From: an uncultured Candidatus Saccharibacteria bacterium
Lineage (GTDB): Bacteria > Patescibacteriota > Doudnabacteria > UBA920
Length of the DNA: 43,559 nt
Reading direction: 5' to 3'
Assembly (NCBI GenBank): GCA_964609785.1
Contig: CAZSSN010000001.1
Coordinates: forward strand, 1-43,559
Below the pieces are notes generated by a model that did no database searches, was not told where the DNA came from, and was given only the letters and a program-made list of their open reading frames with translations. Shown in pieces: positions 1 through 43,559 of this stretch. A program made the position numbers and the translations under genes. How positions within the stretch are numbered: position 1 is the first letter of the stretch; each line of letters starts with the position of its first letter.

Positions 1-674
1 ACTTCATATATAACATTCGCACTCCCCAACTCCCCCACATTCTTTTTCCAATTGGCAGGATGAAGAAAGACGAGGTGAAGAAGCTAGCTAAGAAGATTGG
101 TTTACCTAATGCTGATAAAAAAGAAAGCATGGGATTATGCTTTGTAGGTAAAATCCGTCTTAAGGAATTTTTGGATCAAAAGTTAAAGCCTAAGCCTGGA
201 AAAATAGTTGCCATTAGTGCAAAAGATGGAGGCAGGCTAGTCACAACTAAAGTTATAGGTGAGCATGAAGGTCTGGCGTATTATACAATTGGCCAGCGTC
301 AGGGTGTGCGTGTTGGTGCCGGCGGTCCTTGGTATGTAGCTCGCAAAGATCTGAAAAAGAATGAACTGTTGGTCACCAACGACCCGAACGATAGCATGCT
401 CGAAACTACTGAAGTGGAATTACACTCTGTAAATTTTATTACCACTCCCCTGTCTTTATCTAACAAAAAAGATGCAACTTCGGGCGGTAAACCTGAAGCT
501 AAGTTGCAAGCTCGGTTCAGACATCAAGGTGAATTGGTTCCACTAACTTTAACCAAGCTTGGCGCTGATCGCTACCATGTGAAATTTAAAAAACCTCAGC
601 AAGCAGTTGCTAGCGGCCAAAGTTTAGTGATGTACGATGGCAAAGTTTGCGTGGGAGGCGGGGTAATAGTATAA
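1..674 (+). CDS. mnmA: tRNA 2-thiouridine(34) synthase MnmA, C-terminal part; the 5' end lies outside the window
   Basis: The frame of ORF 60..674 stays open back to the window edge (..TPQLPHILFPIGRMKKDEVKKLAKKIGLPNADKKESMGLCFVGK..). This matches the conserved MnmA block LFPxG..K..VR..A...GL...KKdS.GiCFiG and the C-terminal barrel region. Confidence 0.85.
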   Translation, partial: FIYNIRTPQLPHILFPIGRMKKDEVKKLAKKIGLPNADKKESMGLCFVGKIRLKEFLDQKLKPKPGKIVAISAKDGGRLVTTKVIGEHEGLAYYTIGQRQGVRVGAGGPWYVARKDLKKNELLVTNDPNDSMLETTEVELHSVNFITTPLSLSNKKDATSGGKPEAKLQARFRHQGELVPLTLTKLGADRYHVKFKKPQQAVASGQSLVMYDGKVCVGGGVIV

Positions 675-686
675 ATTAATTAGTTA

Positions 687-695
687 TGCTATGAT
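687..695 (+). promoter_or_regulatory. Extended -10 promoter (TGcTATGAT) 9 nt upstream of ATG 705
   Basis: TGnTAnnAT element read directly in the sequence. No Shine-Dalgarno lies between it and the ATG. Confidence 0.4.
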
Positions 696-704
696 GCTCC
701 AGCT

Positions 705-950
705 ATGAAACTACCTTCGATATTACAAAGAATCTTGCCTATATTGAGGCAAACAAAAAACTACGCCCGAATTGTAGGCGTAATCTTATTTGCTATTGGT
801 TTAATTGGATTCGCTTTTCGATCCGATAACTCTTTGCCCGATTTATATTTGGGTGGGGCATTACTGCTAGGATTCTGGGGAATCGTTAGCGGTCTATTAG
901 ACGGTGGTCCCGCTAGCACTGCTTCTACTCAAGAATCTGATCAAATTTAA
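705..950 (+). CDS. Small hypothetical membrane protein (2 predicted TM helices)
   Basis: 81-aa ORF with two hydrophobic stretches (IVGVILFAIGLIGFAF, LGGALLLGFWGIVSGLL). I recognise no homology. Confidence 0.5.
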   Translation: MKLPSILQRILPILRQTKNYARIVGVILFAIGLIGFAFRSDNSLPDLYLGGALLLGFWGIVSGLLDGGPASTASTQESDQI

Positions 951-1470
951 CTGTATCCAAGAGGGTATAGAACTCATTGATTTGAGTGGTGTTTGTGCTG
1001 CCGTCAAAAGTATAATAGTACTCCCCTGTTTTCAAACCAACTAAACTTTGAGCAACGCTAAAGCCTTCTTGTCCGCCAATTTTGATTGGTGTTTTCTCTA
1101 AGCCATCTAATCCAAAGTAGCCATCTTCGGATATGTAGATATGCATATCAGGAAATTTTGTTCCTGGGTTTAGGACTATGTCATAAAAACCCATCTTGTT
1201 TATTGAAGACTTAATGGTCCAATTCGCTGGATAGAGAAAGGCGAGTGGGTATGCTTTATCTTGATACTGTTTCCAATCCGTAGTTTCTAATTTAACTATT
1301 GGGTTTTCTTTGATCACTTCCTGCTTTTGGCTCTTATCTTTTAGGGGTGGAGCATTACGCAAAGAAAAATCTGCTACATAAGTGGCGAAGTGCAATGCAA
1401 CGTAGGTTAATAGTAGAGAGATTACTAGGAGACCTATGAAGATTCTGGAACTACGTGGGATATGTTTCAT
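925..1470 (-). CDS. Hypothetical protein with N-terminal membrane anchor
   Basis: 181-aa ORF with an N-terminal hydrophobic helix (IFIGLLVISLLLTYVALHF). Its start overlaps the stop of the upstream ORF (ATGA at 1467..1470). Confidence 0.6.
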   Translation of the reverse strand: MKHIPRSSRIFIGLLVISLLLTYVALHFATYVADFSLRNAPPLKDKSQKQEVIKENPIVKLETTDWKQYQDKAYPLAFLYPANWTIKSSINKMGFYDIVLNPGTKFPDMHIYISEDGYFGLDGLEKTPIKIGGQEGFSVAQSLVGLKTGEYYYTFDGSTNTTQINEFYTLLDTVKFDQILE

Positions 1471-1751
1471 TGGTTTGTATTTATTTCAACGTTGTTTTCA
1501 ATCTTGTCGCGAATGGCATCTTTGTTCTCTAGAGTTGTTTCGAACACTTGTTTAAGATCGGCTTGGGTTCCGCAGTAATATAAATTCTTTGTTAAGTTTG
1601 CGCAGTACCCAGGATTTTTTTGGACATAAGAGTATTTTGGTAAAAACCAAAACAATCCCCAAATGAGAGCGGCGATTAAAAGATATATTACGTACTTTCC
1701 GATTTTCAGCATTTTTGTTTCGTGTGCAGTTTTACTAGCCTGAACTTTCAT
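1467..1751 (-). CDS. Hypothetical small membrane protein
   Basis: 94-aa ORF with one TM helix (YVIYLLIAALIWGLFWFL). It is translationally coupled to 925..1470. Confidence 0.55.
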   Translation of the reverse strand: MKVQASKTAHETKMLKIGKYVIYLLIAALIWGLFWFLPKYSYVQKNPGYCANLTKNLYYCGTQADLKQVFETTLENKDAIRDKIENNVEINTNQ

Positions 1752-1786
1752 TAATTATATCACAATTTTGATGTCTTCAGCTAATC

Positions 1787-1815
1787 TTGATAGAATCTTC
1801 AGTTTTCCTTATAAT
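1787..1815 (+). promoter_or_regulatory. Sigma70-type promoter for tRNA-Gln (TTGATA-N17-TATAAT)
   Basis: -35 TTGATA at 1787..1792, a 17-nt spacer, then -10 TATAAT at 1810..1815. It sits about 35 nt upstream of the tRNA. Confidence 0.55.
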
Positions 1816-1849
1816 TGATAAGCTACATCAAAGTCTTGTTAACAAATAT

Positions 1850-1923
1850 TGGGGTATAGCCAAGCGGTAAGGCAAGCGGTTCTGGTCCGCTGATCCCAGG
1901 TTCGAATCCTGGTACCCCAGCCA
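1850..1923 (+). tRNA. tRNA-Gln (anticodon CUG), 74 nt with encoded CCA
   Basis: The cloverleaf is readable by eye. Acceptor TGGGGTA/TACCCCA; D-arm GCC-AAGCGGTAA-GGC; anticodon stem AGCGG/CCGCT with loop TTCTGGT; T-arm CCAGG-TTCGAAT-CCTGG; discriminator G plus CCA. The outline is very close to E. coli tRNA-Gln. Confidence 0.92.
1905..1923 (+). repeat. attL core: 19-bp direct repeat AATCCTGGTACCCCAGCCA (3' end of tRNA-Gln)
   Basis: An exact second copy lies at 18873..18891. Confidence 0.85.
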
Positions 1924-1952
1924 CCTCGTGCTAGCACGAGGAGCGTATAAGG

Positions 1953-1975
1953 ATCGCCGAAGAGGCGATTTTTTG
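1953..1975 (+). terminator. Rho-independent terminator after tRNA-Gln
   Basis: Hairpin ATCGCC-gaaga-GGCGAT followed by TTTTTT. An 18-nt perfect palindrome CCTCGTGCTAGCACGAGG lies just upstream at 1924..1941. Confidence 0.6.
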
Positions 1976-1982
1976 TTATTAT
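1974..1982 (+). promoter_or_regulatory. Extended -10 promoter (TGtTATTAT) 6 nt upstream of ATG 1989
   Basis: Read directly in the sequence. The spacing implies a leaderless transcript. Confidence 0.4.
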
Positions 1983-1988
1983 CAATAT

Positions 1989-2309
1989 ATGAATCAACTT
2001 CCAGAAAAAGGAACAAAAGAATACGCATTAGCAGATGTGCTTTCTAGACCCAATACAATCAATGGTTTGTATAGAAAACTAAAATTGCCTTTGGAATGGG
2101 AACATTTGAAGAAAAAAGATGCTGTCTACATAACACACCTCGCAGATTTGGCAGATAGGGCGATACAAGAAGCTATTGATAGTGGAAAAGATTTGGACAA
2201 CGATAAAGTTCAAGAAGAGTTGTCAGCTGCGGTATATGGAGGTGCGACAGGTGCTTATTTTGCAATGAGCTATTATAAATTTCTACGTTTTTTAGGTTTG
2301 CGTAAATAG
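1989..2309 (+). CDS. Hypothetical protein (island-borne)
   Basis: 106-aa ORF with no recognisable motif, followed by a terminator at 2346..2372. Confidence 0.5.
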   Translation: MNQLPEKGTKEYALADVLSRPNTINGLYRKLKLPLEWEHLKKKDAVYITHLADLADRAIQEAIDSGKDLDNDKVQEELSAAVYGGATGAYFAMSYYKFLRFLGLRK

Positions 2310-2345
2310 ATTTGACGGTTCTAGCCGAAAGTATGCTTAAAAGTC

Positions 2346-2372
2346 AAAAAAACGCCATCTGGGCGTTTTTTT
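2346..2372. terminator. Bidirectional rho-independent terminator between convergent genes
   Basis: AAAAAAACGCC-atctg-GGCGTTTTTTT: an A-run and a T-run flank a GC stem. Confidence 0.7.
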
Positions 2373-2441
2373 GTGTCTCTTTGACATATAAGAGCCTAAC
2401 CAAAATAGATTGACTGTAGTGTTAAAAAACCTTTCAAATTA

Positions 2442-3518
2442 TTACCAGCGTTCCATATTAGAAAATTGTAGATAATAATCAATCCCTTCGGCTGAAATTG
2501 AAGGATTAAATTCTTTTATAACTTTCTCAACCACTTCCTGAGTTATTGGAGTATCTTCCTTAACACCCACTCTTGCAGAATTATCAGTGATTAATTCAAT
2601 GTCTGAACTGACAAAGTTACGTTCTGTCATTTGTGCTAATTTGTCGTAATCAATTTCTCCTTCAAGTGGGCGACCTGACAGGTATAGTTTAAACAGTTCT
2701 CTGCGAGCTTCATAATCTGGTGGTGGAATGAAAATGCGTTTATCCATACGACCTGAACGTAAAATCGCATGGTCTATTTTATCTGGAAAATTTGTAGCAC
2801 CTATTACTAATACTTTATTATCCGAGGCATTATCAAGCTGCATTAAAAACTCGTTTACTTCTTCTTCCTTGTATGCCGAATTAGAATCTAGCTTTTCTCG
2901 CTTGGGTACTAACCCAGATATTTCATCAATGAAAACTATTGATGGGGCTTTTAGACGAGCCATCTCAAAAACTTTTGCAATTTTATTGGAGGTTTCATGA
3001 ATAAATGGACTTCCAACATCTGAGTGCTTAAGTTCAACGAAATTATACTTAAGTTCTTCCGCCAACTTTTTTACTATGAAAGTTTTGCCAACACCAGGTG
3101 GGCCATAAAGTAATATCCCATTAGGCAGACTTAGTTTATATTTTTTATATTTCTCTGGATTTACTAAAGGTTCAATAATATCTCGGATAAAAAGAGCCTT
3201 TAATTCCTTCATACCTGCTACTTCATCAAAGCCTTTACGCACAGTTAATTCTTCAATAATTTGAGTAATACGTTCCTGAGAATGCTCGGATATTATTATA
3301 CCAAGGTACTCTTTGTTACCCACTCGAATAGTTACCAAGTTATATTTACCTTGGCTCACAACTTCCTCTGGACGAATGTTAGTAAACAAGTACAAAAAAC
3401 TCTCATCTGACAGCGAATAGATTTCTGTGAAGAATATTTTATCAATCCGTTTTTTTACAGTTAAACCATCGTTTACTGAGAAGCCGTTAAATAATATTGG
3501 TTTAGTTATTGAAGTCAT
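2442..3518 (-). CDS. Classic-clade AAA+ ATPase (CDC48/FtsH-like single AAA module with a unique N-domain)
   Basis: Walker A GPPGVGKT; Walker B SIVFIDEISG; second region of homology ATNFPDKIDHAILRSGRMDKRIFIPPPD. It overlaps the upstream ORF by 1 nt. Confidence 0.9.
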   Translation of the reverse strand: MTSITKPILFNGFSVNDGLTVKKRIDKIFFTEIYSLSDESFLYLFTNIRPEEVVSQGKYNLVTIRVGNKEYLGIIISEHSQERITQIIEELTVRKGFDEVAGMKELKALFIRDIIEPLVNPEKYKKYKLSLPNGILLYGPPGVGKTFIVKKLAEELKYNFVELKHSDVGSPFIHETSNKIAKVFEMARLKAPSIVFIDEISGLVPKREKLDSNSAYKEEEVNEFLMQLDNASDNKVLVIGATNFPDKIDHAILRSGRMDKRIFIPPPDYEARRELFKLYLSGRPLEGEIDYDKLAQMTERNFVSSDIELITDNSARVGVKEDTPITQEVVEKVIKEFNPSISAEGIDYYLQFSNMERW

Positions 3519-4213
3519 TAGTTTGGTGAACAGTTATTTCTTAAAAAATTATTATAAGTTTCAACCTTTTGATTATAAGAGTCGATCTTGGCATCTAAAC
3601 TATTAAACTGCCTTTCATAAGTAGAATGTTTGAGGTTGTAATCGTCAATTAAGTTATTGTATCTGTTTATGAGGAACTGGGAAGAGTACTCATTTACATA
3701 CATTGAATCAATTTCAGATTTCAATCTATTTAATTCACTTTCTTTTAGGTCAACTGACGATTGATCTGATTCTATCGAACTTTTCTCAAAATCGGATGGC
3801 TCTAATGTGGTTGCTTTGGCGTTGTTTGATAGACTGCAATAATAAACTTTACCATTTTCGTCTGTAAATTTATAGGTTTCTTCTGTAGGAGTACCTGCGG
3901 TTGTTGTTGGTACTGTAGAGGGGGTTGAGTTACCGCTTGAACTTATAGAGCTAGAATCGTCTGGGGTTGTGGCTACTATAACGATGGTGCCTAAAATAAT
4001 CAACGAAGCAATAGCTCCAATAATAAATTCTACCTTTTTTCTACGAGTTTTGTTAACCCACCACCATTTAAGTCTGCCTATAGAATAAGAAGAAGTAGGT
4101 TTTTCTCGACGACTAGGAAATGTTTCTTTCTGATAATGGGGTCGTGTTTTAGAATCCTCAGTTTTGTCTGAGTCGAGAAATTCTAAATCAAATTCTAAAT
4201 GTTCTTTTGCCAT
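3518..4213 (-). CDS. Single-pass membrane protein with Ser/Thr-rich linker and coiled-coil C-terminal (probably extracytoplasmic) domain
   Basis: Basic N-terminus (KTRRKK) followed by TM helix FIIGAIASLIILGTIVIVA, then SSSISSSGNSTPSTVPTTTAGTPT, then heptad-like repeats. Two Cys residues lie in the C-terminal domain. Confidence 0.7.
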   Translation of the reverse strand: MAKEHLEFDLEFLDSDKTEDSKTRPHYQKETFPSRREKPTSSYSIGRLKWWWVNKTRRKKVEFIIGAIASLIILGTIVIVATTPDDSSSISSSGNSTPSTVPTTTAGTPTEETYKFTDENGKVYYCSLSNNAKATTLEPSDFEKSSIESDQSSVDLKESELNRLKSEIDSMYVNEYSSQFLINRYNNLIDDYNLKHSTYERQFNSLDAKIDSYNQKVETYNNFLRNNCSPN

Positions 4214-4215
4214 GC

Positions 4216-5856
4216 TTAATCCTTATTCCTTATAACATAACTTGCGATCCAAAAGAGTATTCCAATTCCATAAAACCAAACGGTAAACCATCCAATGACA
4301 TAGCAAACATTTGCTATCTGAACATTTTGACGAATACGTTTGAACAATGGCATTAATCCACCCCACATATAACAATCTATAAGAATACTCAATGCGTATT
4401 TATCCATATCACCCTCAGCAAACTTCTCGTTTACTTCCTTTTGTAGATTAGCTTTCCACTCATCAATAGTGCTCAAGCTTTTACTAGAAGCTAGTGCGAC
4501 CATATCACTAACTTGTTTGAGAATCTTTTTAACTCCATCTGGATCTAATCCATCAAATACTTCCAAGTTAGCGAATAGGAAATTTCCAGCCTCTGTAAAA
4601 TTTTGTTGTGCTAAGTCATATTGAGTGCTATCTATAAATTCTTTACCTAGTTGCGATTTTTTAAAAGCAAACATAGTAACAGCTAGTTTTTTCTGATTCA
4701 ATAATGCTTTTTCTAAATCCTTATCACTGGTTGGTAATTGTGTATTTATAAGGTCTATTGCTTCTTTAAACTTTTCCTCAGAGATTAAATCTGTGATTGG
4801 ATTTATTGCAGTATTATATTTCTCATTATTCTTTATCGTATTTATGTCTGCTTGTATTTTATGTTCCATACCTACCGAGCCAGCAATCTTCATTGTTATA
4901 GCAAACAAAGCTAGACACTTATTATTAGTGTCCAAGTTATTGTTATAAATATCTAAAATAACACTACGAATTGAGGTGACCGCCTTGTCTCTAATAGTTT
5001 TTGTCTCGCTGTCTTCATATAGACCTAAATCTATAAGAGTATTAAGCTGAATTTGTATTTTGTGAATACCGTCTTTCAACTCCTTTAATTTAACATCCAA
5101 GTCTGTTGTTATTTCCGTAATTTTTATTCGTTCAATGTCTGCGACTATTGAATGAATGTTATTATAAATAGGATTAACAATATCTGAAGTTGCTTTTTCT
5201 CCCTTAACACCAAACTCAGTAGAAAATTCAGTGAAAAAAGAATTGTCATTTTGTTTTTGACTTATTTCGGTGTAGATGTCAGCAAGGTAAGATGTAACAT
5301 GTTTTTCAAAGTCGGCTATTATTTCTGTGCTAGTATTCATGTCATCATGCTTTTTGAAATACTGTCGAAATGTAGCCCAAAATCGATCGCTATCAATCAG
5401 ATCCTTCCAAATCTCTAAAGAGTTTTTTAAATGGCTGGAATTACTAAGATTTTCATTTAGAAGCAGTACGCAATAAAGCAATGCTAAATTTTTCTTATAG
5501 AAAAAAGCTTTAGTGGTTGATTTGGCCCCAGCTAATCTCCATATTTTTATCGCACTCTCATAAGATTTTGAGTTTAATTCTTCAAAGACTTTTTCATCTA
5601 TTGCATCATTTTCTATAAACCAGAAGAAATACTCTCTTATACGTTTTTTAGGCGTGGAAAGGTTTTGTAAAGCTTCCTTTATACTGTATTCTGTCCTAAT
5701 CTTTGATGGATCTAATAAGTCTCCATCATATGACGGAACTTCGTCTATCTTTAATAGTTTTTGAAGCTCATTAGTCCTTTTTAATATATCTCGCTGGGTC
5801 GCGGTAACTGGCAACCCAAGTACGTGATACGAATTATAGAGTAGAGAATTAATCAT
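4216..5856 (-). CDS. J-domain-like (HPD-less) helical protein with C-terminal membrane anchor
   Basis: The N-terminus YHVLGLPVTATQRDILKRTNELQKLL...IKEALQNLSTPKKRIREYFFWF mimics J-domain helices I-IV, but KIDE replaces the HPD position. The C-terminus VCYVIGWFTVWFYGIGILFWIASYVI is hydrophobic. Confidence 0.65.
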   Translation of the reverse strand: MINSLLYNSYHVLGLPVTATQRDILKRTNELQKLLKIDEVPSYDGDLLDPSKIRTEYSIKEALQNLSTPKKRIREYFFWFIENDAIDEKVFEELNSKSYESAIKIWRLAGAKSTTKAFFYKKNLALLYCVLLLNENLSNSSHLKNSLEIWKDLIDSDRFWATFRQYFKKHDDMNTSTEIIADFEKHVTSYLADIYTEISQKQNDNSFFTEFSTEFGVKGEKATSDIVNPIYNNIHSIVADIERIKITEITTDLDVKLKELKDGIHKIQIQLNTLIDLGLYEDSETKTIRDKAVTSIRSVILDIYNNNLDTNNKCLALFAITMKIAGSVGMEHKIQADINTIKNNEKYNTAINPITDLISEEKFKEAIDLINTQLPTSDKDLEKALLNQKKLAVTMFAFKKSQLGKEFIDSTQYDLAQQNFTEAGNFLFANLEVFDGLDPDGVKKILKQVSDMVALASSKSLSTIDEWKANLQKEVNEKFAEGDMDKYALSILIDCYMWGGLMPLFKRIRQNVQIANVCYVIGWFTVWFYGIGILFWIASYVIRNKD

Positions 5857-5858
5857 AG

Positions 5859-8366
5859 TTACTTAGAAGTTATTCCAGCGACACTAGAGCTGATTTTTGA
5901 TTGTTCTTCAGCAGAAAGCATAGTTAAAAGATTTTGAACACAGCGTTTCAATTCATCGGTATCGCCATTTTCCATAGCCTGTTTACCTTTATCTATAAAG
6001 TAATCAGCATCTTTTTGATTACTAAACTGATGATTTCCTTGAGTGATTTCGTTATAATGCCATGCCCAAGTTTGAGGGTTCGAATATATTATTTTTGCAC
6101 CTAGTTCGGAAATTTGCTGAATAACTCTTTGCAATAAAGTTTTGTCTTCGCTCTCAATTGCTTTTTCTCCTTCTTTTTTCAAAACGCTTAAATGGTCATG
6201 GTTTCGTTCTCGATCCCTGATATCTCCAACACCGTCTATGGCTTCCACAATGAGGTCGTATTTTTCTTTAAATTCTGCTATTAGTTGGGGTAGCTCTTTT
6301 CCTTTCTCCAACTTTTCCATGCGAGTTTTTAAATCCTTGAGTTGTTTACTAGCTTTGCGTTTTTCGTCTTCATCAGTATTGCCATGTTTTATGCTTGTTT
6401 CAATAGACTCAATTTCGTATGCGATTTTTTTCTTATCCTCAGTCGTATAAGTATCACTATTTTTTTCAAGTCTAGTTTTCTGCAAAGTCAGGTCTTCATG
6501 TAATCGATCACTGTCTATGGTCTCAGCAACAATAGTGGCACGGACACGGCCAGAAATATCTACCGAGGGAATATAATATTCTACATCAAGTTGACGAGAT
6601 TCATTTATTGTAATTGTTAAATCTATATCTGTACCATCTGGTAAATCATGGGGTAAATCACTTCCTTTAATTCCTAGCTTGCAGATAAAATCGTTGTTGT
6701 TTGGATTATCTGATTCTCCCTCTAAAACTTTAATTGGTAATTCGTTTACATTATCATTTTTGGCTAACTTTCTAGCCAATTGATAAGATTTCGTCTTTTT
6801 TAATGGCAAAGTACTACCACGCTCAAAGAATATATCAAACTTTTCTATTGTTGATCCGCTAAGTAAAGCACTTTTATCTAAAATAGATACACCTACTGTA
6901 TGAGGAATAGGTGCACCTGCAATTGTTAATCCATGAGTAATGCTAAACGACTCTGGATAAACGGGAATAGAATTTCCTTTCTTATCAAATAGGTAAATCC
7001 AAAATAAATTGGTTTTATTCTGCTCTAAAGAAATAGTTTCAATAAGTTTTCCTGAAGCTTTCAATTTAATTTTAGGGCTATTATAGTAACCGCTTTCGCC
7101 CTGAATTTGTATGTAGTAATCTTCAGACTTACCCTCTAGTCCTTTAATATCTCCTGTGATAAGAACATCGGTTTCTGCTGTCATTGGATCATAATCAAGA
7201 ACTAATTCTTTGGCACCACTAGTTCTTGGCTTTTCTTCTTCTAAAATATCTTGTGGAATTCTTTGACCTGCTGCATAAATACAAGCACCCTTTGCAACTA
7301 CAGTAAGGGGGTCTGATGAGCTGTCAATTTCTATTTTCAAAGCTTTTTCCAATTGCTCTCTAACGTAAGGAATTTGAGTTGGTCCACCTACAAGCACGAC
7401 TTTGGAAACCGAGGCTTCTTTAATTCCTGCATCTTTGATAGTTTCTTGTGCTAAATCAATAGTTTTTGCGATAAATGGTTCAATTAACTTTTCAAATTCT
7501 TTTCGACTAAAATCAATAGTCGTGACAATATCTCGTGACGGAATTTCAATTAGCATCGAAGTTGTATCTTCTTGAGACAGACTTATCTTCGCCGTCTCTG
7601 CTTCATATTTTACGTATGATAATATAGACTGGACTTCGCCGTCTTTATTAGATCTATCTAAGTCTGAGAGGTCATACTCCTTTTTAAGTTGGGGAATAAT
7701 AATTTTTTCTACGATAAGCCAGTCAAAGTTTTTGCCCCCCAAAAAGTTATCTCCATTATGACCTAATACACTCAGCACTCCTGCTTTAGAAGAAATCAAT
7801 GCAACATCAAAAGTTCCACCTCCCAAATCGTAGACTAACCAAGTTTCTTCCTTAACATTATTGAACCCATAAGCCATAGCTGCGGCTATGGGTTCTTGTA
7901 GTAAAACGATATGTTTAAAGCCAGCCAAGTTTCCAGCTCTTTTTGTAGCTTCTGCTTGAAGAGTAGAGAAATATGCAGGAATAGTAATTACAGCTGCGGT
8001 GGTGTCAAACTCTGGGTATTTTCGTAAAACATCGGATTTTAAGTTTGTAAGAATTTCTCCAGATATCTCTTCAGCCGTCATATCCTTATTGAGCCGATCA
8101 AAGTGCACGGTTTCAGGAGTTCCCATAAGACGCTTAACTTCTGCCTTATAGTTTTTAATGCTGTCGCTAGAGGAGTCTTTAAATAATTTTTCGTATGCAC
8201 GTCTTCCAACTTCAATATTATTAGCTTTGTTTACTCCAAAAACAGAAGGAGTATACTCGTCTTGGAAGATATTTTTTACCACCTCTGGAATTCCATTTCT
8301 GTTTACAGCTATTTCAGAGTTAGTAGTTCCTAAATCTATACCGATTTGAATATTGTGTGCACTCAT
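5859..8366 (-). CDS. Atypical Hsp70-family ATPase (835 aa) with an inserted domain and a long helical C-terminal extension
   Basis: Hsp70 signatures present: IGIDLGTTNS, ITIPAYFS, LQEPIAAAMAYG, LVYDLGGGTFDVALI, VVLVGGPTQIPYV. SBD-beta-like block LPIKVLEGESDNPNNNDFICKLGIKG..IDLTITINESRQLDV. Confidence 0.92.
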   Translation of the reverse strand: MSAHNIQIGIDLGTTNSEIAVNRNGIPEVVKNIFQDEYTPSVFGVNKANNIEVGRRAYEKLFKDSSSDSIKNYKAEVKRLMGTPETVHFDRLNKDMTAEEISGEILTNLKSDVLRKYPEFDTTAAVITIPAYFSTLQAEATKRAGNLAGFKHIVLLQEPIAAAMAYGFNNVKEETWLVYDLGGGTFDVALISSKAGVLSVLGHNGDNFLGGKNFDWLIVEKIIIPQLKKEYDLSDLDRSNKDGEVQSILSYVKYEAETAKISLSQEDTTSMLIEIPSRDIVTTIDFSRKEFEKLIEPFIAKTIDLAQETIKDAGIKEASVSKVVLVGGPTQIPYVREQLEKALKIEIDSSSDPLTVVAKGACIYAAGQRIPQDILEEEKPRTSGAKELVLDYDPMTAETDVLITGDIKGLEGKSEDYYIQIQGESGYYNSPKIKLKASGKLIETISLEQNKTNLFWIYLFDKKGNSIPVYPESFSITHGLTIAGAPIPHTVGVSILDKSALLSGSTIEKFDIFFERGSTLPLKKTKSYQLARKLAKNDNVNELPIKVLEGESDNPNNNDFICKLGIKGSDLPHDLPDGTDIDLTITINESRQLDVEYYIPSVDISGRVRATIVAETIDSDRLHEDLTLQKTRLEKNSDTYTTEDKKKIAYEIESIETSIKHGNTDEDEKRKASKQLKDLKTRMEKLEKGKELPQLIAEFKEKYDLIVEAIDGVGDIRDRERNHDHLSVLKKEGEKAIESEDKTLLQRVIQQISELGAKIIYSNPQTWAWHYNEITQGNHQFSNQKDADYFIDKGKQAMENGDTDELKRCVQNLLTMLSAEEQSKISSSVAGITSK

Positions 8367-8375
8367 AAATAAAAA

Positions 8376-8888
8376 TTAATTTTTAACTACTATAACTTTA
8401 GCTCTTTTTACTAGTTCTCCACGCACCATTAAAGATGGTTCAAAAGTTTCTTTAATATAAGGCTCAGTCACAGAAGTATCGGTTTCATAATTTAAAACTT
8501 CAACATTTAATCCATCGTTGAATTTTTGACCAGTATAATCAATTATATCAATATCGTGTTTTGATAAATACCTTTTAAACTTACTTACGGAATGAGCAGT
8601 AGCTTTTGAATAATTTTCTGGCAATTGATCAACTTTAGCAAGTCTTGTCTCGAGTCTCCAAACCTCAACTGCTAACTCTAGTATTTCTTCTAAGGCTACG
8701 GAGATATCTAGGAATTTCGGTTGGACTACTGATCTCAATTCATTCTGCAGATCCTTAGACGTTTTTGCTATAGATCTCAAAATTAACTGCTTCAATATTA
8801 AGAGTGCTATTAGTAGAATCACTACTAGTAAAAGAGCTATTAAAAAAATAGTTATGTAAACAGAATTTGTTGAAATAAAGGTACTCAT
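8376..8888 (-). CDS. Membrane-anchored GrpE-like putative nucleotide exchange factor
   Basis: N-terminal TM helix (VYITIFLIALLLVVILLIALLIL). The C-terminal half resembles the GrpE beta domain (DIDIIDYTGQKFNDGLNVEVL....GELVKRAKVIVVK). Confidence 0.55.
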   Translation of the reverse strand: MSTFISTNSVYITIFLIALLLVVILLIALLILKQLILRSIAKTSKDLQNELRSVVQPKFLDISVALEEILELAVEVWRLETRLAKVDQLPENYSKATAHSVSKFKRYLSKHDIDIIDYTGQKFNDGLNVEVLNYETDTSVTEPYIKETFEPSLMVRGELVKRAKVIVVKN

Positions 8889-8979
8889 GTTAGTAGGAAT
8901 TTGTAATTCAATTTGTGTATAATTTCTTATATTGTTTTTAGAAGTTTATGCCTTAGCTATGGCATAAATTACTATTCTA

Positions 8980-9008
8980 ATTGTATCGCTAAACAGTAAT
9001 TCCAGCAA
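8980..9008 (-). promoter_or_regulatory. Promoter of the Hsp70 operon (TTGCTG-N17-TACAAT on the minus strand)
   Basis: -35 at 9008..9003 and -10 at 8985..8980. The ~84-nt 5' UTR contains an 8-bp stem hairpin, TTTATGCC/GGCATAAA, at 8945..8968. Confidence 0.5.
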
Positions 9009-9014
9009 ACAATT

Positions 9015-9037
9015 AAAGGCCGGTGTTGCCGGCCTTT
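9015..9037 (-). terminator. Terminator hairpin downstream of the DUF4352 gene
   Basis: AAAGGCCGG-tgttg-CCGGCCTTT, a perfect 9-bp stem, followed by a T-rich tract on the minus strand. Confidence 0.6.
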
Positions 9038-9042
9038 AATAA

Positions 9043-9618
9043 CTATCTTCCTAAGTCAACCAATATGTTCTTACTGCCCCACATGCTGGCATTATACTGA
9101 AATTGGAGACCTGTAGATCCCTTTTTGATTTCGAATCCTACCCAACCAGTTTTTTTACTTTTTGCAATTACTGCACCGTCTAGTCCTAGTCCTGGATTTT
9201 CTAATGCTTTGTTAGTGACAGCTATTTGATAGCTATTACTTTCACCATCCCTTATAAACATTTGACCTAATGTTGTAACATACTGTTGGCTTGAGCTAGT
9301 ATTCTCCACTGTAACGTTTAAGTTAACCCACTCGTTGCCCTCAGTCGGTTTTGTATACTGACCACCTTGGGAGTACTCAACTTTGTTAACTGTGATAATT
9401 GCATTATCCAGCTTGATTTGATCGCCAACTTTGTAAGTTGTGTCTTTGGTTTCTTCAGCCTGCTTTGAAGTATCTCCATTATTCTCACCAACCTTTTGAG
9501 AATCAGAACTGCCACCGCTTGTCATACCAATGATGATAAAGAAAGCGATTATTACTAGTAACCAGAACCACCAGCGTTTGTAAAATTTTTTCTTCGCTGG
9601 CTTTGCTTGCTCGTCCAT
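9043..9618 (-). CDS. DUF4352-type membrane-anchored extracytoplasmic protein
   Basis: KKKFYKRWWFWLLVIIAFFIIIGM anchor, a low-complexity linker, then an Ig-like block YKVGDQIKLDNAIITVNKVEYS...EWVNLNVTVENTSS typical of DUF4352. Confidence 0.7.
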   Translation of the reverse strand: MDEQAKPAKKKFYKRWWFWLLVIIAFFIIIGMTSGGSSDSQKVGENNGDTSKQAEETKDTTYKVGDQIKLDNAIITVNKVEYSQGGQYTKPTEGNEWVNLNVTVENTSSSQQYVTTLGQMFIRDGESNSYQIAVTNKALENPGLGLDGAVIAKSKKTGWVGFEIKKGSTGLQFQYNASMWGSKNILVDLGR

Positions 9619-9874
9619 ACTTGTTTTTTCTTTCTGCCGACATGGATAACATAAAGCCCCACGCCAGCTGGCTCATTGCTGAGCCCATATCCGTTTCCAG
9701 ATATGACACATCAAAGAGTAACTGAACGCAGGGTTCAATACCTTTGATGTGTTTAACTCGTCGCCATGCCCACAATAGAAACTGTGAGTTTAGGCATTAA
9801 TTGTTAAGGTAATTATAACGATATTTAAGCTATTTATCAATTAGCTAGCTAGGCTTTAAAGCTCGTGACTCCTT

Positions 9875-11200
9875 TCATTCTGACTTAATTGATACAACTT
9901 TATCATTCAATACAATAGTGCCTTTGAGACAATTTAAGAATTCTCGTTTTTCTATATCTGATCCTTCTTGAAGGATAAACTTTGCATAATTTCTAATATC
10001 GATGTCTTTAACAACAATAGGAGTTTTAGTACCTAAAATTATTTGCTGGAACTGCTTATGGCGTTTTACTTCTCGATTAATCTTGTCTTTAATAGGTATC
10101 AACTGAATATCCAATTTTTCTACTAGTGCTTGAAATTGTTCGATAAGCTCAACTTCATTAATGTATCCAGATTTACAATTTGGGTCTTTAGATTTTGCAC
10201 ATCCATAATATACATGTCTATTAACCGATCCGTCTTTCAGCTTTTTAAACTTTTCATCAGCAGATATACCAGAACCACATAATCCACAAAACATTAGTTT
10301 GGTAAAAGCAAATTCTTTTGGCTCCTGTGTTCTCAGTACTTGATTTTTTACTTGTTCCTGAACTTGATCGAATAATTCTTTAGTGATAAGAGGCTCATGT
10401 TTTCCGTTATACCAATTGCCACTTTTTTTCGGGTATTCAAAAACCCCATAGTAGAATGGGGTTTGAAGAATAATGTATATATTGCTCAAGGAAAGATTTT
10501 TATTTCCATAAGCAGTTTTAAAGTTGAGGTCAAACTTGAGCCAGTTATAGATTTTTCTACCACTCCATTTTTCATAAGCAACTTTCTCAAATATCTGTTT
10601 TATAATTGGTGCTCTATCTGGATCAATTAACGTTTCGCATTTCCGATCCATCCGTTTTTCCTTTAGGTATCCAGTTGGTGCAGGTGCTGGCCACAATCCC
10701 ATTTCAACTCTGGTTTTTAATCCTCGCTTAACATTAATACTTTTATTATCGTTTTCAAGTTTAGCCTGCGAACAAAGAATCATTAATAAAAATTTTTCGT
10801 TCGGTGAATTTTTAAAATGTTGTCCGTAGGTTCTAATTTCGACTAATTTTTTCTCATCCATTAAATCAACGACTGAACCAAGATCGCCAGCATTTCTACT
10901 AAGCCGATCAGGTGCCCAAGTTAGTATTCCTGAATATCTACCAGTTCTAACATCCGCCAGTATTTCTTTGAATACTGGTCTTTGCCCAGATTCTTTGGCT
11001 GAATGAGATTCTCGCCTGATATCGATTATATCTAGATTCTCCTTATCGGCTATAGCTAACATTTCTTTAACTTGTGAATCTATTGAAAGGGCTTGTCTTT
11101 CATCTGATTCAGTCGACTTTCTGGCATATAGGCAGTATTTGATCCGAGCAACGGGGGCAAGGGTTTCTGCACTAAACTGAGCTGTTGTATATGTATCCAT
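9875..11200 (-). CDS. Large serine recombinase (resolvase catalytic domain + recombinase domain + zinc ribbon)
   Basis: N-terminal YARKSTESDERQALSIDSQ (catalytic Ser context), ..LTWAPDRLSRN.., and a CGLCGSG...YYGC zinc-ribbon motif. Length 441 aa. Confidence 0.9.
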   Translation of the reverse strand: MDTYTTAQFSAETLAPVARIKYCLYARKSTESDERQALSIDSQVKEMLAIADKENLDIIDIRRESHSAKESGQRPVFKEILADVRTGRYSGILTWAPDRLSRNAGDLGSVVDLMDEKKLVEIRTYGQHFKNSPNEKFLLMILCSQAKLENDNKSINVKRGLKTRVEMGLWPAPAPTGYLKEKRMDRKCETLIDPDRAPIIKQIFEKVAYEKWSGRKIYNWLKFDLNFKTAYGNKNLSLSNIYIILQTPFYYGVFEYPKKSGNWYNGKHEPLITKELFDQVQEQVKNQVLRTQEPKEFAFTKLMFCGLCGSGISADEKFKKLKDGSVNRHVYYGCAKSKDPNCKSGYINEVELIEQFQALVEKLDIQLIPIKDKINREVKRHKQFQQIILGTKTPIVVKDIDIRNYAKFILQEGSDIEKREFLNCLKGTIVLNDKVVSIKSE

Positions 11201-11271
11201 ATATAATTAATGCCAGAGATCACTAGTTTTGCTAAGGCCACTTGTTGATAACTTTTTCTAGCTCAAAATAG

Positions 11272-12780
11272 CTATTTTTCAGTCTCAACATCAACATAAT
11301 CACGATAATATAGCGTATCGTCTTCAAGGCTGTTTCCACCAAAATAAGTGATTAACCATGTAGACTCATTCGCATGCTCATCCATAGTACTATTTATCAG
11401 TAGAGAGAAGGCATCGGCAAGGTCGTCATGTTTTTCAACACCAAATCCTACTAACTGTTCAATTAGTTTTTCACAGCCTTGCCGAGGAAATTTTATAACA
11501 CCAGATTTTATTGAAGTAGAAGTAAGAGCAAGCCTTGTGCGTTTATCACCTTTGGGCTTAACAGCTTCTGCTCGGACTCCATGAACCTCTAACATTTGAG
11601 GTAATGCTTCTTGGTAAGCAACACTTTCTACAAACAACTTATCCATTTGCCCTTTCATTTGAGTATTTCTGAAATTTTTCATTAACTCCACTTGAGCAGG
11701 GAAATTTATTTTTTCCATAATAGGGTTAGGTAAGATATATATTCTAATTTTCTCTGCTCGACCATAAATTCTAGCTGAAACGATTGTGGTATAATCAGCG
11801 GAATCGCTGGTAGAAATAGCTAAGTCGACCCCTGCATAGGTACCACGAAAAGCTCGATGATCAGTGCTCGGTAATTCATCATAATATTGAAACCATTCAG
11901 GGTATATAACTTGGTCGTCGCTCGGAATAATTCTAAGTAAATATTCTCGTTGCCAAGATATTTCACTAGCAATATTCATTTTTTCATCTTCAATTTCTTT
12001 TATAGTTGGGTATTTTCCAGGCCATAAGCAATTATCATTTTCGTCTAGTAATGGGTACTGCTTAAATACTCCTGTAGTTTTGTTTTGTTTTATTTCATCT
12101 TTTATTCGCATTAAAAGGGAATCTTCATGTAATAAATTACCGACTATTATCAAGCGTGTATTTCTGTCGCCAGCTGGGAGAACTTCACCACGAAGCCAGT
12201 TATAAGTTTTTTCCCGACCTTCTCGCGTTTTTGTCGATTGAACATCTTCTACATCATCGCAAATAACCAAATCAGGACGATATTCGTTATGGCGTAATCC
12301 TCGTATACTTTGATCTGTTGAAGCAACTGTAATTCTTGCACCATGTTTGTTAAATACCAAAGAGTGGGAACCCCATTCATCGCTTTCCTCTTGAAATGGC
12401 CCTAAATCTTTTTTTAACAATTCATTATCTTCAAGCTCATTTCTGATATTCATCATATGTTGTTTTGCTTGGGCTTTGGTTTGGCAAAAGATAATACAAA
12501 ACTTCTTTTGCTGTTTTCCTAAAATTGCCCAAATTGGATACGCAGTTGTTATCATGGTAGATTTCCCAGATCCACGGAAAGCTACAACATATAAATTTTC
12601 AACCGCACTTTTTTCTACATGGTGAATAATCTCTTTTTGAAAGTCAGCGGTTTCGTATTTTACATAGTGAGCATAGTAAAAATGGAAAAAGTACAAGAAA
12701 CTATCTTTTGTAATTGAAGTGCGAACAAGCCGATCTTTCATCATCCTATTTACCAGAGCGGTATCTATTAATTTATTCAT
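11272..12780 (-). CDS. terL: Phage terminase large subunit
   Basis: Walker A AFRGSGKST; Walker B DLVICDDVED; RNaseH-like nuclease acidic residues (GVDLAIS..D, ESVAYQ, HDDLADAF). I prefer the start at MNKLID (12780), which overlaps the TerS stop by 8 nt. The ORF track extends it to 12834. Confidence 0.85.
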   Translation of the reverse strand: MNKLIDTALVNRMMKDRLVRTSITKDSFLYFFHFYYAHYVKYETADFQKEIIHHVEKSAVENLYVVAFRGSGKSTMITTAYPIWAILGKQQKKFCIIFCQTKAQAKQHMMNIRNELEDNELLKKDLGPFQEESDEWGSHSLVFNKHGARITVASTDQSIRGLRHNEYRPDLVICDDVEDVQSTKTREGREKTYNWLRGEVLPAGDRNTRLIIVGNLLHEDSLLMRIKDEIKQNKTTGVFKQYPLLDENDNCLWPGKYPTIKEIEDEKMNIASEISWQREYLLRIIPSDDQVIYPEWFQYYDELPSTDHRAFRGTYAGVDLAISTSDSADYTTIVSARIYGRAEKIRIYILPNPIMEKINFPAQVELMKNFRNTQMKGQMDKLFVESVAYQEALPQMLEVHGVRAEAVKPKGDKRTRLALTSTSIKSGVIKFPRQGCEKLIEQLVGFGVEKHDDLADAFSLLINSTMDEHANESTWLITYFGGNSLEDDTLYYRDYVDVETEK

Positions 12781-13189
12781 TTGTTTTCCTTTCGTTAATT
12801 TTCTTAATTGATTTCGATTTAGTAATCGAAGCAAGTTTTAAGGCTTGCCTTACTACTTTTGCTTGGGAGGGAGTAAGAGCCTCGCTTTCTTCGTGAGTGG
12901 TAATCTCAATTTTATTTTTGTAATTATCATTTCTATGGCGTAACCAAAAGCTAATTGCTGGCCAGTTTTTTTCTTTGATCATGGTAAGCATTTGGCTTTC
13001 GCTCATGTCATTTACCAAAGCTACGCCATCGGCTAATGCTTTATCCATTTTCTTTGCAAAAGTAGAATCTTCTTTTCGCCACCTGTAAACACTATTTCTA
13101 GATAGTCCTGTTTTCTCGCAAGCTACTTGAACAATTGGTACTTTTGCCAGTTCTTCAAAAAATTGATTTTGTAATTTATTTTTCTTCAT
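12773..13189 (-). CDS. Terminase small subunit-like HTH protein
   Basis: The HTH segment VACEKTGLSRNSVYRWRKEDSTFAKKMDKAL sits directly upstream of TerL. The start MKKNKLQ at 13189 overlaps the methyltransferase stop by 14 nt. Confidence 0.6.
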   Translation of the reverse strand: MKKNKLQNQFFEELAKVPIVQVACEKTGLSRNSVYRWRKEDSTFAKKMDKALADGVALVNDMSESQMLTMIKEKNWPAISFWLRHRNDNYKNKIEITTHEESEALTPSQAKVVRQALKLASITKSKSIKKINERKTNE

Positions 13190-14459
13190 GGCTTTGAACA
13201 ACCGCTTTGATCCCAGTAAATGATTCAAAACGTTTAATAATAAGATCGCAAAATCTTGGTTCAAGTTCACAGCCATAAACTTTTCTACCTAGTTGCTCAC
13301 CAGCAAGTAGCGTACTGCCTGACCCAAGAAAGCTATCCAAAATAATTTCACCTGGCTTAGTACATCTTTTTATAGCTTTGTCATGTAGTGTTATAGGTTT
13401 TGATGTTGCGTGTTCGTAATTTTTCGAAGGCAACCGTTTAGCAGTCCAAATATCTATAAAGTTGTCTACTTGAGCAATTAGTTCATTGCCTGTACCAAGT
13501 TCCTTATTCATTACTTCGTTTAAATTAGTGACTGATTCAGCCAAGTATGGTCTACCGCGAACTCCATACACGACTGGCTCGTAAACTTTATTAAACGCAA
13601 CTTTTGGTACAGGATTTTGATTATTTTTTAGCCACAAACAAACCCTTTTATTACTTATCCCAAGCGTTCTGTAAACATCTTGTATTAGTCCAATATAGAT
13701 TTGATCGCACCAATAAAATACATGGGTATTGGGTGTGGAAACCGCAAGAGCGGATTTTAAGCTGTCATTAATAAAGGCTCTGTATTCTTCAAAAGTTCTT
13801 TTGTCGTTTACATTTCCACCATAATCTTGATTCCCACCAATTCCGCCATCATAGTTTATTTCTAGGTTATAGACGGGGTCTGAATAGATCATGTCCACAC
13901 GCTCATTTTGCAGTAAACGATTTAAAGTTTCTTGTTTAGTTGAATCACCGCAAATAACTTTATGTTTGCCGAGCGTGATAATATCTCCCAACTTAGTTTT
14001 AGGAACTCTAATTTTTTTCAGTTCTTTGTCGATGTCAAAATTGTCAGGCTTGGTTTCATTGTCCTCATCCCAAAATTTTGCTAACTGTATTTCATCAAAC
14101 CCTGAATTAATAAGAATCTCTAAATCAAAGGATTTTAATGATTCAAAATCCCAGTCACCACCAAGGGCATTGCTGGCAATAAGGTATTCTTTAGATTCGT
14201 CCTTGGTCAATTTGCGATTTGGTATTCGCACATCAATTAATTCACCCCCACGACCTAAAAGTTGCAAAGCCTTAATTCTTTGGTGTCCGGCAAGTATTCG
14301 ACCATTAAGGTCAATTGCTGGTATTTCCACCAGATTATATTTTTTCAAGCTACGCTTAAGATCCGACATTTGTTTATCGGTAATTATTCTTGGGTTGACC
14401 TCTTGGGGGATCAGGTCATCGATCCGTTTTTGCACAGTCTGCCATTGTAATTTCTTCAT
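13176..14459 (-). CDS. ParB-like nuclease domain fused to a beta-class N6/N4 DNA methyltransferase
   Basis: ParB/Srx motif NPRIITDKQMSDLKRSL...ILAGHQRIKAL. Motif IV-like SDPVYN precedes the SAM motif ILDSFLGSGSTLLAGEQLGRK. Confidence 0.85.
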   Translation of the reverse strand: MKKLQWQTVQKRIDDLIPQEVNPRIITDKQMSDLKRSLKKYNLVEIPAIDLNGRILAGHQRIKALQLLGRGGELIDVRIPNRKLTKDESKEYLIASNALGGDWDFESLKSFDLEILINSGFDEIQLAKFWDEDNETKPDNFDIDKELKKIRVPKTKLGDIITLGKHKVICGDSTKQETLNRLLQNERVDMIYSDPVYNLEINYDGGIGGNQDYGGNVNDKRTFEEYRAFINDSLKSALAVSTPNTHVFYWCDQIYIGLIQDVYRTLGISNKRVCLWLKNNQNPVPKVAFNKVYEPVVYGVRGRPYLAESVTNLNEVMNKELGTGNELIAQVDNFIDIWTAKRLPSKNYEHATSKPITLHDKAIKRCTKPGEIILDSFLGSGSTLLAGEQLGRKVYGCELEPRFCDLIIKRFESFTGIKAVVQSHEEK

Positions 14460-14626
14460 ACAATTTTATTAATTATCTTTCTTGATAAAATGTATGGAAA
14501 AACAAAAAGCCTATTCCACACACGAAATAGTCAAAGTTAAAAAAACTTCGTACTATTTCTTGCGCGAAATAGGCATGGCTTTACAGCGATACGCTACTCA
14601 CTTTTTACTACGCAAAAATCTAAATT

Positions 14627-15034
14627 TTAACTACTTAAGTTATCTTTCTCTAGTCTTCTTAATATTCTTTTCCCATGCACGCTTGCCATAAATTCTATGG
14701 TGTCATCGCCAGCGATAATCGGTATTTCATTTGGTATGCTAACAAGTACTTTGTAGCCGTTTTGTTCTCGTTGTCGAATATATTCTAATAATCCAGAGTC
14801 TTTTTTCAGTAGCTCAATAATAGCAGTTCTACTTTCTGAGGTAGTGGCGGTATTATCAATCGTTCCATAAATACGCCCAGGCTTCATTGATCTGAAAGCT
14901 TGCCTTATTTTTTTACCAATGGAAGTAGTTGGTTTTTTGGGTTTAGTATGGACAGCAATATCAGTAATCTGGATTGCTTCATACTTCCAACCCGCTTTCC
15001 TTACAAATGGATTTAACTGTAATTCATATTCCAT
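14627..15034 (-). CDS. Hypothetical protein, first gene divergent from the island repressor
   Basis: 135-aa ORF in the position of an early/lytic-side gene of a phage switch. No motif recognised. Confidence 0.55.
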   Translation of the reverse strand: MEYELQLNPFVRKAGWKYEAIQITDIAVHTKPKKPTTSIGKKIRQAFRSMKPGRIYGTIDNTATTSESRTAIIELLKKDSGLLEYIRQREQNGYKVLVSIPNEIPIIAGDDTIEFMASVHGKRILRRLEKDNLSS

Positions 15035-15121
15035 ATTTTGAGTTTAGCAGACAGGTGTAAAATGTCAAATAGTTATACACAAACCCTTGCATTGGGCAGT
15101 AAACCGTGTTAAATTAATAAC
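15035..15121. promoter_or_regulatory. Divergent back-to-back promoters (genetic-switch region)
   Basis: Plus strand: TTGCAT (15087..15092), N17, TAAATT (15110..15115), 6 nt before ATG 15122. Minus strand: TTGACA (15068..15063), N16, TAAACT (15046..15041), 6 nt before ATG 15034. The repeated GTGTAAAAT / GTGTTAAAT motifs could be operators. Confidence 0.5.
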
Positions 15122-15772
15122 ATGCACATTATCCAAAAACAGCTTTTAGACTTAATTGCTAATAACGAAAGTCTAGGGAAGCTAAGTCTTCGTAAGATCG
15201 CAGAACTAATAGGGGCTAAAAATAAGCCCCAAACAGCCAAATATCACCTCCAAGAGCTTGAAAAAGACGGTTTGATACAAATGAACCTTGAAGAAGGAAT
15301 CATCAAACTGGTTAGAAAAGGGTTTAATAAGGCTAGTTTTAGCCCTCTATATTCTCTCCCTGTGGTAGGCTCGGCAAATTGTGGGCCAGCGACCATTTTT
15401 GCCGAAGAAAATATTGAACAGTACCTCAAGGTGTCTTCCAAGATGATCCCAAGAAACAGAAAAGGTCTATATGCCCTTATAGCCGATGGGCCATCAATGA
15501 ACAGAGCTGAAGTCGAGCCAGGCAAAACTATTCAAAGCGGAGACTTCGCATTAGTAGATAGCCAGTACACTAATTATAAAAATGGCGACATCGTAGTGGC
15601 TGTGATCGATGGGATGGCCACAATTAAACGATATAAAAATGATAAAGCACATAACCAAATAGTGCTCGAAGCAGATTCAACCGAAAAATATTTACCAATA
15701 TTTATTCACGAGGGCGATGACTTCCTCTTAAGTGGAAAAGTTATCGGTATAATTAAAAATCAACTAAATTAA
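15122..15772 (+). CDS. LexA/CI-type repressor (wHTH + peptidase S24), island-encoded
   Basis: N-terminal HTH (LSLRKIAELIGAKNKPQTAKYHLQELEKDGLI). S24 Ser/Lys dyad contexts DGPSMN and ATIKRY. Confidence 0.85.
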   Translation: MHIIQKQLLDLIANNESLGKLSLRKIAELIGAKNKPQTAKYHLQELEKDGLIQMNLEEGIIKLVRKGFNKASFSPLYSLPVVGSANCGPATIFAEENIEQYLKVSSKMIPRNRKGLYALIADGPSMNRAEVEPGKTIQSGDFALVDSQYTNYKNGDIVVAVIDGMATIKRYKNDKAHNQIVLEADSTEKYLPIFIHEGDDFLLSGKVIGIIKNQLN

Positions 15773-15777
15773 AACAT

Positions 15778-16023
15778 ATGGCAAATTACCATGTTACGAA
15801 CCCAAAAAAATCTGACACTTGGCGTGTGGTAAAAGAAAAATCTGACCGTGCTTCTGCCACCGCAAGCACACAAAAAGAAGCTGAAAAAATTGCTAAAGAC
15901 TTATCCGCTAAATCTGGCGGAGGAGAAGTAAGAATTCACAAACCTAATGGTGGCCCTATTCGTGATAGTGATACTGTCGCACCTGGCAACGATCCTAATC
16001 CACCGAAAGATAAAAAGAATTAA
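15778..16023 (+). CDS. DUF2188-family small protein
   Basis: YHVTNPKKSDTWRVVKEKSDRASATASTQKEAEKIAKDLSAKSGGGEVRIHKPNG fits the DUF2188 pattern as I recall it. Confidence 0.65.
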   Translation: MANYHVTNPKKSDTWRVVKEKSDRASATASTQKEAEKIAKDLSAKSGGGEVRIHKPNGGPIRDSDTVAPGNDPNPPKDKKN

Positions 16024-16033
16024 TTTTTTAACA

Positions 16034-16441
16034 ATGAAACAATATAGTATATTTATTAGTCACTCATGGGCTTATGGTCACAATTATGACAACTTAATTA
16101 AGAAACTCAAATCTGACCCAAGATTTCATTTCAAGGATTACTCTGTCCCTAAAAATGATCCTATACATAATGCACCTAGTTCAATCCAGCTGTCTAACGC
16201 AATTAGAAATCAAATGCGATTTTGTGATGTTATAATTATTTTAGCGGGAGTTTACTCAACTTATAGTACTTGGATAAACAAGGAAATCGCTATTGCAAAA
16301 GGGTTCACAAATCCAAAGCCTATTTTAGCTATTGAACCTTGGGCTAGCGAAAGAACTTCAATAGTAGTTAAGAAGAGTGCTGACAAAATTGTAAAATGGA
16401 ACACTAGTTCGATTGTTTCTGGAATTTATGAATTAGCATAA
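16034..16441 (+). CDS. Minimal TIR-like protein (ThsB / DUF1863-type)
   Basis: 135 aa. YSIFISHSWAYG...DVIIILAG...STWINKEIAIAKG..KPILAI follows the flavodoxin-like TIR pattern with a candidate catalytic Glu in WINKEIAIA. The start at ATG 16034 avoids overlap with the upstream gene. Confidence 0.7.
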   Translation: MKQYSIFISHSWAYGHNYDNLIKKLKSDPRFHFKDYSVPKNDPIHNAPSSIQLSNAIRNQMRFCDVIIILAGVYSTYSTWINKEIAIAKGFTNPKPILAIEPWASERTSIVVKKSADKIVKWNTSSIVSGIYELA

Positions 16442-16444
16442 AAA

Positions 16445-23992: not shown

Positions 23993-24361
23993 ATGAATTT
24001 TAGAGAAAAAGTCTATATAGCAGTAGGGGAAGTCCCTAAGAAGAAATTAGTTAGCTACGGGCAAGTGGCCGCGGCTTGCGGTAGCCCACGAGCTGCCCGC
24101 CAAGTTGGCTGGATGCTGCGCTTGTTAGATGGGGACAACTCAGTTCCTTGGTGGAGGGTTGTTAACCAGGCAGGCGAAATTAGCATTAAGGGAAATTTCA
24201 TTAGCACTCCCCTAGCTCAAAAAAAATTAATTGAGAGCGAAGGAATTCCCGTTTCCAAAGACTTTAAAATTGATCTAGAAAAGTATCGTTACTATTATTC
24301 AGCTGACAGTAAGCGTGGTAAGTCGGCGAAAGTCTCGTCTAAAAAATCTCTGAAGAAATGA
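23993..24361 (+). CDS. Alkyltransferase-like (ATL) / MGMT-family DNA-binding protein lacking the acceptor Cys
   Basis: VPKKKLVSYGQVAAACGSPRAARQVGWML...VPWWRVVN. The PCHRV active site is replaced by PWWRV. The ATG at 23993 has SD AAGGA; the ORF track starts at an upstream TTG (23951). Confidence 0.75.
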   Translation: MNFREKVYIAVGEVPKKKLVSYGQVAAACGSPRAARQVGWMLRLLDGDNSVPWWRVVNQAGEISIKGNFISTPLAQKKLIESEGIPVSKDFKIDLEKYRYYYSADSKRGKSAKVSSKKSLKK

Positions 24362-24927
24362 TAAAGAAAATCTTAATTTATTTGGCAATAGCAGTCGGCA
24401 TATTTGTTGCAGCTGATGCTCTTTTGATTTGGGGGATTGCACATACTCGGCCAGAAATTAAACACGCAGATGCAATTATTGTCCTAGGTGCAGCTATTAA
24501 TACTCCGGCACTGACTAACCGTACTAAAGAAGGTCTAGAAATCTATGAGCAGGGCAAGGCAGACGTGATGGTGCTGTCTGGAGGCAAGATCTCAGATTCG
24601 GATATCTCCGAAGCTCAGTTCATGGAAAAAATAATTGCAAAGAATTCGGATGGGGAAGTGAATTATATTTTGGAAGATCAGTCCCATAACACTTACGACA
24701 ACATCAAAAATTCAAAAGCAAAACTTGAAGGTAAGACTTCGGTAATTGTAGTGAGTGATGCGTTTCATTTAGCCCGGGCTGTATTAATGGCTAAACGCGC
24801 TGGTTTTGATGATGTCTATTGGAGTGCTCCAAGCTCTGGTTATTATTCCCGTCCAGAACTTCGCTTCTATTATTTCCGTGAGTTTGTGGCAATGATTAAT
24901 TATCTCCCTAAATTTATTTTTGGTTAA
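24358..24927 (+). CDS. DUF218 (YdcF/ElyC/SanA-family) protein
   Basis: N-terminal TM helix, ADAIIVLGAAIN..., VMVLSGGK, EDQSHNTYDN, VVSDAFHLARA. It overlaps the upstream stop by 4 nt. Confidence 0.8.
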   Translation: MIKKILIYLAIAVGIFVAADALLIWGIAHTRPEIKHADAIIVLGAAINTPALTNRTKEGLEIYEQGKADVMVLSGGKISDSDISEAQFMEKIIAKNSDGEVNYILEDQSHNTYDNIKNSKAKLEGKTSVIVVSDAFHLARAVLMAKRAGFDDVYWSAPSSGYYSRPELRFYYFREFVAMINYLPKFIFG

Positions 24928-24930
24928 TTT

Positions 24931-26019
24931 ATGTTCAGAGAAGGACAAGGCGCAAATCGTTTTGAAAGAGACACCAGTGGTATTGATAATCTATCCTTAG
25001 ATCACCTAAGGGATTTTAGTGATAAATATATTATTGGTAGTGTTGAAAAGAATAAGATTGATGAAGAAGAGTTTGAGGATGTATATTCTTCAGATACTAT
25101 AGAAACAGATAAGCAGACTGTTTTAGATCGACAGGAGATATTCCAAAAGTCGTTAATGGGTTCAGATGTGAGTCCGGAAGAACTAGAAAAAAGAGAAAAA
25201 CTAGATATTCTAGCTAAAGAGTTTGAGGCTATTTGTTCAGACCATACATTGCTTTCCCGAGTTTATGCTTTGAGTAAAGGAGAGATTGTTGCGCAATCTA
25301 CAGCTGACTACGACGATATTATGCGTAAGACCGATTTGATTTTAGAATTTCCTAGGGAAAAAGTTAATCCTAATAAGAGGGTGGGGGAATACTCTGTTGG
25401 TTTAGACGTAACCATTAGCAAATATAGTTTCAAAAATAAATTTGAAGATTTATATAAGAGGTTTAATAAAGAACCTTCTTTAAACAAGCTGAAATATTAT
25501 CGAGAATCAAGCTATCATACAGGAAATAATAGAATGCCAAGAATGGGTGAAGCCTCCATTCCGCGATATATTATTAACGCTAAGCCCGAGGAGCTCGTGG
25601 AGCTAATTGATGGATGGAAAATGTGGAGAGATAACTTTAAGCCGATGGCAAGTTCAAAAGAGACCCAAGCTTTATTAAACACTACTGGTATAGCGAAGAG
25701 TAAAATTTGGTATAGAATTCTATATCAATTGGTAATTGAGTCCCATACTTTTTACTCCATGTTTAAAGAAGATCAAAAAGGTATGGCTAATGTATTCATG
25801 GAGAATTATAAAATATTTGCGAAAAATTTTGCTACCTTGAAAACGGCTTATATCAAATCTAATCGTGAGTGGAGTGAAAAGTACGAAGATATTCAAAGGG
25901 GTAAAGATGCAGCAGCTAATCAAGTTAGGATGGATCATTTGAACAGGCAAGTGCATGAAACTTATAATGGCAGCGACATGGGCTACATTAAAAAAATAAT
26001 CCAAAGTAATCCAAAGTAA
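24931..26019 (+). CDS. Hypothetical protein
   Basis: 362-aa ORF starting 3 nt after the DUF218 gene. No motif recognised. Confidence 0.6.
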   Translation: MFREGQGANRFERDTSGIDNLSLDHLRDFSDKYIIGSVEKNKIDEEEFEDVYSSDTIETDKQTVLDRQEIFQKSLMGSDVSPEELEKREKLDILAKEFEAICSDHTLLSRVYALSKGEIVAQSTADYDDIMRKTDLILEFPREKVNPNKRVGEYSVGLDVTISKYSFKNKFEDLYKRFNKEPSLNKLKYYRESSYHTGNNRMPRMGEASIPRYIINAKPEELVELIDGWKMWRDNFKPMASSKETQALLNTTGIAKSKIWYRILYQLVIESHTFYSMFKEDQKGMANVFMENYKIFAKNFATLKTAYIKSNREWSEKYEDIQRGKDAAANQVRMDHLNRQVHETYNGSDMGYIKKIIQSNPK

Positions 26020-26037
26020 TTACTAACTATAAATAAT

Positions 26038-26069
26038 AAAGGCCGGTACAATTTCATGTACCGGCCTTT
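26038..26069. terminator. Bidirectional terminator
   Basis: AAAGGCCGGTACA-atttca-TGTACCGGCCTTT, a 13-bp stem. Confidence 0.75.
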
Positions 26070-26082
26070 GCCTTTCGGACTT

Positions 26083-26388
26083 CTAAGGGTTACCTTCCAA
26101 TACCTCTTCCCACCGAGAGTCGATCTCAACGATTGTAAAATAATCCTTCATAGATGCGGCTAGCAAGTAGATGGATCGAGAGTTTTTCTCCTCATCGTTA
26201 AGTATTTTTTTGACCTCTGCCTGGATTGGCAAAGTCGATCTGTGGATATCTGTGGGACCAGTCATGTTTACGAACTGGCCGTTCTGCACAGTTTGATATA
26301 TTTCTATATTATCAGGCTCTCGATATCGGGGGTATTTTTCTCGTTTAGAATCATCTAAAAAGCCAAAATACAAAACAATTTTAAACAT
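26083..26388 (-). CDS. Hypothetical small protein
   Basis: The start MFKIVLYF at 26388 is preceded by a strong SD, AAGGAGG, 5 nt upstream. The ORF track's longer start (26436) lacks an RBS. Confidence 0.6.
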   Translation of the reverse strand: MFKIVLYFGFLDDSKREKYPRYREPDNIEIYQTVQNGQFVNMTGPTDIHRSTLPIQAEVKKILNDEEKNSRSIYLLAASMKDYFTIVEIDSRWEEVLEGNP

Positions 26389-26438
26389 CTCTTCCTCCTT
26401 TGCCAGCATATCATCTGGACTGCAGCAGTTTAACACAT

Positions 26439-26467
26439 TTGACTAATTCTGTCAATAATAGTATACT
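26439..26467 (+). promoter_or_regulatory. Promoter of rplJL (TTGACT-N17-TATACT)
   Basis: -35 at 26439..26444 and -10 at 26462..26467. Confidence 0.6.
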
Positions 26468-26473
26468 CCTATT

Positions 26474-26728
26474 AACTACATATCCAAAGACAGTTGGTGG
26501 CCCAAAACACATCGCAGAAGGCCTTAAATAGTCGCTTTTAGCAACTTACCCGCCGAGGAACATAGATCGAAGCTTCGCGTTTAGGCGCAATTTTCGATCA
26601 TTTGTTAGCTCGGCCAAAAGCCGAGTTTTACGTTTATTACTCAGTCAGAGATAGTAGCCATTAACAAAGGTCGACCTGGTCGGCGTTGTGCAAACATCGC
26701 AGACGTTAAACAGAAAACATATACACAT
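26474..26728 (+). promoter_or_regulatory. Long structured 5' leader of rplJ (candidate L10 leader / autoregulatory attenuator)
   Basis: About 255 nt untranslated. It holds an internal terminator-like hairpin GCTCGGC-caaaa-GCCGAG + TTTTA (26608..26630) and the repeated decamer ACATCGCAGA (about 26509 and about 26693). Confidence 0.45.
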
Positions 26729-27247
26729 ATGGCAAAATCACGCTCACAAAAAGAACAAGATTTAACAGAACTAACAGATCGCGTTAAAGGCGCTAAGTCT
26801 ATTGTTCTAACAGAATACCGTGGCACTACTGTAAAGAATATCGACAAATTTCGTCGTGTTCTTTCCGCTGAAGGTATCGTAAGTAAAGTTTACAAAACTC
26901 CGTTGATCAAGAAAGCTTTCGAAGCTAACGGAATTGAAGCTTCTACTTTGTTAGACCTTAAGGTTCCGATTATCTTGTCTGTATCTCAAGAAGATGAAGT
27001 AGCTCCAGCTCGCATCATCAAAACATTTGGTAAAGAAGTCAAAACTATTGGCATCCTTTCTGGAGTTCTAGATGGCGCATTTGCTTCCAAGGAACAAATG
27101 ATAGCTCTAGCTGATCTTCCAAGCAAAGATCAATTGCGTGGTCAGTTGGTTGGTACAATTAACGCTCCAGTCACTGGATTCGTTAACGTACTTGCTGGCA
27201 ACCTCCGTGGTTTGATCAACGTGCTTAACGCAGTCGCGCAGAAATAG
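26729..27247 (+). CDS. rplJ: 50S ribosomal protein L10
   Basis: 172 aa. KSIVLTEYRGTTVKNIDKFRRVL and ...LPSKDQLRGQLVGTINAPVTGFVNVL are typical of uL10. The gene lies directly upstream of rplL. Confidence 0.92.
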   Translation: MAKSRSQKEQDLTELTDRVKGAKSIVLTEYRGTTVKNIDKFRRVLSAEGIVSKVYKTPLIKKAFEANGIEASTLLDLKVPIILSVSQEDEVAPARIIKTFGKEVKTIGILSGVLDGAFASKEQMIALADLPSKDQLRGQLVGTINAPVTGFVNVLAGNLRGLINVLNAVAQK

Positions 27248-27293
27248 CGTGCAACTAGCACAAAATTAATTAATTATTTGAAAAGGACTTATT

Positions 27294-27701
27294 ATGGCAG
27301 ATGAAGAAACTACTGCAAAAGTAGAAGTTCCAGCAAAGTTTGCTGATCTAGTTAGCTCTATCGAAAAGCTTTCTGTTCTAGAACTTTCTGAACTTGTAAA
27401 AGTATTAGAAGATAAATTCGGCGTTAGCGCAGCAGCTCCTATGATGATGGGTGCAGCTCCTGCAGCAGCAGGCGCAGCAGCTGAAGAAAAAGATGAATTC
27501 ACAGTTGAACTTACAGCAGCTGGCGACAACAAGATTAATGTAATCAAAGTTGTTCGCGAAGTAACTGGTCTAGGTTTGAAAGAAGCTAAGGACATCGTAG
27601 ACGGTGCACCAAAAGCTATCAAAGAAAACATGCCAAAAGCTGATGCTGAAGCATTGAAGAAGCAACTTGAAGAAGCTGGTGGAACTGTAGTTCTTAAGTA
27701 A
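27294..27701 (+). CDS. rplL: 50S ribosomal protein L7/L12
   Basis: [24 protein letters not shown], an Ala-rich hinge, then [30 protein letters not shown].....[15 protein letters not shown]. Confidence 0.95.
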
Positions 27702-27728
27702 CTACCTCCTCAGAGCTAATTCTGATCT

Positions 27729-27757
27729 AAAAAGACCCCTCTTGTGGGGTCTTTTTT
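27729..27757 (+). terminator. Rho-independent terminator after rplL
   Basis: AAAAGACCCC-tcttgt-GGGGTCTTTTTT. Confidence 0.8.
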
Positions 27758-27895
27758 ATTTACCAAAAACTTGAGAAACATTTTAAGTTAATTTTATGCG
27801 ACATTTTCTATAATCACTTATATATGATTGACGCATTGTATGATCGTGTTAATCTATTATTAATAGCGCTGGTTTTGGCGCACAGGAGAAAAGTC

Positions 27896-28159
27896 ATGGA
27901 AATAGATAAAGAATATTTAGATCAACAGTTTGAAGCTAATTTTCAACGTACTATGGGGTACCTTGATAAAACTCTAGATGAGAAGTTGGATAAGTTTGAG
28001 GAAAAACTAGACGAAAAACTTGCGGCTCAGACAAAAGACTTAAAGAGTTATGTACATGAGTCTTTTGAGACTCAGCAAGTGTATTTAGATGAGCGCTTTA
28101 AAGAGCTGACAGCTGGAATGGAAGTTAAGGTTAATTTCCCAGCACTGAAAACTAGATAA
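27896..28159 (+). CDS. Hypothetical coiled-coil protein
   Basis: The start MEIDKEY at 27896 has SD AGGAGA. Repetitive LDEKLDKFEEKLDEKL heptads. Confidence 0.55.
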   Translation: MEIDKEYLDQQFEANFQRTMGYLDKTLDEKLDKFEEKLDEKLAAQTKDLKSYVHESFETQQVYLDERFKELTAGMEVKVNFPALKTR

Positions 28160-28177
28160 GCTAATTTAATAGATAAC

Positions 28178-28202
28178 AAAAAACCTCCTTGCGGAGGTTT
28201 TT
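28178..28202. terminator. Bidirectional terminator
   Basis: AAAAAACCTCC-ttgc-GGAGGTTTTT. Confidence 0.75.
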
Positions 28203-28213
28203 GAATATTTAGA

Positions 28214-30229
28214 TTAGAATGAAACTTTTAATAGTTGATTATTGTTAAGCACGTAAATCGCTTTTGCTTTTTCATCAACATAGAAGTCTTTTAGGTCGTT
28301 GAATTGGCTGTTGGTAAGAGTTTGAAGTACGCCGCCTTCTTTATTCATTACTAGTATTCTTTTTCCGGCCGGATCTAGGACATACAAATTAGTAAATCCA
28401 TTCTCTGTATAAATCTTGGTGTTATCTGGTAAATTGGAGACACCAACGTTGAATTCTTGCTTTGCCCCAGCATTGTATTTCAAAATTGTACCACTAGCAG
28501 CAATGTAGATATTTCCATCAATGGTCATATCTGAGGCACTAGAAATCTCAGAGACATTTTCAATTGACGCAGTAGGAGCACTAAATGCTGTATCGCTTAC
28601 ACTATAACGCATCACCTTATTATTTGCACGATCTAAGATGTAAGCACGGTTATTATAGACGGTAAGACCGCGAGCATTGTCTGTTTTAGGTACGCTATCT
28701 GAGAATGCGCCTCCAATAACTCCAGTCTTTGTATTCCACAGTAACAATTCAGAGCCATTATAAATTACAGATCTATCACCAGTAGAGAAGCTACTTAAAG
28801 TAATAGGCTCGCTAGTTTTTAGGGCAGAATCAGATATGCTTTCAGATGATTTATTAAAACTAACAACTGTTCGGCCAGTTTCTGTCGCTAGGTAAGTCGG
28901 TAATATAATCAAGTGCTCACCATTACTTAGAGTGCCTAGGTTTTCTACACCGGCTTCAGCTACATTATTAAGCTTCTTATCTAACGTGGATGCTTGTTCT
29001 CTAATTGAGTCTATTTTGGATTTCTGTTCTTCTGGAACTTCTCCTAAAGCGTCCAGCTTTTCTTTTAATTGACCTAATATAGAGTTAGCTTGAGATTCAT
29101 CACCGTAAAGAAGTGCAGCGTTGGCATCGCTAGCCAATTTTTCCATTGCAGTTATCTGGTCGTCTGCCACAGCAACTATCTCAGGTTTGTTATTCACGTA
29201 CTTAGCAATCGCCACATTCGTAATTACCGCAATTAGCAGTATGGCTGCAGCGATCATAAAGATCTTCTTCTGCTTGCTGTAACCTTTAATAGTAGTGGGT
29301 TGAACTTGCTTTGCCGCACGCTTAAATTGACTTTGAACAACTTGCAAAGCGCCGTCATTACCTTTAATCATGTCGGTTAGTTTTGGGCGTTTTTTTATCT
29401 TTTCTTTAACACTAACTCCAACATTTTTACCAATCGTCGCTGCAGTGGAGCTCATAGTCTTAATGCGGTCTAGCCAGTCAGCAGATTGTCTGCTTGATGC
29501 AACCTGAGGCGCCGCCATGTATGCGGCTAAGTCCACTTCTTCTTCCATATCCATGCTACCTGCAGGAACTTGCTTAGCCAAGATAGTGCCACAAGCAACT
29601 TCTGGGCCCATGACATCATTTAATGTAGAGATAACCTCTTCGGCTGTATCTGGCAAATCGTTTCGCTTTAAAATATTTTTAAACCGATCAATGGAAATAT
29701 GATTGAACAATTGAGATGTAGAAAGAACTAACAGGTCGCCTAAGCGAATCCTGCCTTCGGAAAAGTTTTCAAAAGTTTTCAAAGGATGATGTGGTGTGCC
29801 TGGTTCAGCAATTGGTGCGAAGTTCGCATCGCGATGAAGAAGTGCGGTAATTTTACCTACTGATGTGACAGAAAGTTTTGTACCTGCTTTAACTGCAATG
29901 ACCGCGTTTAGTTTTCCTAGCCAATGAGTTTTGCCTAAGTTTTGTAGTTTACCAAGTTCTTCATTAATTACCGCAAGGGCATTTTCAAAAGTGCCATTTG
30001 CCGCTGGGCGGCGATAGCTACGGCGAAGAGAAGCGGCAATCGCTTCTGAAATCCTCTGGCATTCTTCAGCTGCCGCCGGATTAAATAAAGGCAACTCACA
30101 GATCATGTATAGTTCTGCTCCGGAGCTGTCCACAGTCTCGGCAAGCGTATAAACATAGCTAGTTGCCTGTTTATTGTCACCGAGTTGGATTTTTACTACT
30201 TGGGTTTCAAGTTCTGCCATATTATTCAT
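28214..30229 (-). CDS. Large single-pass membrane protein: cytoplasmic PPM/SpoIIE-like (probably non-catalytic) N-domain, coiled coil, C-terminal beta-rich repeat domain
   Basis: 671 aa with a central TM helix IFMIAAAILLIAVITNVAIA. The N-domain pattern ..LNAVIAVKAGTKLSVTSVGKITALLHRD.. resembles PP2C strands but lacks the GDSR Asp. The C-terminal half is rich in repeated beta-strand motifs. The functional call is weak. Confidence 0.5.
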   Translation of the reverse strand: MNNMAELETQVVKIQLGDNKQATSYVYTLAETVDSSGAELYMICELPLFNPAAAEECQRISEAIAASLRRSYRRPAANGTFENALAVINEELGKLQNLGKTHWLGKLNAVIAVKAGTKLSVTSVGKITALLHRDANFAPIAEPGTPHHPLKTFENFSEGRIRLGDLLVLSTSQLFNHISIDRFKNILKRNDLPDTAEEVISTLNDVMGPEVACGTILAKQVPAGSMDMEEEVDLAAYMAAPQVASSRQSADWLDRIKTMSSTAATIGKNVGVSVKEKIKKRPKLTDMIKGNDGALQVVQSQFKRAAKQVQPTTIKGYSKQKKIFMIAAAILLIAVITNVAIAKYVNNKPEIVAVADDQITAMEKLASDANAALLYGDESQANSILGQLKEKLDALGEVPEEQKSKIDSIREQASTLDKKLNNVAEAGVENLGTLSNGEHLIILPTYLATETGRTVVSFNKSSESISDSALKTSEPITLSSFSTGDRSVIYNGSELLLWNTKTGVIGGAFSDSVPKTDNARGLTVYNNRAYILDRANNKVMRYSVSDTAFSAPTASIENVSEISSASDMTIDGNIYIAASGTILKYNAGAKQEFNVGVSNLPDNTKIYTENGFTNLYVLDPAGKRILVMNKEGGVLQTLTNSQFNDLKDFYVDEKAKAIYVLNNNQLLKVSF

Positions 30230-30351
30230 ATTATATCACTTTTTGCCTGATCTTGGTCAATTTACTTAAAGCCTCTATTGACCAGGGTAATTTATTGTGT
30301 GATAATCTCGGCACACTCAGTCCTAGGAGAAAAGGTTGGTAGGAGACAAAT

Positions 30352-30732
30352 ATGCTAAAAGAGGGTAATAGGGATAGTGCGCAAGAATATTTTTGCGCTG
30401 ATCATGTGGGTTTTGATTTTCGCAGTAATTATATCGAGAGCGAATTAAAAGCTTGTTTCGATCGAATCGAGATATTGCGGGTCGCGCTTTCTGACATTGC
30501 TGTCAGGCTTACCGCTGGGGGTGACGATGAAGAGGATGCAAAGGCTTTGCAAATCAATGCATTATATAACGAAAAAGAACTTCAGGAATTGGAACAATAT
30601 TTTCATCGACTTACTGCGATGAATGGAGATCTGTGGGATGAATTCGAGCGCCTAGAATGCGACGACTGCTGGAACATTCATGGAATGGCTGCCGTAGTTG
30701 CGATCGAAGCATTCGTAGCGAAGCTGGGTTAA
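30352..30732 (+). CDS. Hypothetical protein
   Basis: 126-aa acidic ORF with SD AGGAGA 5 nt upstream. Confidence 0.55.
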   Translation: MLKEGNRDSAQEYFCADHVGFDFRSNYIESELKACFDRIEILRVALSDIAVRLTAGGDDEEDAKALQINALYNEKELQELEQYFHRLTAMNGDLWDEFERLECDDCWNIHGMAAVVAIEAFVAKLG

Positions 30733-30752
30733 TTTCCAAACTCATCAATCTT

Positions 30753-30786
30753 AATCGGTAGTGCCCTTGGCTACCGATTTTTTTTA
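30753..30786 (+). terminator. Rho-independent terminator
   Basis: AATCGGTAG-tgcccttgg-CTACCGATT followed by TTTTTTT. Confidence 0.7.
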
Positions 30787-30804
30787 TATCTCTTTTTAGT
30801 CGTA

Positions 30805-30813
30805 TGATATACT
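30805..30813 (+). promoter_or_regulatory. Extended -10 promoter (TGaTATACT) 6 nt upstream of ATG 30820
   Basis: Read directly in the sequence. Confidence 0.45.
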
Positions 30814-30819
30814 AAATTC

Positions 30820-31410
30820 ATGATGACACACGCAGATATATTAGATTCGAAGTACGGATCAGAACTTTTAGCCTTTCTTTTACTAGCCCCAGCGCGTAGC
30901 TATTCAGCCAAAGAATTATCGAAGCGATTAACCTTTAGCGAAAGAGTGCTTAATCCTTTGCTGCAAGAATTTTTGGATGACAGCATTATTGATCAGATAG
31001 TCCGCGACCGAGCAAAGTTATATATTATAAATCAAAAACACAAGCTCCTTCCAGAAATCAAAGCGTCTTTAGTAAAAAATCAAAAACCTTATGAAGACGA
31101 GCTTTTTAGTGCGATAGCTAAGCTAGGAGACATTAAAGCTGCGTTTTTATCTGGCGTGCTTACTGGCCAGCCGAACTTGCCAGTGGATTTACTGCTAATT
31201 GGTAAAGTAAATCTAACTAAGCTAGACACTTTCTTTAAGCAATGCAAAGTAATGATGGGCATAGATGTTAATTACAGCATCATGACCCCAGATGAATTCC
31301 AATTGCGAATTGATACTTTCGATCGATTCATTAAAGACATTTTTGATTATCCACATATCGTTGTTGTGGATAAACTAAGCAAGGCCAAAAAGGGGACCAA
31401 GGTTAAATAA
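30820..31410 (+). CDS. Hypothetical protein with N-terminal winged-helix-like segment
   Basis: 196 aa. ..ARSYSAKELSKRLTFSERVLNPLLQEFLDDSII.. resembles a wHTH. The assignment is weak. Confidence 0.5.
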   Translation: MMTHADILDSKYGSELLAFLLLAPARSYSAKELSKRLTFSERVLNPLLQEFLDDSIIDQIVRDRAKLYIINQKHKLLPEIKASLVKNQKPYEDELFSAIAKLGDIKAAFLSGVLTGQPNLPVDLLLIGKVNLTKLDTFFKQCKVMMGIDVNYSIMTPDEFQLRIDTFDRFIKDIFDYPHIVVVDKLSKAKKGTKVK

Positions 31411-31435
31411 TCGAAAATAATTTAAGTTTAACTTT

Positions 31436-31672
31436 ATGGAATTTTTAACAGGACTTTATCAGCAGTTTTTAGGATTTTTCCCATCATTTCTTCATCCATT
31501 TATTTCTATTGCGGTAGTGATCTTTCTTATCTACTCGATAGTGCAAGCAATTAAAAGCAATTTCATTTGGATTATTGTATTAATAGTGCTGTTGCCTGCG
31601 TCAATTCCTATTCTAAAGAGTGTTGTAGATATCTTGATTGGATTCATAAAGTATTTGTTGGGGATGAACTAA
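31436..31672 (+). CDS. Small hypothetical membrane protein
   Basis: 78 aa with two TM helices. Confidence 0.5.
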   Translation: MEFLTGLYQQFLGFFPSFLHPFISIAVVIFLIYSIVQAIKSNFIWIIVLIVLLPASIPILKSVVDILIGFIKYLLGMN

Positions 31673-31701
31673 AGTGAATTAGATTTTGTGGATAACTTTT
31701 G

Positions 31702-31727
31702 AAACCGAACGTAATTGTTCGGTTTTT
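31702..31727 (+). terminator. Rho-independent terminator; the stem is a CGAAC-N6-GTTCG palindrome
   Basis: AAACCGAAC-gtaatt-GTTCGGTTTTT, 30 nt after the stop of 31436..31672. Confidence 0.65.
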
Positions 31728-31734
31728 ATGTAAG

Positions 31735-31763
31735 TTGACATAGGGTGTACGATTGTATACTAT
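31735..31763 (+). promoter_or_regulatory. lexA promoter (TTGACA-N17-TACTAT) with an embedded TAC-N4-GTA palindrome
   Basis: -35 at 31735..31740 and -10 at 31758..31763. GTACGATTGTAT (31747..31758) lies in the spacer and could be an operator. Confidence 0.55.
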
Positions 31764-31799
31764 ATAAATAGTTAAGCACTAGATTAAACATATTAACCC

Positions 31800-32423
31800 A
31801 TGAGCATTTCAGAAAAAATTACAGCCAGGCAAAAAGAGTTATTGAAGTTCATCGTCAGGCAAATTCGTGAGCACAATATGCCACCGTCAATGTCGGAGAT
31901 GGCTGAATACTTAGAAGTAAAATCTAAGAACGCCGTAGCTAAACTTTTATCTTCCCTAGAAGATGGGGGATACATTAGCACTAACGGCAAAGCTCGTGGG
32001 ATTACAGTTTTAAATAGTTTATCGGACAGCTTAGATAAAGGTTTAATTCGAGTACCAGTTATGGGATCAGTTCAAGCTGGTAGCCCTCACTTAGCGGAAG
32101 AGTTTATAGAAGAGTGGGTGAACTTGCCTCAAACCTTAGTTAAGGGTCGGAGAGATGTTTTCCTTCTAAAAGTAAGAGGGGACAGTATGATTAATGCTGG
32201 AATCCATGAAGGTGATCTAGTAATTGTTCGTCCTACCAATGAAGCAAAGAATAATGATCTAGTAGTAGCCCTTCTCCATGATGAAGCCACGGTTAAGCGA
32301 TTCATCCAGGTAAAGAACAGAGCCTACTTGAAAGCAGAGAATCCTGACTATCAGAATATCTATCCTAAAGAAGAGTGGATGATTCAGGGAAAAGTTGTAG
32401 GGGTAATTAGAAACCTCGAGTAA
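31800..32423 (+). CDS. lexA: LexA repressor (chromosomal)
   Basis: N-terminal wHTH (PPSMSEMAEYLEVKSKNAVAKLLSSLEDGGYI), cleavage site VQAG, RGDSM catalytic Ser, ATVKRF Lys. Confidence 0.93.
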   Translation: MSISEKITARQKELLKFIVRQIREHNMPPSMSEMAEYLEVKSKNAVAKLLSSLEDGGYISTNGKARGITVLNSLSDSLDKGLIRVPVMGSVQAGSPHLAEEFIEEWVNLPQTLVKGRRDVFLLKVRGDSMINAGIHEGDLVIVRPTNEAKNNDLVVALLHDEATVKRFIQVKNRAYLKAENPDYQNIYPKEEWMIQGKVVGVIRNLE

Positions 32424-32447
32424 GTATACAAATTTAACATCAAAGCC

Positions 32448-32642
32448 ATGTCAGACTTAGAATTATCAAAAAAGAATATAGTTACCCAGCTGCGTAGCTT
32501 ATGTGCACACTGCCAATCTGGTAGGCAGCACTATTGCCCAATGCAGTCTATTGCAAGACAGGTAAAATCCATTTCAGGAGTACCTTTAATTGTGAACAAT
32601 GAGTTTAAAGGGGTTCTTTGGAAACATGCGCATCACGCTTAG
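32448..32642 (+). CDS. Small Cys-containing hypothetical protein downstream of lexA
   Basis: 64-aa ORF, 24 nt after lexA, with CAHC...C spacing. Confidence 0.45.
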   Translation: MSDLELSKKNIVTQLRSLCAHCQSGRQHYCPMQSIARQVKSISGVPLIVNNEFKGVLWKHAHHA

Positions 32643-32706
32643 TTGACTTGCTTATCGATTTGTTATACTCTTTCCTTGCAAACAATCCAAATGCGAGGTA
32701 AAAGCT

Positions 32707-32937
32707 ATGTCCAACTTGTTAGACGTTCTGCAACGCAATGACTATAGAGAGAATTTCTTTTCTATTGTCGGATTCGGCATAATCTTTGCCGTCATATTAG
32801 TGGCAATGGTAGCCTTTCTTTCCAAGAAGACATTTCTTGCCTTGGTATGGTCTATTACTGTGGCAACTTTCATGTGGTTTTATAACATGACAGTCATCAG
32901 TGTCGGAGGAATCTTCGGCAAAAAGGTCGGGGTTTAG
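32707..32937 (+). CDS. Small hypothetical membrane protein
   Basis: 76 aa with two TM helices. SD-like GAGGTAAAAG lies upstream. Confidence 0.5.
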   Translation: MSNLLDVLQRNDYRENFFSIVGFGIIFAVILVAMVAFLSKKTFLALVWSITVATFMWFYNMTVISVGGIFGKKVGV

Positions 32938-33061
32938 CCGTGTAAGAAACGCTGCTGTATTTACTAAAAGATCGATTCCCATCGTGGATATTGGTCTTTT
33001 TTCTTTTATATAAGCCATAATTTGAGGTTAAGGAAAATTTCTGAAACCTTTCCCTGCAGCC

Positions 33062-33090
33062 TTGACAAAAATGGATAAATAGGGTATACT
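33062..33090 (+). promoter_or_regulatory. Near-consensus promoter (TTGACA-N17-TATACT)
   Basis: -35 at 33062..33067 and -10 at 33085..33090, upstream of the DUF11 surface-protein gene. Confidence 0.6.
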
Positions 33091-33210
33091 TATTGGATTT
33101 GTTAAGAAGTCGAAACTTTTAACAGATCTACTTTATAAGTATCTTATTAATTATCTTATCTTTTTATGCATGGCGTGCCAGCATTTAAAGGCAAGGAGAA
33201 TCAACACATT

Positions 33211-35652
33211 ATGCAATTCAAGCAAATGCTAAAAGCTAGTTTGAAACCAGGACGTAGCCTTTTGGTTACATTGGTAATGGTTAGTGTTGTAGCTGCTGGC
33301 TTAGCTTCTATTCCTACTTTGGGTGGACGTGATACCTCAGCGGCAAACTGTGCTAACCCACCACAAGTCCCAACTTTCAACTACTGGCCTGTCACTTATG
33401 CTGACGACAACGTTCCGTTGTGTCACGATTTCCCGGCAATTGATGCCGCACTACACACTCCAGATCCTCAGTTCTCACAAAGTGAAGCTGATTGGAACGA
33501 CGGTTTAACTTTGGCTGATGGCCAAACAGGTGCAGCTCTTATGTATCTTCATAACGGTGCAGCAAACAATTTGGACCCAGCAATCACTACGGCTAAAGAT
33601 GTAAAAATCAAGACCGAAACTGATACAACTGTAGGTGCATCTCACCAAATTAAGGTGACTTACACTTCTAGTAATGCTGCTACATACACTAAGTCTTTCA
33701 CTGTTAAGACTCCTGCTAACGCTAAGTTAGAAGTAATCCCTAACAGTGGAACTATTTACGACTACGAAGGTCGTCTAATCCCTGGTAAGCAAAATCTAAA
33801 CTTGGGTAATTCTACTTTTGATTTAGGTAATCTACAAGCTTGTTTTGAGTACAGCTTATTCTTGTCTTTCAAGTTTAAAGTTGTAACTCCAACAACTGAC
33901 CGCACTACTTTGTCTATCGACAAAGGTGTAAAGAACCTTACATTGGATCCTAACACTGGTCGCGGTGCAGTTTATTCACCTTCTGTAAATGCAAAACAGA
34001 ATGAAAAAGTTGGATACAAAGTAGTTGTCACAAATACAGGTTCTACTGTAGCTCAGAATGTAACTATGACTGATAACTCAGTTGCAGGTATTAGCGTTGA
34101 TGCTGGCTCTACAACTGTAGGCACATCTGATGATGCTTTACTTGATTCAAGTCTATGGCAGGGAGCAATTCCTGGAACTGTAAACTTGGGTAACTTACAA
34201 CCAGGTGAAAGCCGTGTAATCAAATACACTGGTCGCGTAACTGCTACTACTGGTACATTGGTAAACGTTGCAACTGCAATTGCTGCTAATGCTACTCAGG
34301 TACAGGACACTGCTTCTGTGATTATTACAAACACACCAGTTGGAAACCCTAACTTAACTATCCAAAAATTAGTTAAAAACAATAACAACAACACTGCTTT
34401 TGCAGAGTCTGTTAATGCTAAGACTAATGAATGGGTACGTTTCCAAATCACTATCACTAACACTGGTAATACTGATTTAACAGGTGTTCGCATCACTGAT
34501 GTGATCCCAGCAGGTTTAGAATACGAAGCTATGACCGCTACTGATCGTACCGTTGTATTCTCTAATAACACCCTTACTGTAACATTTAACTCAGCTATTC
34601 CAGCTGGCCAAAGCCGAACTGTTGAATTCAACGCTCAAGTAAAGGCTACTGGAACTACTACTATTTGTAATACAGCAGTTGCTACTGGCAACAATGTATC
34701 TCAAGTACAAGATAATGCTTGTGTTAATGTAACAAATAACACTACAAACAACCCGAAAATTTCTATCAAGAAATCTGTTAAGAATAACACTACTTCTACT
34801 TCTTACAATGATTCAAGTGTAGATGCTCGTACTGGTGAACGCGTTAACTTCAAAATTACCGTTTCTAACCCAGGTGACTCTACATTGAACAATGTTCGTA
34901 TGACTGACGTAATTCCTAACGGATTACAGTTTGATGATTCAGTTTCTGGTGATGGTACATCAAGCATTAACGGTTCTACATTCACAGTAAACTTTGGTAG
35001 CATCTCTGCTGGGCAAAGCAAAACTGTTGAATTTGCAGCTAAAGTATTAGCTTCTAACTCAAACACTATTTGTAACGTAGCGAAAGCTACTGGTTCAAAT
35101 GTAAATGAAGTTAGCGATGATGCTTGTGTAAGAGTTATCTCAACTCCAAAGCCTGGTGAAGCAAACATCATACTTTCTAAGCGTGCCTTTAATGACACAA
35201 AGAATGTTGATGCTACAACTACATCTGCTGCTCGTGGTGATTACATCACTTACACTTTGGTAACAACAAACAATGGCGGTGCTGATGCAACTAACTATGT
35301 AATTAGTGATGACTTGTCTCAAGTACTTCCATTAGCTGATATGATTTCTGCAAATGGTGGTTCAGTATCTGGTAATACAATTACTTTCCCATCAATGACT
35401 ATCAAAGCTGGTGAAACTGTAACTAAGACTTTCAAAGTTCGCATTAAGCAAACTTTGAACGCTGAACTTACATACCAATTACTAAACACTTACGGTAATA
35501 CTATCGTAATCAACGTTCCTGGTAAGGCAGTCTACCACGCTCCATCTACTGGTGCAGCTGGTACATCTGCTGCTGCTTTCGCTGGACTTGTAACTGCTGG
35601 ATTCGTAATCGCTCGTAAGCGTGATTCAATCTTGAAGTTCATCTTCGCTTAA
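33211..35652 (+). CDS. Cell-surface protein with at least 4 DUF11 (conserved repeat) domains and a C-terminal sortase-type sorting signal
   Basis: Signal/anchor LLVTLVMVSVVAAGLASIP. Repeats of the type V.F.ITV.N.G...L..V.MTDVIP.GL. C-terminus HAPSTG + AAAFAGLVTAGFVIA + RKRD. ATG 33211 follows AAGGAGA; the ORF track starts at 33166. Confidence 0.8.
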   Translation: MQFKQMLKASLKPGRSLLVTLVMVSVVAAGLASIPTLGGRDTSAANCANPPQVPTFNYWPVTYADDNVPLCHDFPAIDAALHTPDPQFSQSEADWNDGLTLADGQTGAALMYLHNGAANNLDPAITTAKDVKIKTETDTTVGASHQIKVTYTSSNAATYTKSFTVKTPANAKLEVIPNSGTIYDYEGRLIPGKQNLNLGNSTFDLGNLQACFEYSLFLSFKFKVVTPTTDRTTLSIDKGVKNLTLDPNTGRGAVYSPSVNAKQNEKVGYKVVVTNTGSTVAQNVTMTDNSVAGISVDAGSTTVGTSDDALLDSSLWQGAIPGTVNLGNLQPGESRVIKYTGRVTATTGTLVNVATAIAANATQVQDTASVIITNTPVGNPNLTIQKLVKNNNNNTAFAESVNAKTNEWVRFQITITNTGNTDLTGVRITDVIPAGLEYEAMTATDRTVVFSNNTLTVTFNSAIPAGQSRTVEFNAQVKATGTTTICNTAVATGNNVSQVQDNACVNVTNNTTNNPKISIKKSVKNNTTSTSYNDSSVDARTGERVNFKITVSNPGDSTLNNVRMTDVIPNGLQFDDSVSGDGTSSINGSTFTVNFGSISAGQSKTVEFAAKVLASNSNTICNVAKATGSNVNEVSDDACVRVISTPKPGEANIILSKRAFNDTKNVDATTTSAARGDYITYTLVTTNNGGADATNYVISDDLSQVLPLADMISANGGSVSGNTITFPSMTIKAGETVTKTFKVRIKQTLNAELTYQLLNTYGNTIVINVPGKAVYHAPSTGAAGTSAAAFAGLVTAGFVIARKRDSILKFIFA

Positions 35653-35689
35653 GCCACGGCTTAAAGATCATATAAAGTAGATCAAACTA

Positions 35690-35720
35690 AAAACACTCTC
35701 CGAAAGGGGAGTGTTTTTTT
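35690..35720 (+). terminator. Rho-independent terminator (GAAA tetraloop)
   Basis: CACTCTCC-gaaa-GGGGAGTG followed by TTTTTTT. Confidence 0.8.
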
Positions 35721-35731
35721 GTATGCCAATT

Positions 35732-35740
35732 TGGTATGAT
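35732..35740 (+). promoter_or_regulatory. Extended -10 promoter (TGgTATGAT) 6 nt upstream of the galE ATG at 35747
   Basis: Read directly in the sequence. Confidence 0.45.
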
Positions 35741-35746
35741 GCCAGT

Positions 35747-36706
35747 ATGAACATATTAATAACAGGTGGTGCCGGGTATATTGGCGCACATGCCGTTAGG
35801 AAACTATTAGAAGCAGGTTATCAAGTAACAGTGATTGATGATTTTAGTACTGGCAAAAAAAGTAATTTGCCTGATTCTGTAACTTTAATAGAAGGTGATT
35901 TTGGCGATGCCAAAGTGTTAACCGAGGTTTTTGATAATCACAAAATTGATGCAGTAATGCACTTCGCAGCTAGTATTGATTTGAACGAATCAATCAAAAA
36001 GCCTTTAGAATATTTTGAGAACAATACATTAAAAACTGCGAACTTAATTCAGACGATGCTTCAAGCTGGGGTAAAGAAACTAATCTTCTCTTCTACGGCT
36101 GCAGTCTACGGCAAGCAGAAATCGATGCCTATTGCTGAAACAGCAATTGGTGAGAATCTTTCACCTTACGGTCTGTCTAAGTTATTAGTAGAGCAAATCA
36201 TTCAAGCATACGCCCAGTCTGCTGGATTACAGGCTGTAATCTTTAGATACTTTAACGCAGTTGGCTCAGATTTAGATAAGCAGATTTTCTCTAACCACAA
36301 TACAGGACTAATTCCTCAAGTCATTGATGTTGCTGCTGGCCGTGCCCCAAACCTTACAATCTACGGCACAGATTTCGATACAATCGATGGAACCGGTGTG
36401 AGAGACTACGTTCATGTGTTAGACATAGCCCGAGCGCATGTGACCGCTTTAGGCTATTTGAATAAGCCAGGGATTGAGAACGTAAAGATTTTTAATATCG
36501 GCACAGGCACTGGTTGGTCTGTAAAACAGGTTGTATCTGCAGTGGAAAGAATTACCGGAAAGAGTGTTAATGTGCAAACTGCTGATCGCCGCCCTGTGGA
36601 TGTGGCAATAGCTGTGGCAGACAATGCTAAAATTCGTACTGAACTAGGCTTTGAGTTAAAACATTCTGACTTAGAGACCTTGATTCAAACCAGTTGGCGT
36701 GAATAG
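35747..36706 (+). CDS. galE: UDP-glucose 4-epimerase
   Basis: MNILITGGAGYIGAH Rossmann motif, catalytic SPYGLSK (YxxxK), ..RYFN..G... The start is placed after the upstream terminator. Confidence 0.9.
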   Translation: MNILITGGAGYIGAHAVRKLLEAGYQVTVIDDFSTGKKSNLPDSVTLIEGDFGDAKVLTEVFDNHKIDAVMHFAASIDLNESIKKPLEYFENNTLKTANLIQTMLQAGVKKLIFSSTAAVYGKQKSMPIAETAIGENLSPYGLSKLLVEQIIQAYAQSAGLQAVIFRYFNAVGSDLDKQIFSNHNTGLIPQVIDVAAGRAPNLTIYGTDFDTIDGTGVRDYVHVLDIARAHVTALGYLNKPGIENVKIFNIGTGTGWSVKQVVSAVERITGKSVNVQTADRRPVDVAIAVADNAKIRTELGFELKHSDLETLIQTSWRE

Positions 36707-36716
36707 AGTAAAGCAG

Positions 36717-36744
36717 AAAGCCTGGACTTTTCCAGGCTTTTTTG
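36717..36744 (+). terminator. Rho-independent terminator
   Basis: AAAGCCTGGA-ctt-TCCAGGCTTTTTT. Confidence 0.8.
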
Positions 36745-36783
36745 ATACATTAGTACAAATCGAACTTGCAGGAGAGTTAATAT

Positions 36784-37443
36784 ATGGGAACTTATGGAAC
36801 GTATGCAGCTGGTAGTATGAGCGAGTTTTTTTACTTTTTGAGAAAATTCGCTGTGGTTATGTTCGCTATGAATCGTTTTCCGAACGATTATCTTCCGCCT
36901 GAGGGCAATGACTGGCGTAACTTATTTGTCCAACATCTCAAGAATAATTCTAGAGCTGTGATAGACTTTGAGCTGGCCTTCATTGCTTATCCGCGTATTC
37001 ATGAAAAGGATTTTGGTCATGAGCCTCGACATCATCCTGGTGGTGATAATATTCACCTACTACTTCTTAGTAAATTTTGGAGAGACTTCTTTGCTGAGCT
37101 CGTCATTGAGCATGGATATAAAGAGATTTCAAAAAGATTTCAAAAAGATTTTCTAAGGATTGATAATCCTTCTTTGGAAGGAAGTTGGTCCGAGGGTTTT
37201 GATTTGCATTTTATTGATCCAGAAGTAGTAGAGCCTACAGTTGAATTTTGGAAGCAATTCGTATCCGCGGAAAGTGTCGGTAGTATAGAAAAGCTTCGTG
37301 AATCTGATTTCACTTTGATGTCTTGCATAAACATTAGTAACTCAGATACTCCTGGGGAAATAGGGATTGGTTTCATGGTTACTACTCCCGAAGCTCTGTG
37401 CGATCGAGAATCTCAGTGCGATCGAGTTCAACTCCTGAACTAA
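36784..37443 (+). CDS. Hypothetical protein
   Basis: 219-aa ORF with SD AGGAGA 8 nt upstream. No motif recognised. Confidence 0.55.
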   Translation: MGTYGTYAAGSMSEFFYFLRKFAVVMFAMNRFPNDYLPPEGNDWRNLFVQHLKNNSRAVIDFELAFIAYPRIHEKDFGHEPRHHPGGDNIHLLLLSKFWRDFFAELVIEHGYKEISKRFQKDFLRIDNPSLEGSWSEGFDLHFIDPEVVEPTVEFWKQFVSAESVGSIEKLRESDFTLMSCINISNSDTPGEIGIGFMVTTPEALCDRESQCDRVQLLN

Positions 37444-37466
37444 GATTGTTAGTTAGATGGTACTAT

Positions 37467-37494
37467 GCCGCCTGTATTATGGGCGGCTTTTTTA
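37467..37494 (+). terminator. Rho-independent terminator
   Basis: GCCGCC-tgtattatg-GGCGGC followed by TTTTTT. Confidence 0.7.
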
Positions 37495-37543
37495 TTGACT
37501 AAACGCCTTAAAAACGGTACAATGTAGCCTGAATACTAAACAT

Positions 37544-38446
37544 ATGACAGATTCGCACGAAATAATTTTATTCTACAAATACGTTCACATCGATAACCCT
37601 TCTAAGCTGATGATGCATCAAAAAGAGTTGCAGACCAGACTTGGCATAAAAGGGCGTACTATCGTGGCCTCAGAAGGTATAAACGCTACTGTAGAAGGTA
37701 CATCAGAGGCAATTGATGCTTATTTGGAAGACTTATTTAGCGATCCTCGTTTTGAAGGTACGCATATTAAACGTGACCCAGGCAATGGCCAGGCTTTCCC
37801 TAAAACCTCTGTTAAAGTTCGCAGCGAACTAGTTTCTTTGGGTTTGCCAAAAGAATGTGATATCGATCCGAACAAGTTAACTGGTATCCATCTTAAGCCT
37901 TCTGAATTACACCAATGGATTGCTGAAGGAAAAGAATTTTACATTGTTGACATGCGTAACGCCTACGAGCACTTAGTTGGATATTTCAAAGGTTCAATTT
38001 TACCAGCGATGGATAACTTCCGCGATTTGCCTAAGTTCTTAAAAGAGATTGAGCATCTGCGAAACAAAACTGTGCTAACAGTTTGTACTGGTGGCGTGCG
38101 ATGCGAAAAGGCTAGTGGTTATTTACTAGACCAAGGTTTTACAGATGTGTATCAGTTAGATGGTGGGATTGTTTCGTACATGCGCGAATATCCGAATGAA
38201 GACTTCTTAGGAAAACTTTATGTGTTCGATAGCCGTATTGCTACTGGCTTCTACACTGATGACCCAAACCATGTAGTAGTAGGGAAGTGTCGAATTTGTA
38301 ACCAGCCATGCGAGCGTTTTACTAACTGCGTAATAAACGATTGTAACCGTAAGATGATTGCCTGTCAGAGCTGCCAGGACAGCCTTGGCGACCAGTTTCT
38401 ATGCCCACCCGAGCTTGGGCACAAAGAAAAAACCCGCGTTAACTAA
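37544..38446 (+). CDS. trhO: Rhodanese-domain tRNA uridine(34) hydroxylase TrhO (UPF0176/YceA family)
   Basis: ILFYKYVHI..P......H...L...GIKGR.IVA.EGINAT.EG and the rhodanese active-site loop CTGGVRCEKAS. Cys-rich C-terminal tail. Confidence 0.85.
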   Translation: MTDSHEIILFYKYVHIDNPSKLMMHQKELQTRLGIKGRTIVASEGINATVEGTSEAIDAYLEDLFSDPRFEGTHIKRDPGNGQAFPKTSVKVRSELVSLGLPKECDIDPNKLTGIHLKPSELHQWIAEGKEFYIVDMRNAYEHLVGYFKGSILPAMDNFRDLPKFLKEIEHLRNKTVLTVCTGGVRCEKASGYLLDQGFTDVYQLDGGIVSYMREYPNEDFLGKLYVFDSRIATGFYTDDPNHVVVGKCRICNQPCERFTNCVINDCNRKMIACQSCQDSLGDQFLCPPELGHKEKTRVN

Positions 38447-38462
38447 ACCGATTTTGATGTTT

Positions 38463-38488
38463 TAACCCCCAGTAATGGGGGTTTTTAA
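38463..38488 (+). terminator. Rho-independent terminator
   Basis: AACCCCC-agtaat-GGGGGTTTTT. Confidence 0.75.
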
Positions 38489-38493
38489 ATGCA

Positions 38494-38522
38494 TTGACAA
38501 AATAGCAAAAATATGATATAAT
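38494..38522 (+). promoter_or_regulatory. Perfect consensus sigma70 promoter (TTGACA-N17-TATAAT)
   Basis: -35 at 38494..38499 and -10 at 38517..38522. Confidence 0.65.
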
Positions 38523-38574
38523 TTTCCCGATATTGACTTCGGGTCAGTAACATCTTACGTTGGGGGAAATTGGA

Positions 38575-39126
38575 ATGAAAAAAAATGTTTACGGAATTTT
38601 GACGCTGTTAGCTTGTGCCATGTTTCTTGCTTCACTATCTATGAAGATCAGTGAGAACTTTAGTGTAGAGCTTTGGCTGGGATCCGTAATTACTCACTTA
38701 ACGAGTGTGCAATTGCCGGAAGTTGCGTTGGCTATAATAGGTTTGTTTTGCACATTCTGCCTCGCCTTCATTTTCCTTGTCTTATTTTTTAATGAAATGG
38801 ATAAAGAAAAGCAAGCCAAGATGCAGATCGAAATGAAGAATGAAGCAATTAAGTTTTCGCTGAGAACATGGCGGGTTGCGCGGGCAGTGCTTTCTTTAAA
38901 CGGAGGTGATTTACATTCGATAGTCCTTTTAGAGCGCCGTAATGGTCAATGCGAAATCTTGCATGTTGTCGAAGGTCATAAGTATTTTAACTCTTTCGCT
39001 TTTTTGAAGGAAGGTGATGAGGTGCTATTTGAGTACGGCCCAGATAGTCAGGCAGAGAATTGGCTCACTTTTCCATCGAACTTTCTTATTCCGACTGTGG
39101 TCGGTAACGATCCTTTGGTAAAATGA
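38575..39126 (+). CDS. Hypothetical membrane protein
   Basis: The start MKKNVYGIL at ATG 38575 is preferred; the track starts at TTG 38560. There are 3 hydrophobic helices followed by a soluble C-terminal domain. Confidence 0.55.
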   Translation: MKKNVYGILTLLACAMFLASLSMKISENFSVELWLGSVITHLTSVQLPEVALAIIGLFCTFCLAFIFLVLFFNEMDKEKQAKMQIEMKNEAIKFSLRTWRVARAVLSLNGGDLHSIVLLERRNGQCEILHVVEGHKYFNSFAFLKEGDEVLFEYGPDSQAENWLTFPSNFLIPTVVGNDPLVK

Positions 39127-39152
39127 TAAGTTGTCAGAGACAATAATAGCTA

Positions 39153-39194
39153 AGCCGCGGATAATGTATTTCTACATTTGTCCGCGGCTCTTTT
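39153..39194. terminator. Long bidirectional terminator hairpin between convergent genes
   Basis: AGCCGCGGA...TCCGCGGCT with an inner AATGTA/TACATT stem, followed by CTTTT. Confidence 0.65.
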
Positions 39195-39232
39195 AATATC
39201 TTATGTTTTATTTACTATGGTACAAAATTTAA

Positions 39233-39805
39233 CTAAGCGCGTAGTTTGTTAGATAAGCTTGTTAGCTTGGCAACAATTTTATTTGCAGTCTCTTTCTGGT
39301 AGTCTGGATGTTCAACAATTTCACCTTGTTCGTTAAATGCAGCCCATACATTCACAATCAGCATGTGATCATAAATATCGTACATAGAAAGTTGGGCAGC
39401 AATCTGACGCCAATGTTCGACGGCTCGTGAGCCACCTCCAGCTGCACCGTATCCGACTATTCCTAGTGGTTTTTCTGCCCATTCTGCATATCCGTAATCA
39501 ACAGCATTTTTAAATGGTCCCGGGACCCCATGATTATATTCTGGAGTAATAAAAACGTAAGCATCTGCCTCGTTGATTTTATCTAGCCATTTTTGGACTG
39601 CAGGGTTTGCATTAGGATTAGTTCCACGCACAAGCGGGGATTCAGCATCTTCAAACAGAGGCATTGGATAGTCTTTTAAATCTACTAGTTCAATGTCAGC
39701 GTCAGGAAAATCTTTTACAGTTTTCATGAACCAATCTGCTACCTTTTTGCCATTACGGCCTTCACGAATGCTTCCTAGGATAACTTGGATTTTAGGTTTG
39801 TTCAT
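39233..39805 (-). CDS. NADPH-dependent FMN reductase family protein
   Basis: KIQVILGSIREGRNGKKVADW... and ADAYVFITPEYNHGVPGPFKNAVD are typical of the family. Confidence 0.85.
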   Translation of the reverse strand: MNKPKIQVILGSIREGRNGKKVADWFMKTVKDFPDADIELVDLKDYPMPLFEDAESPLVRGTNPNANPAVQKWLDKINEADAYVFITPEYNHGVPGPFKNAVDYGYAEWAEKPLGIVGYGAAGGGSRAVEHWRQIAAQLSMYDIYDHMLIVNVWAAFNEQGEIVEHPDYQKETANKIVAKLTSLSNKLRA

Positions 39806-39821
39806 ATTTTTCTTTCGTTTC

Positions 39822-40121
39822 TTATTTAATTAATGGTTCTAAGCTTTTTACGATTGCGTTAGTTTTTAGTTGATAGAAAATATTGTTGCCTTCACGTTTC
39901 GTAGTAACTAACTTGCTATCTTTCAAAAGTTGTAAGTGATGTGAGATACAGGCAACGCTCATACCTACACCTTCAGCAATATCCGATACTTTAATTGGCT
40001 TTTTCTTAACCAATATTTGGAGAATTCTTAACCTTGTGGGGTCCCCAAACAGTGAGAATATCCTTGCTGTTTGTTCTAAATTGTTCATCGAATTAGGTAG
40101 TAAATTATTTTTAGTATTCAA
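39822..40121 (-). CDS. ArsR/SmtB-family transcriptional regulator
   Basis: ARIFSLFGDPTRLRILQIL....PIKVSDIAEGVGMSVACISHHLQLLKDSKLV. The start is ambiguous: TTG 40121 or ATG 40088. Confidence 0.85.
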   Translation of the reverse strand: MNTKNNLLPNSMNNLEQTARIFSLFGDPTRLRILQILVKKKPIKVSDIAEGVGMSVACISHHLQLLKDSKLVTTKREGNNIFYQLKTNAIVKSLEPLIK

Positions 40122-40124
40122 GTG

Positions 40125-40179
40125 ACTATTTGAATAGTATACTTAATTTAAAAAGTTGTCAAATGATCATTTGAATAGT
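40125..40179 (-). promoter_or_regulatory. arsR promoter with two palindromic operator-like sites
   Basis: Perfect inverted repeat ACTATT-tg-AATAGT (40125..40138) overlaps the -10/TSS. An imperfect copy ATCATT-tg-AATAGT (40166..40179) sits next to the -35. The minus strand reads TTGACA-N17-TACTAT. Confidence 0.5.
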
Positions 40180-40198
40180 TTTATAGTAATGCAATAAA

Positions 40199-40222
40199 AA
40201 AACCGCCGAAGCGGTTTATAAA
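40199..40222 (-). terminator. Rho-independent terminator downstream of engB
   Basis: The minus strand reads AAACCGC-ttcg-GCGGTTTTTTTT. Confidence 0.75.
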
Positions 40223-40241
40223 AGCTTTTAAAATTTTAAGT

Positions 40242-40823
40242 TTATAGCATAATCTCTTTTGTCAGAGCACCAGTCCCAATCTTTTCAGTAACAGAGTAGG
40301 GAATAACCATGTGCGGATGCATGGTAGCAATAATGCTATCCATCTGCTTCTTGTATTCACTCTTTTTAATCTTGTCTACCTTATTAGCAACAACTATGAA
40401 ATTCTTTTCTAGCTCTTCAAGGCGAGTCATCATGGCAATATCTAAATCTGTAGGGCCAACTTTAGCATCAATTAATAGAACGATTAACTGTTTTTCATCT
40501 AGATCTGGATATGTAAGGTACCATTCGATAAGTTGTTGTAGGTTGTCGCGCTCTGCAAAAGAGCCGCGAGCAAATCCATACCCCGGAAGGTCAACCAAAT
40601 AAAAGCTCTTATTAATTAAATAAAAGTTAATTTGTTTAGTGAAACCAGCGTTAGCGCTAGATCGAGCTAGTTCTTTCTGTCCAACAATGGAATTGATCAT
40701 GCTGGATTTGCCAACGTTTGACCTGCCGATGAAAGCAACGTGCTTTAAATCTTTTCCTGCTGCTTCGGGTAGCTCTGCGCCTATTGTAATTCCGGTAACG
40801 AATTGAGCAGTTTTTGCTTTCAT
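40242..40823 (-). CDS. engB: Ribosome biogenesis GTP-binding protein YsxC/EngB
   Basis: G1 GRSNVGKSS, G3 DLPGYG, G4 NKVDK, and the typical FTKQINFY segment. Confidence 0.9.
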   Translation of the reverse strand: MKAKTAQFVTGITIGAELPEAAGKDLKHVAFIGRSNVGKSSMINSIVGQKELARSSANAGFTKQINFYLINKSFYLVDLPGYGFARGSFAERDNLQQLIEWYLTYPDLDEKQLIVLLIDAKVGPTDLDIAMMTRLEELEKNFIVVANKVDKIKKSEYKKQMDSIIATMHPHMVIPYSVTEKIGTGALTKEIML

Positions 40824-40861
40824 GAATTTCTAAGATTAAGAGGGTTAGGGATTAAAAGAAG

Positions 40862-40927
40862 TTATTTCTTTTTATCTTTTTTTGGTTTCTTCTTTTCTTT
40901 TTTATGTGCGTTATTACCTTTAGCCAT
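40862..40927 (-). CDS. Candidate 21-aa highly basic micro-ORF (MAKGNNAHKKEKKKPKKDKKK) at the 5' end of the engB transcript
   Basis: Not in the ORF track because it is too short. It lies 21 nt downstream of an extended -10 element, TGcTATAAT (minus strand, 40963..40955). No SD. Confidence 0.3.
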   Translation of the reverse strand: MAKGNNAHKKEKKKPKKDKKK

Positions 40928-40980
40928 TTTGTTTATATTACTTATCTTTGTGCTATTATAGCATATTTTGCTGGGTTTGT

Positions 40981-42243
40981 TTAGGTTTTACTCGCATTTT
41001 CACCTGCAAGAAAACCAGTCGTCCAGCAAATTTGTAAACTGTAACCCCCGGACGGACGGTCGAAGTTTAGAATGTCACCAGCTAAGTAAAGATTGCTATA
41101 TAGCTTCGATTGCATCGTTTTAAAATCAATCTCATTCAGAGCAACTCCGCCAGATGTAACAACAGCTTTTTCTACACCCAAGAATCCGCTGACAGACATT
41201 GGCATGGCTTTAATTAACTTAACGATTCTCATTCGATCAGCTTTCGTTAAGCTATTACCTTCAGTCTCTGGGTTGATCTTTGTGAACTGCAAAATAGTAG
41301 GAATCATTTTTGGAGGAACTATCCCACCTAAGTTATTCTTAATTTGCTTGTTCAAAGACTTTCCGAGTAAGTCTAAAAAGTGCTTATCTAATGTGCCGAG
41401 GTCCATGTCCGGATATAGATCAAGTTCTAAATTAACTGGCGCATACTTAAATAGCTCAGCAATCAGTTTACTCATGTTTAAAACTAAAGGACCGCTAATT
41501 CCAAAATGGGTAAGTAGAATTTTGCCAACTCGCGACTCTTGTTTCTTGCCATCTTGATAAACTGTTAATTTGGCGTCCTTGAAACTTACTCCAGAAAGTT
41601 TTTTTACCCAATCGTCCTTTAATGTCACTGGGACAAGAGCAGGATCTGATTCTTCCACGGAGTGGCCAAGCTCTTTCATCCATTCCATACCTTCGCCAGT
41701 AGAACCAGTTTCGGGGCGAGACTTGCCACCTGTGGCAATGACATAATTTTTTGCAGTGTAAATTTGTTTTTTGGTTTTAATGCCTGCAACCTTGCCCTCG
41801 GCATCAAACAAAACTTTTTTAACAGGCGAGTCGGAAATAATTGTAACGCGATTATCTTTTAAATATTTCACCATTACTTTCCATACATCTTCTGCTTTAT
41901 TGCTTTCTGGGAATGCCCGTTGTTCCGCTTCCACTTTTGTTGGCAGGCCGCGACCATTAAAAAAACTGAACGTATCTTCTACGCCGAATCTAGTAAAAGC
42001 TCCATAGAGCGATTTGCCTTTAACTCCATACTTCGCCACCAACTTCTTTACATCAAATTCAGCGTTGGTAATGTTGCATCTACCACCACCAGTAATAAGT
42101 AGTTTCTTGCCAAGTTTGTCGTTCTTTTCTATGAGAGCAACCTTAGCGCCAAGTTCTGCGGCTCTACCCGCTGCCATCATGCCTGCTGGTCCGCCGCCCA
42201 CAACAATTACATCGAAATCAGTTTTAACATCTGCTTTGTTCAT
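40981..42243 (-). CDS. HI0933/YhiN-family NAD(P)/FAD-dependent oxidoreductase
   Basis: DVIVVGGGPAGMMAAGRAAELGAKVALIEKNDKLGKKLLITGGGRCNITN. I prefer the start at MNKADV (42243); the track extends it to 42279. Confidence 0.88.
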   Translation of the reverse strand: MNKADVKTDFDVIVVGGGPAGMMAAGRAAELGAKVALIEKNDKLGKKLLITGGGRCNITNAEFDVKKLVAKYGVKGKSLYGAFTRFGVEDTFSFFNGRGLPTKVEAEQRAFPESNKAEDVWKVMVKYLKDNRVTIISDSPVKKVLFDAEGKVAGIKTKKQIYTAKNYVIATGGKSRPETGSTGEGMEWMKELGHSVEESDPALVPVTLKDDWVKKLSGVSFKDAKLTVYQDGKKQESRVGKILLTHFGISGPLVLNMSKLIAELFKYAPVNLELDLYPDMDLGTLDKHFLDLLGKSLNKQIKNNLGGIVPPKMIPTILQFTKINPETEGNSLTKADRMRIVKLIKAMPMSVSGFLGVEKAVVTSGGVALNEIDFKTMQSKLYSNLYLAGDILNFDRPSGGYSLQICWTTGFLAGENASKT

Positions 42244-42290
42244 AGGGTTATTATAGCTTGGTGGAAGGTAAAGCCCCAAACGCCAAAAAA

Positions 42291-42299
42291 TGTTAGAAT
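42291..42299 (+). promoter_or_regulatory. Extended -10 promoter (TGtTAGAAT) 6 nt upstream of ATG 42306
   Basis: Read directly in the sequence. Confidence 0.4.
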
Positions 42300-42305
42300 A
42301 AGGTT

Positions 42306-43490
42306 ATGAAGTCTATCGTTTTAAAGCCAGAGCGAGATAAGCACGTAAAGAATAAGCACCCCTGGGTTTTCATGGGTGCAATTTTGTCGTATCCAGAATT
42401 TGAAAATGGTGATATTTTGAAAGTCGAAACTTCTACTGGGGGCTTCGTGGGCTATGGATATTTCAACAAAGGTCAGTCTATTTCTGGGCGCATGTTCACT
42501 TTTTCTGATGAAGAAACAGATCCACAAGATGCATTTGTGCAAAATATTAAATCCGCAATTGCTTTACGAAAGAATGCCTTAGCTGCTCAAATTGATGAAA
42601 CAAACGCCTACCGCTTAATTAATGGCGAAGGGGATAACCTGCCTGGTTTAATAGTCGATCGCTACGACAAAGTTTTAGTAATCCAAATTAATACTTTAGG
42701 AATTGAAAAGCTTAAACCTCTAATTTTAAAAACTCTTCAAGAAGAAACAGGGCTAAAGTTGATATACGAAAAGTCCAGTACGCAAACTCGTCGTAAAGAA
42801 GGTTTGCCAGAATTTGAAGGGTGGTTAGTTGGCGAAGCTGAACAACCATTCGAAATAAAAGAACATGGATTAAAGTTTGATGTCAACGTCACTGGCATGC
42901 AAAAGACAGGTTTCTTTTTGGACCAGCGTGAAATGCGTCAGTTAGTACGTGCGTACGCAAAAGATAAAACTGTTTTAAACTGTTTTTCATACACCGGAGG
43001 TTTTAGTGTTTATGCTTTAGCTGGTGGAGCAAAAAAAGTTGATACAGTAGATCTTTCTGAAGCAGCTGTTGAAGGGGCAAAAGTTAATGTGGCGATGAAT
43101 GGTTTCGACGCTGAAAAAGAAAATGGTTTTTTTGCACAAGACGTTTTAAGTTATTTCCGCGATAGCAAAAGCTCCGAGTATGATTTTATAATTTTAGATC
43201 CGCCAGCTTTTGCAAAGAAGGCGAGCGATGTTACAAACGCTTCGCGTGGGTACAGAGACATTAATAGAGCGGCTTTGGAAAAGTTGCCAAAAGGTGGCTT
43301 ACTCTTGACCAGTTCTTGCTCATCACACATAGACAAAGATATGTTTCAGACAATTGTATTTCAGGCTGCAAAAGATGCAAAGCGTAAAGTAAAAATTCTA
43401 AGCTATCATGTTTTAGGTGCAGACCATCCAGTTGATTTATTTTTCCCACAAGGAGACTATCTAAAAAGTTTATTATTGTATATTGAGTAA
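42306..43490 (+). CDS. rlmI: PUA-domain class I SAM-dependent rRNA (cytosine-C5) methyltransferase, RlmI-like
   Basis: N-terminal HPWVF PUA-type motif, YRLINGEGDNLPGLIVDRY, SAM-binding LNCFSYTGGFSVYA, and motif IV ILDPPAFAK. Confidence 0.85.
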   Translation: MKSIVLKPERDKHVKNKHPWVFMGAILSYPEFENGDILKVETSTGGFVGYGYFNKGQSISGRMFTFSDEETDPQDAFVQNIKSAIALRKNALAAQIDETNAYRLINGEGDNLPGLIVDRYDKVLVIQINTLGIEKLKPLILKTLQEETGLKLIYEKSSTQTRRKEGLPEFEGWLVGEAEQPFEIKEHGLKFDVNVTGMQKTGFFLDQREMRQLVRAYAKDKTVLNCFSYTGGFSVYALAGGAKKVDTVDLSEAAVEGAKVNVAMNGFDAEKENGFFAQDVLSYFRDSKSSEYDFIILDPPAFAKKASDVTNASRGYRDINRAALEKLPKGGLLLTSSCSSHIDKDMFQTIVFQAAKDAKRKVKILSYHVLGADHPVDLFFPQGDYLKSLLLYIE

Positions 43491-43521
43491 AGGCTTTGCT
43501 ATTAGCAAAGTCTTTATTTTT
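43491..43521 (+). terminator. Rho-independent terminator
   Basis: CTTTGCT-att-AGCAAAG followed by a T-rich tract. Downstream lie an extended -10 TGaTATAAT (43526..43534), an SD AAAGGAAAA and an ATG at 43554 that starts the next gene at the window edge. Confidence 0.6.
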
Positions 43522-43559
43522 ATCGTGATATAATATAAAAAAGGAAAAACAATATGCCG

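Follow-up and report, generated by a model that had tools for sequence, protein, structure and literature searches.

A mobile gene cassette of Patescibacteria predicted to encode a membrane-tethered Hsp70 set, tagged membrane proteins and an AAA+ ATPase

What role does a private Hsp70 set play when it is paired with an AAA+ ATPase and carried on a mobile element? We addressed this question for five minus-strand genes in the window, the whole 43,559-nucleotide stretch of DNA analysed here from an uncultured Candidatus Saccharibacteria bacterium (Table 1). The five reading frames lie where a preliminary description had placed them, spaced by 9, 2 and 2 nt with the last two overlapping by 1 nt, and the identities assigned there (GrpE-like, Hsp70, J-like, coiled-coil membrane protein and AAA+) were borne out. 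Judged from the sequence, the five genes form one compact array with a hairpin at each end, in an order kept in about 50 loci. The bidirectional terminator proposed at 2346..2372 corresponds to the 3′ hairpin at 2345-2373, and at the other end the terminator hairpin of a DUF4352 gene sets the upstream limit of the putative transcription unit. The candidate promoter, reading away from 9008, starts directly past this hairpin. Its sequence is present as described, but the −35 element matches just three of six bases and a consensus scan does not list the site; the region shows no excess of promoter-like sites (34 seen versus 28 expected). A search for a CIRCE element found none, nor was there an HrcA signal. 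An XRE-type HTH gene lies upstream of the cassette in 11 loci.

Table 1. Positions of the cassette genes, flanking signals and carrier-element features in the window.
Feature	Position	Strand	Remarks
tRNA-Gln(CTG)	1850..1923	+	last 19 nt (1905-1923) = attL
Bidirectional terminator-like hairpin	2345..2373		3′ end of cassette
Gene 5, single-ring classic-clade AAA+ ATPase	2442..3518	-	358 aa
Gene 4, tagged single-pass membrane protein	3518..4213	-	231 aa
Tag LEFDLEFLD	4172..4198	-	residues 6-14 of gene 4 (translation)
Gene 3, tail-anchored scaffold with HPD-less J-like domain	4216..5856	-	546 aa
Gene 2, atypical, complete Hsp70	5859..8366	-	835 aa
Gene 1, membrane-anchored GrpE-like nucleotide-exchange factor	8376..8888	-	170 aa
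18-nt inverted repeat in 5′ leader	8939..8974		candidate operator or RNA hairpin
Candidate promoter TTGCTG-N17-TACAAT	8980..9008	-	read from sequence
Terminator hairpin of upstream DUF4352 gene	9012..9040	-	strong
Large serine recombinase of carrier	9875..11200	-	Pfam Resolvase, Recombinase, Zn_ribbon_recom
Element backbone: TerL-like, TerS/HTH-like, N6/N4 DNA methylase	11272..14459	-	TerL-like: weak profile matches
ThsB_TIR	15947..16441		same element
attR	18873..18891	+	exact 19-nt copy of tRNA-Gln 3′ end

The product of gene 2 is predicted from its sequence to be a full-length, ATPase-competent Hsp70. It matched Pfam HSP70 over residues 8-366 (E 9e-78), full-length DnaK and BiP aligned with it in Foldseek (E 1e-32, 770-800 columns), and the ATPase residues are invariant in its family, whose members are 49-57% identical across classes. 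An AF2 model comprises the NBD (1-366), an inserted beta domain (~386-478), SBD-beta (491-609) and a helical lid with a long helical extension (619-822). The gene 1 product begins with a TM helix and continues as the C-terminal half of GrpE (helix bundle and beta domain). Its own match to Pfam GrpE (profile positions 76-165, E 1.8e-5) scores 24.9 bits, slightly below the cut-off of 25.8; in its family, 16 of 23 members reach E <= 0.01 against GrpE, with a best value of 2.8e-9. This gene was found in 44 loci.

The N-terminus of the gene 3 family (residues ~6-80) aligned with J domains at a probability of 95% and E 3e-8 (hhalign). His and Pro of the HPD motif have been lost, and the motif is absent from every family member examined. 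Beyond this domain the protein forms a TPR-like all-alpha solenoid and closes with a C-terminal TM helix; its AF2 model is all-alpha (pLDDT 84.8) and matched generic TPR folds only. A Pfam search with the protein itself matched no family; among 61 family members, ten match DnaJ and 17 match TPR_2. The family comprises 209 clusters at E <= 1e-30. In the Hsp70, R167, N170 and T173 of DnaK are replaced (VLLQEPI here, LLQEPI being invariant in the family), and with the HPD missing as well, the J-like domain may either stimulate or restrain the Hsp70 ATPase.

The AAA+ protein matched PF00004 (E 2e-37), with Walker A (GPPGVGKT), Walker B (IVFIDE), the arginine fingers and an aromatic pore loop all intact; the pore-loop aromatic (F/Y) is conserved in the family. 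It consists of a conserved N-domain of ~95 residues and a Cdc48/VAT D2-like ATPase module, and its best PDB match is the VAT/Cdc48 D2 ring. The earlier proposal of a private, membrane-tethered Hsp70 set thus held up, in the form of an Hsp70, a GrpE-like exchange factor and a J-like partner, with which the AAA+ ATPase is always paired.

The order of the first three genes resembles grpE-dnaK-dnaJ, and we asked whether this could be an ordinary housekeeping operon that looks odd through fast evolution in a reduced genome. We consider this highly improbable: the Hsp70 scores 243 bits against DnaK equivalogs with cut-offs of 648-822 (and is likewise far below the HscA equivalog cut-off), the J-like protein lacks not only the HPD but also the Zn finger and the DnaJ C-terminal domains, and the cassette lies in foreign DNA. 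An exact 19-nt repeat, formed by the tRNA-Gln 3′ end and its copy, delimits an element of ~1924..18891 within which GC is lower, so that the integration claimed earlier now has defined ends. The carrier is a 17-kb integrative, satellite-like element, bearing TerL/TerS but capsid-less. Its backbone gene order recurs in related elements, the methylase ORF cluster has a ParB-like N-terminus in relatives, and metagenomes hold at least 491 stretches related to its recombinase. The cassette occupies the cargo position between integrase and tRNA att site. As for the TIR/HEPN cargo reported beside it, the TIR gene is present in the same element; a HEPN domain was looked for and was not found.

About 50 loci, from 43 species genomes and additional metagenome contigs and nearly all of Patescibacteria, keep one gene order: GrpE-like, Hsp70, J-like, variable membrane gene(s), AAA+. 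Remote variants of 29-45% identity follow it too. At least four conserved genes (five here) make up the cassette, a self-contained mobile module. The stretch similar in DNA sequence to locus L005 is exactly 2442..8846, with no similarity beyond it; relative to L025 and L091 the cassette is reversed on the same backbone; and the Hsp70 is closer to Parcubacteria copies (56-57%) than to other Saccharibacteria copies (49-51%). The species-genome scan, a pattern scan that is insensitive, reported just 43 loci among 185,579 genomes, and two cassette copies are pseudogenised. The att-bounded element, the patchiness and the decayed copies agree with the proposal of a mobile accessory cassette and further argue against the hrcA-grpE-dnaK-dnaJ layout.

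Could the cassette then serve the life cycle of its element, acting at the membrane to move or remodel proteins or DNA-entry/exit structures when the element is induced, packaged or transferred or exploits a helper? Hsp70 import motors such as PAM and Sec63-BiP pull polypeptides through membranes, an action to which that of the cassette may be likened, and a membrane-tethered Hsp70 with HPD-less J-like and GrpE-like partners parallels the mitochondrial mtHsp70/Pam16/Mge1 motor. The TerL/TerS genes of the capsid-less carrier fit this explanation, as does a serine recombinase within 10 kb of 24 of the 49 loci (in about half, none was seen within that distance). Yet among 80 elements with a recombinase 67-83% identical to the carrier's, the cassette fills the cargo slot of just one (L091), the others holding unrelated cargo there, which implies that it is dispensable for the element life cycle. 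Cassettes also turn up in several contexts and element types that are unrelated to one another; 50,697 phage records contained none and IMG/VR a single contig with one, and neither a translocon-like partner nor an HPD-bearing J protein is encoded. We therefore regard a life-cycle function as quite unlikely.

Gene 4 gives further clues. Its product comprises a cytoplasmic N-terminal tag, a TM helix, a Ser/Thr-rich linker and, between two conserved Cys, a coiled-coil ectodomain, and homologues occupy the equivalent position in 28 loci. In general, one or two interchangeable membrane proteins are encoded between scaffold and AAA+ genes, with coiled-coil, Cys-rich, Yip1 or RDD domains, all with extracytoplasmic domains in an N-in/C-out topology. 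Common to all of them is the tag, with the consensus LxhDLEFLD or, more loosely, h-x-h-D-L-[DE]-F-L-D. Among 977 genes there were 36 N-terminal matches, every one of them in a variable gene inside a cassette, versus a shuffle mean of 0.095; 965 genes of control loci gave none. In lineages that lack a tagged gene, the J-like protein itself carries the ectodomain, as a fusion directly behind its TM helix; such fusions apparently arose independently in several lineages. Neither the tag nor the fusions had been picked up in the preliminary description. The gene 4 product is one of a set of interchangeable tagged membrane proteins, which are the likeliest candidates for dedicated clients, sensors or effectors. 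We know of no activity for Yip1, RDD or coiled-coil proteins, and there is no recognisable toxic effector (nuclease, NADase or pore-former) in the cassette.

The prepilin-like topology of these partners would suit a Patescibacteria system for cell-surface biogenesis or turnover, which inserts, processes or retracts surface proteins (pilin-like or episymbiosis-related) and is only incidentally mobile. In six Saccharibacteria cassettes an A24 (prepilin-peptidase-family) gene is translationally coupled to the AAA+ gene, and in one remote variant the GrpE-like protein carries a wall-binding LysM domain. However, a pilin-type cleavage motif was not evident in the tagged proteins inspected, and the rarity and patchiness of the module, its two decayed copies and its exchange between elements also make this explanation improbable.

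The cargo slot itself, between recombinase and tRNA, contains mostly restriction-modification genes in the 80 related elements. The genes found there include type I and IIG restriction-modification, ResIII, SNF2+PLD, mad2, AbiEii-like and HerA, together with copper-resistance genes (copper ATPases, multicopper oxidases, HMA) and DsbA/thioredoxin. Immediate neighbours of the other cassette copies are mostly without annotation; those recognised include SMODS+SLATT (CBASS-like); an OLD-family protein with a GajB-like helicase (Gabija-like); AAA_13, a DUF1016 nuclease and a kinase; and Fic/SoFic and MvaI/BcnI. In the window, the defence-type neighbour is ThsB_TIR, carried by the same element. This location points to a conflict role. 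Given the copper-resistance and DsbA/thioredoxin genes, it speaks for an accessory function more than specifically for defence, and the former keep a stress-tolerance role a live rival. On that account the cassette is a mobile protein-quality-control module that responds to heat, metal or envelope stress by guarding membrane proteins or clearing them, with the tagged proteins as co-factors or stress sensors. Transmissible heat-resistance islands of proteobacteria carry ClpG/ClpK, sHsps and FtsH, and the logic of a horizontally transferred chaperone set is comparable. All catalytic parts of the cassette are bona fide chaperone or unfoldase families, and the membrane peptidases (S49, A24) downstream of the AAA+ gene in some cassettes recall a split FtsH-like system for extraction and degradation. 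Nevertheless, we find this account unlikely, if less so than the others weighed above: sHsp, ClpB and ClpG partners and CIRCE or HrcA signals are absent, loss of the HPD throughout the family is atypical of a general refolding machine, dedicated and diversifying tagged proteins suggest specific clients rather than general proteostasis, and defence genes, restriction-modification among them, predominate in the slot and are repeatedly seen next to the cassette.

As expected in the preliminary description, the cassette is missing from catalogues: PADLOC, Pfam (for the J-like protein), NCBIfam equivalogs and the literature searchable here hold no entry. It appears to be undescribed, covered by none of the profile libraries used and no paper found. 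Our leading interpretation, still tentative, is a self-contained, mobile, envelope-coupled Hsp70/AAA+ machine that acts on dedicated tagged membrane clients and is probably a defence or exclusion module. The Hsp70 machine would be tethered at the cytoplasmic face of the membrane, where the scaffold would dock the tagged proteins, as suggested mainly by the fusions of ectodomain and scaffold where a tagged gene is missing. Solely from these fusions we infer that the tag may bind the scaffold, rather than the Hsp70 SBD or the AAA+ N-domain. The acidic tag differs from classical DnaK-binding peptides; the AAA+ N-domain is conserved with or without tagged genes in the cassette, which neither supports nor excludes it as a tag receptor. 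The scaffold would hand the cytoplasmic tails of its clients to the Hsp70, cycling with its own GrpE-like exchange factor, and Hsp70 and AAA+ ring together would remodel, hold or extract them. Through the extracytoplasmic domains (the coiled coil here, LysM in the remote variant), the machine may be linked to what happens at the envelope. The defence role is inferred, and so are the sensor and effector assignments, for which the preliminary description proposed the Hsp70 and the AAA+ ATPase or the reverse; because of the position and neighbours of the cassette, the likeliest role would be in inter-element conflict, as envelope-level exclusion or abortive infection against phages, which would benefit both the element and its host.

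The five minus-strand open reading frames of the preliminary description were all recovered, spaced by 9, 2 and 2 nt and then by a 1-nt overlap, and they encode in order a GrpE-like protein, an Hsp70, a J-like scaffold, a membrane protein (gene 4) and an AAA+ ATPase, to which we refer together as the cassette. The sequence TTGCTG-N17-TACAAT that had been proposed as its promoter is indeed there, but promoter function did not hold up equally well: the -35 element matches the consensus at 3/6 positions and promoter-like sites are not enriched (34 observed vs 28.4 in shuffles). Because the -35 is weak and such sites do not exceed the shuffle level, we regard it, by its position, as only a plausible candidate. 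The closing terminator was found, as a hairpin flanked by runs of A and T. An 18-nt inverted repeat in the leader is a candidate operator or RNA hairpin; a comparison of seven upstream regions showed no conserved inverted repeat. No CIRCE heat-shock operator was detected across the window with up to three mismatches allowed. An XRE-type HTH gene (~70 aa) lies ahead of the cassette in 11 loci, unlike in the window, where no regulator gene adjoins it. The DUF4352 gene upstream has counterparts elsewhere: one occupies the small slot from TerL to the recombinase in sister elements L054, L065, L074 and L097, and another is a companion of the cassette of locus L043.

Coordinates of features in the window and in compared loci (L-numbers)
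Feature	Position	Strand	Remark
DUF4352 membrane or extracellular protein	9043-9618	-	between recombinase and cassette, own terminator
GC-rich hairpin, 12 bp	9040..9012	-	terminates the upstream DUF4352 gene; the candidate promoter comes after it
Candidate promoter	9008..8980		
18-nt inverted repeat, zero spacer	8939-8974		5' leader, putative -10 to gene 1 start
GrpE-like protein (gene 1), 170 aa	8888..8376	-	N-terminal TM helix and C-terminal half of Pfam GrpE
Hsp70 (gene 2), 835 aa	8366..5859	-	Pfam HSP70 E 9e-78, residues 8-366
J-like scaffold (gene 3), 546 aa	5856..4216	-	without Pfam family
Gene 4, 231 aa	4213..3518	-	N-terminal cytoplasmic stretch, one TM helix, Ser/Thr-rich linker, coiled-coil ectodomain
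Tag LEFDLEFLD	4198..4172	-	from the gene 4 translation
AAA+ ATPase (gene 5), 358 aa	3518..2442	-	PF00004 E 2e-37; classic clade, single ring
Closing terminator hairpin	2345-2373		
att repeat at tRNA-Gln(CTG) 3' end	1905-1923		exact 19-nt repeat
att repeat, second copy	18873-18891		exact 19-nt repeat
Second cargo arm	15947-18638	+	ThsB-type TIR 15947-16441; 8xMP octameric-membrane-protein family 16445-16972; unannotated ORFs of 362 and 190 aa
876-aa surface-type protein	18982-21612	+	first host gene past attR
DUF6804 gene, L003	13336-13668		directly 3' of the AAA+ gene
Peptidase_A24 genes	L004 12948-13607; L018 12903-13565		also L020, L022, L027, L045
OLD-family protein and UvrD/GajB-like helicase, L048	8-3795		OLD-family protein directly upstream of cassette
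Remote GrpE-like gene, L129	4492-5406		GrpE-like domain N-terminal, then TM helix, coiled coil, extracellular LysM domain
Remote cassette, L130	3183-10736		AAA+ divergently oriented; J-like 911 aa with Zn-ribbon and extra TPR regions

Gene 2 is an Hsp70 with the ATPase signatures and the SBD-beta that had been read from the sequence. Besides its Pfam match, residues D11, K78, E158, D180 and T185 are invariant among 28 homologues, which are 49-57% identical to it over the full length. The AlphaFold2 model (pLDDT 77), built from database fragments and of moderate confidence (poor for aa 32-94), comprises an NBD, an extra beta domain (~386-478), an SBD-beta (491-609), a helical lid and a long helical extension to residue 822. 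Foldseek aligned it with full-length DnaK/BiP (E 1e-32, target TM-score 0.66, ~780 columns), and structure 5NRO was among the matches. The SBD-beta strands of DnaK match the window protein weakly in sequence, and a homologue search with the C-terminal half returned mostly truncated proteins. The window protein is a complete Hsp70, with NBD, SBD-beta and lid, and has both features that define the superfamily; it is the sole Hsp70 within the 43.6-kb contig. The NCBIfam DnaK and HscA models gave it an equal score, 243 bits, far below their cut-offs (648-822), and it therefore belongs to neither equivalog. In DnaK, residues R167, N170 and T173 of the RIINEPT segment touch the J-domain HPD loop. 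The equivalent segment in the window Hsp70 (aa 155-161) reads VLLQEPI, of which LLQEPI is invariant in the 28 homologues; judging from these residues, the change may have co-evolved with the loss of HPD in the J-like partner.

This Hsp70 is encoded as part of a complete set, with two membrane-anchored cofactors and an AAA+ ring predicted to be competent for threading. Profile searches placed the Hsp70 and the AAA+ ATPase by Pfam, the GrpE-like protein by the PF01025 matches of its family and the J-like protein by hhalign. Gene 1, described as GrpE-like with a TM helix, scored 24.9 bits against PF01025, slightly below the cut-off of 25.8, and 16/23 members of its family match (best E 2.8e-9), which supports the assignment at the family level. 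The family has the C-terminal helix bundle and beta domain of GrpE, and its N-terminal half is a TM helix and linker in place of the long dimerising helix. When its profile was run against PDB sequences, chance matches only were obtained and no GrpE.

For gene 3, a J-domain-like set of helices without HPD and a tail anchor had been proposed, and all three were borne out. In the model (pLDDT 84.8) the protein is all-alpha and forms a TPR-like solenoid with a long TM helix at its C-terminal end, and the full model retrieved generic TPR solenoids only in Foldseek. Among 61 relatives, TPR_2 was matched by 17 and DnaJ weakly by 10 (best E 0.008). The profile of the N-terminal 92 residues aligned with a J-domain profile in hhalign (95.1% probability, E 3e-8, 60 columns); the comparison itself was computed, and as regards the reference J domains that went into it we treat the match as a lead. 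The family profile against PDB chains retrieved J domains of DNAJC5 alone (E 0.3). The family thus has the J-domain fold by homology (helices I-IV) and lacks the HPD, which was found in none of the 61 aligned and 10 remote members; the reference 'YHPD' lies opposite Y43-D-x-D46, where the Asp alone is retained. Profile scans found neither DnaJ_C nor Zn-finger matches in the J-like protein. The family is large, with >277 relatives at 90% clustering, and HMMER against 1.84 billion representatives gave 209 clusters, counted at 50% identity, at E <= 1e-30 and 868 clusters at E <= 1e-10.

Gene 5 was correctly recognised as a classic AAA+ ATPase. It is nearest to the D2 ring of VAT/Cdc48/p97 (VAT D2 domain, E 1e-48) and is intact in Walker A (GPPGVGKT), in Walker B (with IDE), in the second region of homology with its Arg fingers and in the aromatic pore loop 1, whose PFIH lies opposite KWVG, with F/Y retained in those family members that were sampled (5 shown). 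Its N-domain of 95 residues is conserved and has no assigned family. It is conserved in cassettes with and without tagged genes (see below) alike, and the comparison of conservation is therefore uninformative on whether it is the receptor of the tag. The PADLOC IetA model matched the ATPase at E 3e-30, and NCBIfam IteA at 90 bits vs a cut-off of 510, with CDC48, PAN and FtsH scoring higher. We rejected IetA of IetAS, as the match is generic to the classic AAA clade and an IetS-like protease is absent; Hsp100/ClpB was rejected as well, the protein being a single AAA module of 358 aa vs two rings and an M-domain.

Gene 4 is, as previously described, a single-pass protein with a Ser/Thr-rich linker and a coiled-coil ectodomain, which we found to carry two conserved cysteines, one on each side. 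Its N-terminal cytoplasmic stretch contains the tag peptide MAKEHLEFDLEFLDSD. The genes between those of the J-like and AAA+ proteins vary: a coiled-coil type is present in 28 loci, a Cys-rich ectodomain in 9, a Yip1-domain protein in 7 and an RDD-family protein in 5, with an extra RDD-family copy downstream of the AAA+ gene in one locus (L001). All these variable proteins have the motif h-x-h-D-L-[D/E]-F-L-D at residues ~5-17. A strict regular expression for this tag gave 36 N-terminal matches in 977 cassette-locus genes, every one in variable genes (shuffles: mean 0.095, maximum 2), and none in the 965 genes of 80 control loci. In nine Saccharibacteria cassettes without a tagged gene the J-like protein is longer (607-624 aa), with a Ser-rich linker and a Cys-bracketed coiled coil after the TM helix, and further J-like relatives have a coiled-coil or Cys-rich ectodomain fused at the equivalent position. 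The cassette thus encodes interchangeable membrane proteins that have a common cytoplasmic N-terminal tag and are fused to the scaffold in some lineages. These fusions are our main argument that the tagged proteins act in a complex with the scaffold.

Optional genes follow the AAA+ gene: DUF6804 in 23 loci, Peptidase_A24 in 6 and an S49 peptidase in 5. DUF6804, a small multi-TM protein (~103 aa) directly 3' of the AAA+ gene in L003 and 22 other loci and absent from the window, had no mention in the full-text literature searched. Peptidase_A24, of the prepilin-peptidase family, overlaps the AAA+ stop codon in the 'long-form' cassettes of Saccharibacteria, and the Yip1 and Cys-rich cassettes have the S49 (SppA-like) peptidase gene two genes further on. 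Since A24 and S49 peptidase genes accompany the AAA+ gene, they hint that membrane proteolysis can belong to the cassette system. A system for the biogenesis or turnover of surface proteins is a reading to which we give a slender chance.

Gene order (GrpE-like, Hsp70, J-like, variable gene(s), AAA+) is kept in every locus fetched, from 43 species genomes and from metagenome contigs. Complete genomes with the cassette include OY970356.1 and JBFOMS010000004.1. The hosts are nearly all Patescibacteria (Saccharibacteria, Paceibacterota, Uhr-, Doudna-, Morani-, Peregrini-, Yanofsky- and Falkowbacteria), and a few contigs were binned outside this group. No member of the J-like family was found among 50,697 phage records or 72,556 plasmid records, and one IMG/VR contig (L048) carries the cassette. 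Two remote variants, on contigs of 42-46% GC (L129 and L130), keep the core, with J-like and Hsp70 proteins of 29% and 44-47% identity, respectively. Upstream of the cassette in L129 lies a lipoprotein-like gene with a 'YNxLVxxYN' ectodomain.

Three features confirmed that the cassette is part of an integrated element: a recombinase, a compositional shift and direct repeats, one of them at the 3' end of a tRNA. The exact 19-nt repeat AATCCTGGTACCCCAGCCA delimits ~17 kb (1924-18891), where GC is 32-39% vs ~40-44% in most flanking 1-kb windows. Its genes include those for a large serine recombinase, a DNA methylase, an S24 repressor and, by weak profile matches, TerL-like and TerS-like proteins; no capsid genes were seen among them. 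Of the TIR/HEPN cargo suggested for its second arm, the TIR gene stands, by a ThsB-type profile match, whereas HEPN had no profile support beside it. The TIR and 8xMP pair recurs in sister elements L059 and L085, and the 362-aa ORF in at least five others. The surface-type protein encoded past attR has a C-type lectin, a Big_5, a purple-acid-phosphatase-N and two peptidoglycan-binding domains.

The cassette is a discrete unit. The window and L005 are similar in DNA (75%) over exactly 2442..8846 and no further; the flanks are unrelated, as are the recombinases (31% identical). L025 shows the converse, with a recombinase 76% identical, a tRNA-Gln target too and a collinear backbone, and with a cassette that is inverted and far more diverged. 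The window Hsp70 shares 56-57% identity with Parcubacteria copies and less, 49-51%, with the other type from Saccharibacteria. In 24/49 loci a serine recombinase gene is no more than 10 kb from the cassette. The cassette is thus conserved, self-contained and horizontally exchanged. Two copies, in L023 (900-5700) and L035 (600-7100), are broken into many short ORFs and pseudogenised, and the system is therefore dispensable; that it is a housekeeping operon we consider extremely improbable.

A metagenome scan with the recombinase gave >600 pattern matches, 491 of these encoding relatives, and the best 80 of the 491 loci (67-83% identity; L049-L128) were used to survey the cargo slot between recombinase and tRNA. 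All 80 have a common backbone of S24 repressor, small ORF, ParB-like N6/N4 methylase, TerS-like and TerL-like proteins, recombinase, variable cargo and a target tRNA (Gln, Trp, Ser or Asn). The family is one of very abundant capsid-less integrative elements in Patescibacteria metagenomes, and they look satellite-like. One of the 80 loci, L091, has the Hsp70 cassette in its slot. Because the other 79 sister elements are without it, a motor serving the life cycle or translocation of the element is weakened as an explanation, and we find it rather improbable. Among 100 slot cargo proteins, type I restriction-modification subunits and Eco57I/TaqI_C type IIG enzymes dominate, together with ResIII and SNF2 helicases with PLD nucleases, mad2, AbiEii-like AAA_21 and HerA. 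Several sister elements have copper-resistance-type cargo in the slot (HMA domains, E1-E2 ATPase, multicopper oxidase, DsbA/thioredoxin). This copper and redox cargo, like the peptidase genes adjoining the cassette, would fit a mobile module for membrane proteostasis or stress; the HPD-less J-like domain, the dedicated and diversifying partners and the missing heat-shock control speak against such a module, and we judge it unlikely. Elsewhere the cassette adjoins a SMODS and SLATT pair; AAA_13, a DUF1016 nuclease and a kinase; and Fic/SoFic, an MvaI/BcnI endonuclease and methylases. In L048 the neighbours are a Gabija-like pair, with the Toprim region of the OLD-family protein matching Xanthomonas class 2 OLD at E 7e-4. 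Most cassette neighbours have no annotation.

To our knowledge, HscA alone has a clearly known job. Bacterial DnaK derivatives are largely unexplored according to reviews (PMC13580251, PMC8215388). HscC with DjlC and DjlB of Escherichia coli is a specialised Hsp70 system (Kluck et al. 2002, reviewed in PMC8215388), in which HscC has 550-580 aa and deletions, does not require GrpE and works with the J-proteins DjlB/DjlC (PMC8215388). Like it, the cassette has a sporadic, non-housekeeping Hsp70 and a dedicated partner that begins with a J-type domain and ends in a membrane anchor. The analogy made earlier holds for this tail-anchored partner and fails for a short, GrpE-independent Hsp70: the cassette protein, of 835 aa, includes an additional beta domain and a long helical tail, and a GrpE-like gene of its own is always adjacent. 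Moreover, the J-like protein is without the functional HPD of DjlC, and the cassette has an AAA+ ATPase and tagged clients, neither described for the HscC system as reviewed in PMC8215388. Mitochondrial PAM (mtHsp70, Pam18, Pam16, Tim44, Mge1) offers an analogy only: it too has a membrane-tethered Hsp70 cycle, a GrpE-type factor and an HPD-less J-like protein (Pam16), but the cassette has no equivalent of HPD-bearing Pam18, no translocon and no Tim44, and instead has an AAA+ partner and a bacterial mobile-element setting. The pairing of Hsp70 with an AAA+ threading motor resembles the Hsp70-ClpB/Hsp104 bi-chaperone disaggregase. ClpB is a two-ring Hsp100 whose M-domain binds DnaK; the cassette ATPase differs in having one ring, of the Cdc48-D2 type, and a novel N-domain, and in being genetically linked to its Hsp70 and membrane-associated through its partners.

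Two further comparisons concern conflict systems. The GAP1-N2 systems of actinobacteria and firmicutes combine TRAFAC GTPases (tubulin in some) with HSP70, GrpE and DnaJ-fused FNIII proteins (Kaur et al. 2020, PMC7159879). The cassette resembles these predicted conflict systems in its Hsp70, GrpE and J-type cofactor. It is set apart by its AAA+ ATPase, by a scaffold that lacks HPD, by its tethering to the membrane and by the tagged membrane proteins; no recurrent GTPase family was found among its neighbours. CnuD of CoCoNuT is Hsp70-like, has degenerate Walker-type motifs and occurs with McrBC-type GTPases and HEPN RNases (PMC11090510). It thus shares with the cassette an Hsp70 NBD/SBD homologue in a defence-type setting; unlike in CnuD, the ATPase residues of the cassette Hsp70 are invariant, co-chaperones and AAA+ are present and McrBC is absent. 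A canonical DnaK/KJE locus was rejected on its DnaK equivalog score (243 bits vs 648 and 822), on a J-like protein without HPD, Zn finger or DnaJ_C, and on the lack of CIRCE and the position inside an att-delimited element. As had been expected, PADLOC-DB v2 left the GrpE-like, Hsp70 and J-like proteins unmatched, the AAA+ ATPase matching generic IetA/TRIP13 AAA models only. Scans with PADLOC, NCBIfam and Pfam named no system and gave only generic Hsp70, GrpE and AAA matches, and a full-text literature search found no description of the cassette or the tag. By analogy, the cassette appears closest to specialised Hsp70 systems such as HscC-DjlC and to tethered motors of the PAM type, with an AAA+ ring joined to it much as ClpB is to Hsp70. 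It falls outside the DnaK, HscA and HscC equivalogs and has no HPD, no two-ring Hsp100, no GTPase (PMC7159879) and no McrBC (PMC11090510), and is possibly a new kind of conflict system.

In the mechanism that we propose, the scaffold would dock the tagged proteins and pass their cytoplasmic tails to the Hsp70 and the AAA+ ring, which would hold, remodel or extract them, and the ectodomains may link this machine with the envelope. From its cargo slot and its neighbours, we suggest that the cassette would serve in conflict, by exclusion or abortive defence. We place this whole package, from docked clients to conflict role, somewhat short of an even chance, the dedicated machine with tagged clients being much firmer than the defence part. 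A bolder and still more tentative version is that this is the first anti-phage or exclusion system built on a complete private Hsp70 cycle, in which a tethered Hsp70, its nucleotide exchange factor and the J-like scaffold, together with the AAA+ ATPase, would control swappable tagged transmembrane sensors or effectors, so that protein-folding machinery would read the status of the envelope or of infection and execute the response, and which spreads as a cassette among integrative elements of Patescibacteria.

What is new here is the common N-terminal tag and the Rosetta-stone fusions to the scaffold. With a large J-like family (209 clusters), constant partners, a location at the membrane and a candidate client code in the tag, the function is directly testable, and tractable co-cultures of Saccharibacteria with Actinomyces exist (TM7x, used in PMC13578794). 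The HPD-less J-like domain, possibly co-evolving with an Hsp70 of altered J-contact residues, may serve as a natural example for the study of the Hsp70 mechanism, and the capsid-less, TerL/TerS-bearing element family with its cargo hotspot is a source to mine for further systems. If the cassette acts in defence or exclusion, a field dominated by nucleic-acid and nucleotide systems would gain a protein-acting envelope mechanism, and this from Patescibacteria, a group in which interactions with phages have barely been explored.
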